From a virus: a stretch of 64,000 nt of DNA. A model generated the notes under the pieces. It did no database searches. It was not told the origin of the DNA and saw nothing but the letters and a program-made list of their open reading frames with translations. Both the position numbers and the translations under genes were made by a program. The stretch covers positions 1-64,000 of IMG/VR virus record IMGVR_UViG_3300045988_098233; one strand, written 5' to 3'. Positions 1 to 64,000 of the stretch are shown here, in pieces. Position 1 is the first letter of the stretch, and the number at the start of each line of letters is the position of its first letter.

Positions 1-53
1 GCATCCAGCGCCGGGGCCTGACCGTTGGCCCACACGGTTTTTTCGTAAGCCAT
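1..53 (-). CDS. 5' end of a phage tail fibre / minor structural protein gene (continues past window start)
   Basis: ATG at 53-51 preceded by GGAGGTG. Reads MAYEKTVWANGQAPALD, an N-terminal pattern common in phage fibre/host-specificity proteins. It follows the tail genes. Confidence 0.4.
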   Translation of the reverse strand, partial: MAYEKTVWANGQAPALD

Positions 54-150
54 TACGCCACCTCCAAACTATCGGCCGTTTTTCCGCAACAAATCTTCTT
101 CATAAAAGTTCCTCCTTTTGATCCGGTGCCCTTTTGGGCTGCTTCACTGT

Positions 151-1407
151 TCAGGTGGGCCACCCCGTCACGGTGGCCGTGGGGAAATCCTGTACCGACA
201 CGGCGGAAATCTGCATGGGGCCGCTCCATGTCAGGGGCCTCGTGAACCCCTGCACTAAATGCCGCTCCACCGGAGACCCCGGCTTGTCGCTTCGCACGAT
301 GGAAATGAGTTCATTTTCATTTAGGTGCATGATCTGACTGCACGAAACCGAGACGGACTTTTGCAGTGCCGCGGACCGTTTCAGTTTCCACACAGCCAAG
401 TCCTCGCACTGTCTTTTCGTGGAATAGCCAGCCGCCCGGTAGCGCACGGTTTTGCGTCCAATCCGACTTACATTCGTGCTGCTGGCCGGGTCCAGATTCT
501 GTGCCCGCGCCGCCACCTGTGGGCTGTTGTTCACGGCCTCTCCCACTACGATGAAATCGTTGTACACTTCCGTGTTCTTCTCTGTGTACTCCGTCCCCAG
601 CAGCTCCGCCTCGCTTTGGGAGAACTGCCACGCCAGCGGCTTGTCGCTGTCCAGAATATCGTCCTGAGAGGGGTCGATCCGCAGTGCGCCGGAGGCATCG
701 TACCCGATCCACGCCGCCAGCATTTCCGCAAGGCCCAGGCACACGTCCGCATAGCTTCCGTTGTCGCTGTCCACCCGCAGGGTGTAGGGGGCGTCCGTCA
801 GTTTGGCCGTAGAGCCGTCGGGCAAGGTCTGCGTCTTGCCGTTATAATATTCCGTGAATACCGGTGGCACGTTGTCCACCGGTTCCCCGTTTCCACGGTC
901 CAGCTTCAGCAGGGCCGCGATGGGGTCAAAGACATTGGTTCCCGCTTTCACTTCATAGGTCCCTTCCAGATAGCCGAAAAGCGTTCCGTCCAAGTCCGAC
1001 CATTTGTCCACCAGATCGTATTGGGCCGTCCGTTTGGCCGGTTCCAGAGTCTCCACAGGGTCCTTCACCAGAAAGACTCCCTGCTGGATGTAAAAATCCG
1101 TGCCGTCGCTGAGTACAAGCCCCTCATCCAGTGCGATCCGGTTTCCGAACCACACCCGGTTGATGTTGTAATCGAACGTGCCGTCCAGATTTGCCAGCGT
1201 CACCGAGGCCGTCCGCCGCTGGCCGTTGTTCAGATTCACGGACAGGCTTCCATCCGCAATAAACGCCCCGGGGAAGCGCCCCGTGGGGTTGTTGTCCAGT
1301 GCGAAAGCCGTGGAGCCGTCCGGCTGTAAAAACCGCAGGCGGCACAGCTTGGTAAAAGGCCGGCGCAGCATTTTTCGGTAATCGTTCATCCGTTCCGCTT
1401 GGGTCAT
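151..1407 (-). CDS. phage tail protein (distal tail/baseplate-type, 418 aa)
   Basis: Long ORF, second gene downstream of the tape measure in the same operon. Function inferred from synteny only. Confidence 0.6.
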   Translation of the reverse strand: MTQAERMNDYRKMLRRPFTKLCRLRFLQPDGSTAFALDNNPTGRFPGAFIADGSLSVNLNNGQRRTASVTLANLDGTFDYNINRVWFGNRIALDEGLVLSDGTDFYIQQGVFLVKDPVETLEPAKRTAQYDLVDKWSDLDGTLFGYLEGTYEVKAGTNVFDPIAALLKLDRGNGEPVDNVPPVFTEYYNGKTQTLPDGSTAKLTDAPYTLRVDSDNGSYADVCLGLAEMLAAWIGYDASGALRIDPSQDDILDSDKPLAWQFSQSEAELLGTEYTEKNTEVYNDFIVVGEAVNNSPQVAARAQNLDPASSTNVSRIGRKTVRYRAAGYSTKRQCEDLAVWKLKRSAALQKSVSVSCSQIMHLNENELISIVRSDKPGSPVERHLVQGFTRPLTWSGPMQISAVSVQDFPTATVTGWPT

Positions 1408-1425
1408 CTCTGCATCGCCTCCCTT

Positions 1426-3528
1426 TTATGCAAACAAAGCGTCGCTGGATGTGAGCAGGATACGCGCCCCGTCCGCGGAGCCGATCTCCACCCACGGCAG
1501 CGTCACCGTCTGTACCTGCTGTCGGCTGCCGTCCATGGTGTTCATGGTAATGGCCCCGCCCGTCCGGATCTGCCACAGGTCTCCCCGCCGGTCTTTCAGA
1601 AACAGGGTGTCCTGCGTGGTCGAGAGGGCGTACACGGCGTCTCTCACCTCGTTGGTATCCGTATACTCCCCGTTCGCCAGAACGCGCCCTATGGCCGCTG
1701 AGAGCGTCCCAGAGCGGTAATCGCTTGGGGAACTCTGTACCGTGGGATACCGGGTGAAGTTGCCCAGCACACCGGGGCTGTTGTTGTTGCTGATCCCGCC
1801 GCTGGCCACATTCAGGCTGAACCGGAAGATCGCCGCCGGGTGATAGGCGCCCTCTGCGTCCTTGGTGCATTGCAAAACCGTCCAGTCCCAGAAGATGGGC
1901 GTCACCGCGTCGGAGATTAGGGCGTTGGTCACGATCACGTCCGCGCCGTTCGTGTTTTTGCCGAGACCGAACATATAGTAGCGGTAGGTATCCTGAGACA
2001 CCGCCTTGCAGTCCCAGATGGCCCGCTCCGAAAGGGGCGTCTGCGCCACCGGTTCCAGTGTGGCGTCTCCCTCGTGGTAGCGGTAAATAGCAAAGCCCGT
2101 CAGCGTCCCGGCAAAGGTCAGGTTGCCCGCCTGTAAGCCGCCGCCGGCAAAATCCGTCTGAAACAGCGTGTTTCCGGAAAACGCCCCCGGTGTCCACCCT
2201 TGAAAGCTCAGTATCTCGCTGAGCACGCCGTCAGAAAGGGTTTCCCCGTCTACCCACAGATAATCACAGATCTGCACGCCGCCCAGCGTCAGCGATGTGA
2301 TCGTTCTGCCCGTCAGGTCTGCCGTTCCGGTAAAGACTCGCAATTCCTCGTGTTCCTGAATGGGGAACAAAGTGACGGACGGGAACAGGGTGGTCAGGGG
2401 ATAAATGCCGCCCACCAGCGTGATCTGCCGCAGATACACCCGCCCGTTTGAAATGACCACTGTAAATCGGTCTGTCTCTCGCAGCCACGGAAGCGCCTGA
2501 CTCCAAACCGTGCTGCCACCCACCGTCAGCTTGCCGCCGTTTTTGCCCAGCGAAAGCACCGCCGAGGTCTCTCCCATGCCGATGGTCACAATGGGGTTGT
2601 TGTCCCGCGTCACGTCCACCGTTCCGCTCCACACAAGGCTCCACGGCTGCGGGTAGTTCATGTCCTGTCCCGTCACCTCGTTCCATGTGACGCTGCCGCC
2701 GCTTCCGATGCTCAGCTTTCCCCCGGAGATCGACGTACTGCCCGCAGCATTTCCGGGGATGGAGTACAGCCCCGGCCAGCTTACCCGGATGCCGGATTTC
2801 TTACAGTTGGGACACGCCACCACTGCGCCGGATACCTCCGTGGTATCGTAGGCCACCCGGAAGCTCACCCAGCCGGTGTCTGCCTGAACGCCGTTTTCCG
2901 TCTGTACTTGACAGCGGATCTCGTAATCTGTGCCCGAAAACAGGCCGTCATACTCCATCCGCAGTTCCGCCGTGCCGTAAATGCGCCCGCTGTCATAGAG
3001 GATTGCGTCATTGTTCTTTGCCCGCAGTGTCCACCGCACCCAGTTCAGCGTGTCGCCCTGCGCCTGAGAATAGGCCGCCGTGAATGCGTACTTCCGCACC
3101 GTCAGCGGCGAGGGGATGGCGGCCACGGTCAATACCGGGTCCGCCCTTGTCAGAAAGACCGATGCGCTCCGCTGGGTTACGCTCTCCGCGTCGGTCGCCC
3201 CCCACCATTGCTTGATAATGAGCTTGTATTGCTGCCCGTTCACCATCCCGGCTCCGCTCAGTGCGCTGGCCGGAATGGTGTAGGTAAATAGCATTGTGTT
3301 CCCCGCGTAATCCGTTCCGTAGAAGGGGCATCCATCCGTCAGCTTTCCGGTAGTGTATACCTGCGTGGACGCCGCATCGTTTTTGCAGATCGTCAAGGAA
3401 AATGCGGTCATAGCGGAGTTTCCGTTCACCTGCCAGCTCACCGCCAGCGGCTTTGTAATGTCAACCGTGCCGTTTCCCAGTTCCCCAAGGGACGATGGAT
3501 AAATATTCGTTGGTTGGAATAATGCCAT
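1426..3528 (-). CDS. phage tail component (700 aa) immediately downstream of the tape measure
   Basis: Long ORF separated by 14 nt from the TMP stop. This is the usual Dit/Tal position in siphoviruses. Confidence 0.6.
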   Translation of the reverse strand: MALFQPTNIYPSSLGELGNGTVDITKPLAVSWQVNGNSAMTAFSLTICKNDAASTQVYTTGKLTDGCPFYGTDYAGNTMLFTYTIPASALSGAGMVNGQQYKLIIKQWWGATDAESVTQRSASVFLTRADPVLTVAAIPSPLTVRKYAFTAAYSQAQGDTLNWVRWTLRAKNNDAILYDSGRIYGTAELRMEYDGLFSGTDYEIRCQVQTENGVQADTGWVSFRVAYDTTEVSGAVVACPNCKKSGIRVSWPGLYSIPGNAAGSTSISGGKLSIGSGGSVTWNEVTGQDMNYPQPWSLVWSGTVDVTRDNNPIVTIGMGETSAVLSLGKNGGKLTVGGSTVWSQALPWLRETDRFTVVISNGRVYLRQITLVGGIYPLTTLFPSVTLFPIQEHEELRVFTGTADLTGRTITSLTLGGVQICDYLWVDGETLSDGVLSEILSFQGWTPGAFSGNTLFQTDFAGGGLQAGNLTFAGTLTGFAIYRYHEGDATLEPVAQTPLSERAIWDCKAVSQDTYRYYMFGLGKNTNGADVIVTNALISDAVTPIFWDWTVLQCTKDAEGAYHPAAIFRFSLNVASGGISNNNSPGVLGNFTRYPTVQSSPSDYRSGTLSAAIGRVLANGEYTDTNEVRDAVYALSTTQDTLFLKDRRGDLWQIRTGGAITMNTMDGSRQQVQTVTLPWVEIGSADGARILLTSSDALFA

Positions 3529-3541
3529 GCGCCCGCCTCCC

Positions 3542-6500
3542 TTAATTTTTGTAGAGGCCCAAGTTCCCGGCCCCGTGGTTCAATGCCTGCATGACCTGCG
3601 CAACGGTCAGGCGGTTGGCCGCCTCCGCCCCGATCTGAACGCCGTTCACGCTGTAGCTGTCTCCGTAGTGGTCATAGCTGGTCCGGCTCATCACCGTCTT
3701 TCCCGGCATGGCGCCGCCCCGCTCCGCCGCGCCGTACAGCCACCCAAGCTCACTCATCCGCTTCTGGAAGGTGCTGTCCGCGCTGGGTTCCAACATCTTC
3801 TCCGCCAGCAGCGGCGGGATCACGATCTCGTCCTGACTGGTGGCCTTGATGCCGCCCAGCCCCCGCAGGATGCCGCCGGAATCGTACTTCTTGTACGGGT
3901 CCTTGCCGCCGTACTTATCGTTGATCTTGTTCTGCCGTTCCGATTTCAGCTTGTCGATGGTAGCCTGACTGGCTCCGTTCTTCTCCGCGTTCTTGATGGC
4001 CAGAGAGTAGTCCACGTTGCTGTCATAGCCCTTGCCGGAAGAACCGGAGGAATTGTTTTTGGAGGAAGAAGAACCGCCGCCTGAAGAACCGGAAGAAGAA
4101 TTGCCCTTGGAGGACGAGGAACCGCCCCCGGATGGTTTGCCACCCTTGTTTGGGTCTACCCCACCGTACATGGCGTTGATCTTGTTCTGCCGCTCCGTTT
4201 CCAGCTGCTTGATCACGCCTTCTCCGGCCCCGGACTCCTTGGCCTGCTTGATGGCAAGGTTGTAATCCACGTTCTTGTCATAGCCCGTGTAGTACATCTT
4301 GTTGCCGTCTGCGTCCACCTTGTCATACTTTCCGGAGAGGTCTGCCCGCGCCGCGCCCTGATGGACGTTGATGGCTTTTACCGCATAGCCAAGTTCGTCA
4401 TAGGTGATCACATAGCCGTTTTTCTCAACGGTCTGCCCCGCCAGCTTTTCGTCCCGGCTGCTATCCGGGCCGGTATACTGGCCCTTTTCACCCTTTCCGT
4501 AAACTCTGGTGTCCTTGAAGTTCAGGTTGGCGTCACTTCCGTCCGCCAGCTTCCAGCCGGAGGAACCGGCGGGAATGAACCCTTCGTTCATCTCCGTCTG
4601 CGTCCAGCCGCCGCCCGGATTCTTCGTGTAGTCGAAATGGTAGCCGCCGGTCACGCCGGCCGACCCGTTCACGCCGGGAACCTCTCCGGGCTGACCGGGG
4701 ATCTGCCCGCCGTTCACAACGCCTGCGATATACTGGTTCAGCTTGCCCAGCAGGTTGTTGACCTCCTCCACCTGCTGCCGCATCTTGGGTGTGCCGTTTC
4801 TGGCAATATCGCTGAGAATGTCATCAATGGTCCGGGTGGGTTCCTGCAAACTGTCCGTGATCCGCTTCCACTCGGCTTTCAGGGTGTTGTAGGTTTCTTC
4901 GATCAGGGTTTTCTTGGCTTCCAGTTCGTCAATTTCCCGCTGAAGGGCCAACTCCCGCTCATACTCCGCCAAGTCCTCCTTGGCCTTTTCATAGGCGTCC
5001 TGCGCGGACTTCACGGACGAGGCGTTGGCTTCCCACTCCCACTGCCCGGTTGCGGCGTTGAATACCCGCACCGTCCGTTCCTTCTGGGCTTCCAGCAAGG
5101 CGTTCTGCTTTTCCAGCACCGCCGCCTTCAGCTGTTCCAGTTTCAGTGCTTCGTCCTCGGCCTGCTTGGCGTCCTTCAGCGCCGCGATCTGCTTGTCAAT
5201 GGCGTCAACCTGCTTGTCACGGGCATCCGCCGCCTCTTCCAGCTTTTTGTTAACGGCATCTTCCAGTTCGTCCCAAAGATCCTTTTGCAGTTCTTCGATC
5301 TGCTTGGTGATCTTCCAGTGCTCCGTGGACAGGGCGTTGATGTCCGCCTGACTGGCCCCGATCCGCCGCATATACTCCGCCTGTGCGTGGAGCGCCGCCT
5401 GGATCTGCCGCATCTTGTCGATTTGGTCCGCCGTGCTGTCCCCACGCTCCTGCATGAGGGACAGTTCCGACTTCCGCAGAGATACGATGTCCTTCAGCCG
5501 TTCCAGCTCCGCGTCCTTAGTGGATTTCCCCGTTGACGATGTGGTGGAGGACGTATCCACTGTGGAGGTGGTATCCACCGTCCCGCTGTCCCGCCCGGTG
5601 TCCGTAAACATGGACTTGTAGATCCGGTTCAGAACGATGGCACGGGCTTCGTCATAGGTCTTGGCCTTTCCGGTCTGCAACAGGCCCTTGATGGTCCGCT
5701 CTACATCCTGCGTCTTGGCGGCACCGATCATGCCCACGGAATAGGCGGCCGCCCCGGCCTCGGTGGCCAGCTGCCGCAGCGCCCCGATCTGCTGACTCAG
5801 GTCCAGCTTTTTCTCGTTCAGAACGATCATCCGCTTCACCAGATCGTAAATCTGGTTTCCGGACTTCCCCGCCTGCCGCTGTACCTTCAAAAGCCCTGCC
5901 ACATAGTCGCTCATGGGCTGTGTGGCTTTGTTGACCTGTGCCAAAAATGCCTTCAGCACGTCATAGTCCGCCTGTTGGGCGTCCGTCAGCTTGCCGTTGG
6001 CCTTGATGGCTTCCTCGTAGGCTGCCACCTGTTGTTCCGCCGCCGTTTTCACGGCGTAGAAATCGTCGATCTGGTCCTGTTGGATGCTTCGCCCGGACTG
6101 AAGCTGGTCCGTGTACGCCTTGGCCTTGTCCGCCAGCGTTTCGTAGGTGATCCCCAGCCGTTCCAGGTCTGCCGTGGTGCTGATGGCCTGTCCCGTCACC
6201 AGCCGGAGCTGAGCGATCATTTCCTCCGTGGACTTGAAGGACCGGCCCACAAATTCATCGTAGCCCTTCACACTGCCCATGGACGTGATCGTGGTTCCAC
6301 CGGCTCCGCCCACGGTCTGGGCCTTCTTCTCCGCAATCGCCGTCAGGTGCTTGATCTGCTGTTCCAGTTCGGCGTTTTCCGCTTCCAGCGCCTTCTTTTC
6401 CTCGATCAGCTCCGGCGTTAGATCATGCCATGGAATTGCATAGATTTCTTCCAGCCGCTTCTTGTTTTCTTCTAACTGGGTGGTGTTGGTCTCGATCTCC

Positions 6501-8407
6501 GTGTTCAGCGCGTCAAGGCTTTTCCGGTAGTCCTCCGTCGCCTTCCACACGAGGCTGAACGCCCCTGCCGCCGCCGCGATTGCCAGCAGCCACGGGTTCA
6601 TGGCGATCCCCGCCGCAGGCAGCTTTGTAATTGCCGTCGTGGTCCCCACAGCCGCCGCTTTCAGCGCCAGCATTCCCAAAACCGCAGTCCCGGAAACCGC
6701 CGCGAAATGTCCAACGTCCGTGTTCAGGACTTCCACCGTGCCGATCAGCACGTCCAGCCCGCCCTTAACGGCATCGGTGCTCACCATGCTTTGGATGAAC
6801 TCCGTCCATTCGTTTTTCAGAATGTTTGTCTTGCGGGTCCAACTGTCCAGTGCGTTCTCAATTTCCTTGTCCGCGCTGCCTACGGCGTTGGCGTAGTCCT
6901 TCAGCATGGACTGGTACATATCCCAGTTCTGGATCAGAGCCAGAAGCTGAGAGGTCCGCAGCTTGCCGCCGATGTCGCTGACCATCTCCATCAGCTTTTG
7001 TTCGGTCAGCAGCCCGTCCTTCATGCTCTGGGCAAGGCCCCCGATGGCCTCCATGGGGTCAATGACCTCGCCGGTGGCCTTCGCCGCTTCATACGCAGCC
7101 GGGGCGTACTCCCGGATCACGTCTTTCAATCCGGCGATCTCCCCGGTAGTCCACGTCACGCCCTCGTCGATCTCGGTTTTCGTGTCCCCCACGATGTTCA
7201 GCACCAGTGCCCGGAACGCACGGGCCGCTTCGCTGCCGCTCCGCTGGGTCACGGCGGTGATCGTACCGATTGCCGCCGTCAGTTCATCGATCCCCACATG
7301 GGCCTGTGCCGCCACCGGGGCCACGGTCCCCAAGCCCTCCGCCAGCTTTTCAATGCTGGTGGCGTACTTGTTGTCGATCTCGTTGGCGCCGTCCAGCACC
7401 TTGGTCAATGCGTCAATGTTTCCCTTGTACTGATACGCCGCGTCCACGGACAACAGGAACTGCTGTGCCGTTTCCGCGTTGGTGTCGCCCACTAATTTTG
7501 TCTTGGTGGCCAGCTCCGCCAGCGCGTCCGCCTGTTCGCCGTAACCGGCACGGGCAAACGCCGCCACAGAGTTCAGATATTCGTCCGCCGCCTCGCCGTA
7601 GGCCGATGCCGTCTCATACGCCCGGTCCCGCAGTTCCTCCATCTGCTCTGCTGTAAAGCCAGTTACCTTGCGGACCGTCACCATCTCATCGTCTACGGCC
7701 TTCATGGTGGAAATGGCGTCTCGGAAAGCCCCAATGGTCTTGGAAACGATAGTGCCCACCACTTGCCATTGCAGCATTTTCAGGTAGGCGTTGGTAAAAC
7801 TGTCCCCTAACAGGTTGGTTTTCTCAGTCATCTCCTTCGTGCCCTTCTGGACCTTATCGGAGGTGTTCAAAAACGCTCTTTCAAATACACCGGCACTGTC
7901 CGCAGCGCTCTTGGCGGCATTCCCGATGCCCACCATGCCCTCGATCTGCCGCTGGATCGATGTGGGATTATAAGGGGTGTTCTGCGCTGCTCTGGTCTGC
8001 TGCTGTAAATAGGCGTTGGCCTGCCGGGTGGCTTTCAGTTCTGCGGCCGCGGCTTTCTCCGCCGCTTGGGCCTGCTGTCGGTAGTTCCGGGTCACGGTCT
8101 GCTGGGTCACAGCAAGATCCCCCGTCTCCTTGTTCAGCGTCGCCACCACGCGGGTGGTCTCTCCCAGCCGTGCGGAGAAATCCCGCACCTGCCGCGTGGC
8201 CTGCCCGTTTGCGTCAAAGGTGGTGGAGACCTTCTGCAAGTTCCCCGCCAGCTTCCCGGCGGCATTGGCCGCGCCGTTCAGACCCTGCGCCGTGCCGTTC
8301 AGATTCACCTTTGTGGAAGAAACCGACGCAACCTCCTGCTTCAGCTTTGCGATCTCCGCCCGGACCTCTGTAAAATCGGGTACGCCCTTAAAGATAATTT
8401 TTGCCAT
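3542..8407 (-). CDS. tail tape measure protein (1621 aa)
   Basis: Very long alpha-helical/coiled-coil ORF with a TP901-type TMP core (..NKYATSIEKLAEGLGTVAPVAAQAHVGIDELTAAIGTITAVTQRSGSEAARAFRALVLNI..). Also has internal TM helices and a C-terminal duplicated module with a Ser/Gly linker. Confidence 0.9.
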   Translation of the reverse strand: MAKIIFKGVPDFTEVRAEIAKLKQEVASVSSTKVNLNGTAQGLNGAANAAGKLAGNLQKVSTTFDANGQATRQVRDFSARLGETTRVVATLNKETGDLAVTQQTVTRNYRQQAQAAEKAAAAELKATRQANAYLQQQTRAAQNTPYNPTSIQRQIEGMVGIGNAAKSAADSAGVFERAFLNTSDKVQKGTKEMTEKTNLLGDSFTNAYLKMLQWQVVGTIVSKTIGAFRDAISTMKAVDDEMVTVRKVTGFTAEQMEELRDRAYETASAYGEAADEYLNSVAAFARAGYGEQADALAELATKTKLVGDTNAETAQQFLLSVDAAYQYKGNIDALTKVLDGANEIDNKYATSIEKLAEGLGTVAPVAAQAHVGIDELTAAIGTITAVTQRSGSEAARAFRALVLNIVGDTKTEIDEGVTWTTGEIAGLKDVIREYAPAAYEAAKATGEVIDPMEAIGGLAQSMKDGLLTEQKLMEMVSDIGGKLRTSQLLALIQNWDMYQSMLKDYANAVGSADKEIENALDSWTRKTNILKNEWTEFIQSMVSTDAVKGGLDVLIGTVEVLNTDVGHFAAVSGTAVLGMLALKAAAVGTTTAITKLPAAGIAMNPWLLAIAAAAGAFSLVWKATEDYRKSLDALNTEIETNTTQLEENKKRLEEIYAIPWHDLTPELIEEKKALEAENAELEQQIKHLTAIAEKKAQTVGGAGGTTITSMGSVKGYDEFVGRSFKSTEEMIAQLRLVTGQAISTTADLERLGITYETLADKAKAYTDQLQSGRSIQQDQIDDFYAVKTAAEQQVAAYEEAIKANGKLTDAQQADYDVLKAFLAQVNKATQPMSDYVAGLLKVQRQAGKSGNQIYDLVKRMIVLNEKKLDLSQQIGALRQLATEAGAAAYSVGMIGAAKTQDVERTIKGLLQTGKAKTYDEARAIVLNRIYKSMFTDTGRDSGTVDTTSTVDTSSTTSSTGKSTKDAELERLKDIVSLRKSELSLMQERGDSTADQIDKMRQIQAALHAQAEYMRRIGASQADINALSTEHWKITKQIEELQKDLWDELEDAVNKKLEEAADARDKQVDAIDKQIAALKDAKQAEDEALKLEQLKAAVLEKQNALLEAQKERTVRVFNAATGQWEWEANASSVKSAQDAYEKAKEDLAEYERELALQREIDELEAKKTLIEETYNTLKAEWKRITDSLQEPTRTIDDILSDIARNGTPKMRQQVEEVNNLLGKLNQYIAGVVNGGQIPGQPGEVPGVNGSAGVTGGYHFDYTKNPGGGWTQTEMNEGFIPAGSSGWKLADGSDANLNFKDTRVYGKGEKGQYTGPDSSRDEKLAGQTVEKNGYVITYDELGYAVKAINVHQGAARADLSGKYDKVDADGNKMYYTGYDKNVDYNLAIKQAKESGAGEGVIKQLETERQNKINAMYGGVDPNKGGKPSGGGSSSSKGNSSSGSSGGGSSSSKNNSSGSSGKGYDSNVDYSLAIKNAEKNGASQATIDKLKSERQNKINDKYGGKDPYKKYDSGGILRGLGGIKATSQDEIVIPPLLAEKMLEPSADSTFQKRMSELGWLYGAAERGGAMPGKTVMSRTSYDHYGDSYSVNGVQIGAEAANRLTVAQVMQALNHGAGNLGLYKN

Positions 8408-8429
8408 GCTTCACCGCCCTGCCTTTACT

Positions 8430-9011
8430 TCAATATCCTTCGTCACCCTCCCGGCCCGTGTAGCCGTTGGCTTCGATCTGTAATTCTGCGTCCTGTTGGT
8501 TCATGGCCCGTACCAGCGTTTCCTCCGCCCGTCCGCTTTCTACCAGTTCCGTGACAAAATTTTCAAAAAACGGTCTGGCCGGGGGTCTCCGGGTCCAGTC
8601 ATAGGGCGGGTCCAGATGCTCAATGCGCCCGATCAGTGTGTCTCCGTTCAACGGGTTTTCCACCTGTTCGCTCTCGCCGCTGGGCTGGTAATCCATGGAA
8701 ACGCTGTCCTCTGTCACCGCAAACTCCGTGTTGCCGTCGATGTCGGCCAAGCCGCCGTATTCTCCCCGCCGGATATATTCCTTTGGGTCGAATTTTTCGT
8801 ATACGTCGCCCTGCACGTGCTCGAAAAGGCATTGGGACAGATCCTCCCGCAGCGTGGGCATGGCCCCCGCCAGCGCCGCCTTGAACCGCTGTTCCAGTGC
8901 CGCCATGTCCTCGTCCAGCCCTGTGATCCTGACAGATGCGCTCCCGCTCATATCCCCGCTCCTTTCCATCATTTTCGTGATCTCACGAAAATGGTCCCAG
9001 GCATACGCCAA
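8430..9011 (-). CDS. putative tail assembly chaperone (193 aa, acidic)
   Basis: Lies between the tail tube candidate and the TMP. No frameshift partner ORF was seen. Confidence 0.4.
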   Translation of the reverse strand: MAYAWDHFREITKMMERSGDMSGSASVRITGLDEDMAALEQRFKAALAGAMPTLREDLSQCLFEHVQGDVYEKFDPKEYIRRGEYGGLADIDGNTEFAVTEDSVSMDYQPSGESEQVENPLNGDTLIGRIEHLDPPYDWTRRPPARPFFENFVTELVESGRAEETLVRAMNQQDAELQIEANGYTGREGDEGY

Positions 9012-9047
9012 AGCATGAGATCCTCATGCCCTCCCGTCTGCCGGGGA

Positions 9048-9126
9048 TCAAAAAGCGGGGCCGACCGCCGGGTTTCCCCGTCAGTCAGCCCCGCTCGGCT
9101 CATCCTATCCAACGCTTAGGATAAGG
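9048..9126 (-). terminator. conserved hairpin (loop UAAGCGUU) plus intrinsic terminator module, copy 1
   Basis: Sense strand reads CCUUAUCC-UAAGCGUU-GGAUAGG, then AUGAGCCG, then a 12-bp stem AGCGGGGCUGAC/GUCGGCCCCGCU followed by UUUUU. Located after the tail tube candidate gene. Confidence 0.55.
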
Positions 9127-9143
9127 CGTTTTTGGTGTGTCCC

Positions 9144-10271
9144 TTACTCGGCGGTGACTTCCAGAACCGCCTGCGCGGTGTACTTGGCCGCCCCCTCGGC
9201 GGGATACTGGATGGCGATGCTCCCGGTGCCCTGAGTACTCCCGGCGGTCACAATGCCGTCCTTGGAGACCGTGGTCCCGGTAGCAGTCCCGGCGGTCACG
9301 GTATACTTCAGCAGGCTTGCGGGAGAGGGCGTCACCAGTTCCCCGTTTTTCATAACCAGCTTGGCATTCACGGGGGCAGTGCCGCTGACGGCCACGCTCA
9401 CCACGCCGCCGATGACGGCGATCCCCGCTACCTCATCGCTTTCCTCGTCGGGAACCAGCACCACGTAGGCGGAAGTGCCCATGCCGCCGCAAGCGTCGCA
9501 CTCGGCGGAGATCACATCAGCGTCCTCGTTGATGGCGCGGCCGGTAATGGTGGTGGTGTCGTAGTTGGACTGGTCGCCGGTGGTGTTGGCCCCTTCGGGG
9601 TTCAGATACAGGCGGGGTACGATCAGGTAGGCCCAGCCCCAGCGGGTGCCCTTGTTCTTGCCGGACACGTTCTGGTATACGGCGATCTGCGCGGTGAAGT
9701 GGACGATGCGGCCATTAAAGGCGCTGTGCACCACGCCCACCTGAGCCGCGGGCTTCCGGGCAAAGTACCACACCTTGTAACTCTTGCCGCTCTCAGCGGT
9801 GAAGCCGGTAATGGCGCCGGTGGCGGGGTCAATGGGATAAGGAACGCCGCCCACAGAGTAGGAGGAAGCCGCGCCCACCTCCTGCACGTAGCAGAAAATG
9901 GAGGAATAGCCGTACTGGGCCACAGGCACCAGCTTACTCACGTCGGCCTTCAGGGAAGTGCCCGTGGCCTCCACCGTCTGACAGACGGGAGAAACGGCGT
10001 TGTAGCTCACGGTGCCGCCCACAGCCATCATCTTGCTCATCAGGTCGAAGTCCGCGCGGGTGAAGTTCACCTGCGTGTCGGAATCGCTTGCAATGATGGT
10101 GGCGATGCCGTTGCCCAGACCGGCCCGCAGAGGGTCGATGTTGCCGGAGAACTGGATGTTACCGGTGGAGAACTTGTCGCTCTGGCTCAGAACCTCGCCG
10201 GTAACAGGGTCCTGAAGCTGTGCGGAGCAAATGCCCTTCGGGTAGAGTCTCTTGTCAGTAAAAGTGATCAT
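9144..10271 (-). CDS. putative major tail (tube) protein, 375 aa
   Basis: Positioned upstream of the chaperone and TMP. Followed by a leaky-looking terminator, as is common for abundant tail tube genes. Confidence 0.5.
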   Translation of the reverse strand: MITFTDKRLYPKGICSAQLQDPVTGEVLSQSDKFSTGNIQFSGNIDPLRAGLGNGIATIIASDSDTQVNFTRADFDLMSKMMAVGGTVSYNAVSPVCQTVEATGTSLKADVSKLVPVAQYGYSSIFCYVQEVGAASSYSVGGVPYPIDPATGAITGFTAESGKSYKVWYFARKPAAQVGVVHSAFNGRIVHFTAQIAVYQNVSGKNKGTRWGWAYLIVPRLYLNPEGANTTGDQSNYDTTTITGRAINEDADVISAECDACGGMGTSAYVVLVPDEESDEVAGIAVIGGVVSVAVSGTAPVNAKLVMKNGELVTPSPASLLKYTVTAGTATGTTVSKDGIVTAGSTQGTGSIAIQYPAEGAAKYTAQAVLEVTAE

Positions 10272-10288
10272 GTCTGTTCACACTCCTT

Positions 10289-11092
10289 TTAAATTTGTTC
10301 CTTGTTGTTGGTAAATTGACTCAGCGGGGTTACGGCCCCCGCATCCTCCCGCTCCCGGTCATAGAAAAGGTGGGGTACAGGGTTCCCGCCCTTCCACTTC
10401 ACGCCGTTGCCCTCCGAAATGCCGCAGATCAGATAATCTGCCGCCCGCTGGATGGCTTCCTGACGCCGTTTCAGCTTTAAAATAGGCCATTCGTCCATCT
10501 CCGTTTCCTCGCATCCGGTAAACAGGGCGATGGAGGAAAGCAGACCGGCTGGGTCCCGTCGCAGCTTCGGCCCGTTTCTCCGGGCCAGCTCCGCCTCCGC
10601 TTCCAACAGGTCCGGGTTGGCGTCCTCATCCGTCAACTCAATGCCGTTCTGATAGGCCAGAATAGCCCTGAGCCGCTGGAATTGTACCGGGGTAATGGTG
10701 ATTTCTTCCTCGCCGTTCCATGTAAAGCATATCCCCTTTAAATCCATTGTGTTTTCAGGTGAAAGTTTCACATGAAACAGGCGGATGCGGTCCGAAAGGC
10801 TCCGGCCCTCCCCCAGCCGCAGCGCCAGCGCCAAAAACGCCAGCGCCCGGTTAAAAAGGCCCACAGGTTCCTCCCCCCGCTCCATGCTTTCCAGATCCAT
10901 GACCCAATAGGCTGTCAGCAGAGGCATGACCGCATAGCGCACAGGGAGCGCCTGCTGGATCACGTCAATGGCGGGTCTCGCCCGCTCAAATTCCTCCCGC
11001 TCACAGACCCGGATGGGCCATAGGGTCAGTCCGGCGGTTTCTACGGGTTCGTAACGGTCCGCCGCCCGCTTGATATTCCGTGAGAGTTCCAT
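10289..11092 (-). CDS. hypothetical phage structural-module protein (267 aa)
   Basis: ORF tightly packed in the late operon. Confidence 0.5.
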   Translation of the reverse strand: MELSRNIKRAADRYEPVETAGLTLWPIRVCEREEFERARPAIDVIQQALPVRYAVMPLLTAYWVMDLESMERGEEPVGLFNRALAFLALALRLGEGRSLSDRIRLFHVKLSPENTMDLKGICFTWNGEEEITITPVQFQRLRAILAYQNGIELTDEDANPDLLEAEAELARRNGPKLRRDPAGLLSSIALFTGCEETEMDEWPILKLKRRQEAIQRAADYLICGISEGNGVKWKGGNPVPHLFYDREREDAGAVTPLSQFTNNKEQI

Positions 11093-11123
11093 TCCTTTAA
11101 TTCATCCTCTCCAATATCTGAAA

Positions 11124-11426
11124 TTAAATGGCAATGCCTGCGGTGGCAAACAGCGCCGCAATACAGGCCCCGGCGATCAGCCAGATCACTTTGTCCACGA
11201 GGCTGTCCCACCGTTTGGCGGACTTCCCTTCCATCTCCGTCATTTTCTCATCGATCCGGCTCACCTTTGTCCCCATTTCTTCCTGCTTGGTTGCCATTAC
11301 CTCTACGCTGGCAGTCAGTTTGATCAGCGCCTGCTGATCCCGCTCCACATCGGCCATGCGGTGATTCAGAGATTTGATCTCGTGCTCGTGGCCCTCTATT
11401 TTTACGGCTGCTTCTTCCATGTTCAT
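11124..11426 (-). CDS. XhlA-like (haemolysin XhlA family) coiled-coil membrane protein
   Basis: 100 aa with an N-terminal coiled coil (EHEIKSLNHRMADVERDQQALIKL) and a single C-terminal TM helix (VIWLIAGACIAALFATAGIAI). This is the XhlA architecture. Confidence 0.55.
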   Translation of the reverse strand: MNMEEAAVKIEGHEHEIKSLNHRMADVERDQQALIKLTASVEVMATKQEEMGTKVSRIDEKMTEMEGKSAKRWDSLVDKVIWLIAGACIAALFATAGIAI

Positions 11427-11450
11427 GGTGGCTGTCCTCCCGTTGTGAAT

Positions 11451-12155
11451 TTAGTAGTCCTCAATGGTGTCCCCCATGGCGACTTCGCTTTCCGCCCAAT
11501 GGATGCTCATTTTCAGTTCCCGGCCTACCACCGTGCCCGTCTGGTCATAGACCGGGCGGCTGCCGTTGTCTGCGTGGGCGATACGGGAGAAGTCGCACAC
11601 GCCGATCCCCGCTATGTTCACCCCGTTCAGTGCTTCGATGATGCACTGCTCCATATCGTAGGCTCTGGAATATGCCTCCGTTTTCGTGGTGGTCTCCTGA
11701 TTCACGTTGCAGGCAATTACAAAGGTAATGCCGATCCGCGCGTCAAAGGGCGTCTGTGAAAAAATGCGGCCCAGATAGCACTTGATCATGCTTTTCGCCT
11801 CCGTCTGGGCTTCCCCCCAGAACTTCTGGGCGTAAAGGCGATACCCTTTTGGGTGCTTGCGGCGCTGGGTGCTGCTGTCTACCACAGGCTCGTTCCCGTC
11901 AAAAAGAAGGCTCTGCTTTTCCTTGGCCGTGGGCAGCCGCTCTCCCAGCGGCTTGGCCCCGTCATGCCATAGATATTTCATCAGCCGGACACGGGGGCGG
12001 GTGTTGTCATCCACCGGCTCGTAGCCGTCCGGCAGCGGCAGGTCCATCAGATAGGTCAACAGCTTGTGGGGGATCTCCTCCGCCCCACGGAAGGTCAGAA
12101 AACCGGTCTGTACCCGCTCGTAGGGATAGGTGGGGCTGTGGAAGGCCGGATTCAT
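11451..12155 (-). CDS. hypothetical phage protein (234 aa)
   Basis: ORF in the late operon, overlapping the upstream stop by 4 nt. Confidence 0.55.
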   Translation of the reverse strand: MNPAFHSPTYPYERVQTGFLTFRGAEEIPHKLLTYLMDLPLPDGYEPVDDNTRPRVRLMKYLWHDGAKPLGERLPTAKEKQSLLFDGNEPVVDSSTQRRKHPKGYRLYAQKFWGEAQTEAKSMIKCYLGRIFSQTPFDARIGITFVIACNVNQETTTKTEAYSRAYDMEQCIIEALNGVNIAGIGVCDFSRIAHADNGSRPVYDQTGTVVGRELKMSIHWAESEVAMGDTIEDY

Positions 12156-12724
12156 TGTGCGCCGCCCTTCCGCTGCTGAAAGGCCGCGTCAAAGGCGCTC
12201 CGGGCCTCTTTCAGATCGTCCAGCGTCTTTTGCACCGCCTCCGGCGTCATGCTCTGCGCCGCAAGATCCTGAAACCGGCTCACGGGATCGTTCATGGCTT
12301 GCAGCATCCCGTAAATCTCCGTTTTCAGCATCTTTTCCAGATCACGGTAGTCCGCCAGCAGGTCAAAGGCTTTGTCCCGCAGCTCCGGCCCCTTCCCCTT
12401 CATGCGGTCGATCTGGTTGAAGATGTGACCTCCGGCCCACCGGTCATAGTCATCGGCGGACATGAGGTAGGTTTCTCCCTCCACCGGCTCAAAGTCCGCT
12501 CCCAGATACAGCTTCACAAAGCCGCCCATGAGATACCGGCTTCTCCGCTCCACGTTCTCCTTGAAGTAGGGGAGCACCTGTCCCCCCTCTACCCGGACCT
12601 CCATCCGATCAAAGCACCGTCCGGCGCACTCCGCCGCAAACGCCGCCTTTTCCATCAGGGGTACATAGTCTCTGGCTGCCAGCAGCCCTTCCTCCGTTAG
12701 TTTTTTCCATTCCATATACGTCAT
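12152..12724 (-). CDS. hypothetical phage protein (190 aa)
   Basis: ORF in the late operon, translationally coupled to its neighbour. Confidence 0.55.
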   Translation of the reverse strand: MTYMEWKKLTEEGLLAARDYVPLMEKAAFAAECAGRCFDRMEVRVEGGQVLPYFKENVERRSRYLMGGFVKLYLGADFEPVEGETYLMSADDYDRWAGGHIFNQIDRMKGKGPELRDKAFDLLADYRDLEKMLKTEIYGMLQAMNDPVSRFQDLAAQSMTPEAVQKTLDDLKEARSAFDAAFQQRKGGAQ

Positions 12725-12729
12725 TCCTT

Positions 12730-12927
12730 TCAGATTTTTTGGAATTTCTCACGGTCAATCCCCCGCAGGGGGCACACCGCCGCCTGCGGTGTATTCTCCC
12801 ACTGCCCGGTCACGCCGCATAAATGCTGGTGTCCGCAGATGGGGAATTTCTGCCCCGGCTGCATCTCACACAGCAAGCTCACCGTTCCGGGCCGCTTGTA
12901 GGCGTATGGACACTTCTCTGCCATCAC
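12730..12927 (-). CDS. small Cys-rich protein (65 aa)
   Basis: ORF with 6 Cys and 2 His; its start overlaps the upstream stop. Confidence 0.45.
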   Translation of the reverse strand: MMAEKCPYAYKRPGTVSLLCEMQPGQKFPICGHQHLCGVTGQWENTPQAAVCPLRGIDREKFQKI

Positions 12928-14246
12928 AAGCCCTCCAATTCGATCTCCGCGCTGACGCTTTCACCCTCGCATCTGGCCGTTACCGTCAGCGGTTTCGGGC
13001 TGTTCCCCCAGCACCTCACTGTCAACCGGTTCCCATTGACACTCACGCTGTAAGAACCCTCTGCGGCTCCCTCATAGGTCCACTCCACTGCCGCGTCCTG
13101 GCGAACGCCGCCGATAAACAGCGCCGCCTCCAAGGTCTCTACATCGTAGGGGGCCATATACCGGGGAACCTCGTTCAAAAACCGTACCGCCGGTGTTTTT
13201 GCCGCCGATGCCTCCACCGTCACGGCGAAGGTCCCGCCGTAAGTCCGGTTTTGGTCCAGCACCGCCGTGATTTGGCAGGTGCCCTCGCCTACCGCTGTTA
13301 CCACGCCTTTGCTGTCCACCGTGGCCACGTTGGTGTCGCTGGAACACCATACATAGCCGATGGGGTGTTCCTCCGTGTTCTCCACCTCGGCCCCGTTCCG
13401 CCGGGAAGCAGCGGTGAATTGGAAGGCATCCCCCGCTGTCATGCGGGGCGCCCCGGTGACAAATACCGCCCAGGAGAAGTTCTTCCCCCCTGCCACCTTC
13501 GCTTCCAGATCGTCGATCTCGTGGTTCGGCTCCTGCATCCGGGCGTTGAAATACAGCAGGTGTGTGCTTTCATCGTCCCCGGTGAACTCCTGCGTCACGT
13601 CGGAGTAGCCCGTGATCTGGTAGGCCCGCCGCCCTAAGATCAGGCGGCTGTTCTGGTCTAACTGCTCCGTGTTGGCGTTTCGCTGGCAGATAATGTTGAA
13701 ATATCCCTGCATGATGAGGGTCATTTCCTGAAAATCGTTGGCTGTGGCCTGCGCCAAGGACTTTTCCACAAGGATCGGTTCTTCTCGGATGTTCCCGTAC
13801 CAGTCCAGAAACCGCCACACGGCGTTGCACCGCCGCATGATCCCGGTCCCTATTGCGCTGGACAGGTTGGATGGGTTCGTCACCAGCCAGTAGGAACCCA
13901 TGGTCTCCACCTTGGCCCCCTCCGGGATGTAGTTCACTCCGGCGTCCGCCACCAGAAATGCCTTCTGATCATCGGTTTTCCGGGTGAGGCTGACGCCTTG
14001 CTTGGTGGTGTCGGAAAGCCGGATACGCTTTGTGCTCCACCGGTAGAAGTCACCGGAAACCAAGCCCTGCATCCGGGCCGTCACAAAGTCCGTGGCGTAA
14101 GGAGCCATTTCCTCCACAAACCGGGCCGTGGCATCCGCAAAATACTGCCGCTTCCGATCCCGATATTGAGGCGGTGCGTTGGTTGCCCTGCCGCTCCCGC
14201 CGCTCAGTAGGCCGATGTTTTTCATGCCGTGCTTGGCGTTCGCCAT
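12924..14246 (-). CDS. phage structural protein with Ig-like (Big_2-type) domains
   Basis: 440 aa containing ..VWCSSDTNVATVDSKGVVTAVGEGTCQITAVL.., typical of bacterial Ig-like group 2 domains. Confidence 0.6.
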   Translation of the reverse strand: MANAKHGMKNIGLLSGGSGRATNAPPQYRDRKRQYFADATARFVEEMAPYATDFVTARMQGLVSGDFYRWSTKRIRLSDTTKQGVSLTRKTDDQKAFLVADAGVNYIPEGAKVETMGSYWLVTNPSNLSSAIGTGIMRRCNAVWRFLDWYGNIREEPILVEKSLAQATANDFQEMTLIMQGYFNIICQRNANTEQLDQNSRLILGRRAYQITGYSDVTQEFTGDDESTHLLYFNARMQEPNHEIDDLEAKVAGGKNFSWAVFVTGAPRMTAGDAFQFTAASRRNGAEVENTEEHPIGYVWCSSDTNVATVDSKGVVTAVGEGTCQITAVLDQNRTYGGTFAVTVEASAAKTPAVRFLNEVPRYMAPYDVETLEAALFIGGVRQDAAVEWTYEGAAEGSYSVSVNGNRLTVRCWGNSPKPLTVTARCEGESVSAEIELEGL

Positions 14247-14261
14247 ATGCGCCCCCTCCTC

Positions 14262-14975
14262 TCAGATCAGCTCCATCTGCCGCACCGACCGGCGGAACGC
14301 CGTTGCGTATAGGCAGTCCTGCTCATACTTCCGCAATTCCTGATTCAACAGCCCCCGGTTTTGCAGTTTCTTCTTGTTGCCCTTTTCCATGTACTGCGGC
14401 TCGTTAGGTGGGTTAAAGCTCCGGTCATGATCCTTGGGCGCGTCGCCGAGCCAGTTGCGGAAAAACCGCTCGTCCCATACGGAAGCTACGCACAAGCCCA
14501 ACAGCCGCTTCTGCTCCGCTGTCAGGTCATGGGCAAAGGCCCCGTCGGTGTAGAAGTCCATTTCGTACTGCAATCCCGCGTCCATCTGGGGAGGGAAGGT
14601 CACGGTCCCGGTCTCCGGGTCATACACCGCCTCTCCATACGGTACTAAGAGTACGGACTCGTCCGGCTGCTCCGCCCGCTGTGCGCAGGAGAATAATTCG
14701 TAGCCGGTCATCCCCGTCTCCACCTTCGTCTCTTTCGCAATGCTCTCCAAGGTGGAGACCCATGCGCTGTCTGCGTAGGCGGGTTCCGTCAGTCCCTCTT
14801 TTAGGTAAGCCACCATCTCAGGGGGACGGTTGAATACCGGGATCGCGTTCTTCATGTAAAGGCTCATCCGCCGCAGAAACCGTGCGGGGCTTTCCGCCGC
14901 CTGATCCGTCAGTCTCACGTCATCAATAAAAACCATGGCATGGTCCGAAATGATCTCGCTCCAACTCGTTCCCAT
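14262..14975 (-). CDS. hypothetical phage protein (237 aa)
   Basis: ORF in the late operon. Confidence 0.55.
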   Translation of the reverse strand: MGTSWSEIISDHAMVFIDDVRLTDQAAESPARFLRRMSLYMKNAIPVFNRPPEMVAYLKEGLTEPAYADSAWVSTLESIAKETKVETGMTGYELFSCAQRAEQPDESVLLVPYGEAVYDPETGTVTFPPQMDAGLQYEMDFYTDGAFAHDLTAEQKRLLGLCVASVWDERFFRNWLGDAPKDHDRSFNPPNEPQYMEKGNKKKLQNRGLLNQELRKYEQDCLYATAFRRSVRQMELI

Positions 14976-14987
14976 AGCCGCCCCTCC

Positions 14988-15548
14988 TTACGTTTTTGGA
15001 ATGTATACCAGCACGGTCCCTCCCGGTTCCGCGTCATTCATGGCAATGCCGTCTGCGTTGGCGGAGTCCGTCCCCGCCCCGGTCGCCAGAATTACGTTCC
15101 TTGGGTAAAGGTCCGCAGCCGGATAAAGTGATGCGTCCGGCAGCAGTGCCGTGGCCAGTGCCCCCGCTGAGTCGCTCCTGACCCCGGTTCCGGGATACAG
15201 CGCCGTGCTTGGGTACAGGCTTGCGCTGGGATACAGCCCTGCTTCCAGCTTCACATAGTCTCCGATGTTGATTTTCTTGCCGCCGGGGTTTACGGGAAAT
15301 TCCCGAAAGGTCCCGGCCGCGCATAGGTAGTGGGCTTCCCCGCCGCCTTGCTTCGGCAGCGTTACCCGCTGTACGGCGTTGTATTTCACGCCCGCTATTT
15401 TCACGTTTGCCTGCCATTGGGGCAAACTTCCCGGATCTCCGCCGATGTAAATGAAATCTCCGTTCCCCGTCCCGGTGGACAGGGGGATGGATAAACGCCC
15501 CACGCCGCTGTATGTCTTGTGGTTTACAATGACGGTTGGACTTGGCAT
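14988..15548 (-). CDS. fibre-like protein with LYP repeats (186 aa)
   Basis: Contains GLYPSASLYPSTALYPGTG and SLYPAADLYPRN repeats. Confidence 0.55.
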   Translation of the reverse strand: MPSPTVIVNHKTYSGVGRLSIPLSTGTGNGDFIYIGGDPGSLPQWQANVKIAGVKYNAVQRVTLPKQGGGEAHYLCAAGTFREFPVNPGGKKINIGDYVKLEAGLYPSASLYPSTALYPGTGVRSDSAGALATALLPDASLYPAADLYPRNVILATGAGTDSANADGIAMNDAEPGGTVLVYIPKT

Positions 15549-15869
15549 GAAGCGTTCTCCTTTCTGTTATTCCCCCTTCCCCCCCCAAGGTGGGGTTTCC
15601 AAAGGGGAAAGCACCAAAGCGCCGCCAGTGGCGGATAAAGCGAGGTGCTTTCGAGGAAATGGCACGATTGGCAGCCCATCAGGGCCGGGAATCGTATAGC
15701 CATGACGGTGTTAGGGCCGCAGCCCTCGCCCTTTGTGCCGTTGGGGGTCCAGGGCGAAGTCGGAACGCCCTGGTGCTTTTCTTCCGGGGTGTGGGGCGGG
15801 TTCTTTTCCAGAAAAGAATGCGCCCCACGTCCATGACATGGGAATGTCCCATTGCGGGAGCAAGCCCAT
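15549..15869. repeat. structured G/C-tract-rich intergenic element R1 (related to R2 at 18550-18788)
   Basis: 320 nt without a credible ORF. Shares four ordered blocks with R2: a C8 tract, TTYCCMAAAGGGGA, GCCCYTTTGTGCCGTT (15728-15742), and the palindromic TTCTTTTCCAGAAAAGAA block. Contains many 6-8 bp hairpins. Confidence 0.6.
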
Positions 15870-16370
15870 TTAGGAAATACTCAGCACCCCATCCAGCAGC
15901 GAGATCGTCGGCATGGTGGTGGTGCCTGTGACCTTTTGGCCGTTCACATAGGCGGTTTTGCCGGAAAGAATGTCCCCGGCAGTGGCGTCCGCGTCATCGG
16001 TGTCCACCACGGAGGTTTTACCGGCTACGCCCAGAATGGTCGCCCCGGACTTGATGTTGCCGGGAATCACCTTTCCTTGCTCCGCCTCGGAAATCTGAAC
16101 GGTGCCTCCGGTGGTGTAGCCTGCAGGAATCGTGACCGTTCCGTCCACCGTGGAAATGGTTCCGTCGGTCTTTCCGTTGTTTGGCATGGAACCGCCGATC
16201 AGGCTTCCGTTGACGTATGCGTTTTTCCCGGTCAGAATATCGCCGGCCGCCGCAGTGGCGTCACTGGTCTCCACATAGCGGGCGCTGCCGCCTCCCTCCT
16301 GCAGGGGGATCTTTACTTCTTCCACGCCCTCATACGGAACTTTGTTGATGATTACATTTTTCTTTGCCAT
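15870..16370 (-). CDS. fibre-like protein with an internal duplication (166 aa)
   Basis: ATAAAGDILTGKNAYVNG recurs as ATAGDILSGKTAYVNG. Confidence 0.55.
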   Translation of the reverse strand: MAKKNVIINKVPYEGVEEVKIPLQEGGGSARYVETSDATAAAGDILTGKNAYVNGSLIGGSMPNNGKTDGTISTVDGTVTIPAGYTTGGTVQISEAEQGKVIPGNIKSGATILGVAGKTSVVDTDDADATAGDILSGKTAYVNGQKVTGTTTMPTISLLDGVLSIS

Positions 16371-16433
16371 GTTTCCGGTCTCCTTTTAAAAATTTTCGAC
16401 CCCATCAACCGTTTTATATGGGGGTTGGATTTG

Positions 16434-16793
16434 TTAAGTCACGGTGATCTCGTCTCCGCTGTAGGTGATTTTCCCGTAGTCGCTGGGAATGGCTTCCACG
16501 ATCACGCGGGACAGCGCCGCGTAGTTGGCGTCCGGCGTCACAATCTGCTGGACTCCGGACGGCACCACGGTTTTTTCCTGATAGACCCGCCCTTCTCCAT
16601 CGGTGACGTTCAGAACCACGTCCTGAATGTCCATCACCATAGGCTTGAAGCAGGTCTCCGGCGTCAGTGTAGAGTGCTTGTTGGGTGTCAGCTCAGCTCC
16701 TTTGACTGCGGTCGGTTCTTCCGTGTCCGGCGGTATCCCGGCAGTGGGAACGGCGCAGCCTTCCGGGGTCAGGGTGGAGTGTTTGTTCGCCAT
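16434..16793 (-). CDS. hypothetical phage protein with NKHSTLTPE repeat (119 aa)
   Basis: ORF with a duplicated NKHSTLTPE motif. Confidence 0.5.
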   Translation of the reverse strand: MANKHSTLTPEGCAVPTAGIPPDTEEPTAVKGAELTPNKHSTLTPETCFKPMVMDIQDVVLNVTDGEGRVYQEKTVVPSGVQQIVTPDANYAALSRVIVEAIPSDYGKITYSGDEITVT

Positions 16794-17098
16794 CAGATCA
16801 CCCCTTCCACGATGGCCTTCCGCACGTTCACATCCGGTCCCCGGAAGCCCACCACCTCCTGATGGGGCAGTTTCATTCGTCCGCCGGTCTCAACGGGCCG
16901 GTCAGGCAGCTTCAGGCTCTGTTCCTGTGAAAGGGAGAAATACCACTGCCCCTCCGCGTAGGTCAGCCCGCCGTTGGGGTAGAACTTTGCAATGCCGCCG
17001 ATCTTCAGCACCAGGAGTTCCACCATCTGCGGCTCGATCACAACATCGTTCTGCCGCACCACGATGGGGATCAGATAGGAGTCTCCCTGCATCGCCAT
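16793..17098 (-). CDS. hypothetical phage protein (101 aa)
   Basis: ORF whose stop overlaps the next start. Confidence 0.5.
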   Translation of the reverse strand: MAMQGDSYLIPIVVRQNDVVIEPQMVELLVLKIGGIAKFYPNGGLTYAEGQWYFSLSQEQSLKLPDRPVETGGRMKLPHQEVVGFRGPDVNVRKAIVEGVI

Positions 17099-17128
17099 TG
17101 CTCTGTTCCCCCCTTCGGTTTAAAACTC

Positions 17129-18151
17129 TCAGCCGGTCCAGTCGGCTTTGCTCTCTCTCACGTCGATATGCGTGAATCCTTCCTTCGTGTAAATGCCCAC
17201 GCCGCCCCAGTCCGGCATCAGCTGTCTGGCGTAGGCCGCCACCTGCGCCGGGGTCTTGCCCCGCACCACAATGTCAGCCGCCGTGCCGTAGCAGTGCTGG
17301 CTGTCCGTCACGCCGCCCACTTTGGCGTTGTACTGGGGCGTCCGATACCCACTGTTGATGGTCACAGCCGCGCAAAAGTGACTGCGGAGGCTCTGCAAAA
17401 CCATCACCAGCCGGGGCGCTACCAGCACGGCATCGGAGCCGTCCTTGCAGGCAAATTCTCTCACTGCAAAGTTTGTGGACAGTTTCTTGCCGCCGTCCTT
17501 CGCCTTGGAATAGGCGTTGATCTCTACCATGGGTTTTTCTCCTTCCGGTTCAAATGCGTCCCCGCTTTTCAGTTTCCAGACGAGGAAAAACGGGATCACC
17601 CGCCCGTCCCCGGTAAAACCATTGCCGTCCTTGTCCATGAAGCAGGTGCTTCCTCCGCCGTCCATCATAATGGCGTTGTCCCAGCCGGAGGATACCAGCA
17701 AATCACGGAGCTGTTCCGGCGACCGCCGGTCCTTGCTCACATAGTAGGCAAACCGCCCGTTCTTGGTGCCGATGGCCGTTCGGGGCGCACGGTAGCTCAT
17801 ATCCGCTCCGCAGGTGACGGGGCTGATCTTCTTCCCGCCGATGATAAGGTGAACGCACTCCATGTAGTTTGCGTCCCCGTTGGGCACGGTTTTTACGCCG
17901 AAATCCTCCGGGGTGTTCCAGCTGATGGCCCATGCCCGATAATCCGGGGCCTTGTAAACCTTTCCGTCTGCCTTCAGGTGGCAGGCGGGCTGCTGGTTCC
18001 TTAGAAAAATGGAGCCGTTGCAGATGGCATCTCCGCCTGTCTCTGCCAACATCTTCTTGAGGTTGGCCGTGGTGGAGCGGAGACGTTTTCTGTTGAAATA
18101 AATCCGCAACCATTGGAGGTCCTGAAGCGGAATTGTACCCGCTCTGGTCAT
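17129..18151 (-). CDS. endolysin: phosphodiester-glycosidase (DUF2233/NAGPA-like) N-domain plus peptidase M15 C-domain
   Basis: N-domain motif ..GWDNAIMMDGGGSTCF... C-domain ..SGYRTPQYNAKVGGVTDSQHCYGTAADIVV..GFTHIDVR, matching the zinc D-Ala-D-Ala carboxypeptidase (M15) fold. Confidence 0.8.
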   Translation of the reverse strand: MTRAGTIPLQDLQWLRIYFNRKRLRSTTANLKKMLAETGGDAICNGSIFLRNQQPACHLKADGKVYKAPDYRAWAISWNTPEDFGVKTVPNGDANYMECVHLIIGGKKISPVTCGADMSYRAPRTAIGTKNGRFAYYVSKDRRSPEQLRDLLVSSGWDNAIMMDGGGSTCFMDKDGNGFTGDGRVIPFFLVWKLKSGDAFEPEGEKPMVEINAYSKAKDGGKKLSTNFAVREFACKDGSDAVLVAPRLVMVLQSLRSHFCAAVTINSGYRTPQYNAKVGGVTDSQHCYGTAADIVVRGKTPAQVAAYARQLMPDWGGVGIYTKEGFTHIDVRESKADWTG

Positions 18152-18531
18152 TTTCTCAGGTTCTTGCGGCTGTAGCAGCAGCCCCGGCTGTCATAGCTCA
18201 GCTCCCAGTGACCCACGGTGATGGTGGTGTCAGCGCGGCTCTCGTCCCGATCCATCACAGGGATGGCAATGCCGTAGACCCCGCCGCCCAGTGCCTTGTT
18301 GGAGTAGCGGATAGGCTTGCCGTCGCTGGCGATCTTGTAGATGCCGTCCTTCCCGTCATCCTCACCGGGGATGAAGCCCTCTTTCATCTCCTGCTCCGTC
18401 CAACCGGCCACGCCGCCGTCGGGATTCAGGTGGAAGTTGGCACCGGCCTCCTTCAGGGCCTCGTTGATCTCATCAATGGTCTTACCGGTGGCCTTGCCCT
18501 CGTTGATGATCTCTGCATATTTCTTGTCCAT
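18148..18531 (-). CDS. hypothetical protein (127 aa) sharing a short motif with the TMP C-terminus
   Basis: Start chosen at MDKKYAEI with RBS AAAGGAGA. Contains NPDGGVAGWTEQEMKEGFIP, compared with NPGGGWTQTEMNEGFIP in the TMP. Confidence 0.5.
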   Translation of the reverse strand: MDKKYAEIINEGKATGKTIDEINEALKEAGANFHLNPDGGVAGWTEQEMKEGFIPGEDDGKDGIYKIASDGKPIRYSNKALGGGVYGIAIPVMDRDESRADTTITVGHWELSYDSRGCCYSRKNLRK

Positions 18532-18549
18532 GATTTGTTCTCCTTTCAA

Positions 18550-18788
18550 ATCAAAAAATGGTTGTTGATTCTATCTATGTCCCCCTCGTCCTTGCCCCCC
18601 CCTCCAAAGGAGGGGTTCCCAAAGGGGAGGAATCGCAATTCCGCCCCTTTGTGCCGTTTCAAGGGGGTGCGGGGGGAAATCGGAATCCCCCCGCGTTTCT
18701 CTTTAGGGGGCCGGGGGGACATTCTCTTTTCAAAAGAGAATATCCCCTTGGCTTCCGCTGGGGACCCCAGCCCTTTGCGGAAGCAATT
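18550..18788. repeat. structured G/C-tract-rich intergenic element R2 (related to R1)
   Basis: About 240 nt non-coding between the holin and the next gene. Shares ordered blocks with R1, including GCCCCTTTGTGCCGTT at 18643-18658 and TTCTCTTTTCAAAAGAGAA. Confidence 0.6.
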
Positions 18789-19061
18789 TTAATTACTCAT
18801 CTGCTTTGCAATCTGATTGACCCCGGTGCTGGCCAGGCCGCTCACAATGCCCACTGCCACGGCGGTGAGATAGTCCGTTGCGGGGAAGTCTGCCATGATC
18901 AGCATCCCCACCACGCCCAGAACGCCGCCGGACACGCCCACAACAATGGGGATCCATTTGTTCTCAATGGCGGTGGCCTTCACAGCCATGCCGATCAGGT
19001 AGCAGATCACCGTGATTACTGCCACGCTTGCAATGCCAAATCCAGAAATATCCATGTTCAA
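18789..19061 (-). CDS. phage holin (90 aa, 3 TM segments)
   Basis: Small, strongly hydrophobic protein with a charged C-terminus, about 0.6 kb upstream of the endolysin. Confidence 0.7.
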   Translation of the reverse strand: MNMDISGFGIASVAVITVICYLIGMAVKATAIENKWIPIVVGVSGGVLGVVGMLIMADFPATDYLTAVAVGIVSGLASTGVNQIAKQMSN

Positions 19062-19076
19062 TTCCTCCTGTTGACC

Positions 19077-19865
19077 TTAGTCCTCTTCCGCTGCCTCCGC
19101 GCTGTTCAGCGCGTCCAGCACCGGGCGGAACATTCCCTTCCGCCTGGGGTCCTCCTTGGGTTCTTCGGCATACCGGGCCTTGTTCTTTGCGTTCAGCTGC
19201 TTCAGCAGTTCCCGGCTGTCGGCGCTTACCTCGCCCCGCTCCCATGCGTCATAGTAAGCCTTGGCCACCATCTCCTGATGCTCCGTGCAGAGATCGTCGA
19301 AGATGTCCAGCAGCTTGTCCCCCATGGTCACGGCGCAGCGGAAAGCCGTCTCGTCCAGCACCTCGCCCTTGCGGTACGCGCAGTGGTACACCGCCCGTTC
19401 CGCATCGGTCATCCCGGAGAGCACCACCAGCCACCGCCGGTCAATAAGCCGTCTTGCCGTCTCGTCATAGAACCGGCTCCACTCGCTCTTGGGCACCATC
19501 ACCGTTCCGTTCTTCCCCGTCACGGTGCCGTACATCCCGTTGGGTCCGAATACAGCCAGATTATCGTCCGCCACCGGGGCGCACCAGCGGAGCGTCACCT
19601 TTTCCGTGTCCGCCATCACCTGCACCACTTGGGGTTTGACCTCCGCCATGGCCTTTGCAACGGCCTCCGCCGCCGCCTGTTTGGCGATCTCCGCTACCTC
19701 ATCGGCTGTATAGAGCTTTTCGGGTTCCTTCTCCGCCGCAGGTGCTTTCTGCTCTGCCACGGGCGCAGCCTTTGTCTGTTCCCGCAAGGGCTGGTCGGCT
19801 GCTTCCAGCTCCTGGGCTTCAATCCCCGCCGCCACATCTGCGGCCGTCCGTTTCTCTTTTGCCAT
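19077..19865 (-). CDS. hypothetical phage head-module protein (262 aa)
   Basis: ORF directly downstream of the capsid gene, with an Ala/Glu-rich N-terminus. Confidence 0.55.
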   Translation of the reverse strand: MAKEKRTAADVAAGIEAQELEAADQPLREQTKAAPVAEQKAPAAEKEPEKLYTADEVAEIAKQAAAEAVAKAMAEVKPQVVQVMADTEKVTLRWCAPVADDNLAVFGPNGMYGTVTGKNGTVMVPKSEWSRFYDETARRLIDRRWLVVLSGMTDAERAVYHCAYRKGEVLDETAFRCAVTMGDKLLDIFDDLCTEHQEMVAKAYYDAWERGEVSADSRELLKQLNAKNKARYAEEPKEDPRRKGMFRPVLDALNSAEAAEED

Positions 19866-19943
19866 CTTTGTCCGCTCCTTTCAGATACAAGATGCTTTGT
19901 TTTCTGTTGCGCTCCGCCCTCATGCAGGCTTTGCGCCATATCT

Positions 19944-19971
19944 GCGGGAGAGAGGGTTTCCTCCCTCCCGC
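19944..19971 (-). other. 12-bp GC-rich stem-loop immediately after the capsid gene (no U tract)
   Basis: GCGGGAGGGAGG-AAAC-CCUCUCUCCCGC on the sense strand, with one mismatch. Probably an mRNA-stabilising or attenuating hairpin. Confidence 0.4.
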
Positions 19972-19979
19972 TTTGGGTC

Positions 19980-21233
19980 TTACGCGTTGATGACGGCCAT
20001 GCGGGACGCCAACACGGGGACACAATCAATAGACATGGAGACAACCACGTCGATGCTCATGTCTGCGGTCTGGTCGGGGGTCAGCTCCAACTGAATGGGC
20101 GTGCCCTCCTCCATGCCGATGTAGACAGGCTTGTAGCCGCCGGCGGGCACCAGCCAAATCTTGTCGGCGGGCACAATGTCGATCACGCTGGTATTCTGGG
20201 TTCCCGGCACAATGGCGGTGTCGATGGGCATCAGGTTCATGCCCATGTACTCGCCCAGGAAGCCGTACCGCGCCCAATCCACGCCCAGCATGGTAGACAG
20301 GGCGGCATCCAGGTTCACGGTGGAGGCGTTCACCACACCGCTGGGCAGCGCCTTGGTCAGGGCGGAGGGACGGCCAATGGCCATCACGTTCCGGTAGCGG
20401 GTCCCGTTCACAACGCTTACCCGCTCACCGGCAGTGACCCAGTTTGCGGAGGTGTTTGTGAAGTTCATGTTATTGGGCACATAGGCGGTGTTGCCCGTCA
20501 TCTTGGTCAGGGTGCTGATCCACAGCGCGGTGATCTTGGAGTACATACCGGCGGCCAGAGCGTTGAAGAACTGACCCATGTCGGCATCGTTGCCCACCAG
20601 CTGATACCACTTCACGCTCACCCGTGCGGTGCGCAGACGGGGATTCAGGGTCACGCTCTTGTTGAAGAGGGTGTTGGCGGGCTTGGAGCGGGAAGCGCCC
20701 CAGCTGTCGTCCTCAAAGAGGAAGATGTCGTTGGACATGATGTCCAGTTCCTTGGTCTGGCCGATGGGCACGGTGGTCATCTCGGCCAGCCAGCCCAGCC
20801 CGGAACTCATAACGGTGGGCAGCATGGGGGTCACGATCTCGGTGACGATGCCGGCCAGAGTCTTGAGGTACAGGCTGTCGCTCATGAACTTGCGCTGGTT
20901 GCGGCGGAACTCGTCCAGATCAGCGGGAGGAATCTCGCCGCTCAGGGCGCACACCCGCTTGGCGCAGAAAAGCAGCAGGTTCTTCTGCAGGTTGCGGTTG
21001 GTCATGCTGTAACTGTTCTGCCCCTCGCCGTCCGCCAGCATGGCGGTGAAATCGTCGGGCTGCTTGGTCATGACCCGCAGGGCGCGCTCATCCCGGCCCA
21101 GACGCTCACGCATCAGCAGACGGCCGCAGGTCACGATGTAGGCCCGCTCACGTTCCGCGTTGCTGAACTCCTTGGCTGCGCTGTCATACACATCAGGATT
21201 GATGCTGTTCAGTTTGATTGCCATGATTGTCAC
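19980..21233 (-). CDS. major capsid protein (417 aa)
   Basis: Size and position: after the protease/scaffold and a small head protein, followed by a strong hairpin. Confidence 0.7.
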   Translation of the reverse strand: MTIMAIKLNSINPDVYDSAAKEFSNAERERAYIVTCGRLLMRERLGRDERALRVMTKQPDDFTAMLADGEGQNSYSMTNRNLQKNLLLFCAKRVCALSGEIPPADLDEFRRNQRKFMSDSLYLKTLAGIVTEIVTPMLPTVMSSGLGWLAEMTTVPIGQTKELDIMSNDIFLFEDDSWGASRSKPANTLFNKSVTLNPRLRTARVSVKWYQLVGNDADMGQFFNALAAGMYSKITALWISTLTKMTGNTAYVPNNMNFTNTSANWVTAGERVSVVNGTRYRNVMAIGRPSALTKALPSGVVNASTVNLDAALSTMLGVDWARYGFLGEYMGMNLMPIDTAIVPGTQNTSVIDIVPADKIWLVPAGGYKPVYIGMEEGTPIQLELTPDQTADMSIDVVVSMSIDCVPVLASRMAVINA

Positions 21234-21247
21234 TCTCCTCTCGTTTC

Positions 21248-21880
21248 TCAGCCCGCTGCCGCGTCAACCTTGCAGGCCAGCACGTCCACGAACTCAAATG
21301 CGCTCTGTGCGCCCTCGGTAAAGGTGCCGCCGGTGGGCTGAACCTTGAAGTACGGAGTCCCCACGTCGGTGGGCGCGGCGGTGGCGGGCACCAGCAGACC
21401 GTTGGCAATGGTCAGGAACTTGTTGGCCCCCAGAGCGGTGGACACGTTGCCGATGCCGAACCGGTAAATCTTGTTCCCGTCGAACACGATCTTGGTGAAG
21501 GTCACGGGATAGCCCTTGGGAGCGGGCAGGCCCAGCGTGTTGGCGCCAACCTTGTAGAGGTTGCCGGTGGCGGGGTCCTGAACCATGTTCACGTCGTAGG
21601 GGTTGCAGGCGTAAATGCCGTCGCCCTCGCTCTTCACGGCGGCTCCGGTGGCCTTCATGTTCCAGCTGTTGCTGTTCTTGATGGTCACGGTGGAACCGGT
21701 GGGGCCGACGCCCACATAGCCCTCGCAGTCCATCAGCTCGTCCTTCACGCACAGGAACCCGGCGGAGCAGGTCTCGTCCGCCTTATCGGCGTTCTGGAAC
21801 TTGCCGGTGATGTTCAGGGTCTCGTCAAATACGCGGTTGGTCACGCGGGGCCAAAACGCAGTCTTTTCAATGTATGCCAT
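21248..21880 (-). CDS. hypothetical head protein (210 aa; decoration/scaffold-like position)
   Basis: ORF between the protease/scaffold and the capsid gene. Confidence 0.5.
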   Translation of the reverse strand: MAYIEKTAFWPRVTNRVFDETLNITGKFQNADKADETCSAGFLCVKDELMDCEGYVGVGPTGSTVTIKNSNSWNMKATGAAVKSEGDGIYACNPYDVNMVQDPATGNLYKVGANTLGLPAPKGYPVTFTKIVFDGNKIYRFGIGNVSTALGANKFLTIANGLLVPATAAPTDVGTPYFKVQPTGGTFTEGAQSAFEFVDVLACKVDAAAG

Positions 21881-21904
21881 TGTGATTCACTCTCCTCTCG
21901 TTTC

Positions 21905-23272
21905 TCAGCCGTTCATGTGGCTCAGCATCTCCATGATGCCGCCGCCCTCGCCGCCGTTGGTCTTGGGGTTGTTCCATGCGAAGGAATGCTGCTTGGCGGC
22001 CATTTCCTTCTTGCGCTTCTCGGTCTGTGCCTTGCCGTGGGCGGCCATCAGGTCCAGCACGGCGCGGTCTGCACCGCAGAACTTCCCGTCAGTCTCCATG
22101 GCGGCGAACTCCTCTGCCCGGTCACACAGGCCCGTGGCAGTCTCGGTCATGTCGGCGTCGCCTTCCACAGAGCAGGCCCGGATGTCCTCCAAAGCGCCGT
22201 TCACAGCTTCCTTCACGGCCTCCACCCGGCGCTCATGCTCGGCGGCTTCCATGGTGCGGATCTTTTCCTCCGCTGCTTCCAGACGTGCCTTCAGTGCCTT
22301 CACGTCCTCCGCCTGCTGCCCCTTTGCGGCGCAGGCATAGTCCACGATGTCGCTCACCTCTACCGTAGCCTCCACGCCCTCGCCAAAGGGGAAAGCTGCC
22401 GTGAGATAAGCGGGCTTGATGCGGCTCTCCACCACGGTGCCGTTATCCTCCGCGTTAAAGGCGTAGGTATAAGCGCTGCCGGCAGAGTCCACGAGGCCAA
22501 CGTGCATCCCGTCCTCGCTCAGAGCGACCACGCGGTAACCCTTGAACTTTTCGGACATGGCCTCCATTGCCTTCTTGCTCATGTTGTTCACTCCTTTTCT
22601 CTTGTTCGTTTCTTTGCTTCCCGTTCCGGGGTCCAAAGACGCCGCCCGCAGTTTTAATGTCTTAAACTCTTCCTGCATGGCACTCAGCGCCTTGATCCGC
22701 GCCCCCGGAATTGCCGGCGGCACATCGTCTCCCAACACGGTTACGCCAAGACCTGCCCAATCCGTAATGACCTCGGTCTTGCCCTCCATGTAGGATTTTT
22801 TCGTATCGGTTTCGGCGGAAACATCCATGCGCCCTGTCCGCACGATCTTTTCCACCAATTCCGGTGCGTAAAACTGAAATAACCGGCCCTTTGCCCTGAT
22901 CCACTCGTTCCCGGCCTCTTCCACAATGGAAAAGTCCTTGGGATCGTCGGATAGGGTCCCCACGATGCGCTCCGCCGTTCCGTCCATGAACGTGTAGCCT
23001 TTTTCGCCGGTGTAGGGGTCCCACACCTCTCTCATGTTGTGTCCGTCTCCCACCTTGCGGCCCACATAGGCGCACAGGATGGGCTGTCCCACAAACGTCA
23101 GGTAGTGCTCCCGCATATTGCGGAAATCCCAATGATTTTCATTCAACCCGGAGCGCATGACCCACAGCTCCACGCCGAACTCGTATTCACTGAGCCGCTG
23201 CATGACCCGCAGTTCGCCGGACATTTTTACGTGCTCCGGCGGGGTTCCTCTCGTCCGAAACGGCATGGTCAC
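21905..23272 (-). CDS. putative prohead protease / scaffold fusion (455 aa)
   Basis: Positioned between portal and capsid. The C-terminal half is coiled-coil and Ala/Glu-rich, like scaffolds. The N-terminal globular domain is assigned by synteny only. Confidence 0.45.
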   Translation of the reverse strand: MTMPFRTRGTPPEHVKMSGELRVMQRLSEYEFGVELWVMRSGLNENHWDFRNMREHYLTFVGQPILCAYVGRKVGDGHNMREVWDPYTGEKGYTFMDGTAERIVGTLSDDPKDFSIVEEAGNEWIRAKGRLFQFYAPELVEKIVRTGRMDVSAETDTKKSYMEGKTEVITDWAGLGVTVLGDDVPPAIPGARIKALSAMQEEFKTLKLRAASLDPGTGSKETNKRKGVNNMSKKAMEAMSEKFKGYRVVALSEDGMHVGLVDSAGSAYTYAFNAEDNGTVVESRIKPAYLTAAFPFGEGVEATVEVSDIVDYACAAKGQQAEDVKALKARLEAAEEKIRTMEAAEHERRVEAVKEAVNGALEDIRACSVEGDADMTETATGLCDRAEEFAAMETDGKFCGADRAVLDLMAAHGKAQTEKRKKEMAAKQHSFAWNNPKTNGGEGGGIMEMLSHMNG

Positions 23273-23802
23273 GCCTCCTCTCCGTCAAACAGCTTTTCCA
23301 CCCAGTTGTCATAGCTGGTGGCGCTGCCGTCGGTCTTGTCATACATCTGCCATGCGTAGAGCATGGTCTCGTAGCTTTTGCTGTTCTCCATCTGAAGATT
23401 TTCAAATTCCCTTGCCAGCGGATACAGCCCCACTTCTTCGCTGGTGCCCACGCAGTCCCGCAAGGCATCCTCAATGTCCTCCAACAGCCGGATCACCTCT
23501 AAGAAAACGCCGTCCATGTCCTCCGGCCGCTCCCGGTATTCCGGGGTCTCCGGGTATTCCTGCATCAGGTGCCGCTGGTGAAGAATGTCTCCGATCACGT
23601 CAAATCGCTTGGGCTGTTCGTGGGCCAGACGGTGAATGGCGTCCGCCGTGTGTACCAGTCCAAACTCCACCAGAACCCACTCTTTCAGCGTGTCCAGCCC
23701 CCGTGCGGCGTTCTGGTATGCCGCCGTGGCCCGCCTCGCCGCGTCCCGCAGCGGGGAAAAGCGGGGATTTTCGTAGTGGTAAATGTCCCGCAGCTTTGCC
23801 AT
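23269..23802 (-). CDS. hypothetical phage protein (177 aa from MAKLRDIY)
   Basis: RBS GAGGAGG lies upstream of the ATG at 23802. Confidence 0.5.
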   Translation of the reverse strand: MAKLRDIYHYENPRFSPLRDAARRATAAYQNAARGLDTLKEWVLVEFGLVHTADAIHRLAHEQPKRFDVIGDILHQRHLMQEYPETPEYRERPEDMDGVFLEVIRLLEDIEDALRDCVGTSEEVGLYPLAREFENLQMENSKSYETMLYAWQMYDKTDGSATSYDNWVEKLFDGEEA

Positions 23803-23824
23803 GTGGTTTCCTCCTCTCATGTTG

Positions 23825-23899
23825 AAAAAAAGCGCTGCCCACGCCGGTCATTCCGGCGTCAGCAACGCTTTGCTCCTCCCGCTCACCGCTTAGAGCGGG
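23825..23899 (-). terminator. conserved hairpin (loop UAAGCGGU) plus intrinsic terminator module, copy 2
   Basis: Sense strand reads CCCGCUC-UAAGCGGU-GAGCGGG, then AGGAGCAAAGCG, leading into a 17-bp terminator stem followed by U7. Located directly after the portal gene. Confidence 0.6.
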
Positions 23900-23923
23900 G
23901 TGCTCTGTTCACTTTTTCTTCGG

Positions 23924-25693
23924 CTATTCGCCGTAGGTGTCGATGTCCGCCTCCTGCCCCTCGCTGGTCACGGTGCCGTCCCCCTTGGGTCTACCGCCGG
24001 GGTTCATATCGTGGGCCGCCTGGGGCGGCAGTCCGCTTTCGGACTGCTTGGCGTTGTAGCTGGTCACAAGGGGCAGCCGCTTATCCATGATGCCGCTGGC
24101 CTTGATGGCGTTGGAAATGCTCAGATCGTCCAGCAGGGAAAGATCGTTCATGGCCATGTAGATGATGGTCTGAGGCAGGATGCCGAGGGTCATGCCCTGC
24201 TTGGCCTCCTCCATCCGCTTTTCCTCGGTGGAGAGGGTCCCGAACAAACTGAACCGCCACGAATATTTCAGATTCAGCTTGTCCATAATGGCCGCCATCA
24301 TCCGTTCGTAGCCCCGGTATACGCACTCCGCAAACTTCCCTTCGATCTGCAGGGAGATTTGGGCAATGCCTGCCTTGGGGTCCTCCGTGGTGGGCACGAT
24401 GGCGGACAGCCCTGCCTTGTTCATGGCGTAGCTGTACCCGGCTGCGGAAATCTTGGTGGCGCTGGGTGCTTCTGCCAGCTGGTGCATTTTGATGTTTTCC
24501 ACAGGGGCCGTGAACCAGCCGATCCCGCTGGTGTTGCTCTCTGACAGCATTTGATACCACAGGTACTCAAACAGCCGCCGTCCCGCGTCTGAAAGCCGGT
24601 AATCGTCCTCTGTGCTTGTAATTTCGGACTTATCCTTGTAGGGGATCTCGCCGGTAAACAAGGCGATCAGGGGGTTCTGCACCAGTTCCAGCTGGATTTG
24701 CTCGTACTGGGCCATCTGCACCAGAGAGAGATACAGCCCCGCCAGCGGGGAAATGGCGTTCCGGGATACATCGTCTGCCTCAAAGGTGAAAATCTTGTCC
24801 ACCGGCAGCGTCACCCAGTAGAACCACCGCCCGTTCTGGGAGTATACCTCCGGGTCTCCCGCCAAGCGGCCGCCGGTCTGCTTCCGCCGCTGTTCCAGCA
24901 CGTTCAGGTCCACCCGGTCCCGCGCCGCGAAGATCACCCGCTTCCCCGTGCCCTCCGGTGCCCGCTCCGCCGATGCGTAGAAGTCATCCAGATAGGGCAG
25001 CAGCAGGTCTCCGAACTGCAAGGGGTCCGCCCCTGGCTGCATAAAGTACATTAGGTTCAGCGCCACCGTGTATTTCGACACGTTGTTGAACCCCACGATC
25101 TTTACCCAGTCACTGGGGAGCTGCTGTAAAAAGGCGTGGTTTACCTTGTTGTGGGGCTTGTCCACGCTGATCCGGGGATAGTAGAAAACCTTCCCCTCCT
25201 GCAAGACCTGCCCTGCGATCTCATGGGCCGTTGCCTTCGGGTCCAGCGTTTTCCGCAGCTTGTCCAAAAGCTGCCATTCCCGCAGAAAGTCCTCCCGCTT
25301 CGCTTCTTCCTCTGTGGCGTACTCCGGGGCAATGTAGCTGTGGTAGGTCAGCATTTCCGTGTACACCTTCCGGGTGTGAAACAGGGGATACGCCGTCCAT
25401 TCCAGCGCGTGAGCCACCTGCCGCAAGCCCTGCTCGTTGCCGTCCGGGGCGGTAAGCATTTCCGCCACCTTGTCCTTGCTGTAATTCACCGGCAGGGAGG
25501 AAATGGCCTTTACCCGGCGGTTCTGAATGTAGGGGTTATTCCGGGTGTAGGTGTTGCTGGCCGCCCGCATAAACGCGCCGCTTACGGCGTCCATGGGCAG
25601 GTCGCCGTACTGTGCCGCCAGTTCCCGCAACCTTCCGAATATCTTCGGGTACGAGGCGAACTGCACCGACCTCAATTCAGTTTGCAGGTCCAT
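23924..25693 (-). CDS. portal protein (589 aa)
   Basis: Size and position downstream of the large terminase, with an acidic C-terminal tail. Confidence 0.8.
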   Translation of the reverse strand: MDLQTELRSVQFASYPKIFGRLRELAAQYGDLPMDAVSGAFMRAASNTYTRNNPYIQNRRVKAISSLPVNYSKDKVAEMLTAPDGNEQGLRQVAHALEWTAYPLFHTRKVYTEMLTYHSYIAPEYATEEEAKREDFLREWQLLDKLRKTLDPKATAHEIAGQVLQEGKVFYYPRISVDKPHNKVNHAFLQQLPSDWVKIVGFNNVSKYTVALNLMYFMQPGADPLQFGDLLLPYLDDFYASAERAPEGTGKRVIFAARDRVDLNVLEQRRKQTGGRLAGDPEVYSQNGRWFYWVTLPVDKIFTFEADDVSRNAISPLAGLYLSLVQMAQYEQIQLELVQNPLIALFTGEIPYKDKSEITSTEDDYRLSDAGRRLFEYLWYQMLSESNTSGIGWFTAPVENIKMHQLAEAPSATKISAAGYSYAMNKAGLSAIVPTTEDPKAGIAQISLQIEGKFAECVYRGYERMMAAIMDKLNLKYSWRFSLFGTLSTEEKRMEEAKQGMTLGILPQTIIYMAMNDLSLLDDLSISNAIKASGIMDKRLPLVTSYNAKQSESGLPPQAAHDMNPGGRPKGDGTVTSEGQEADIDTYGE

Positions 25694-26045
25694 GCTCCCC
25701 GCCTCCCTTCATGCGTTCCCGCTCCTTCTGCAATTCCCATTCCAGCCGGTCCAGCGTGTTGACCCAGCGCTTCTCCGTCTCCTCCGGTGTCACGCCCGCC
25801 TGAGCCGCCGTCTCTGCCAGAATCATGGTGTTGCAGTCCGCCAGCCACAGGCGGTCTCCGTCTGTCAGCCGGTCCAGGTCTGCCCCGGCCACCTCCACTG
25901 CGCCCTCCGGCTTTTTCCGTCCGGTGAGATACAGCAGAATGTACCCTGCGCAGATCCGGTAAAATCGGATGCCATACGCGATCTCTTCCGTTTTCCGGGT
26001 CCGCCCAATGGCGTACAACCGGTATCGTTTCTTCCGTTGAGCCAT
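25677..26045 (-). CDS. hypothetical protein between terminase and portal (122 aa)
   Basis: Start at MAQRKKRY with GGAGG 8 nt upstream. Confidence 0.45.
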   Translation of the reverse strand: MAQRKKRYRLYAIGRTRKTEEIAYGIRFYRICAGYILLYLTGRKKPEGAVEVAGADLDRLTDGDRLWLADCNTMILAETAAQAGVTPEETEKRWVNTLDRLEWELQKERERMKGGGEHGPAN

Positions 26046-26047
26046 TG

Positions 26048-27700
26048 TCAAAACCTCCGGCCTCCCCGCCGCGCCGTCACCAGCCGTCCGCTGCCTCCGG
26101 TGCTGATAGGCGGTGCCACTTTGTTTTCCTTGAACCGATCCAGCGCCGATGCCCAATCGCTCTTGTTTCTGCCGTGGATCTCCGTCAGCAGCTCATCCCG
26201 CTCGATCAGCTGGGCCAGCCGCAGGGCGTATTTCGTGGCAGACCAGCTATCGCGCTGAATGGCCTTGGAAATGCGCTTCTCGCTCATCCCCGCCCCGCTG
26301 GGCACCAGCTTCAGGTTCTGTATCTGGCCGGACAGCTCCCGGCACTTCTGGTAGGGCTGTGCAAACTGATAATCCCTGTCATCGTCCCGGATGCGGTGCA
26401 GCCGCTTGTATGCCTCCACGCCCTCGTTGGCGTTCAGCGTCAGCAGTTCAACGTTGTGGTGCTCAAACTCCGTCTGCGCGTATTTCAGCATTTCAAAGTC
26501 CGGGTCCGTCACGCCGGTGCCGCCTGCCTTGATGGGGTAGATCACCGGAATCGCTCCCGGCAGCTCCGCCGCCGCATAGGCCGCGTGGTTCTTTACGCAC
26601 AGAGGCGGAAGGCCGTCCCCCAAGTCGGTCATCAAATCTTCCAGCACCCCGCGCCCGTACTGCCAGGAGTCAATGGCGATGTAGGTCTGGCTGCCGTCAT
26701 AACAGAACCGGTTCCAAATGGCCTTCAGCCGCCGCGCCTGGGCCTTGCTCTGGTCCGGCGGGGGCCAGTCGTCAATGTAAACCAGCTGCTTCAAAAAGCG
26801 GTCCCGTTTCAGGTATTCCCGCTGGCGGGTCAGCTTTATCACCACGCAGGCGCATTTGGCGTTCTTTGCCGAATCCTCGTAGGAAACGTCATAGCCCACA
26901 ATGTAAATAACTTCCTCCGGGTCCAGCTTGGGGTGCGGATCCTTGCAGCAGTGCTCCGTCTCCATCACCAGCACCCGCTGGGAATCCGTCAGCACCTCGT
27001 CGGAAAGCACGGGGAACTCGTCCGCGCCGGTGTACCGGCTCTCCATCTCCCGCATCCACCGTTCAATGGTCAGTTTCTCTTTCAGCTTTTGTGCCCAAGA
27101 ATAGGGACGCATCTGCTGTAAAATCACGCATTGCCACGGAATATCCACCGCAAAAGATTTTTCGCCACGCCACATGGCTTTCAATACGGAGCACCGAACC
27201 TGAAAGGCGTGGTTCTGCTTGCGCCCCGCGCTGGTAATGGAATGGCTTTTGTATGCCACAAAGTTGGGGTCCGGTTCTCCGTTTACGTTGTGCCGCAGAC
27301 GAACCGCCGGAAGTACAACGGTGGTGTATTCGTCAAAGTCGAAGGGTGGGTTTTCCTCTTGGGCGAACTCCTCCGCCGTAGCTGCGTGAATGTTATCGCC
27401 ACGCTTGGCCCCAATGTAAAAGGCGCTTCCGCCGTCCGTCTCGATCTTGAAATCGTCCTTGCTCTCCGCGCTGACCCGCCAGTGCTTGGCGAGGGCCGCA
27501 TAGTCATGTTCCAAGGCGCGGAAGGTTTTCCCGCCGATACCCGCCAGCTGTTTTAGTGCCGGTCCCACATACAACACCTGTGTTCCCGGCCACACAACGC
27601 CATTTACCATCTCCGTCAGCAGCTTTGTGTAGGTTTTTGTCATGCCGCGGGTGCCGGTGATCGCAACTTCCTGATTGCGGGCGTAGGCCCGCATCATCAT
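26048..27700 (-). CDS. terL: terminase large subunit (main ORF, 550 aa)
   Basis: Position and size fit. Walker-A-like ITGTRGMTKT near the N-terminus and a C-terminal nuclease-type region. See the in-frame TAG upstream. Confidence 0.85.
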   Translation of the reverse strand: MMMRAYARNQEVAITGTRGMTKTYTKLLTEMVNGVVWPGTQVLYVGPALKQLAGIGGKTFRALEHDYAALAKHWRVSAESKDDFKIETDGGSAFYIGAKRGDNIHAATAEEFAQEENPPFDFDEYTTVVLPAVRLRHNVNGEPDPNFVAYKSHSITSAGRKQNHAFQVRCSVLKAMWRGEKSFAVDIPWQCVILQQMRPYSWAQKLKEKLTIERWMREMESRYTGADEFPVLSDEVLTDSQRVLVMETEHCCKDPHPKLDPEEVIYIVGYDVSYEDSAKNAKCACVVIKLTRQREYLKRDRFLKQLVYIDDWPPPDQSKAQARRLKAIWNRFCYDGSQTYIAIDSWQYGRGVLEDLMTDLGDGLPPLCVKNHAAYAAAELPGAIPVIYPIKAGGTGVTDPDFEMLKYAQTEFEHHNVELLTLNANEGVEAYKRLHRIRDDDRDYQFAQPYQKCRELSGQIQNLKLVPSGAGMSEKRISKAIQRDSWSATKYALRLAQLIERDELLTEIHGRNKSDWASALDRFKENKVAPPISTGGSGRLVTARRGGRRF

Positions 27701-27775
27701 GCGCTGAAGCAGTTCTAATGTCTTAAAATCGCTGTCATCACTGCGGAGAATGTCCGCCAGAATGTCGGGGTGCTA

Positions 27776-27907
27776 ATACCAACGGCCTGTCCAGATCAGG
27801 AACGCATACCACGCATCCTCATAGTCTGCGTAATTTCTGGTTTCCGTCTCTTTCTTCTGTACCCAGCCAGAAGTCGCAGACCAAACCTTTCCAGATCGTC
27901 TTGCCAT
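27776..27907 (-). pseudogene. terL: first 44 codons of terL, cut off from the main ORF by an in-frame TAG at 27773-27775
   Basis: ATG at 27907 with GGGAGGTG upstream. Reads MARRSGKVWSATSGWVQKKETETRNYADYEDAWYAFLIWTGRWY-TAG-HPDILADILRSDDSDFKTLELLQRMMMRAY.. in the same frame as 26048-27700. Confidence 0.7.
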
Positions 27908-27935
27908 TGGTATCAACTCACCTCCCTTGTCCCGG

Positions 27936-28898
27936 TTATTTTTCCTTTACCGGCGGCATTTTCACAATGCCAAGTTCTTTGTACGACTCTTTTTCCTGTT
28001 CGTCAGGTTCCTCCGCAAACTCGCCCAAATCATCCCGCAGGCGCATATCCGGCGGAAGCGTCGGCAATTCCGAAAGGCCGTCATTGACCCGCGTTGTGTT
28101 GGCCATGTACAAAAGAATCTGTTCGGCGGCATCCTTTGTGTAAGAATACTTGGGCCGCCGGTGAAACAGAATCTCAAACATTTCATCCGGGGAACACTGC
28201 TTTCCGTTTTTCAAAAGCCCCGCCTTTTCCAGACGGTCCACAATGCCGTCGATCCTCAAGTCATCAATCGGCTTGGCATCCCGTTTCCGCAGCCCCTCGC
28301 TGGACAGGTTGTCCTGAACCATCTTGTTCAGCTTGGCCGCCTTGTCATATTGGCCGATGGCCCGCATCTTATCCCGGTCCAGCGTCATCTTCGCGCAGTC
28401 CCGCAGAATGAACTCCTGCTTCACGCTTACGCCGCCCGCCGCCATCAGGTCGCTGGACAGTGCCTCATAAATGCGGTCCAGCTCGTCATAGTCCTCAGAG
28501 GTGTAGGGGTTCTTTGCGGAGTTCTCACCCCAGTTCTTCCGCTGCTGTGCCGTCCCCACCTTCCGGTTCCGGGCGGACTTCTCATTGCCCACCGCCTTGG
28601 TAAACTCCCCGGCGGTCAGGCCCTCGCCAAAAATCTTGGTGATGTCCGTCAGCCCGTCCAGAAAGCCAAGGGGTTCTCCCCGCCGCGTGTCCAGCTTTTT
28701 CAGCCGCAGGTTGTCCAGATAGGCGATCCACTTCTCGCCTACGTCCGGCTCCTTTGGCACCGCCAGCATATCGAAGGGCCGGTCAAATTCAATGCAGCAG
28801 TAAAAAAGGGCAAGGCTGTCGCTTGTGGCACGGGCAATGGCATCATAACGTTCCTGCTGTGCAGTCAGTTCCGCTGTATCCATCGGTTCCAGTTCCAT
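27936..28898 (-). CDS. hypothetical protein; putative terminase small subunit by position (320 aa)
   Basis: Immediately upstream of terL. Start at MELEPMDTAEL with RBS GGAAGGAGG. Confidence 0.45.
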   Translation of the reverse strand: MELEPMDTAELTAQQERYDAIARATSDSLALFYCCIEFDRPFDMLAVPKEPDVGEKWIAYLDNLRLKKLDTRRGEPLGFLDGLTDITKIFGEGLTAGEFTKAVGNEKSARNRKVGTAQQRKNWGENSAKNPYTSEDYDELDRIYEALSSDLMAAGGVSVKQEFILRDCAKMTLDRDKMRAIGQYDKAAKLNKMVQDNLSSEGLRKRDAKPIDDLRIDGIVDRLEKAGLLKNGKQCSPDEMFEILFHRRPKYSYTKDAAEQILLYMANTTRVNDGLSELPTLPPDMRLRDDLGEFAEEPDEQEKESYKELGIVKMPPVKEK

Positions 28899-28914
28899 TC
28901 GCGGCCTCCTTCCC

Positions 28915-29100
28915 TTGACACTCCCCACAGCTAAAGCCGGGGCGATTCTCGGTTCACCGACTACCGCCTCCCGTTTCTGGGGGGGCTTACGCAGTCTCCT
29001 CGAGCGTATAGGTTCGGGCGTGTCCCGCCCTACCTTGTGTAGTGGCTACGCCAACAGGCGCAAGCCCTCATTCAAAATGTTCTTTGCGGCGTTCACGTCC
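28915..29100 (-). ncRNA. putative omega-RNA (reRNA) of TnpB, overlapping the tnpB 3' end and the right IS end
   Basis: Established TnpB biology places the guide RNA scaffold here. The region is GC-rich and hairpin-rich (e.g. GGCGGUAGUCGGUGAACCGAGAAUCGCC). Boundaries are not determinable by eye. Confidence 0.35.
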
Positions 29101-30164
29101 CTATCATGGACAGCACCGCACTTGGGGCAAGTCCATTCCCGGACGGACAGGTCTTTTGTTCCGGGCCACTGTGCGCCGCAAGCGGAGCAAAGCTGACTGG
29201 ACGGAAAGAAACGATCGACCGTGACCACCTGTTTTCCGTACAACGCCGCCTTGTACTCCAACTGCCGCCGGAACTCGCTCCAACTTGCATCAGAGATTGC
29301 CTTTGCCAGTTTGTGGTTCTTGACCATGTTCTTGGGAACTAAGTCCTCAATCGCAATCAAGTCATAAGTTCGCACAAGGATGGTGGACAGTTTATGGAGC
29401 ATATCCTGCCGCTGATTGGCAACGTGTTCGTGGAGCCGTGCTACTTGTATCCTCGCCTTTTCCCGGCGGTTACTGCCCTTTGATTTTCGGGACAACTGCC
29501 GCTGGAGTTTGGCAAGTTTCTTCTGGCTCCGGGTCAGGTATTTATGGTTCGGATACTCTACGCCATCGGAGGTGATAGCAAATGCTTTCAGGCCCATGTC
29601 GATACCGGCCACCGCGCCGGTAGTGGGTAGCAGATTCATCTCCACATCGGCGCAGCATAAAGAAACAAAGTATTTCCCACTGGAAGTGCGGGACACGGTA
29701 GCAGTCAAGATACGACCCTCCACCTTCTTGGAGATACGGCATTTTACCCGCCCCAACTTGGGGAGTCGGACAGCCTTCTCCAAGACCTTTATGTTGGCAT
29801 TAACACATCTGCTTGTATAGCTTTGTTTATAGCTTTTCTTACTCTTGAAACGCGGATAGCCAAACCGGTTGTCTCCCTCTTTGATGCTACGGAAGAAGTT
29901 CTGGAAGGCTTTATCTAAATTCTGCACCGCAGATTGCAGGGCGGTGGAATCCACCTCTTTCAGCCATAGCAGAGTTTTTTTCAGCATTGGAAGGTCGTTT
30001 CTCTGCTGGTAGCGAGAAGGTGAGTGCCCTGTATCCTTGTATTGGCTCTGCCACTGGTCGAGAAAGTAGTTATACACAAACCGACAGCAGCCGAAGGTTT
30101 TATTTATTTGACTCTTTTGCTGTGCGTTCGGATAAATGCGAAATTTATAACTGTATCCATCCAC
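29046..30164 (-). CDS. tnpB: RNA-guided endonuclease TnpB (IS605 OrfB family transposase accessory protein)
   Basis: 372 aa. N-terminus is the typical [31 protein letters not shown]-terminal zinc finger CSACG..CPKCG, with RuvC-like motifs ([22 protein letters not shown]). Confidence 0.9.
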
Positions 30165-30274
30165 CGTCCTCTCCCCCCTTCTGTGAGCGAGATACTATAA
30201 AGATGGTTAGTTTATTTGCTTGTGTATGCGTCTTATAGTCCCGTAGCAAAAGAACGTGTGTACGACGCTTTCCT

Positions 30275-30318
30275 AAAAAAAACAGAGAGTGAAAAGACTT
30301 TATTGCTTCTCACTCTCT
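30275..30318 (-). terminator. rho-independent terminator
   Basis: 9-bp stem AGAGAGUGA/UCACUCUCU followed by U8 on the minus strand, downstream of the HTH gene. Confidence 0.6.
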
Positions 30319-30375
30319 ATTATTTCACAAGGTTTTCCCGATTTGGTAAACTTTAGTAGCCACTTGAAAATTTTT

Positions 30376-30684
30376 TTATTCAGGCTCCAAGCCAAGGATG
30401 TAATCCACACTCACGCCGTAAAAATCTGCCAGCGTGATTAGGGCCGTGGCCTTCGGTTCCTTCATGCCGCTTTCGTAAAAGCCTACCATGCCGTGGCTCA
30501 TACCGCAGTATTCCGATACCCGGCGGCTGCTCATGCCTCTGGCCCGCCGCAATTCCCGCAGCCGTACCGCGTAGACCGGCAGTTCCTTGCCCTGCTTGCG
30601 GTCCTCAGTCCTCTCCATCGTTGCCTGAAGCAGCCGGTTGGTCTCGTTCTCCCACCGTTGCAAGTACCCAGATTGTTTAGCCAT
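30376..30684 (-). CDS. XRE-family helix-turn-helix protein (102 aa)
   Basis: ..VRLRELRRARGMSSRRVSEYCGMSHGMVGFYESGMKEPKATALITLADFYGVSVDYILG.. is a canonical HTH_XRE region. Confidence 0.75.
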   Translation of the reverse strand: MAKQSGYLQRWENETNRLLQATMERTEDRKQGKELPVYAVRLRELRRARGMSSRRVSEYCGMSHGMVGFYESGMKEPKATALITLADFYGVSVDYILGLEPE

Positions 30685-30685
30685 C

Positions 30686-30829
30686 TTACTTCCCCCTTAG
30701 CAAGTACAGTTTCAGCCACAGGGGGATGTCGGCGGTCAGAATGCTTTTGAAATAAAACACGATAAACGCAATGCCAGCGGCTATAACCATCGTCCAAAAG
30801 GCTATAATCAGCCAGTCTTTCCGTTTCAT
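30686..30829 (-). CDS. small membrane protein (47 aa, below the ORF-track cutoff)
   Basis: Reads MKRKDWLIIAFWTMVIAAGIAFIVFYFKSILTADIPLWLKLYLLRGK. Its stop lies 1 nt before the next ATG. Confidence 0.4.
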   Translation of the reverse strand: MKRKDWLIIAFWTMVIAAGIAFIVFYFKSILTADIPLWLKLYLLRGK

Positions 30830-30865
30830 TCAGTACCTCCGTCCTTTCTTTTGCCGTAGATGTAC

Positions 30866-31087
30866 TTATCCATGCTGCTTCGTCTCCTCCTGAGTCTGGT
30901 TGAGCAGCATGATTTCTTCCAAGGACAATTCGTTGCGAGCAACTGCCAGCACCTGCCTGTCCGTCAGGCCGTACTTGTCTCTAAGTGGCGCCAAAATCGC
31001 ACACATATTCTTCTTGGTGAAGGGGACCTGCCCAGACGTGAGCTTGCTGTAAGCTTTCTGAATTTCAACGGCTACTTCTAACTGCAT
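30866..31087 (-). CDS. hypothetical protein (73 aa)
   Basis: ORF in the early operon. Confidence 0.5.
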   Translation of the reverse strand: MQLEVAVEIQKAYSKLTSGQVPFTKKNMCAILAPLRDKYGLTDRQVLAVARNELSLEEIMLLNQTQEETKQHG

Positions 31088-31161
31088 AGTTTAATATCTC
31101 CTTTCAGTCGATGAGTTGATGCTGCAGCCCACGCAGCGCACTTTCGCAGGAAGCCGGGCGC

Positions 31162-31440
31162 TCAACGTTCAGTGTTGTCGCCTCCGTCCATCTTGGCCCC
31201 GCAATGGCAATACGGCTGTCGTCTACTCTCTACTCTACCGCAACGTGAGCATCGGTAGTATCGTTCCGGCATGATGTGGTCACCGTCCAAGAATGATATC
31301 CACCGCCCATGCACCACCGGCACGGCATCAACTGTCGGCATATTGTCAATGTCGCATTTTTCCACATAGTCATCATTTGTTTCCCCGTAATCATTGGGGT
31401 ATGATTTCCACCGGATTTTGTCTGCATCAATCAGCCTCAT
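31162..31440 (-). CDS. hypothetical zinc-ribbon protein (92 aa)
   Basis: Start at MRLIDADK with GGAGGTG upstream. C-terminal CSRCG..CHCG. Confidence 0.5.
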   Translation of the reverse strand: MRLIDADKIRWKSYPNDYGETNDDYVEKCDIDNMPTVDAVPVVHGRWISFLDGDHIMPERYYRCSRCGRVESRRQPYCHCGAKMDGGDNTER

Positions 31441-31663
31441 GGTCAGCACCTCCAAATTCCTCCTCGTACTGTTCCGGCGTGATAAGATCAATATCCTTTG
31501 CGGAATAGCCCAAGGTGTCGAGGCACAGCAGCTTCGCCAGTTTGTCTTTGTCAAGGGCCGCCGCAGCGTCCTCATAGGATACGCCAGGTTTTGCCTCAAA
31601 GCTGATTTGAGCGCCAAACGCCCCAGCCACGCTAAAGCAGATTTTGTATTCAGCCATGGTCAT
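31427..31663 (-). CDS. hypothetical protein (about 78 aa; start uncertain, 31663 or 31657)
   Basis: AAAGGAGG lies upstream. Confidence 0.45.
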   Translation of the reverse strand: MTMAEYKICFSVAGAFGAQISFEAKPGVSYEDAAAALDKDKLAKLLCLDTLGYSAKDIDLITPEQYEEEFGGADHEAD

Positions 31664-31892
31664 TTCCTCCTTTATTCCCATGCGCGCACTCATCAATCAA
31701 CTCGTTCAGCCGTTTAAGCCCTTCTATGGTAATTAGGCCCTGTGCGTACAGGTCATCCTGCAAGCGCTTAAAGGCGTCTGCCGTGTCTTTGGCGCATGGA
31801 AAGCCTTCAGCAAAGTGTTCCTTTGCGAAAACGTCCGCTTCCGGCATGGGAGCCACACATAAACGGCTGGTGTTGTTAATGTATTTGCCCAT
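31650..31892 (-). CDS. hypothetical protein (80 aa)
   Basis: Start at MGKYINN with AGGAGG 7 nt upstream. Confidence 0.45.
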   Translation of the reverse strand: MGKYINNTSRLCVAPMPEADVFAKEHFAEGFPCAKDTADAFKRLQDDLYAQGLITIEGLKRLNELIDECAHGNKGGNDHG

Positions 31893-32067
31893 TGTCAGTC
31901 CTCCTGTTCCATTCCTTAGCAGCATCTTCTTTCGTGTGACCTCGCCTTGCAACGGCCCCACAACTCTGACACTGCGCGAAATACCGATAGTACAAATACT
32001 CGTTATCATCCGCAAGTATCTCTACGCCCTTATATCCGCAGAACGGGCACGGCTTTAATTCAGTCAT
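31876..32067 (-). CDS. Lar-family restriction alleviation-like protein (63 aa)
   Basis: LKPCPFCG ... CQSCGA ... AAKEWNRR matches the Lar-family zinc-ribbon pattern. Confidence 0.6.
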   Translation of the reverse strand: MTELKPCPFCGYKGVEILADDNEYLYYRYFAQCQSCGAVARRGHTKEDAAKEWNRRTDNGQIH

Positions 32068-32518
32068 CCTTCATCGCCTCCACTGTCCTTTCAAATCTGA
32101 TCTTCATTTGTGCGGGGCACAGATCAACCTCCGGCCTGCGCTTTCCTGTCCACCGTAGCCCGCCAGCTTGCCCCACGCACTTCCACCCGGCAGCCCGCAG
32201 GCTGGCCCCGTTTTCCGTGTCCAGAATATAAGTCACAAGCCGTTTATAGCCCATAGCCCGTGCCGCCCTCCACGCCGCCGCATACAGCATAGAGCAGGCG
32301 TTGCGAGTTCCGTCTGTGCAAAGCCGGTTGACCTCCAACGTCCAACCATCGTCCAGATGACGGGCCACCGGGCGCCCCACAATGGCAACCCCTACGATTT
32401 TCTCGCCATCGGACAGCCCAATGGAAAACTTATGCCCCACCACAGGCCCGTGGTGCCGGTGGTACTGCTCAACGTAGGCATTGGCTTCTCGCAGTGTCAT
32501 GGGGCAGATTTCAAGCAT
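32060..32518 (-). CDS. GNAT-fold protein of the XF1762/Mom-like type (152 aa); possible DNA-modification enzyme
   Basis: The N-terminal pattern LREANAYVEQYHRHHGPVVGHKFSIG and GVAIVGRPVARHLDDGWTLEVNRLCT recalls phage XF1762/Mom-like acyltransferases. This assignment is from memory, not from a search. Confidence 0.45.
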   Translation of the reverse strand: MLEICPMTLREANAYVEQYHRHHGPVVGHKFSIGLSDGEKIVGVAIVGRPVARHLDDGWTLEVNRLCTDGTRNACSMLYAAAWRAARAMGYKRLVTYILDTENGASLRAAGWKCVGQAGGLRWTGKRRPEVDLCPAQMKIRFERTVEAMKDD

Positions 32519-32750
32519 TTTCTTGCCTCCTCCACCGGCATCCGTTACAGGCCCCCTCATGGGCCAGCGTGTAGTTTCCGCATTTCAGGCACAGTTCGTT
32601 CCGCAGTGCGTCAATTTCTTTCGCCCGCGCTTCGATCAAGTCAGCGGCTCCCGCCAGATCATCGCACAGGGTAATGAGCGTTTCCCACTCATTTGCCCGC
32701 GCCCATTCCGCGTGCTCACGCAGCGAATTTACGAGGTTTGTATCTCTCAT
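32511..32750 (-). CDS. hypothetical protein (79 aa), C-terminal CxxC..CxxC
   Basis: ORF in the operon. Confidence 0.5.
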   Translation of the reverse strand: MRDTNLVNSLREHAEWARANEWETLITLCDDLAGAADLIEARAKEIDALRNELCLKCGNYTLAHEGACNGCRWRRQENA

Positions 32751-32759
32751 AGTTCCTCC

Positions 32760-32942
32760 CTACATTTCTTCATTCAGCCAGCTTGCCCACGTCACCATGC
32801 GGGTATCATCGGCATTGGATAGCTTCTCTGGGTATTTCAGATCAAGTGAGCAGCCCTTTGCTTCCAGCGCGTCATCCACGGCTTTTTCGATCAGCTCACC
32901 CAATCTGGCTGCGTTTTTCGTGTAAAACTCAAAGTTTGTCAT
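32760..32942 (-). CDS. hypothetical protein (60 aa)
   Basis: Start at MTNFEFY. Its ATG overlaps the upstream stop (ATGA), with GGAGGG upstream. Confidence 0.45.
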   Translation of the reverse strand: MTNFEFYTKNAARLGELIEKAVDDALEAKGCSLDLKYPEKLSNADDTRMVTWASWLNEEM

Positions 32943-33811
32943 TCTTCGAACCCTCCAAGAACTTCTTGCCCCGGCAGAACGCCGTCCTCCATCCACCAGT
33001 GAAATACATCCACGCCGGAGCGCCAAGAGTATGCCTCCATGCCTCGTTCGATCCGTATTATCAACATTTTGTCAAACGAACGTATCCACGCTGCCTTGAT
33101 CTCTGGATAGCGGGCAAATTCCATGATTCTGGTTTTGGATGCCATGGGACAGCCAATGCAGCCCACCCGGCAGAATCCCTCGCAGTACAGCGGATTCATG
33201 GATATTTTTTCTACGCCGACGTAATCCCAAATATCTGCCGCTTGCCAGTCCACAATGGGGTTCACCACCCGCTTCCCCTTGAGCTGGCACGTTTCAAATA
33301 ATCGGCGATCCTCGTCGTTATCGTTTAATAGGATCAGTTTGTTTTGTGGCTTAGACGTTAATACCTCTAAGCCGCCACGGCGTTTCCTGGCCGTGGATTC
33401 AGCCCAGCGAACACCCGTAGCGATAAACCGATCCTTGCCTCCCCCCTCTTTAAGGACGGCGCAACAGTACCGCATCAGGCGTGTGGGCGGCATGAGCTTC
33501 TTTTGAATCAGTTTCCACATGGTCATACGGGAGCCGTCCGGCTGGACGTGCTTGTCCACGTCGCACTTGATGCCCTTGCATTCCAGCTGATAAAACGTAT
33601 CGTACACATGGCGCACCGTCTCTGGAGCGTCCGCCGTGGTCAGGCTGTGCAATACCTCAAATGGGATGCCGCTGGCCCTTGCCAGATGCAACAGCACATC
33701 GCTGTCCTTCCCGCCGGAGTAGGTGATCACTAACGGTTTTTCAAAAAGCCGCAGGCTCATATCCGATGCCGCTTTCAGCCGCTCGATGGCGGTCTGCTCC
33801 AAGTCGCTCAT
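32939..33811 (-). CDS. phosphoadenosine-phosphosulfate (PAPS) reductase family protein with C-terminal Cys cluster
   Basis: PP-loop ..ITYSGGKDSDVLLHLA.. and a C-terminal CEGFCRVGCIGCP cluster. This is IbrA/DndC-like phage DNA-modification-associated architecture. Confidence 0.75.
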   Translation of the reverse strand: MSDLEQTAIERLKAASDMSLRLFEKPLVITYSGGKDSDVLLHLARASGIPFEVLHSLTTADAPETVRHVYDTFYQLECKGIKCDVDKHVQPDGSRMTMWKLIQKKLMPPTRLMRYCCAVLKEGGGKDRFIATGVRWAESTARKRRGGLEVLTSKPQNKLILLNDNDEDRRLFETCQLKGKRVVNPIVDWQAADIWDYVGVEKISMNPLYCEGFCRVGCIGCPMASKTRIMEFARYPEIKAAWIRSFDKMLIIRIERGMEAYSWRSGVDVFHWWMEDGVLPGQEVLGGFEE

Positions 33812-34746
33812 AAACTCTCCAATCTCCAATCATCGTCCCGCACCTGAAACGCGTCGCCCAGTTGTACGGTGTCCGGGTAATTGTGCTGTGTGGTTTGGAT
33901 GGCGTACTTGTCGATCTCGGTCGCATAGTAGGCAGTAACATTCACGCCCAGCTTGTCCAGCGCGATATGGCCGCAGCTCATACCGTCGTACATAGAAAGC
34001 ACTTCCACCGACTCCTCCGTCAGTCCGGTAAAATGGCTCATAATGTGGGCGATCACATCCACTGTCCAGCCGTTGCCCAGCAGTGTAACTCCGATGTTCG
34101 ATGGAACGCACGATGTATACCCCGCCGGTACTGTCTGTAGTTTTTCGCACCCTTTTGCATTGAGGGAAAAGATGGTTTCTCCAATCTTGTAAAGTCCCGT
34201 CCTTGCACCTCCCACTCCGGCAAGACCTTTAAGCGTGACAGACTTGCCGAGGATGTCATAAACCCTGACGGCCTGCCCGCCGCTGTCCCCTGTTTTTCCG
34301 ATCTGCCACGTTGACGCGAATTTTGCGTGCAGGCCGGTTTTTAGCTTCTTAAACTCGCCTCCGTTATATGGCGCGAGATCATCAGCCGTCAGCACATCTA
34401 ATAGGCACACGCCTCTGTCCTCCGGCTGCTCCACCGGCACTTGGCTGTATGTGCCGTCCGGGTTACGCTTTCCCACCCAGTAGAGCCGCTGGCGGTTTTG
34501 TGCGCTCACCAGGGCGCTGTTAATCAGGACAGGTTCCACGCCTAACTCCGCCGTGATCTGCGCCCGGATAGCGGGCGACATGGACTTGTTGTTTTCGTAG
34601 AGAAAAAAATCCGGCTTGTACTTGTCGCGGGCGATACGGTAGTTTAGAAATAGCTCCCAGCCGATGCCGCTGGCCTCTGTCTCGCGGTTCTTCGTCTGTG
34701 CGATGCTCCAATGTGTGCAGGGACTTCCGCCGATCAATAGTTTCAT
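33808..34746 (-). CDS. DNA (cytosine-5)-methyltransferase with circularly permuted motif order
   Basis: The N-terminus starts at motif IV (LLIGGSPCTHWS). Next come motif VI (FLYENN), motif VIII (SAQNRQRLYW) and motif X (GNGWTVDVIAHI). The AdoMet motif I-III segment (VLSMYDGMSCG..YYATEIDKYA..QLGD) sits at the C-terminus. Confidence 0.8.
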   Translation of the reverse strand: MKLLIGGSPCTHWSIAQTKNRETEASGIGWELFLNYRIARDKYKPDFFLYENNKSMSPAIRAQITAELGVEPVLINSALVSAQNRQRLYWVGKRNPDGTYSQVPVEQPEDRGVCLLDVLTADDLAPYNGGEFKKLKTGLHAKFASTWQIGKTGDSGGQAVRVYDILGKSVTLKGLAGVGGARTGLYKIGETIFSLNAKGCEKLQTVPAGYTSCVPSNIGVTLLGNGWTVDVIAHIMSHFTGLTEESVEVLSMYDGMSCGHIALDKLGVNVTAYYATEIDKYAIQTTQHNYPDTVQLGDAFQVRDDDWRLESL

Positions 34747-35084
34747 ACGTCCTCCACCTCCGCAAGCCAGAACTCGCGGCGGCAGCCAGAGCAGTTGCCA
34801 CCACTATATGTACATCCTCCATGTGCGTTCCTATGCGATGTAGAAATTGGAGAGGGGCACACTTTTAGCACACCAAGATCATCAATACTCGCATCCGGCC
34901 ACTGCTTCAAGAACTCGCTCTGTCTGGTTTTGATGGGGTGCGCGACGGCCCACCGCTCGACAAACTTCACCGCCCCTACGTTATCTCCTGCTGCCCTATA
35001 ATCGGTGTAGCGCATTTTTTCTTCGGTAGATCCCCTTTTGCTGAGACGGTCAACCTTGTCCAAAAACTCCACAGCATCCATCAT
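34743..35084 (-). CDS. hypothetical protein (113 aa)
   Basis: Start at MMDAVEF, overlapping the upstream stop (ATGA). Confidence 0.5.
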   Translation of the reverse strand: MMDAVEFLDKVDRLSKRGSTEEKMRYTDYRAAGDNVGAVKFVERWAVAHPIKTRQSEFLKQWPDASIDDLGVLKVCPSPISTSHRNAHGGCTYSGGNCSGCRREFWLAEVEDV

Positions 35085-35245
35085 TCTGCCTCCCCTTCCT
35101 CGTCCAATTCGTTGAAATACTGGCTCCCGCAATAGGGACAGCCCACCTTCCGAAACCGCTCAAAAAAGCAGTCCGGTCTCGGCTCCGACCGGTCTAAGAT
35201 CATCGGCGCTTCAAACTCCGCACCGCAGGTTTCACAGTGATACAT
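35081..35245 (-). CDS. small zinc-ribbon protein (54 aa)
   Basis: MYHCETCGAEF...CPYCGSQYF, with AAGGA upstream. Confidence 0.45.
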   Translation of the reverse strand: MYHCETCGAEFEAPMILDRSEPRPDCFFERFRKVGCPYCGSQYFNELDEEGEAE

Positions 35246-35468
35246 GGTGTTTTCCTTTCTCCGGGCGGTAAACATCACCCCGGTTCCACGCTTTTGTGGC
35301 GCAGTTCAGGCCGTGATACGGTCTGGTCCGCGCCCCGCAGGAAGCGCACACCACGGCGAAGTCAAAGGGTGGCACCGCGTCCTCCATCCGCTCCCCACTG
35401 TACATTCCGCACAGGGCGCACGGTCCCAGTGCCCGGTGTTCCCCCGCTCTCCGATTTCCCCTGTTCAC
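35232..35468 (-). CDS. second Lar-like zinc-ribbon protein (about 78 aa; GTG start inferred)
   Basis: CALCG ... CASCGARTRPY ... ATKAWNRG. The GTG at 35468 overlaps the upstream TGA (GTGA). The start is uncertain. Confidence 0.45.
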   Translation of the reverse strand: MNRGNRRAGEHRALGPCALCGMYSGERMEDAVPPFDFAVVCASCGARTRPYHGLNCATKAWNRGDVYRPEKGKHHVSL

Positions 35469-35662
35469 AGCGTACCGCCTCCCAGTATGACCTTCGACAA
35501 AAGAACCGCCAGCAGCAGTAAAAAGCAAATTCCGCCGATCATGGCGGAGGTGTCCGCCCGCTCCCGCCGCCGCTGCTCTCTGGTCTTGCGGTTCTTCTCC
35601 GCCCGCCGCCGTTCCATCTCCCAGTAGGCTTCCTGTTCCCAGTAATCGTTGCTGTGCTTCAT
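35465..35662 (-). CDS. small membrane protein (65 aa)
   Basis: Basic N-terminal half and a C-terminal TM helix (MIGGICFLLLLAVLLSKVIL). The ATG overlaps the upstream stop. Confidence 0.5.
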   Translation of the reverse strand: MKHSNDYWEQEAYWEMERRRAEKNRKTREQRRRERADTSAMIGGICFLLLLAVLLSKVILGGGTL

Positions 35663-36042
35663 GTCCCGCTCCTTTCGTGTCTGGCCGTTCTTGGGGCCTC
35701 CCTCCGCAGCTTTCGTTTGCACCGACTTAGAAAATCCGCGTCCATATGCATCTCCCGACAAATGTCCGCCGGGTCTGTCCGTGCTTCCAGCAACTCCCGC
35801 AGCTTCTGCATTTCCGCTTCCCGTAGAAGGGGCGGCCGGCCGCCGCGGCTGGTAGTCCGACCTCCGCCCGCGCAGTTCACGCATTCCGCATAGGGGCAGT
35901 GGTTCAGGCAGTAGTCGATCTGGCTCTGCCGGTCATGGGTGCATATCTCGATCCGGTCTTTCCCGTCTGCGCTGTCCCATGGCAGCACAGCCCGCACGAT
36001 CATAGTTACGGTCTCCACCGGGCATATCTCCTTTCCGTTCAT
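35659..36042 (-). CDS. hypothetical Cys-rich protein (127 aa)
   Basis: Start at MNGKEICP, overlapping the upstream stop. Confidence 0.5.
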   Translation of the reverse strand: MNGKEICPVETVTMIVRAVLPWDSADGKDRIEICTHDRQSQIDYCLNHCPYAECVNCAGGGRTTSRGGRPPLLREAEMQKLRELLEARTDPADICREMHMDADFLSRCKRKLRREAPRTARHERSGT

Positions 36043-36560
36043 ACCTCCCGCACGGTGATGTGCTTCATGTCCTGCATCAGTTTCACCTTCATGCGGTAGG
36101 TCTTGTCTTTTTTCGTGGAAGGGCCTTTTACGTCCTCCACAACCAGATGCCATGTGCCGTCCTTCCCCCGCTCCTCGTAGGAGAAGTCCGCCCGATACGT
36201 CACGGCGCGGCTTCGGTCGCCGTTGGCCGTGATGTAGCTTTCCTTCAGCGTGAATTGGGGTTGGAGCCGCAGATCCCGGATGGCCCCGGCCTTGCTGAGC
36301 AGTACCAGCTCGTCATACCGTGCCGCCTCCTTGCGGCTGTCAAAGGTGTGCTCCGTTCCGTTGGGCAGGGTTCGGGCGGTGGGGTGGTTGTGGTGCTTGC
36401 GCTTGATCTCTGCCGCCGCTTCCGCCTTCCCCTTCTCCTCCGTCACGAACCGGGCCATCACCCTGGCCGTCCGGTCGATCTGCTGGGTCTGCATCTGTTG
36501 CTGTACCTGCTTCCGGTATCGCTCCGGCAGACTGTTCAGATCCTCCAAACAAACGCTCAT
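36039..36560 (-). CDS. DUF1064-like protein (phage endonuclease-fold)
   Basis: ..FDSRKEAARYDELVLLSKAGAIRDLRLQPQFTL...YRADFSYEE...VEDVKG.. matches the DUF1064 pattern. Confidence 0.6.
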   Translation of the reverse strand: MSVCLEDLNSLPERYRKQVQQQMQTQQIDRTARVMARFVTEEKGKAEAAAEIKRKHHNHPTARTLPNGTEHTFDSRKEAARYDELVLLSKAGAIRDLRLQPQFTLKESYITANGDRSRAVTYRADFSYEERGKDGTWHLVVEDVKGPSTKKDKTYRMKVKLMQDMKHITVREV

Positions 36561-36835
36561 CGCTTTTCCTCCTGATACTTCGGGCAGTCCAAAACCTGCA
36601 CCCGCTCCACCACTCCGTCCCGATCCATGCGGGATCTCCGCCGGACCTTCCAGCCGGGAACGTCCTCAAAGCGGACCTTTCCGCTTTTTTCGTCCACCCG
36701 GCTCCATTCACACTGCCCATAGGCCAGCTTGCAGGACCAACACTTGTGCAGACTGTTGGAGGGGTCCTCCTTCTCCGCCTTCGTGCTGTATCTCCGCATA
36801 CAGCTTGCCAGCGTAAAATTACCTGCCATCCCCAT
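36557..36835 (-). CDS. hypothetical Cys-containing protein (about 92 aa; start uncertain)
   Basis: ORF in the operon. Confidence 0.45.
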   Translation of the reverse strand: MGMAGNFTLASCMRRYSTKAEKEDPSNSLHKCWSCKLAYGQCEWSRVDEKSGKVRFEDVPGWKVRRRSRMDRDGVVERVQVLDCPKYQEEKR

Positions 36836-37520
36836 CGGCCTTTCCCCGGAGATAGGCCATCACCTCATCCCGGCTGCGCCGCTGGGGCCGTACTGCATCC
36901 TTGAACCATTCCGGCGGCTTCACCGCCTCGGCTTCCGGTTTTGCTTCCGCCGCCGGCAGGGGCTTCTTCTCAGGCGCCGCCAGCTTCTCCGGCTCCGGCC
37001 CGGTGGCGATGCGCTGTACCAGCGCCCGAACCTCCGCAGGCAGGGCGTTGATCTCCTTCTCCCGGGCGGAAATAGCCCGGTAGCTGCGCTGGAAGTTGCT
37101 GGACACCACGCTATGCACCGTCTCCGTGTCCATCCGCGCCCACTCCCGCAGGGTGTTGGGACTGCCCACGATCCGCCGCACGATAGGTGGGAACTTCTCA
37201 AATTCCTCCTCCGCACCGTACAAGCCGTTGCGGATGGCTCTTGCCACCAGACCCCACGCCTCTGCCTCCGTCATTTCCGGTTTTGCCGTCAGCAGGCGAA
37301 GTTTGGCCTTTACCTGCCCGATGGTGGGCGGGAAGCCCTTTTCGTCGCTTTCGATTACGCTTTTTACCGCCGCCGCCACCAGTGCCACCTCGTCATGGGC
37401 AAACATATCCGCCCACAGTTTGATGGCGTTGCGCATATCCGGCCCGGTGGTGCTGCTGTAAAACCGGGGATAGGCCGCCGTCAGAATATCCATGATGATG
37501 CCTGTCTCCTGTCTGGTCAT
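36819..37520 (-). CDS. replication-module protein (helicase-loader-like, 233 aa)
   Basis: Start at MTRQETGIIMDILTAAYPRFY, overlapping the replisome-organizer stop. Function inferred from position. Confidence 0.5.
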   Translation of the reverse strand: MTRQETGIIMDILTAAYPRFYSSTTGPDMRNAIKLWADMFAHDEVALVAAAVKSVIESDEKGFPPTIGQVKAKLRLLTAKPEMTEAEAWGLVARAIRNGLYGAEEEFEKFPPIVRRIVGSPNTLREWARMDTETVHSVVSSNFQRSYRAISAREKEINALPAEVRALVQRIATGPEPEKLAAPEKKPLPAAEAKPEAEAVKPPEWFKDAVRPQRRSRDEVMAYLRGKADGDGR

Positions 37521-38386
37521 GTTGTGCGGCCCTCCTCCGCGTCCATCTCCGCCGCCAGCTCCGTCCAGCTTTTCCGGGGCTTGTCCGTCCGGGATGCCGC
37601 CGGGGCGGACTTTCCTTTCCCGCTGTCCCGGCCCTCCCATGTGAGGAACTTCTGCTTCCAGTTCTTCACCGGATTCCCCTTGCTGTCCCGCCACGAGCGG
37701 CCCTGCGCGTCCGGGGTGTTAAAATACTCAAAAAACCGACGGGGGTCCACCGTGCTCTGCCGGGACGCGGCGTAGGCTTCCACCTCTTCCAGCGTGGGCG
37801 GTACGAATTTCACCGCCGTCCGCTTTCCGCTCTCCGGTGCCTTTGGCTCACTGGGGGCACCGCCCCCCATATCTTCTGAATGTAATGAAGAAGATATATC
37901 TTCTATATCTACTTCTCTTTCTTCTTCTGAAACAGCGACAGGTAGCGACTGGTCGGCATGGCGGTCGAGCGATGTGTCAGACGATTTTTCAATCAGCCGC
38001 TTTTGGCTTGCCCGCCGCTTCGCCTGATAAATCCGGTCCCGCTCCTTCTTTTTCTCGTAAGAATCTAACGTCTGGTGCTTCCCCCAATTTGGGATCGTGA
38101 TCACATCGTCTACAATCTCGATCATGTCGAACTGCTCAAAGGTCCGAAGGGCCATCCGTACAAGGCCAATGTCCCGCCGGAAGATGGACGCCAGCATTTC
38201 ATCCGTGTACGCAATGCGGTTGTTCAGAATAAACACGCCGCTGTTGTTCTGCTTCCCGGCCAGCACCAGCAATTTGAACCAGATCACGATGATGCTGTCC
38301 GCACTTGGCATGGATTCGATCATCAAAACCTTTTCATCGTCAAAAATGTCCGTGGTAATCTTGATCCACTTCACGTCACTTGCCAT
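37517..38386 (-). CDS. phage replisome organizer (N-terminal domain)
   Basis: WIKITTDIFDDEKVLMIESMPSADSIIVIWFKLLVLAGKQNNSGVF..YTDEMLASIF is the classical replisome-organizer N-terminus. Confidence 0.75.
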   Translation of the reverse strand: MASDVKWIKITTDIFDDEKVLMIESMPSADSIIVIWFKLLVLAGKQNNSGVFILNNRIAYTDEMLASIFRRDIGLVRMALRTFEQFDMIEIVDDVITIPNWGKHQTLDSYEKKKERDRIYQAKRRASQKRLIEKSSDTSLDRHADQSLPVAVSEEEREVDIEDISSSLHSEDMGGGAPSEPKAPESGKRTAVKFVPPTLEEVEAYAASRQSTVDPRRFFEYFNTPDAQGRSWRDSKGNPVKNWKQKFLTWEGRDSGKGKSAPAASRTDKPRKSWTELAAEMDAEEGRTT

Positions 38387-38404
38387 GGCTTCGCTTCATC
38401 CTTC

Positions 38405-38905
38405 CTAAATCTGCGGTACATAATCGTAGGGTTCGTCCTCTTCGGGCTGTTCCCACGGCAAAACGGCGTCCTCATGACTGTCAAGGGAACCCGCCTGACT
38501 GCCGCTGTGTTCCATGGGCTTCGCCGGTTCGGAGACGGGCGTTTTCCCGCTTCCAGCCGCCAGCAGTTCCAGCACCGCTCCCATCACCGCCTGAGGAGCC
38601 ACAAACTCCGCGTGAAGCTCGCTCCACTCCTTCTGTTCCCCGTCACGGGTGGTGTAGCTCCGGGTTTTCCACACGCCGCACACCAGAACGGCATCTCCCT
38701 TGTCCAGACACGCCGCCATGCGGGTCACGTCATCGTCCCCCACGGCGGACACGTTCATGAACTCGCCCTTGGCGTACTTCATGCCAAATTCCGCCTTCGG
38801 CGTTCCCTTGGCTGTGGTTCCGGTTTTGACTTCACGGGTGACGGTGCCGGCACACATCATGTACCGGCTCCCGTCCTCCTCCCGCGTCTTAATGGAGATC
38901 AGCAT
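38405..38905 (-). CDS. OB-fold single-stranded-DNA-binding-like protein (166 aa) with acidic C-terminal tail
   Basis: Adjacent to recT, with C-terminus ..EEDEPYDYVPQI, which resembles an SSB tail. Confidence 0.5.
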   Translation of the reverse strand: MLISIKTREEDGSRYMMCAGTVTREVKTGTTAKGTPKAEFGMKYAKGEFMNVSAVGDDDVTRMAACLDKGDAVLVCGVWKTRSYTTRDGEQKEWSELHAEFVAPQAVMGAVLELLAAGSGKTPVSEPAKPMEHSGSQAGSLDSHEDAVLPWEQPEEDEPYDYVPQI

Positions 38906-38916
38906 GTCTCCTCACC

Positions 38917-39909
38917 TCATTCCCCAAAGAAGGTGGCCGCATAGTCCATGCCCTCGTCCTGCGCCTTCTGAGTGGCCTCTGCGGTCTTTTCGACCTTGGG
39001 GGGTGTAACCATACCGGATTCGCTCTCCACAGTCTCCTGATGGGCTTCCACAGCCGCAGGCGCGGTCTCCACCACCTCTCCGGTAGATGCCACCGTGCGC
39101 TCCGGCATAGGCATATCCGGGATCATGCCCTCGTCCTCGGCGCTGGCTTCCTCCATGAGCTGGACCTTGACCTCCGGGGACAGGGGCGCGTAGCCGCTGT
39201 TCAGCAGCTGCCGCAGAATCGTCTTGCGGCACATCCGGTCCTGCCCACCGTTGGGATCGTACCAGGGGGAACCGTTCAGCAGTTTTTCCACGTCCTTGGG
39301 GTTCATTTCCCCGCTCTGCATGGCCTTGAACTTCTCATAGCTGAACGCCTTGGAGTACCGGTCCGCATGGCGCAGGAGCCGGTCCATGGGCCAGTATTCA
39401 AAGCGGAAAGTGCCGTCCTTCAGCTCGTAGTAGCCGTAGTAGCCGATAATGGGCTTGCTCTGCCGTTCCTCGTCGCTCTCGTACTTGGCAAGGTTCACGA
39501 TGGGCTTACCGGTCCGACGGCTCCGCCCCTCGATCTCGCCCTCACGAATGTCCGTGCAGTCAATGTCTGCATAAAACCCGGTGGACATGGCAAGCTGGAT
39601 GTAGCCCTTGTAGCCCAAAATGTACGTTGCAGTAGTCCCATAGGGCACCACATAGTAGCCGTGGCCGAAGATCAGGCCCATGCCCTCGCCCCGAAGCGCC
39701 GCCGCCACAATGGTGCTGGGTTCACAGTTTTTCAGCTGTTCACTGGCATTCACGGCGGAGATCAGCGTGGAGGTCAGCCGCGCCGCCGCCTTGTCGCTCC
39801 GCAGAGCGCTCTGGATCATCTTCTGCATACTGGGGGCCGCGATAGCCATGGAAAACGTGGGCTTGTTGTCCCGTTGGGCCTGGGGCGCAAAGCTGTTTGT
39901 TGCCTTCAT
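38917..39909 (-). CDS. recT: RecT-family single-strand annealing recombinase
   Basis: 330 aa with RecT-like core regions (..CEPSTIVAAALRGEGMGL..GYYVVPYG..GYKGYIQLA..), next to a YqaJ exonuclease module. Confidence 0.75.
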   Translation of the reverse strand: MKATNSFAPQAQRDNKPTFSMAIAAPSMQKMIQSALRSDKAAARLTSTLISAVNASEQLKNCEPSTIVAAALRGEGMGLIFGHGYYVVPYGTTATYILGYKGYIQLAMSTGFYADIDCTDIREGEIEGRSRRTGKPIVNLAKYESDEERQSKPIIGYYGYYELKDGTFRFEYWPMDRLLRHADRYSKAFSYEKFKAMQSGEMNPKDVEKLLNGSPWYDPNGGQDRMCRKTILRQLLNSGYAPLSPEVKVQLMEEASAEDEGMIPDMPMPERTVASTGEVVETAPAAVEAHQETVESESGMVTPPKVEKTAEATQKAQDEGMDYAATFFGE

Positions 39910-39928
39910 GTCAAAATTCCTCCCTTAT

Positions 39929-40846
39929 TCAGTCCGCGCGGCCAAAGGCAATGCCGTTGGCCAGCATATAATCCCGCAGTCCGTTCAGCTGCTCCACAGT
40001 GCCTGTCACCCGGAACGAAAGCGTAATGAGAGGCGGTTCCATTGCGGCTTTCACCGCCGCTTTTACCGGCTCCGAAACGGACGGGCTTGTCTGAATGGCT
40101 CTGGCCGCTTCCACGACGGCCTGCAACCGCTCCGCTTTGGCGGCTTCCTCCGCCGCCCGCGCAGCCTCGGCCTGCTGTCTGCGCTGTTCCTGTTCCGCCT
40201 TCCGCTGTTCCTCGATCTCCTTCACCCGCTTGAGCGCCTGATCCTTTTTCAGCACCGTGGGCAGATCGTGACACTGCTTGTACTCTTCCAGCAAGGTTGT
40301 CTCGAACTCGCTGTTCAGCCCGCGGATGGCGGCAATACTGCTGTCGCACTTGCTGATCGCCACTAAAATGTCCTTGTGGGCCTGTTCCTCGGAATAGGTG
40401 GCGTTGCCCCACCGCTTGTCCAGAACCGCTTCCCACGGGAGAAATTCCGCAAGCTCTCCGATGCGCTCATCAAAAAAGGTCCGGATAGCGTCCAGCTTCT
40501 CCGTGCGGCGCCGCTCGTCGAAGGCTTTGATCTGGCCGTCCAGATTGGCGGCAGATTCGTCGCACAGGGCTGTCAGTGCCTTGCACTTCCCCTCAAAGGG
40601 TGCGTAGCTTGCCAGCGCCGCCGCCTTTGCCATCTTGCGGCACTCGTCGATGCGTGCGGCCACGGAGCGGATGCTGGCCCGGTACTTCTTTGCCGCGCCG
40701 ATAGCCTCCTCCGTCACCACCATGCCCCGGTATGGAGCCAGATTCTCTTCCAGCCACTCCTGACACTCCGCAAAGTTGGCGGAGATGTTAAACTCCTTCA
40801 GCGGAGTAAGATCCGTGGTAATGGCAAATTCCATTGCGCTGCTCAT
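39929..40846 (-). CDS. DUF1351-family phage protein (305 aa)
   Basis: The N-terminal pattern (..NISANFAECQEWLEENLAPYRGMVVTEEAIGAAKKYRASIR..) is typical of DUF1351 proteins found next to RecT. Confidence 0.65.
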   Translation of the reverse strand: MSSAMEFAITTDLTPLKEFNISANFAECQEWLEENLAPYRGMVVTEEAIGAAKKYRASIRSVAARIDECRKMAKAAALASYAPFEGKCKALTALCDESAANLDGQIKAFDERRRTEKLDAIRTFFDERIGELAEFLPWEAVLDKRWGNATYSEEQAHKDILVAISKCDSSIAAIRGLNSEFETTLLEEYKQCHDLPTVLKKDQALKRVKEIEEQRKAEQEQRRQQAEAARAAEEAAKAERLQAVVEAARAIQTSPSVSEPVKAAVKAAMEPPLITLSFRVTGTVEQLNGLRDYMLANGIAFGRAD

Positions 40847-41091
40847 GCGTCCGCGTCCTCCTTTTCCCCGGTGTCATAGGCCGTGATCTCCTTCAGCAGC
40901 GGCATGATCCGCTCGTCCACACGGCTCTCCGGCACGTTGATCTCCACCACCATGGCCCGCTTGTCTCCGCCCTGCGTGGGAGCCATCACCTTGTCCCCCA
41001 CCGTCAGGGGCAGTGCCGTCCGGTAGGTAAATGCGTTCCCTGCGTATGCCTTGTGCAGGGGCTTATAATAGCGAATGTTTACCAGCATCAT
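40843..41091 (-). CDS. hypothetical protein (82 aa)
   Basis: ORF translationally coupled to its neighbours. Confidence 0.5.
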   Translation of the reverse strand: MMLVNIRYYKPLHKAYAGNAFTYRTALPLTVGDKVMAPTQGGDKRAMVVEINVPESRVDERIMPLLKEITAYDTGEKEDADA

Positions 41092-41372
41092 GCCTGCGCC
41101 TCCTTGTCATCGTCCTCTTCTGTGCAGGGAATGATCGACAGAAAAAGTGCCAAAACTGGGAATTTTCTGCAAATACGCTTGACCTCAAGCAATGTCCGGC
41201 GAATCAGATTCACCAGCACATTTGCGTTGGAGGTGGAAATGGCGCTGCATACCTGTGAATTCGCATCGTCCACAGCTACGCAGATAAACGCCGCAGGGGT
41301 TTTGTCCATCAAAACCTCGCCGGTTTTGATGTTCCTCACCGTGATGTGAACCTCGTTCTTTTCCATATTCAT
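41088..41372 (-). CDS. hypothetical protein (94 aa)
   Basis: ORF in the operon. Confidence 0.5.
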   Translation of the reverse strand: MNMEKNEVHITVRNIKTGEVLMDKTPAAFICVAVDDANSQVCSAISTSNANVLVNLIRRTLLEVKRICRKFPVLALFLSIIPCTEEDDDKEAQA

Positions 41373-41411
41373 GTCTCCTCGTCTTTCTTAAATTTTTCGG
41401 AGTTGTGCGCC

Positions 41412-42059
41412 TTACAAAATCAAAGTCTGGGCGGGCATCGTCCCCGCCTCCACATGGTCCCAAAAGGCCGTCTCCTGTTCCAGCAGCCATTTCAGGTCCG
41501 CCTCGTGCTCCCGCCGCTCAAAGTCATAGCGGCGCAGTGTGATGTTGCCGGACAGATCATAGAGCGCCGCATAGAGCACGGCGAAGTCATACCCGGTGGC
41601 AAGCAGCTGGTGAAGGATCTGCGTGAAATAGTTCTCAGGAACCTGATCCCGCCATTTCGCCCAGTCAATCCCCCGGCTCACCGTCGAGGTTTTGATCTCC
41701 AAAATACCCTTCCGTCCGGTGTCCGTCTCCGTCAGTTCTCCATCCAGCGTGGCAAAAAGCCATGGGCGGTCGCTCTGGTAGAGAATGTCATAGGCACCGT
41801 AGTAAAGCTCGTAGCCGGGATACTGGGCCATGAAGAAGTCCCGGATGGCCGGTTCCATTCGCCGCCCCAGCTCCACGGCCTCGTTGCCGCCGAGATCAGG
41901 CGCGGCTTGCGCCCCGGTTTTCTCCTTCCACAGCGTCAGCGCCGTTTTCCATGGGCTTCGCCCAATGGCCGCCGCCGCCTCGCTGCCGCCGATGCCACGG
42001 CACCGTCCTGTCAGCCATTGCGGCCGGTCCGGGAAAGTCAGTCGTACCAACTCACCCAT
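41412..42059 (-). CDS. YqaJ-like viral recombinase exonuclease
   Basis: ..GIGGSEAAAAIGRSPWKTALTLWKEKTG.. and ..ILEIKT.. are motifs of lambda-exonuclease/YqaJ-fold proteins. Confidence 0.8.
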   Translation of the reverse strand: MGELVRLTFPDRPQWLTGRCRGIGGSEAAAAIGRSPWKTALTLWKEKTGAQAAPDLGGNEAVELGRRMEPAIRDFFMAQYPGYELYYGAYDILYQSDRPWLFATLDGELTETDTGRKGILEIKTSTVSRGIDWAKWRDQVPENYFTQILHQLLATGYDFAVLYAALYDLSGNITLRRYDFERREHEADLKWLLEQETAFWDHVEAGTMPAQTLIL

Positions 42060-42792
42060 TTTTCAGTTCCTCCCAATACCCCATCACGGTTCTGGCATAA
42101 TCGCTGTGCCCCGGATGGCCGCTGTTGTAGGCCGTCAAGGCGTTCTCTACGTCATACCGGCTCAAAAGCTCCGCCATGTAGTCGCAGGCCACCCGGAAAT
42201 TTCCAAAGGGGTCCATCAGGTCTGTGACCCCCAGCCGCTCCATCCGGGCCTTATGCCACCGGGGCTGTACCTGGCAGTAGCCCCAACTGGCTCCGCCGTC
42301 CCCCTTCACGTTCCGGTAGCCGGTCTCCTTGCGGATGATCGCCAGCATCAGCGTGTACTCCACGCCGCTTTCCTCGCAGGCCGCCCGGAGATAGCTTTGC
42401 AGGTCTCCGTCCAGCGGAACATCCGCCCGGAAGTAGCCGCTGTCAAACAGCGCCGCTTCGATCTTCTCGTTCTCGTAGTCCTCCTGAACCGGCGGGGCTG
42501 TCTCCGGATCCAGCTCCTGCCAGAGGACAAGTGAGGCGTACTCCACCGCCGGTGTCTCGTCCCCGGCCAGCCGTCCCGCCGTCACGGTGGGCGCCTCCGG
42601 CTCCGGCTTCCCGGTCTCCCGCGTCAGCCACAGTGCTGCCAGCACCAGCGCCACAGACACCCACAGCAGAACCGCTCTGCGGATGGCCTTCCGCCTCCGC
42701 TCCGCAGCTTCCCGCCGTGCCACGTGAAGGGCGTTTTCCAAGTGGGCTTCCCACGCGGCCTCCGCCTCGTATTCCTCAAAGGTTTTCATCAA
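42052..42792 (-). CDS. membrane-anchored lytic transglycosylase (SLT domain)
   Basis: N-terminal TM helix (VLLWVSVALVLAALWL) and an SLT-like C-terminus (..AIIRKETGY..WGYCQVQPRWH..). Confidence 0.7.
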   Translation of the reverse strand: MMKTFEEYEAEAAWEAHLENALHVARREAAERRRKAIRRAVLLWVSVALVLAALWLTRETGKPEPEAPTVTAGRLAGDETPAVEYASLVLWQELDPETAPPVQEDYENEKIEAALFDSGYFRADVPLDGDLQSYLRAACEESGVEYTLMLAIIRKETGYRNVKGDGGASWGYCQVQPRWHKARMERLGVTDLMDPFGNFRVACDYMAELLSRYDVENALTAYNSGHPGHSDYARTVMGYWEELKNG

Positions 42793-42811
42793 ATTTCCGT
42801 CTCCTTACAGC

Positions 42812-42897
42812 AAAAACAAAAAGCGCCGCCGAATAGACACCGGTCTCCCGGTTCCATCAGCAACGCTCTGCTCCTCTGCCCCAACGCTTAGGGACAG
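42812..42897 (-). terminator. conserved hairpin (loop UAAGCGUU) plus intrinsic terminator module, copy 3
   Basis: Sense strand reads CUGUCCC-UAAGCGUU-GGGGCAG, then AGGAGCAGAGCG, leading into a terminator stem followed by a U tract. Confidence 0.55.
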
Positions 42898-42923
42898 GCA
42901 TCTCATTCACTTTTCCCATAGGC

Positions 42924-43064
42924 TTACTTGATCTCGTCCCGCCGGACGCGGATTACCTTCACACCGTCCTTCACCGGGATCAGCTCCACCCGGTCTCCGT
43001 GGGCCAGTGCCTTTTCAATGGCTTCCAGCGTCTTGGCGCTGACATACTTTGTTCCCTGTATCAT
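42924..43064 (-). CDS. small hypothetical protein (46 aa from MIQGTKY)
   Basis: GAAAGGAG RBS. Confidence 0.4.
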   Translation of the reverse strand: MIQGTKYVSAKTLEAIEKALAHGDRVELIPVKDGVKVIRVRRDEIK

Positions 43065-43080
43065 GGTTTCCCGACTCCTT

Positions 43081-43320
43081 TCAGTAGCGGATGGCATCCC
43101 GCAGCTCCTCAATGGGAATGTCCAGCGCCCGCCCCAGCTTCAATAGTTCCTTCAGCGAAAAATCCTGCGGTGACTTCTTCCGCGACCGTAGGGTCTGCGG
43201 CGTCATGCCCGCTTTCTCCGCCATGGTGCCGATCGGCATCCCCATGGCGGCCTGTCTGCCCCACAGCAGAGAGATCAAAACCTCGTCATTGGGCTTCCGC
43301 CCCAGCTTTACCCGCGGCAT
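43081..43320 (-). CDS. helix-turn-helix DNA-binding protein (79 aa)
   Basis: ..MPIGTMAEKAGMTPQTLRSRKKSP..LKELLKLGRALDIPIEEL.. is an HTH-like region. Confidence 0.55.
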   Translation of the reverse strand: MPRVKLGRKPNDEVLISLLWGRQAAMGMPIGTMAEKAGMTPQTLRSRKKSPQDFSLKELLKLGRALDIPIEELRDAIRY

Positions 43321-43340
43321 CCCGCCGCCTCCTTTCGTGG

Positions 43341-43622
43341 TTAGTAATCAACTGAATCAGGCTGATTGGTTCCATTCCTAAGTCCAGTTATATAGTTGCG
43401 AACCGCAATCGCCAACTCCAACAAGGAGTTGCACTTTAGGGCTGAAACCTCACATGTGGCTTCAATCAGAATCTCTTCTGCCGAGTCATATTCCCCAATT
43501 CGAGCAAAAGTGGAGGCATCTGCCAACTTGCTTGCAACCTTGCCAAACTTTGCAAACTGCTGTTCCAAGGTTAACCCATCAAACGCAGAACTCCAAAAAA
43601 CGTTTATATCCTTATCTGCCAT
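43341..43622 (-). CDS. hypothetical protein (93 aa)
   Basis: Start at MADKDINV with GAGGGG upstream. Confidence 0.45.
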   Translation of the reverse strand: MADKDINVFWSSAFDGLTLEQQFAKFGKVASKLADASTFARIGEYDSAEEILIEATCEVSALKCNSLLELAIAVRNYITGLRNGTNQPDSVDY

Positions 43623-44424
43623 GGTTTGCCCCTCTGGTTTCACAGCTTTTTTCTCCAAGAAACTTGTTCACGAAATAGATCTGCGCTTTTGGGGTTACTT
43701 TGACGGTCTTGCTCACCGTCACCGTCCCGTCCGCATGGGTGATCGCCGTTTCCTTGATAGTGAAAAGGCCCATCTCCATACTCCGCTGCGTGGGCATATT
43801 GTAGTCCGAACCGGAGCGTCTAATGAGATACCCGTTTTCCCGCATCCAGCGGAACAATCTCGTCCCTCCAATGTCCACGCCGTTCTGCCGGAGCAGTTTT
43901 GCCAACTCCCCAACAAGGATAGAGGTGTTGGACGCCGCCACGCTGTCCGCAAACAACACTTTAGGCCGGTTCTCTTCCGCCTTGGCTTCCAGCACCCGGC
44001 GCTTCTGCCGTTCCTCCTTCAAGGTGGTCGCAAGCTGGATGATGTAGTCCGGGTCAGTCAGCGTCCGTTCGATCACGTCCGGCGTCATGTAGGCCCCATG
44101 TTTGCGGATGATGGGGATCACCTCATGCGTAATCCAATGCTTAAACTTCTTCGCATTCGGAAGTTTGCTGGACAATACCAGTGAATAAAGGCCGCTTTCA
44201 TTGATAATCCATCCGCCGCGTTGCCCGAGGTTTAAATTCAAACTCGATAACGATTCGTTATTGAGTTTATCTTCTGCATCCACATGGTCTGATAGCGCCT
44301 TGCTTGGATTTGCATATCCGAGAATTTCTGCCACATCCTTACCTACGAACCAAGGCTCCCCATCCATTTCAATGATCCTGATCTCCCCAAACTCCGGGTT
44401 ATTGAAAATCTGCAATTCATTCAT
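43612..44424 (-). CDS. phage antirepressor (Bro-N plus KilAC/ANT domains)
   Basis: MNELQIFNNPEFGEIRIIEMDGEPWFVGKDVAEILGY..SKALSDHV.. matches Bro-N. The C-terminal half resembles an ANT domain. Confidence 0.8.
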   Translation of the reverse strand: MNELQIFNNPEFGEIRIIEMDGEPWFVGKDVAEILGYANPSKALSDHVDAEDKLNNESLSSLNLNLGQRGGWIINESGLYSLVLSSKLPNAKKFKHWITHEVIPIIRKHGAYMTPDVIERTLTDPDYIIQLATTLKEERQKRRVLEAKAEENRPKVLFADSVAASNTSILVGELAKLLRQNGVDIGGTRLFRWMRENGYLIRRSGSDYNMPTQRSMEMGLFTIKETAITHADGTVTVSKTVKVTPKAQIYFVNKFLGEKSCETRGANHGR

Positions 44425-44629
44425 TTTCAGTAACCTCCTGTGCGGCTTTCTCAATCAGTCTATCAAGCGCCGCCCGCAGCTTCGCCTCCGCTTTCGGCGC
44501 GTCCGTGTCCTGATTGAGCACGGTGCTAATGTACTTAGGGTTCATACCAGCCTCCGCCGCAACCTCTTTGATCGTCAATCCGGCGTTGTGGATCTTCCCC
44601 ACCAACTCGCCGGTCCATTTTGCAGGCAT
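44417..44629 (-). CDS. Cro-like HTH regulator (70 aa)
   Basis: First gene of the early leftward operon, divergent from the repressor gene, containing ..GLTIKEVAAEAGMNPKYISTVLN.. Confidence 0.6.
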   Translation of the reverse strand: MPAKWTGELVGKIHNAGLTIKEVAAEAGMNPKYISTVLNQDTDAPKAEAKLRAALDRLIEKAAQEVTENE

Positions 44630-44656
44630 TAAATCTTACCTCCTTCATCAAAAATG

Positions 44657-44685
44657 TTGACTTTGGTTAGATTCCATGTTATGAT
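44657..44685 (+). promoter_or_regulatory. sigma-70-type promoter (TTGACT-17-TATGAT) reading toward the repressor gene
   Basis: Hexamers at 44657-44662 and 44680-44685. Overlaps TTTGGTTAG operator-like repeats. Confidence 0.5.
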
Positions 44686-44760
44686 GCAAGTGACCAAACC
44701 AGCAAAATCCATCAACCTAACCGCCGTCAAATTAACTGACCAAAATCAGTTTATACACTT

Positions 44761-44789
44761 ATAGTACCTGACTGCGGTCAGATTGTCAA
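44761..44789 (-). promoter_or_regulatory. sigma-70-type promoter (TTGACA-17-TACTAT) reading toward the cro-like operon
   Basis: Reverse complements of 44784-44789 and 44761-44766. Lies face-to-face with the plus-strand promoter. Confidence 0.45.
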
Positions 44790-44849
44790 CCTGTTTTTTC
44801 TGATTTTGGTTAGTTTCGGCATAATGATCAAAATCAGGGGGCAAGACTT

Positions 44850-45368
44850 ATGTTTTATGACAGATTTAAACTGCTGTGCAAGCGGAAAGGCATTTCCTGT
44901 ACGAAAGCAGCTACGGAAAATGGTTTCAGCAACTCTACGCCGACTAAGTGGAAAAAGACGGCCGCCACGCCGGAGGGTTCTACCATTTCCGTTTTTGCCG
45001 ATTACTTTAAAGTCCCCGTAGAATATTTGATGGGCTTAACCACACAATCTCAAATCGACGAATACACTTTCCGCTTGGCGGAGCTGGAAAAAGCGTTGAA
45101 AACCGCCACGGAGGAAGATGCGGACAAAATTGCGCTGGAAATCGACGTCCTGCGGGAATCCCTCAACGACCTGACCTTTAGCCAGAACATCGAGGCTGCG
45201 GCTGACCGTCAGGCCAAAAAAAATACCCGCCCCGCCAAAAGCGGGACGGGCAGTGGTTACGCAAAAGCCATCTATGAATTTGTCGATTCCTGCGGAGAGG
45301 ATCAGTTATCCGACCTTGCGCAGTACGTTGAGTTTTTGAAAAGCCGTCAGGGGAAGCCTACTACCTGA
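44850..45368 (+). CDS. CI-like phage repressor (XRE HTH, 172 aa)
   Basis: MFYDRFKLLCKRKGISCTKAATENGFSNSTPTKWKK.. is an HTH. The gene is divergent from the early operon and near the integrase. Confidence 0.75.
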   Translation: MFYDRFKLLCKRKGISCTKAATENGFSNSTPTKWKKTAATPEGSTISVFADYFKVPVEYLMGLTTQSQIDEYTFRLAELEKALKTATEEDADKIALEIDVLRESLNDLTFSQNIEAAADRQAKKNTRPAKSGTGSGYAKAIYEFVDSCGEDQLSDLAQYVEFLKSRQGKPTT

Positions 45369-45376
45369 TTCCCAGT

Positions 45377-45517
45377 TTACTTCGGTGCGCCGAACGCCCC
45401 GCATTGAATGGCTTCCCACAGCTTTTTCATGCTTTCATCCGACAGTCCTTTGATCTGGTGCTTCAATTTCTCACGGAGACCCGCGTCGGTATGAAGGTCC
45501 GCTTCTGTTGATTCCAT
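45377..45517 (-). CDS. possible small ORF (46 aa); doubtful
   Basis: Only a weak, distant RBS. Lies between the repressor gene and a plus-strand terminator. Confidence 0.2.
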   Translation of the reverse strand: MESTEADLHTDAGLREKLKHQIKGLSDESMKKLWEAIQCGAFGAPK

Positions 45518-45622
45518 TTCTACACATACAAGTCCTTTCTCCCCATCCTTTCCGTTTTTTCTTCCGCCCCCCTGAAGCTGTGATGGAGAGCCGCCGCCCC
45601 AGCCACGAAAGCGGCGGCCCAT

Positions 45623-45663
45623 AGCAGACCCGCCGCTTGGGGGTGCGGTAGGTCTGCTTTTAT
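45623..45663 (+). terminator. rho-independent terminator
   Basis: 8-bp stem AGCAGACC/GGUCUGCU followed by UUUUAU. Confidence 0.5.
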
Positions 45664-45782
45664 CGTACCATCAAAGCCTCAAGTTTGATAGTCTTAATAC
45701 ACACGATTTCGGTGTTGATACACACAATTCCGATTGCTATTTCGCACATTTTGTCAATTTTCAACAAGGAGGTACTCTATGT

Positions 45783-46235
45783 ATGCTGTCATTGATTGAC
45801 CAGTGCCGCGCGGTAAAAGAAGAAAAACACATCACAAACAAGGAAATCGCGGACGGCAGCGGAGTTCCTCTCAACACGGTGAACAATATGTTCCGTGCCA
45901 CCACCCATTCCCCTACGTTGGAAACTCTCGGCCCCATCTGCGTTTTCCTCGGAATTTCCATTGACCAGTTTTTAGGGATGAAACCAACGGAAGATTCTCC
46001 GCCACCGGAAACCATAGAGGAAATCGTAAACCGGGAACTGGATGTCTACCGTCAGGAGATCAACGGCCTGAACGCCCAGAACGAACTTCTCCGGGAATTT
46101 GTGGAACGTCAGTCCCGCGGCATCCGCAACCGGGACCGTCTTTTGCGATGGATGTTGGTCCTTTTGATCTTCGTCGTGGCTTACGCCGTTTATCTGGACC
46201 TGCACTGTCTGGAATTTGGGTTCTTCCACGGCTGA
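45783..46235 (+). CDS. XRE-HTH protein with C-terminal transmembrane helix (150 aa)
   Basis: HTH ..ITNKEIADGSGVPLNTVNNMFRATTHSPTLETLGPICVFLGISIDQFLG.. and TM segment LLRWMLVLLIFVVAYAVYL. Confidence 0.65.
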   Translation: MLSLIDQCRAVKEEKHITNKEIADGSGVPLNTVNNMFRATTHSPTLETLGPICVFLGISIDQFLGMKPTEDSPPPETIEEIVNRELDVYRQEINGLNAQNELLREFVERQSRGIRNRDRLLRWMLVLLIFVVAYAVYLDLHCLEFGFFHG

Positions 46236-46255
46236 TACACACGGGAGGTGTGCGC

Positions 46256-47419
46256 ATGAAATGCAAAAACTGTAAGCGTGTCATTGATGATGATTCTATC
46301 TTCTGCAAGTGGTGCGGTGAACGCCAGATCAGGGAGCGAAAAAAGAAGGACGAGATCAAAGTCCCCTCCCCACGTCAGTTGAAGTCCGGCAAGTGGAACA
46401 TCGAACTGCGGGCCGAAGGGCAAAGTATCACGGAAGATACCGCCGCTCTCTGCGAAGCCAAGGCCCGCGCCATCCGCGCCGGCTTTCTGGAAGCTAAAAA
46501 GGAAGCAAAATGCAGTCTCACGCTTCTTCAGGCAATCGACAGTTATTTGGAAAAAAATCAATCTTTGTCTCCATCCACGATCCGGGGATATGAGTGTATC
46601 AAAAAGAATCGCTTCCCCGGAAAGATCAATGCCAAAATACAGGATATATCAAATTGGCAGCAGGAGATCGACGAAGCCAGTGAAACCCTGTCCCCTAAAA
46701 CAGTGTATAATTCATGGGGCCTTGTTTGCACCGTGATGCGGGACAATCATATACCTCCGCCGGAAGTCCGTCTCCCTCAAAGCATAAAAAAAGACCTTCC
46801 CTGGCTGACCTACCAGCAGATCCTTGTTTTTGTGGGCGCTGTGAGCGGCAGCCGGTTTGAAGTGGGCGCGCTGCTGGCCCTTCACAGCCTCCGCCGGTCT
46901 GAAATATTCGGCCTATCTTGGGAAAACATCGACTTAAAGAAAAAGCGGATCAAAATTCAAGGCGCACGGGTCATGGATAAAAACGGAGACTTTGTGTATA
47001 AAAAGACCAACAAAAACGTTTCGTCTCAACGCACGATCCAAATTATGATCCCCGCCCTTTACGAGCTGCTTTCGCAGCGGAAAAGCGCCGGCCTTCCCAT
47101 TCTGGATTGTACTGAAAATTCTTTGCGCGGCGGCATCAACCTGATCTGCAAAAAGAATGACCTTCCTGAGTGCGGTGTTCACGGTCTCCGTCGCTCCTTT
47201 GCCTCCCTCGGTTTCCATCTTGGGCTTAGCGAATTGGAAGTGCAAGAAATCGGTGGATGGAGCGACCACAACACCGTTCATAAGATTTATCTCAAACTCG
47301 CCAGAGAGGACCGTCTCAACGCTGAAAACAAAATGGAGCAGTTTTACAAAAACCGAGGCGATGACCCTGCTCCGGACGAAGAACAGCCCCCTGACCAAAC
47401 GCCTCGCGCATCCGCCTGA
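46256..47419 (+). CDS. int: tyrosine-type site-specific integrase with N-terminal zinc ribbon
   Basis: MKCKNCKRVIDDDSIFCKWCG. C-terminal catalytic region contains ..LALHSLRRSEI.., ..HGLRRSFASL.. and ..GWSDHNTVHKIY.. (the R..HxxR..Y pattern). RBS GGGAGGTG. Confidence 0.9.
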   Translation: MKCKNCKRVIDDDSIFCKWCGERQIRERKKKDEIKVPSPRQLKSGKWNIELRAEGQSITEDTAALCEAKARAIRAGFLEAKKEAKCSLTLLQAIDSYLEKNQSLSPSTIRGYECIKKNRFPGKINAKIQDISNWQQEIDEASETLSPKTVYNSWGLVCTVMRDNHIPPPEVRLPQSIKKDLPWLTYQQILVFVGAVSGSRFEVGALLALHSLRRSEIFGLSWENIDLKKKRIKIQGARVMDKNGDFVYKKTNKNVSSQRTIQIMIPALYELLSQRKSAGLPILDCTENSLRGGINLICKKNDLPECGVHGLRRSFASLGFHLGLSELEVQEIGGWSDHNTVHKIYLKLAREDRLNAENKMEQFYKNRGDDPAPDEEQPPDQTPRASA

Positions 47420-47450
47420 CTCTCCCATGTCCCCCACCGCCAAACCTCGC

Positions 47451-47474
47451 GTTTTACGAACGATTTTACGAACG
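47451..47474 (+). repeat. tandem 12-bp repeats GTTTTACGAACG/ATTTTACGAACG (putative integrase arm-type sites, int-proximal)
   Basis: Exact reading. The same pair recurs at 47670-47693. Confidence 0.6.
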
Positions 47475-47518
47475 CCGCAAAACGCCCATTCATTTTCAAC
47501 GGTTATAGCCGTTTATTA

Positions 47519-47546
47519 GTGGGTTCGACTCCCGCCACTCGGACCA
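47519..47546 (+). other. 3' fragment of a tRNA gene (T arm, acceptor 3' strand, ACCA): att core
   Basis: GTGGG-TTCGACT-CCCGC-CACTCGG-A-CCA, with no matching 5' half upstream, about 100 nt downstream of int. Confidence 0.7.
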
Positions 47547-47547
47547 A

Positions 47548-47576
47548 CCCCACAATCCTTGTGATTGTGGGGTTTT
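47548..47576 (+). terminator. rho-independent terminator following the tRNA fragment
   Basis: 10-bp stem CCCCACAAUC/GAUUGUGGGG followed by UUUU. Confidence 0.7.
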
Positions 47577-47669
47577 CCTTATATTCCAACGGGTTCAGCC
47601 GTTTTTGGATGGTAAAAATATTTTCCATTACGTCAATAAAAATACCAAATGCAAGGAGTTTTATCTTCG

Positions 47670-47693
47670 ATTTTACGAACGGTTTTACGAACG
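47670..47693 (+). repeat. second pair of TTTTACGAACG repeats on the far side of the att core
   Basis: ATTTTACGAACG then GTTTTACGAACG, in the same orientation as 47451-47474. Confidence 0.6.
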
Positions 47694-47725
47694 AAAAACC
47701 CCCGCTTCAAAAGCGAGGGGTTTTT
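47694..47725. terminator. bidirectional terminator hairpin (A5-stem-T5)
   Basis: CCCCCGCU-UCAAA-AGCGAGGGG flanked by A and T runs. Terminates the minus-strand operon ending at 47729. Confidence 0.6.
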
Positions 47726-47728
47726 GCA

Positions 47729-48274
47729 TTATTTGGTTTGCAAGTCATCCACATAGCACCAGCTTTGGGGTGGGCGACCGATAACCCGGCCATCACAACC
47801 CATTTTGGTGTAATTGTAATAAGGGCAGGCACAGCAATCGGCATCGACTCTACATAGCGTCTTGAACTCGCTCAATTCTTTCGGCGCATCATAAATGCGC
47901 AGGTCGGAAATATGCCAGCCGTAACAACGCCCCTTATCGCCGATATAAGCTATAATTTCTGCCTGAGATAAGCACGTCGCAGGGGAAAAGGCGGCATTTG
48001 TCGGACACCATAGCCTGCCGCCATCGTATGTGATCGGGACGATCCGCTCACAGGTAAACTCGCCTATAACCTTGCCGCCGCCGTAAAACTGTGGCATTGG
48101 ATAGTCCGTCGCAATGAAGTCCTCGTGCGGATATTTTGGCAGCGTGCAATAGATATAGGCCTTAAACGGCGTTTCCAGCTTCGGCTTGGTCTTGCGGACT
48201 TCGATAGTCTTTTCGCCGGAGGCAATCTTTTGACACCACTTCGGGCGGACGCTCAACATAACAGCCTTACTCAT
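47729..48274 (-). CDS. ASCH-domain protein with C-terminal Cys-rich extension
   Basis: MSKAVMLSVRPKWCQKIASGEKTIEVRKTKP.. matches the typical ASCH N-terminus. Confidence 0.65.
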   Translation of the reverse strand: MSKAVMLSVRPKWCQKIASGEKTIEVRKTKPKLETPFKAYIYCTLPKYPHEDFIATDYPMPQFYGGGKVIGEFTCERIVPITYDGGRLWCPTNAAFSPATCLSQAEIIAYIGDKGRCYGWHISDLRIYDAPKELSEFKTLCRVDADCCACPYYNYTKMGCDGRVIGRPPQSWCYVDDLQTK

Positions 48275-48668
48275 GCTTTCTCCCCACCTTCTCCAAAAAC
48301 TCATCGATCCTGCCCTGGTCTGCCACAACAACCTCTTTCCCGATTTTCTCGGCGTAGGCCCGCTCTAACCGTGCCCCAGAACTCTCACGCCAGTCCGGCA
48401 GCAGAACCACACAGTCCGCACAGTCAATCATGGAAAAGCAGATACGCATATAATCGCCCTGCTCCATGCCGGAGGGGAGGTTCGCCGGGTTTAGGACGCA
48501 ATGTCCCATGGCAGTGAGGGCTTGCTCTGCCTTGGCAAATTTCTCCCGATAGTTCTTGTCACCGGTGATCTTCCCGGCAATATACACACGAAGGTGCGCC
48601 CCGACCTGCATATCAAACGCCCGCTTTGCGGGCCGCTGCTTGCTTACAACTTTGATGTATTCAATCAT
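48267..48668 (-). CDS. DUF4406 / nucleoside 2-deoxyribosyltransferase-like protein
   Basis: ..VYIAGKITGDKNYREKFAKAEQAL..GHCVLNPA..DCVVLLPDWRESSGARLERAYA.. Confidence 0.6.
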   Translation of the reverse strand: MIEYIKVVSKQRPAKRAFDMQVGAHLRVYIAGKITGDKNYREKFAKAEQALTAMGHCVLNPANLPSGMEQGDYMRICFSMIDCADCVVLLPDWRESSGARLERAYAEKIGKEVVVADQGRIDEFLEKVGRKHE

Positions 48669-49026
48669 CCTTACTCTCCTTTGCATCCCGCATACGCAGT
48701 TCATTGACGGCATCCACAAGCTCATTCAGTTTCCACAATATAGCTGTTTCGTCTGTGTAAATTAGTTTGTCAATCTTTGGAACTTGCACTGACTGGGGAA
48801 CTTGAACTGCCTGGGCAAAAGTATACTGGCCAATGCGTTTGTAACCCGGAAACCCTTTCTCATACTCGTAAGCTGTGATGTAATCGCCGTTGCCGTCCGT
48901 ATATAGGACGAAAGGTTCGTAGAAACCGCGCGCCTTGCACTGCTCACATTGGCAGATGGACTGGATATAACCGACCCGACCAGTAGCATCTTCAACGTAG
49001 TCCCCAACACGAAAATCATACTTCAT
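48661..49026 (-). CDS. hypothetical protein (121 aa)
   Basis: Start at MKYDFRVGDY, overlapping the upstream stop. Confidence 0.5.
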   Translation of the reverse strand: MKYDFRVGDYVEDATGRVGYIQSICQCEQCKARGFYEPFVLYTDGNGDYITAYEYEKGFPGYKRIGQYTFAQAVQVPQSVQVPKIDKLIYTDETAILWKLNELVDAVNELRMRDAKESKDD

Positions 49027-49250
49027 CACAAATGCCCCTCCCCACTCAGCAGTAAAATTATTGTATAAATGCTTGCACAAATTGCGAACGTGCCAAAGGC
49101 CCCAAACATTGTAGCGTATAAGGCGCATAGCATCGTTAATTTAGGTTTGTACTCAAGTCCTTGTTGTTTAAGCAAGTCTTTTACATAGAAAAAGATTTTA
49201 CGGAAAAGGAAAAGAAAAACAATACCAGATAGAATCGCCAGTTTAGCCAT
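49026..49250 (-). CDS. small membrane protein (74 aa, 2 TM)
   Basis: MAKLAILSGIVFLFLF... and a second hydrophobic segment. Confidence 0.45.
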   Translation of the reverse strand: MAKLAILSGIVFLFLFRKIFFYVKDLLKQQGLEYKPKLTMLCALYATMFGAFGTFAICASIYTIILLLSGEGHL

Positions 49251-49839
49251 TTTTATTTCCTGCTCCCATCTCTGGCCGCGTAAGCGGACGGTACACCGTC
49301 TGAATATCATTCTTCCATGGCGTCAGCCAGACGCACCACATCACGTCCATCAGCGGACTTCCCTTCTCTCCGGGCATCCGCTTCTTGAAAAAGAAATCCG
49401 GGCGCCACGTCAGCGGCAGAATGTAGCTGGGCGGGATTTCGTCAAACAGCTTCCGCCGGCACGTTGCGTTCCAATACTGAGACTTCAGGAGAAAAGCAAA
49501 TGGCTTGCCCAGTTCCGCTGCTCTGCGGATAAATGCCTCCGCCAGCGAGAAAGGCGGGTTCGTGATGATCCAATCCGCCGCATCAATGCTGGACTTCAAG
49601 AAGTCCGTCCCATCCAGAATGTCCGTTGTATAGACGGTTTCAAAGTAAGTTTGAAGCACACCGGCCATATCGCCCTCTCCCGTTGCCGGTTCCCACACGG
49701 ACGTTGTGCGCGGAAGATTCAAAAAGCGCATAAGTGCCACCGTCACATCCGGCGGGGTGGGATAGAAGTCTGACTGACTCCGCCCATACGCACTGTTCCC
49801 GCCAGCTATCCTGCTTGCATTCAAGCTATCCATATTCAA
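49243..49839 (-). CDS. N6-adenine DNA methyltransferase (small phage type)
   Basis: Contains DFYPTPP, EPATGEG and the catalytic NPPF (ITNPPFSLA). Confidence 0.7.
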   Translation of the reverse strand: MNMDSLNASRIAGGNSAYGRSQSDFYPTPPDVTVALMRFLNLPRTTSVWEPATGEGDMAGVLQTYFETVYTTDILDGTDFLKSSIDAADWIITNPPFSLAEAFIRRAAELGKPFAFLLKSQYWNATCRRKLFDEIPPSYILPLTWRPDFFFKKRMPGEKGSPLMDVMWCVWLTPWKNDIQTVYRPLTRPEMGAGNKNG

Positions 49840-50537
49840 CCTCCCGTAAACAAACTGATCTGCGCCGTGTATTCTGCAAAGCGCTTTTCCTGCGCCTGAA
49901 AATAGTGAGGGTCGATCTCACACCCAACAAAATCAAAGCCAAGATCATAGGCGGCTATGCGGCTGCTGCCGCTGCCTAAGTGGGTGTCCAGTATCTTGTC
50001 CCCCGGCTTTGCGTACTTCTGCAAGATCCATGTGTATAGCGCCACTGGCTTCTGCGTCGGGTGAATGCGCTTCTCGTTCAGCGACTTATTACCTTGCTGG
50101 ACTGTCCCCTCTGCAATACTCTTTCCTTGCATCATGCCGCGCCACATGAACCTGAATATATCAGTCCGAAGGTTCAAAGAGTTGAATGCGATCTCAGCCC
50201 CAGACTGATCGGCCCCGTCATTGCACTTGTCCCACACGATTGCTCCGCCGCGAGGAAGAACAAAATAGTTTGCTCCCCAGATGATCTGATTCTTGCTGAC
50301 CCGGAAAAGCTCCGCAAAGTACCGCTCATCCGCAGGGAAACGGTCAAAGCCGGTCTTTTCGTAGCCGCCATCCTTGACGTAAATCCGTGCTCCATTCTTC
50401 TGCGTTACATAGCGGCTCCGGTCCTTACCGCCATCTTCTCCGATTCCATAAGGAGGGTCTACCACAGCCAGATCAAACGAATTGTCGGCCAGCGCCCGCA
50501 TATACTCCATGCAGTCCATGTTATAGGCTACGTTCAA
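49836..50537 (-). CDS. DNA methyltransferase, N4/N6 (beta-class, DPPY)
   Basis: LAVVDPPYGI near the N-terminus, HPTQKPVALYTWIL, and FDFVGCEID at the C-terminus. Confidence 0.85.
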   Translation of the reverse strand: MNVAYNMDCMEYMRALADNSFDLAVVDPPYGIGEDGGKDRSRYVTQKNGARIYVKDGGYEKTGFDRFPADERYFAELFRVSKNQIIWGANYFVLPRGGAIVWDKCNDGADQSGAEIAFNSLNLRTDIFRFMWRGMMQGKSIAEGTVQQGNKSLNEKRIHPTQKPVALYTWILQKYAKPGDKILDTHLGSGSSRIAAYDLGFDFVGCEIDPHYFQAQEKRFAEYTAQISLFTGG

Positions 50538-50827
50538 TCCTTTTTCCCTCCCTTGATAACAGTAAACGCCCCTCGGCGCTTGACCGCCGCACGGGCCTCC
50601 TTCTGCTTCACCTGTTCCAGATACTCTTTATACTTCGCCGGTAGGCGAAATTTTTCACACGATTTTCGCCATTGGCTCCGCTTCGTATAATCCCCATCGA
50701 ACCACTTGCACTCATCACAGCAATAGCAGACGTCCTCCACGTCCTTGATCTCTCCCGGCGTGAAGTATGCGCTGAATAACTCGCAGTTATAGAGGCAGTT
50801 GTTGCAGACACACCCATAGCAGCTCAT
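50534..50827 (-). CDS. Cys-rich hypothetical protein (97 aa)
   Basis: ORF coupled to its neighbours, with multiple CxxC motifs. Confidence 0.5.
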   Translation of the reverse strand: MSCYGCVCNNCLYNCELFSAYFTPGEIKDVEDVCYCCDECKWFDGDYTKRSQWRKSCEKFRLPAKYKEYLEQVKQKEARAAVKRRGAFTVIKGGKKD

Positions 50828-51039
50828 TTCGCATCTCCATCAGCCGGAACGTTCTTGTCTGCAAAATAAAGATGTCTGCCACCGATTTCCCTGATAAGCA
50901 TATCAAGCTGCCAGTGCATAAAGACTTGTTTGTGAACCGTCCTTCCATGCCAGAAAAAATACTGCATCTCTGGGGAATGCAGAAAGTCCTCAATGCTCTT
51001 GACCTGCGCCCCCTGCCTGTATTTCCGCGTGTATGCCAT
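50824..51039 (-). CDS. hypothetical protein (71 aa)
   Basis: ORF coupled to its neighbours. Confidence 0.5.
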   Translation of the reverse strand: MAYTRKYRQGAQVKSIEDFLHSPEMQYFFWHGRTVHKQVFMHWQLDMLIREIGGRHLYFADKNVPADGDAK

Positions 51040-51060
51040 GTCTCTCGACCTCCTACTGCT

Positions 51061-51408
51061 TTACGTCTCAAGGCCAATTTCCGTGATCGTCATTCCGATG
51101 ACAATTTCTGTTTTATCGAAAATCACATCTTCGCACGTTCCACCAAACCGCAAAACTCCATTTACCTCAACGAAGCCTTCCGGGTCCCACTTGATAGACT
51201 TGACAATACCAATCCTTTTAGAAGTACCGTCTGCCCGAAACTGAATGACCGGGACGTTCGTATCCCCCTTGCAGGAATTTTTAATAGCATCAATCGTATA
51301 AACAACACCGTTCGCATCCCGAAAGCGTGGGGCGTGGTCGCAACCACCTCTATCGTAATTCTCAGAAACAGGAAATCTCGCGTGAAATTCAACTGGTGTA
51401 CATCTCAT
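51061..51408 (-). CDS. hypothetical protein (115 aa)
   Basis: First ORF of the minus-strand block. Confidence 0.5.
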   Translation of the reverse strand: MRCTPVEFHARFPVSENYDRGGCDHAPRFRDANGVVYTIDAIKNSCKGDTNVPVIQFRADGTSKRIGIVKSIKWDPEGFVEVNGVLRFGGTCEDVIFDKTEIVIGMTITEIGLET

Positions 51409-51758
51409 AAATCATTCCTCCTATCTTTAGCATAGCAACCCCCTCCAATAGGGTTTTTGCACACCCGCTTCACCTACCGCCTACCAGCACGTCACCTACC
51501 GACCGCCTGCGCCCCGCCCGCACCGCGCAACCTAAGCACGTATTCCCCACATAAGCGAAGCGTTTTTATAAAAATTTTTTTTGACCCCTTTTTGACTTTT
51601 CCGTTTTTTGCCCCCGGTTTTCTAAACTACCCCCCCCTTAAAGGGGTAGGAAAGGCGACGGGGATGAGAACGTGGGTGGAGGGGGAAGAGTTGTGGAGAG
51701 ATTCTGCGCCGATCCGGTGTCCAGGTCTGTAAACCACCCCCCACCCAGCCGGGGCCGT

Positions 51759-51782
51759 GGTCAGCTGGTCAGCTGGTCAGCC
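51759..51782 (+). repeat. 3 tandem 8-bp units GGTCAGCT GGTCAGCT GGTCAGCC
   Basis: Direct reading. Confidence 0.8.
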
Positions 51783-51802
51783 GGTGCCATTGGAGCGGAG
51801 GC

Positions 51803-51822
51803 GGGGCCGCTGGGCGGGTCTC
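51803..51822 (+). repeat. 20-bp direct repeat GGGGCCGCTGGGCGGGTCTC, copy 1
   Basis: Identical copy at 51964-51983. Confidence 0.8.
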
Positions 51823-51853
51823 GGAGAGGGTCAAAACCTGTTGCAAATGCCTG

Positions 51854-51888
51854 AACTGTTGCCATAATAAGCAATTAGGGCAACAGTT
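51854..51888. repeat. 10-bp inverted repeat AACTGTTGCC/GGCAACAGTT around a 15-nt AT-rich spacer
   Basis: Direct reading. Confidence 0.75.
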
Positions 51889-51963
51889 ACCGCCTTTTTG
51901 GGTGGTAAATGCAACAACAGCCCATGCCGCCATTGTGCAACCTGACGAAAGGCGGCGGGAGCC

Positions 51964-51983
51964 GGGGCCGCTGGGCGGGTCTC
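51964..51983 (+). repeat. 20-bp direct repeat GGGGCCGCTGGGCGGGTCTC, copy 2
   Basis: Identical to 51803-51822. Confidence 0.8.
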
Positions 51984-52388
51984 TGGTCTTGGTGCCGGTG
52001 GTGGTGGCCGTCCTCAGATGGTCGGCGGTGGCCGTGGAGGTCGGGCCGATGCAATCAGCCGGAACAGACCCCCGGCGGTGACTCCTCCACCCCTTCCCCT
52101 TTTTCCGTTGTCCATTGCTTCCGGGCCTGCGGGAGTGCTCCGCGCCTTTCTTCATTTGGGTAAAGCGTCCGGGGGTTCTTGGGGGTACGTTTTAGGGTAC
52201 TCTAATCAAGCGCGCCCGCAAGAAACGCGCGCGCACGCATAGGGGCTAAAAATAGGCCACTGGCGTGGCTCAGGATGTAAGCGGCTGCGCGGCGTGGGTC
52301 TGTGGTGCGGTGCTGGGCTGTATCGCTCAGAGGGCACGAGAAAAGCCCGCCGGGGCGGTTCCCGGTGGGCTGGTGGTGGCGGGTGGTA

Positions 52389-52751
52389 TTAGGTTAGAAA
52401 CAGTTCGCCATTGATCTCCAGGCTCACGGCCTCTTGTTTCATCTCGTGTTTGATCTTCCGGCAGATGGCGACGATTTCGGCGCCGTGGCGCTCGATGTCC
52501 TCCGCTGCGGCGTTGCTGTAAACGATGGTGACGGCCTCGCCCACGAGTCCGGCGGACTGGCTCACCCAGTAGCCGCGGGCCTCGGTGGCGGTGGCTCCGC
52601 CAAACATGGCGGACAGCTTCGCGGCGACTTCCTCCACCTGGCGCCGGTTGTCGGTGGGGTGGTCGGTGTCGGTGGTGCTCGGCACATAGATAGCAACGCG
52701 GGAGTCCAGGCGGACGACGCCGGGGATCGTGTCAAAAAAACTCTTTTTCAT
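52389..52751 (-). CDS. hypothetical protein (120 aa)
   Basis: Clean ORF, ..VAIYVPSTTDTDHP..FGGATATEARGYW... Confidence 0.55.
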   Translation of the reverse strand: MKKSFFDTIPGVVRLDSRVAIYVPSTTDTDHPTDNRRQVEEVAAKLSAMFGGATATEARGYWVSQSAGLVGEAVTIVYSNAAAEDIERHGAEIVAICRKIKHEMKQEAVSLEINGELFLT

Positions 52752-52770
52752 TTTGTGTTCCTCCTCTTCC

Positions 52771-52947
52771 TTATGCGGTCGCCCGTGCGCGGCGGTTGAT
52801 CTCTGCGAGTGCTGCCCTTACTGCGGTTTCATCCTCGGCGTATGCCGTGCCGGAGATCGTCCCGCAGGCCCTCCGGTATGCTGCCCGGTCATCAGCCCAG
52901 GCGATCAGCTCGCGGAGCTTGTCCATGCTCATTTTGCTGTAATCCAT
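52771..52947 (-). CDS. small hypothetical protein (58 aa from MDYSKMSM)
   Basis: GGAAAGGA RBS. Confidence 0.4.
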   Translation of the reverse strand: MDYSKMSMDKLRELIAWADDRAAYRRACGTISGTAYAEDETAVRAALAEINRRARATA

Positions 52948-53033
52948 TTTGTGATCCTTTCCGGGGCGGTGCCCCTCTGGCCCGGTGGGCCTCCGTGGTG
53001 TTGTCCTGTTCTGTATGATCCCATTATATATGA

Positions 53034-53110
53034 GTAAACCCCATATTTCAATAGGCACTTTCGCCAAAAGTAAACCCCATATTTTGTATAATATTTATGG
53101 GGTAAACCCC
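53034..53110 (+). promoter_or_regulatory. three direct repeats GTAAACCCC (53034, 53070, 53102): operator- or iteron-like sites in a divergent control region
   Basis: Direct reading. The middle copy is part of the inverted repeat CCCCATA..TATGGGG, which spans an extended -10 (TGTATAAT, 53085-53092). Confidence 0.5.
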
Positions 53111-53139
53111 TTGTTTTTCTGTTTCCGGCCCCCTATAAT
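53111..53139 (+). promoter_or_regulatory. promoter TTGTTT-17-TATAAT for the rightward gene block
   Basis: Hexamers at 53111-53116 and 53134-53139. Confidence 0.45.
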
Positions 53140-53208
53140 AATAGATGTCAAGAGGATAGCACACCATCACCGGACCGGCGGCCGCTCCGCCGGAGAAAGG
53201 ACAGCCCC

Positions 53209-53391
53209 ATGGCCAATTACTATATCAGAGATGCGGCCCATGCCGCCGCGATCCTCGACGAGTTCCGCCGCTGCGGTGACTGCGGCAACTGCGGACTAAA
53301 CACCCCGGAGGGCTGGCGCTGCTCCCACATGGCGGAGCAGGCCGAAAAATACTTGAGAGCCCATCGAGAGGAGGCCCGGGACAATGGCTAA
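53209..53391 (+). CDS. hypothetical Cys-rich protein (60 aa)
   Basis: GAAAGGA RBS. Confidence 0.5.
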   Translation: MANYYIRDAAHAAAILDEFRRCGDCGNCGLNTPEGWRCSHMAEQAEKYLRAHREEARDNG

Positions 53392-53517
53392 TTTGTTTGA
53401 GCGCTACGAGGCCCACCCCAACGAGGCGCGGATCACGGTAAACGGTGCCGCCCTGCTGAGTATCTGACAGCACCAGCAGAACAGCGACCCGGCTACACCG
53501 GGAGAAAGGACGAAATC

Positions 53518-53763
53518 ATGTTTACGATTTATTACAACAATGGATTGTTTGACGAGTGCGACGGCACTTTAGACGAGGCAAAAGCCATGGCCGACGAGTG
53601 CGCCGGCTATACGCAATGCGATATCTCAATCGAGGACGAAAACCGCGAAGAAGTGGCCCGGCGTAGATGGTACGGGGTCCCGTTCGACCCCTCCGAAACG
53701 GAAACCGACGAGGCGGACGTGATCCAGTTCGGCAACTTCGGATTTTTCGACCGCTGGGAGTAA
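53518..53763 (+). CDS. hypothetical acidic protein (81 aa)
   Basis: GAAAGGA RBS. Confidence 0.55.
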   Translation: MFTIYYNNGLFDECDGTLDEAKAMADECAGYTQCDISIEDENREEVARRRWYGVPFDPSETETDEADVIQFGNFGFFDRWE

Positions 53764-53821
53764 CAGAACAGCGGCCCAGGATCACCCCGGGCCGCTGAAC
53801 AGAAAAACGGAGGCTTGCGAA

Positions 53822-54373
53822 ATGGCAAGAGTCGAGATCACTTTAAAATGTGAGCACTGCGGGAAAGAGTTTGAACACATCCACATGTGCCGCAATTCCA
53901 CCGAGGCGGGATCTTATGAAGTCTGGGCGCGGGAAAACCTCGCCACCTGCCCCGCCTGCTACGCAGAACAGAAGAACGCGAAACGAGGCGCGGAGCTTTC
54001 CAGCTACATTTCCAGCTTCAGCGACCGGCACCCGCTGCCGGAAATAACCGGCGTTTCAGAAAAGCAAATTGCTTATGCTTCCAGCCTGCGGGAAAAATTC
54101 ATCTGCGATGAAATGTTGAAAACCCGGCTTGATGTAAACCGCTTTTTTGAAATCGCGGACAAGATCAAGCCGGAAAACTACGACGAAGCCGGGCGCGAAC
54201 TCATGCACAAGGCCGCAGCCGATGCCGGGAAGCCCTTTGAAATCTGGTTTACAGCTTACCGGGCGGAACGTCTCCGGCGCTATTTCGGCCTGATTTATGC
54301 CGCCGACGCTGCCAAAATCGAAACCATTTTCACAGAGAACAGCGCATCTAAAATTATTGACGCACTGAGATAG
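53822..54373 (+). CDS. hypothetical zinc-ribbon protein (183 aa)
   Basis: CEHCG..CPAC at the N-terminus, with a GGAGG RBS. Confidence 0.6.
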   Translation: MARVEITLKCEHCGKEFEHIHMCRNSTEAGSYEVWARENLATCPACYAEQKNAKRGAELSSYISSFSDRHPLPEITGVSEKQIAYASSLREKFICDEMLKTRLDVNRFFEIADKIKPENYDEAGRELMHKAAADAGKPFEIWFTAYRAERLRRYFGLIYAADAAKIETIFTENSASKIIDALR

Positions 54374-54390
54374 AACAGGAGGAAAAACAC

Positions 54391-54696
54391 ATGATCGCCC
54401 ATCTTTACAAGATCCCTTCAACCTTTCGGAACGTTCCCGACGCGGTGAAGGTCCGCGCGGTTCCCTTTGAAAATTTCCCCGGCACCTGGCTACATGCAAC
54501 GCTGAATTTGCCCGAAGGCCTCCGCGTGGCCGACTCAAAATACGGAGAAGGGGCATTTATCACGGAGTCCGGCGAGGTTATCGGCGAGGCATACGCCGAC
54601 CCTGAACAGATCACCGGCAACGAGCTTAAAGGCCGCGTTACTGTGCGGGACTCCGCCGGAAATTTTCTTATTGATACCGTTGTCATCTGGCAATGA
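54391..54696 (+). CDS. hypothetical protein (101 aa)
   Basis: AGGAGG RBS. Confidence 0.55.
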   Translation: MIAHLYKIPSTFRNVPDAVKVRAVPFENFPGTWLHATLNLPEGLRVADSKYGEGAFITESGEVIGEAYADPEQITGNELKGRVTVRDSAGNFLIDTVVIWQ

Positions 54697-54718
54697 TCCA
54701 TGAAAGCGAGGTAAAACC

Positions 54719-64000: not shown

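Follow-up and report, generated by a model that had tools for sequence, protein, structure and literature searches.

A recurrent dual-hairpin RNA overlapping phage terminators and its linked 46-aa protein: a candidate antitermination switch in phages of gut Clostridia

In the viral DNA analysed here, the gap between the portal gene and the next gene carries a short RNA hairpin that runs almost directly into a strong intrinsic terminator, and the same arrangement recurs at two further places. This raises the question of what such a repeated element does at three different gene boundaries and what might read it. The DNA comprises 64,000 nucleotides (positions 1 to 64,000 of the IMG/VR record IMGVR_UViG_3300045988_098233) and will be referred to as the window. 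To our knowledge, hardly any work has been devoted to how phages of the dominant gut Clostridia regulate their genes; the hosts concerned here are Oscillospiraceae, Ruminococcus, Flavonifractor and Lachnospiraceae.

The module of ~80 nt is present three times on the coding (minus) strand, in each case in an intergenic position, and all genes in the module-bearing part of the window lie on the minus strand. From 5′ to 3′, a 7-bp hairpin (P1) with the loop UAAGCGKU is followed, after a linker of 3 nt, by a strong intrinsic terminator, whose 5′ arm is overlapped by a second hairpin (P2). The individual parts are as follows.

Copy A, 23823-23902, minus strand: module between the portal gene 23924-25693 and the ORF 23269-23820.
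Copy A P1, 23878..23899, minus strand: 5′ arm 23899-23893, loop UAAGCGGU 23892-23885, 3′ arm 23884-23878; 7-bp stem CCCGCUC/GAGCGGG.
Copy A P2, 23861..23874, minus strand: AGCA 23874-23871, hexaloop AAGCGU 23870-23865, UGCU 23864-23861; overlaps the terminator 5′ arm.
Copy A terminator, 23825..23869, minus strand: stem-loop 23869-23831, U tract 23831-23825; dG -29.6 kcal/mol.
Copy B, 9049-9128, minus strand: module between the 375-aa ORF 9144-10271 and the ORF 8430-9011.
Copy B P1, 9104..9125, minus strand: 5′ arm 9125-9119, loop UAAGCGUU 9118-9111, 3′ arm 9110-9104; 7-bp stem CUUAUCC/GGAUAGG.
Copy B P2, 9087..9100, minus strand: AGCC 9100-9097, hexaloop GAGCGG 9096-9091, GGCU 9090-9087.
Copy B terminator, 9050..9095, minus strand: stem-loop 9095-9054, U tract 9054-9050; dG -36.1 kcal/mol.
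Copy C, 42813-42900, minus strand: module upstream of the SLT-domain gene 42052-42792 (PF01464).
Copy C P1, 42876..42897, minus strand: 5′ arm 42897-42891, loop UAAGCGUU 42890-42883, 3′ arm 42882-42876; 7-bp stem CUGUCCC/GGGGCAG.
Copy C P2, 42859..42872, minus strand: AGCA 42872-42869, hexaloop GAGCGU 42868-42863, UGCU 42862-42859.
Copy C terminator, 42818..42867, minus strand: stem-loop 42867-42822, U tract 42822-42818; dG -27.5 kcal/mol.

The gene upstream of copy A was assigned as portal gene by its match to phrog_2739 (E = 9.6e-26), and copy B is located ~650 nt upstream of the tape-measure gene (3542-8407). The P1 stems of the three copies are wholly different in sequence with pairing kept in each, and close relatives of the phage show a U.G / C-G / U-A series at one pair of copy C P1. 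In all copies P1 is followed by A(G/U)GAGC(A/C)(A/G)AGCG, which leads into a long GC-rich stem and a U tract. The pattern TAAGCGKT-N7-ANGAGCNNAGCG matched the window exactly three times with 0 mismatches, always on the minus strand, the chance expectation being 0.32 matches even with 3 mismatches allowed. A scan of the window with a covariance model yielded 68-70 bits for the three copies and 8.8 bits for the next best hit, and folding in comparison to shuffled sequence resulted in z values of -5.7 to -7.1 per copy, none of 200 shuffles being equally stable. Each copy forms a GC-rich stem-loop followed by 5-7 U on the coding strand in an intergenic gap, as is characteristic of intrinsic terminators, and is thus predicted to terminate transcription; in a scan for hairpins with U tracts, none of the other intrinsic terminators on the coding strand of the phage reached the strength of these three (dG -27 to -36 kcal/mol). 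The upper part of the terminator has a sequence common to the copies, which points to duplication.

Besides P1 and the terminator, the conserved stretch 3′ of P1 can in every homologue be folded into the second hairpin, P2. It has the form AGCM[RAGCGK]KGCU with 4 bp, so that the conserved GAGCMRAGCG represents its 5′ half, and its hexaloop corresponds to the six central bases of the P1 loop, U[AAGCGK]U. The linker between P1 and P2 is always 3 nt long and begins with an invariant A, and the two hexaloops are 15 nt apart at fixed spacing. Since the loop and the 3′ arm of P2 also build the base of the terminator 5′ arm, P2 and the terminator are mutually exclusive.

Covariation was counted in alignments fitted to the model, the region being ungapped and of fixed length. 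Among 66 distinct homologues, P1 was paired in 98.1% with compensatory changes at 7 of 7 pairs, and its loop and the linker were nearly invariant. For P2, 98.9% pairing was obtained with compensatory changes at three of the four pairs, which were distributed as follows.

P2 pair 1 (n = 66): AU 46, GC 19, GU 1.
P2 pair 2 (n = 66): GC 25, GU 15, AU 13, CG 10, UA 3.
P2 pair 3 (n = 66): CG in 66/66.
P2 pair 4 (n = 66): CG 58, AU 5, unpaired 3.

An additional G-C at pair 4 was found in MT835520. At least eight types of P2 5′ arm occur (AGCC, AGCA, GGCC, AACC, ACCC, GACC, GUCC and GCCC), each with a matching 3′ arm. The observed covariation score was matched by 0 of 500 column shuffles, and sliding the partner columns by 1-3 positions lowered pairing to 30-47%. 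P2 is small, with 4 bp only. The hexaloops follow R-A-G-C-G-K, positions 3 and 4 varying in rare cases, and a full 8-nt loop of the P1 type (UAAGCGGU or UAAGUGGU) is present on P2 in locus L139 (3308-3377) and in the second site of the Flavonifractor phage Chenonceau, which is described below. As the 5′ arm of P2 has no role in the terminator, its covariation argues for an alternative, anti-terminator fold, and as the 3′ arm pairs in the terminator as well, the covariation is three-way, as expected for a switch. Judged by this comparison of homologues, P2 is a real alternative structure.

The preliminary description of this DNA had reported a same-strand module of ~80 nt in three intergenic gaps and regarded it as a structured, conserved RNA joined to a terminator. 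Its occurrence is confirmed by the exact pattern and the covariance model scores, and the interpretation is supported. The divergence of the P1 stems with retained pairing, the loop UAAGCG(G/U)U (in three of three copies) and the A(G/U)GAGC(A/C)(A/G)AGCG stretch 3′ of the hairpin were likewise recovered, and the covariation looked for in further homologues was found at every P1 pair in the 66 distinct sequences. For copy B the hairpin stood, but its 5′ arm had been given as 8 nt, one base more than in the 7-bp stem listed above.

The energetic balance between both folds was estimated by prediction. Forcing P1 and P2 together costs 15-20 kcal/mol compared to the terminator fold, and P2 alone accounts for -2.2 to -5.3 kcal/mol; nevertheless, the predicted fold of the nascent 46-nt transcript includes P2. 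Owing to this cost and to the weakness of P2, the model predicts termination as the default state, and a ligand would be needed for read-through.

The module is not confined to this phage. In the whole window, Rfam 15 at the gathering threshold detected tRNAs only and no family for the module, and a permissive Rfam 15 scan of 23700-24000 produced only chance-level matches of at most 16 bits. An exact-pattern scan of IMG/VR, however, identified at least 115 loci. Among the matches listed, about one third were chance occurrences without the P1 stem; the other listed matches included many close relatives with the same three sites, the remainder being unrelated phages with the same architecture. 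GC contents of the unrelated motif-bearing phages or their hosts range from about 39% to 66%. Scanning one genome per species revealed the motif in 21 further loci, 3 additional matches being due to chance; the 21 loci belong to assemblies of Ruminococcus, Oscillospiraceae, Oscillibacter, Acutalibacter, Lachnospiraceae and other Clostridia, and the contig CALFXG010000098.1 of a metagenome-assembled genome carries all three sites. The presence of the motif in Clostridia assemblies indicates that the window derives from a prophage or phage of a gut Clostridia host. On the evidence of these homologues, the module is a family rather than a local repeat. In the literature searched, no description was found of the RNA motif, of the small protein family dealt with below or of a phage dual-hairpin antiterminator system.

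A candidate for the factor reading the module is encoded directly upstream of copy C.

Gene of the 46-aa protein, 42924-43064, minus strand: MIQGTKYVSAKTLEAIEKALAHGDRVELIPVKDGVKVIRVRRDEIK; ribosome-binding site AAAGGAG; candidate trans-acting factor.

The stop codon of this gene is located 26 nt upstream of copy C P1. When the six-frame ORFs of the window were compared with divergent motif-bearing loci by tblastn, the 46-aa ORF matched 24 loci and the runner-up ORF 3, and its product is the sole window protein common to unrelated motif-bearing phages. Of 33 motif-bearing sequences searched with an HMM of the family, 31 have a homologue upstream on the same strand; the remaining two are cut short, fewer than 250 nt being available upstream, hence the linkage holds in 31 of 31 informative cases. 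In the opposite direction, 37 of 39 viral loci fetched via the protein carry the motif downstream on the same strand, the distance between gene and motif ranging from 9 to 1487 nt with a median of 210 nt. No motif was found within 4 kb of the gene in L199 and L202, two protein-bearing loci that do not differ from each other in the gene or in the stretch inspected. Further motif copies lacking the gene are present in the same genomes (copies A and B of the window, L120, L132, L220 and Chenonceau), and one gene together with several gene-less motif copies is what a trans-acting factor with multiple targets predicts. The unit of gene plus motif is found at different places. In this phage it belongs to the early operon, in the L014 group it separates the prohead protease gene from the following one, which probably encodes the major capsid protein, and other phages have it after a gene resembling HK97 gp10. 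In Chenonceau it forms part of a small regulatory island that precedes the scaffold and major head genes.

At 50% identity and E ≤ 0.001, the large family to which the protein belongs comprises 456 clusters. The best 150 of these 456 clusters comprise proteins of 34-129 aa, none of them fused to a larger domain. An invariant core GxRVELIPVKDGVK..R.E.K was identified, the calculated pI of 9.6 is basic, and the confident AlphaFold2 model (pLDDT 88) consists of a single helix with a beta hairpin after it. Searches of the family against Pfam and NCBIfam gave no match, a sequence profile search of the PDB with the 46-aa protein revealed no relative, and Foldseek of its model against the PDB returned nothing below E = 0.7; thus, no kin among RNA-binding proteins was detectable by Pfam, NCBIfam, or PDB sequence and fold. 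Neither the small protein nor the ORFs of the window resembled approximate probes for CAT, CsrA, AbrB and MazE. In PHROGs the protein weakly matches phrog_29211, whose function is unknown, and its matches in BFVD are exclusively uncharacterised gut Siphoviridae proteins. As both the protein core and the RNA loops are near-invariant, covariation of protein and loop specificity could not be used to link them.

Both gene and motif are also present in the Flavonifractor phage Chenonceau, a cultured prophage of F. plautii YL31 of the OMM12 consortium.

Chenonceau small-protein homologue, 24619-24753: WAK79802.
Chenonceau motifs, 26222-26306 and 31067-31141: the two sites.

In the second Chenonceau site, P1 and P2 are present without a canonical U-tract terminator; here the competing hairpin encloses the ribosome-binding site of the next gene. 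Chenonceau represents a cultured example in which the proposed switch is directly testable.

The analysis establishes the RNA motif, both of its helices together with their covariation, the overlap of P2 with the terminator and the genomic linkage to the protein. Starting from these, we infer that the protein binds to the loops and that the direction of its effect is read-through, and we regard each module as probably acting as a protein-dependent antitermination switch with ANTAR-like logic, the loop binding and the read-through being conjectural parts of that chain. By default, formation of P1 in the nascent RNA would be followed by that of the very stable terminator, at which RNA polymerase would stop. 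P1 would form first and show one hexaloop, and the transient P2 would show the identical second one 15 nt further on. A short early transcript, probably starting from a promoter-like site at 44789-44761 and ending at copy C, would allow the 46-aa protein, made upstream of copy C in the early operon, to accumulate. An oligomer of the protein, probably a dimer, would then bind both RAGCGK hexaloops, on P1 and on the weak P2. Bound P2 would stay closed while the terminator 3′ arm is transcribed and would tie up ~8-9 nt at the base of the 5′ arm; this part of the terminator would be unable to form beside the U tract, resulting in read-through by the polymerase. Opening of copy C would give access to the SLT gene, the YqaJ-type recombinase and the recombination and replication genes, opening of copy A to the genes after portal, and opening of copy B to the presumed tail-assembly chaperones upstream of the tape measure, the tape measure itself and the distal tail genes. 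Since the protein would be made from the terminated transcript, the switch would represent a delay or gate and, in addition, an insulator in the lysogen, where the same terminators would insulate the late genes.

In its wider form the proposal is that a stand-alone oligomeric protein family of ~45 aa reads two hexaloops and thereby disables dedicated terminators, as a widespread and previously unrecognised system; we give this about an even chance of being correct. The same even chance covers the rest of this proposal: in the temperate phages of gut Clostridia, the dedicated terminators would control access to delayed-early, capsid and tail genes, and the system would be functionally convergent with the ANTAR regulators, unrelated to them, and much smaller than both these and the BglG/LicT-type regulators. 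The RNA motif and the small protein family would be the new parts, the principle of protein-stabilised antiterminator hairpins being known. Several points run against the main reading: P2 is small, no relative of the protein among RNA-binding proteins was detected, L199 and L202 have the gene but no nearby motif, and the second Chenonceau site lacks a canonical U-tract terminator. In addition, a gene with its own terminator can also be read as a mobile gene-plus-terminator cassette, and the protein could instead act on RNA polymerase, RNA stability or DNA.

Among known systems, the module most resembles the targets of ANTAR regulators, which consist of tandem hairpins whose hexaloops have a conserved A1 and G4 and are both read by a dimeric protein (PMC8934654). 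The module shares with the targets of EutV, NasR and AmiR two tandem hairpins with equal hexaloops, the linker between them being short and of constant length, a weak second hairpin that reaches into the 5′ arm of an intrinsic terminator, and the presence of the element at several terminators within one gene cluster, of which the eut operon has four (PMC8934654); recognition of both loops by a dimer would be expected here, too. In contrast to the A1 and G4 of ANTAR loops, the module loops RAGCGK have conserved A2, G3 and G5, and the P1 loop consists of 8 nt, possibly closed by U.U. The linked protein of 46 aa with its predicted helix and beta hairpin differs from the three-helix bundle and sensor domain of ANTAR proteins, and no signal-sensing module is evident here. 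An ANTAR domain (PF03861) HMM, built from five solved-structure ANTAR segments (EutV, NasR, Rv1626, 6hmj and AmiR), found nothing better than E = 0.65 in six-frame ORFs of the window and 221 loci (~2 Mb), and a search with an approximate ANTAR probe sequence had not detected the domain either. Membership in the ANTAR family was rejected on both grounds, the departure from the A1/G4 rule and the lack of a detectable ANTAR domain. By analogy, the module and its protein would work most like ANTAR regulators on dual-hexaloop targets without being a member of that family.

The preliminary description had also considered recognition by a phage RNA-binding antiterminator in the manner of lambda N and boxB. 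A phage RNA-binding factor is still the most likely ligand, but the likeness to lambda is loose, as the element overlaps each terminator. Similar to N, the 46-aa protein is a small basic phage protein of an early operon, encoded upstream of the first terminator, and would be expected to recognise a hairpin loop and to cause read-through into delayed genes. BoxB has a 5-bp stem with a GNRA-like pentaloop and is preceded by boxA, and one nut site per operon renders the polymerase processively terminator-resistant together with Nus factors. The module, in contrast, has a P1 of 7 bp with an 8-nt loop and a P2 of 4 bp with a hexaloop and does not conform to boxB; the element is joined to and overlaps each of three terminators, which suggests passive, local structural competition, and the 46-aa protein is predicted to be folded, whereas N is a disordered arginine-rich peptide. 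With BglG, SacY and LicT and their RAT targets, the proposed switch would share a protein-stabilised antiterminator hairpin over the terminator 5′ arm and termination as default. RAT is a single imperfect hairpin of ~29 nt, and the proteins carry a CAT RNA-binding domain as well as PRD domains. The module, however, has two hairpins, and no CAT-domain similarity was found; phmmer with LicT, SacY and BglG CAT sequences, used as approximate probes, gave a best E of 0.99 against window ORFs. HK022 put, EAR and conAn are likewise phage or mobile-element RNAs with two stem-loops by which termination is suppressed. They act on RNA polymerase and are located upstream of the suppressed terminators without overlapping them, put RNA needing no dedicated protein. 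The module differs from put and EAR in that it overlaps its own terminator and has no Rfam match. Guanidine-II (mini-ykkC) RNAs possess two hairpins with ACGR tetraloops kissing via C-G pairs, whereas the module loops are RAGCGK hexaloops or 8-nt loops whose GAG variants drop the self-complementary dinucleotide.

Several other explanations have to be weighed against a switch operated by the linked protein. A host factor, either a host ANTAR regulator or another RNA-binding protein, might read the dual hairpins with the small gene being a mere neighbour. The architecture would fit, as ANTAR targets are tandem hairpins of which the second overlaps the terminator (PMC8934654), and the small protein has no detectable known RNA-binding domain. 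On the other hand, the loops break the ANTAR A1/G4 rule, no ANTAR domain was found in the window or the 221 loci of ~2 Mb, and a host factor does not predict a linkage of 31/31 and 37/39 across hosts with ~39%-66% GC; we therefore consider this explanation unlikely. Decidedly unlikely, in our view, is that the modules are ordinary constitutive or partial terminators with a stabilising hairpin, which set gene-product ratios and insulate the prophage, gene and terminator forming a mobile cassette. The terminators are indeed very strong, with termination as the predicted default fold, their shared upper sequence suggests duplication, and the gene-plus-motif unit is placed differently among phages. 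Such terminators would, however, leave the invariant loops and the exact 3-nt linker unexplained, as well as the covariation of the P2 5′ arm, which has no plain-terminator role, with the terminator 5′ arm. Furthermore, the motif is located directly 5′ of the scaffold and major capsid genes in the L014 group and Chenonceau, where an unregulated strong stop would be harmful. The same low probability is assigned to a third explanation, in which the protein binds the module but enhances termination, protects or processes 3′ ends via P1, or controls translation of the next gene. This would agree with the exposed P1 loop and the buried P2 loop in terminated RNA and with the second Chenonceau site, where the competing hairpin covers a ribosome-binding site without a clear U-tract terminator. 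Protection of 3′ ends, though, needs neither a conserved P2 nor mutual exclusion of P2 and terminator, and termination is by prediction already the strongly favoured default.

The least probable explanations, which we hold to be very doubtful, place the switch in the RNA itself: a pseudoknot or anti-terminator formed by the P1 loop and CGCUU, a kissing-loop small-ligand riboswitch resembling guanidine-II, or a protein-free RNA like HK022 put. The first of these had been put forward in the preliminary description. An alternative anti-terminator is in fact implied by the anatomy of the module, but it is P2 that competes with the terminator, and covariation falls there and not on a pairing of the P1 loop AAGCG with CGCUU of the terminator 3′ arm. 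In most copies AAGCG could pair with the CGCUU before the U tract, yet the P1 loop does not follow when the arm changes: L119, L118 and L033:1107-1186 have GAGAGG as P2 loop and CCUCU as 3′ arm, in L086 the 3′ arm is AGCCCC, and the P1 loop in L119, L118 and L086 remains UAAGCGKU. When complementarity of the P1 loop to the terminator 3′ arm was simply counted, the MFE folds extended into the U tract. Pairing of these two elements was rejected because of the variant sequences and because it gives no account of P2. Kissing of the loops might be suggested by their identity and their self-complementary GC, which is lost, however, in the GAG-for-GCG variants (L120:5294-5374 and L183). A processive put-like element need not overlap every terminator. 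Moreover, the covariation of the P2 5′ arm and the linkage to the protein are left unexplained by the pseudoknot, kissing and put-like models alike.

If the switch read by the linked 46-aa protein is real, it would represent a new RNA motif and provide a function for a large orphan family of small phage proteins. The solution known from ANTAR regulators, equal loops of which the second is set against a terminator, would then have arisen independently with a minimal protein. It would account for the timing or the insulation of capsid and tail gene expression in these phages, and a 46-aa protein together with an 80-nt RNA would offer a compact orthogonal transcription switch for engineering anaerobic Firmicutes.

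Among close relatives of the phage in the window, copy C (42813-42900, (-) strand), the module that follows the gene for the 46-aa small protein, varies in hairpin P1. A single P1 pair is present as U.G, C-G or U-A in copy C of near-identical phages (L002, L019, L022 and others), the stem forms being CCUGUCCC/GGGGCAG, CCUGCCCC/GGGGCAG and CCUGUCCC/GGGACAG. Judged from these sequences, the three states form a series of compensatory changes within the phage population.

In certain phages the small gene is followed immediately by a tandem pair of complete modules, at these loci:

L047, 6556-6706
L033, 1107-1287 (= L120, 761-941)
L127, 2962-3185
L139, 2005-3561

At L139 the small gene itself is present as two paralogues, each of which is followed by its own module. 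The sole exceptions to the rule that a module lies downstream of the small gene on the same strand are L199 and L202 (4001-8117), where no module was detected within 4 kb downstream of the gene. The protein encoded there is a typical family member, and the two loci are identical over the gene and the ~500 nt read.

Further features of the window were as follows:

29046-30164, (-) strand: TnpB / IS605 OrfB protein of 372 aa with a Cas12f1-like TNB domain, identified by Pfam matches
32060-32560, (-) strand: ORF of 166 aa that weakly matches the Mom family (PF25680)
44417-44629, (-) strand: Cro-like HTH gene
44657-44789, both strands: divergent promoter-like sites
44850-45368, (+) strand: ORF of 172 aa
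61915-61988, (+) strand: tRNA-Gly(CCC)
62565-62633, (+) strand: tRNA-Gln(UUG)
62777-62851, (+) strand: third tRNA-like sequence

The promoter-like sites, TTGACA-17-TACTAT on the (-) strand and TTGACT-17-TATGAT with a TG extension on the (+) strand, are flanked by the Cro-like gene on one side and the 172-aa ORF on the other. This region probably serves as the immunity switch and as the point from which the early operon, with the small gene and copy C, begins. The TnpB gene (PF07282, 1.8e-27; PF01385, 2.7e-26; PF12323, 1.8e-19) is located between phage regulatory genes and packaging genes and is preceded by an AT-rich gap of ~210 nt (30165-30375), which together look like an IS200/605-type insertion within the phage. 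Near 30282, this gap contains a strong terminator of the ordinary kind (dG -18.9), which lacks the P1/P2 motif. The 166-aa ORF may function in DNA modification, its match to PF25680 (E = 3e-5) being under the curated cut-off. Of the three tRNA features, the last was recognized by Rfam only (51 bits), ARAGORN having failed to report it. The stretch in which they lie probably belongs to the host flank or to the prophage attachment region.

A second, weaker copy of the module (27.6 bits) was found in Flavonifractor phage Chenonceau at 31067-31141, in the tail-chaperone region ahead of the tape-measure gene. Copy B in the window (9049-9128, (-) strand) occupies the corresponding position. Both of its loops are UAAGUGGU. 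A clear U-tract terminator is absent at this site, and in its place the hairpin competing with P2 encloses the ribosome-binding site of the next gene (GAGAGGAGG). Some module copies may therefore act on translation.
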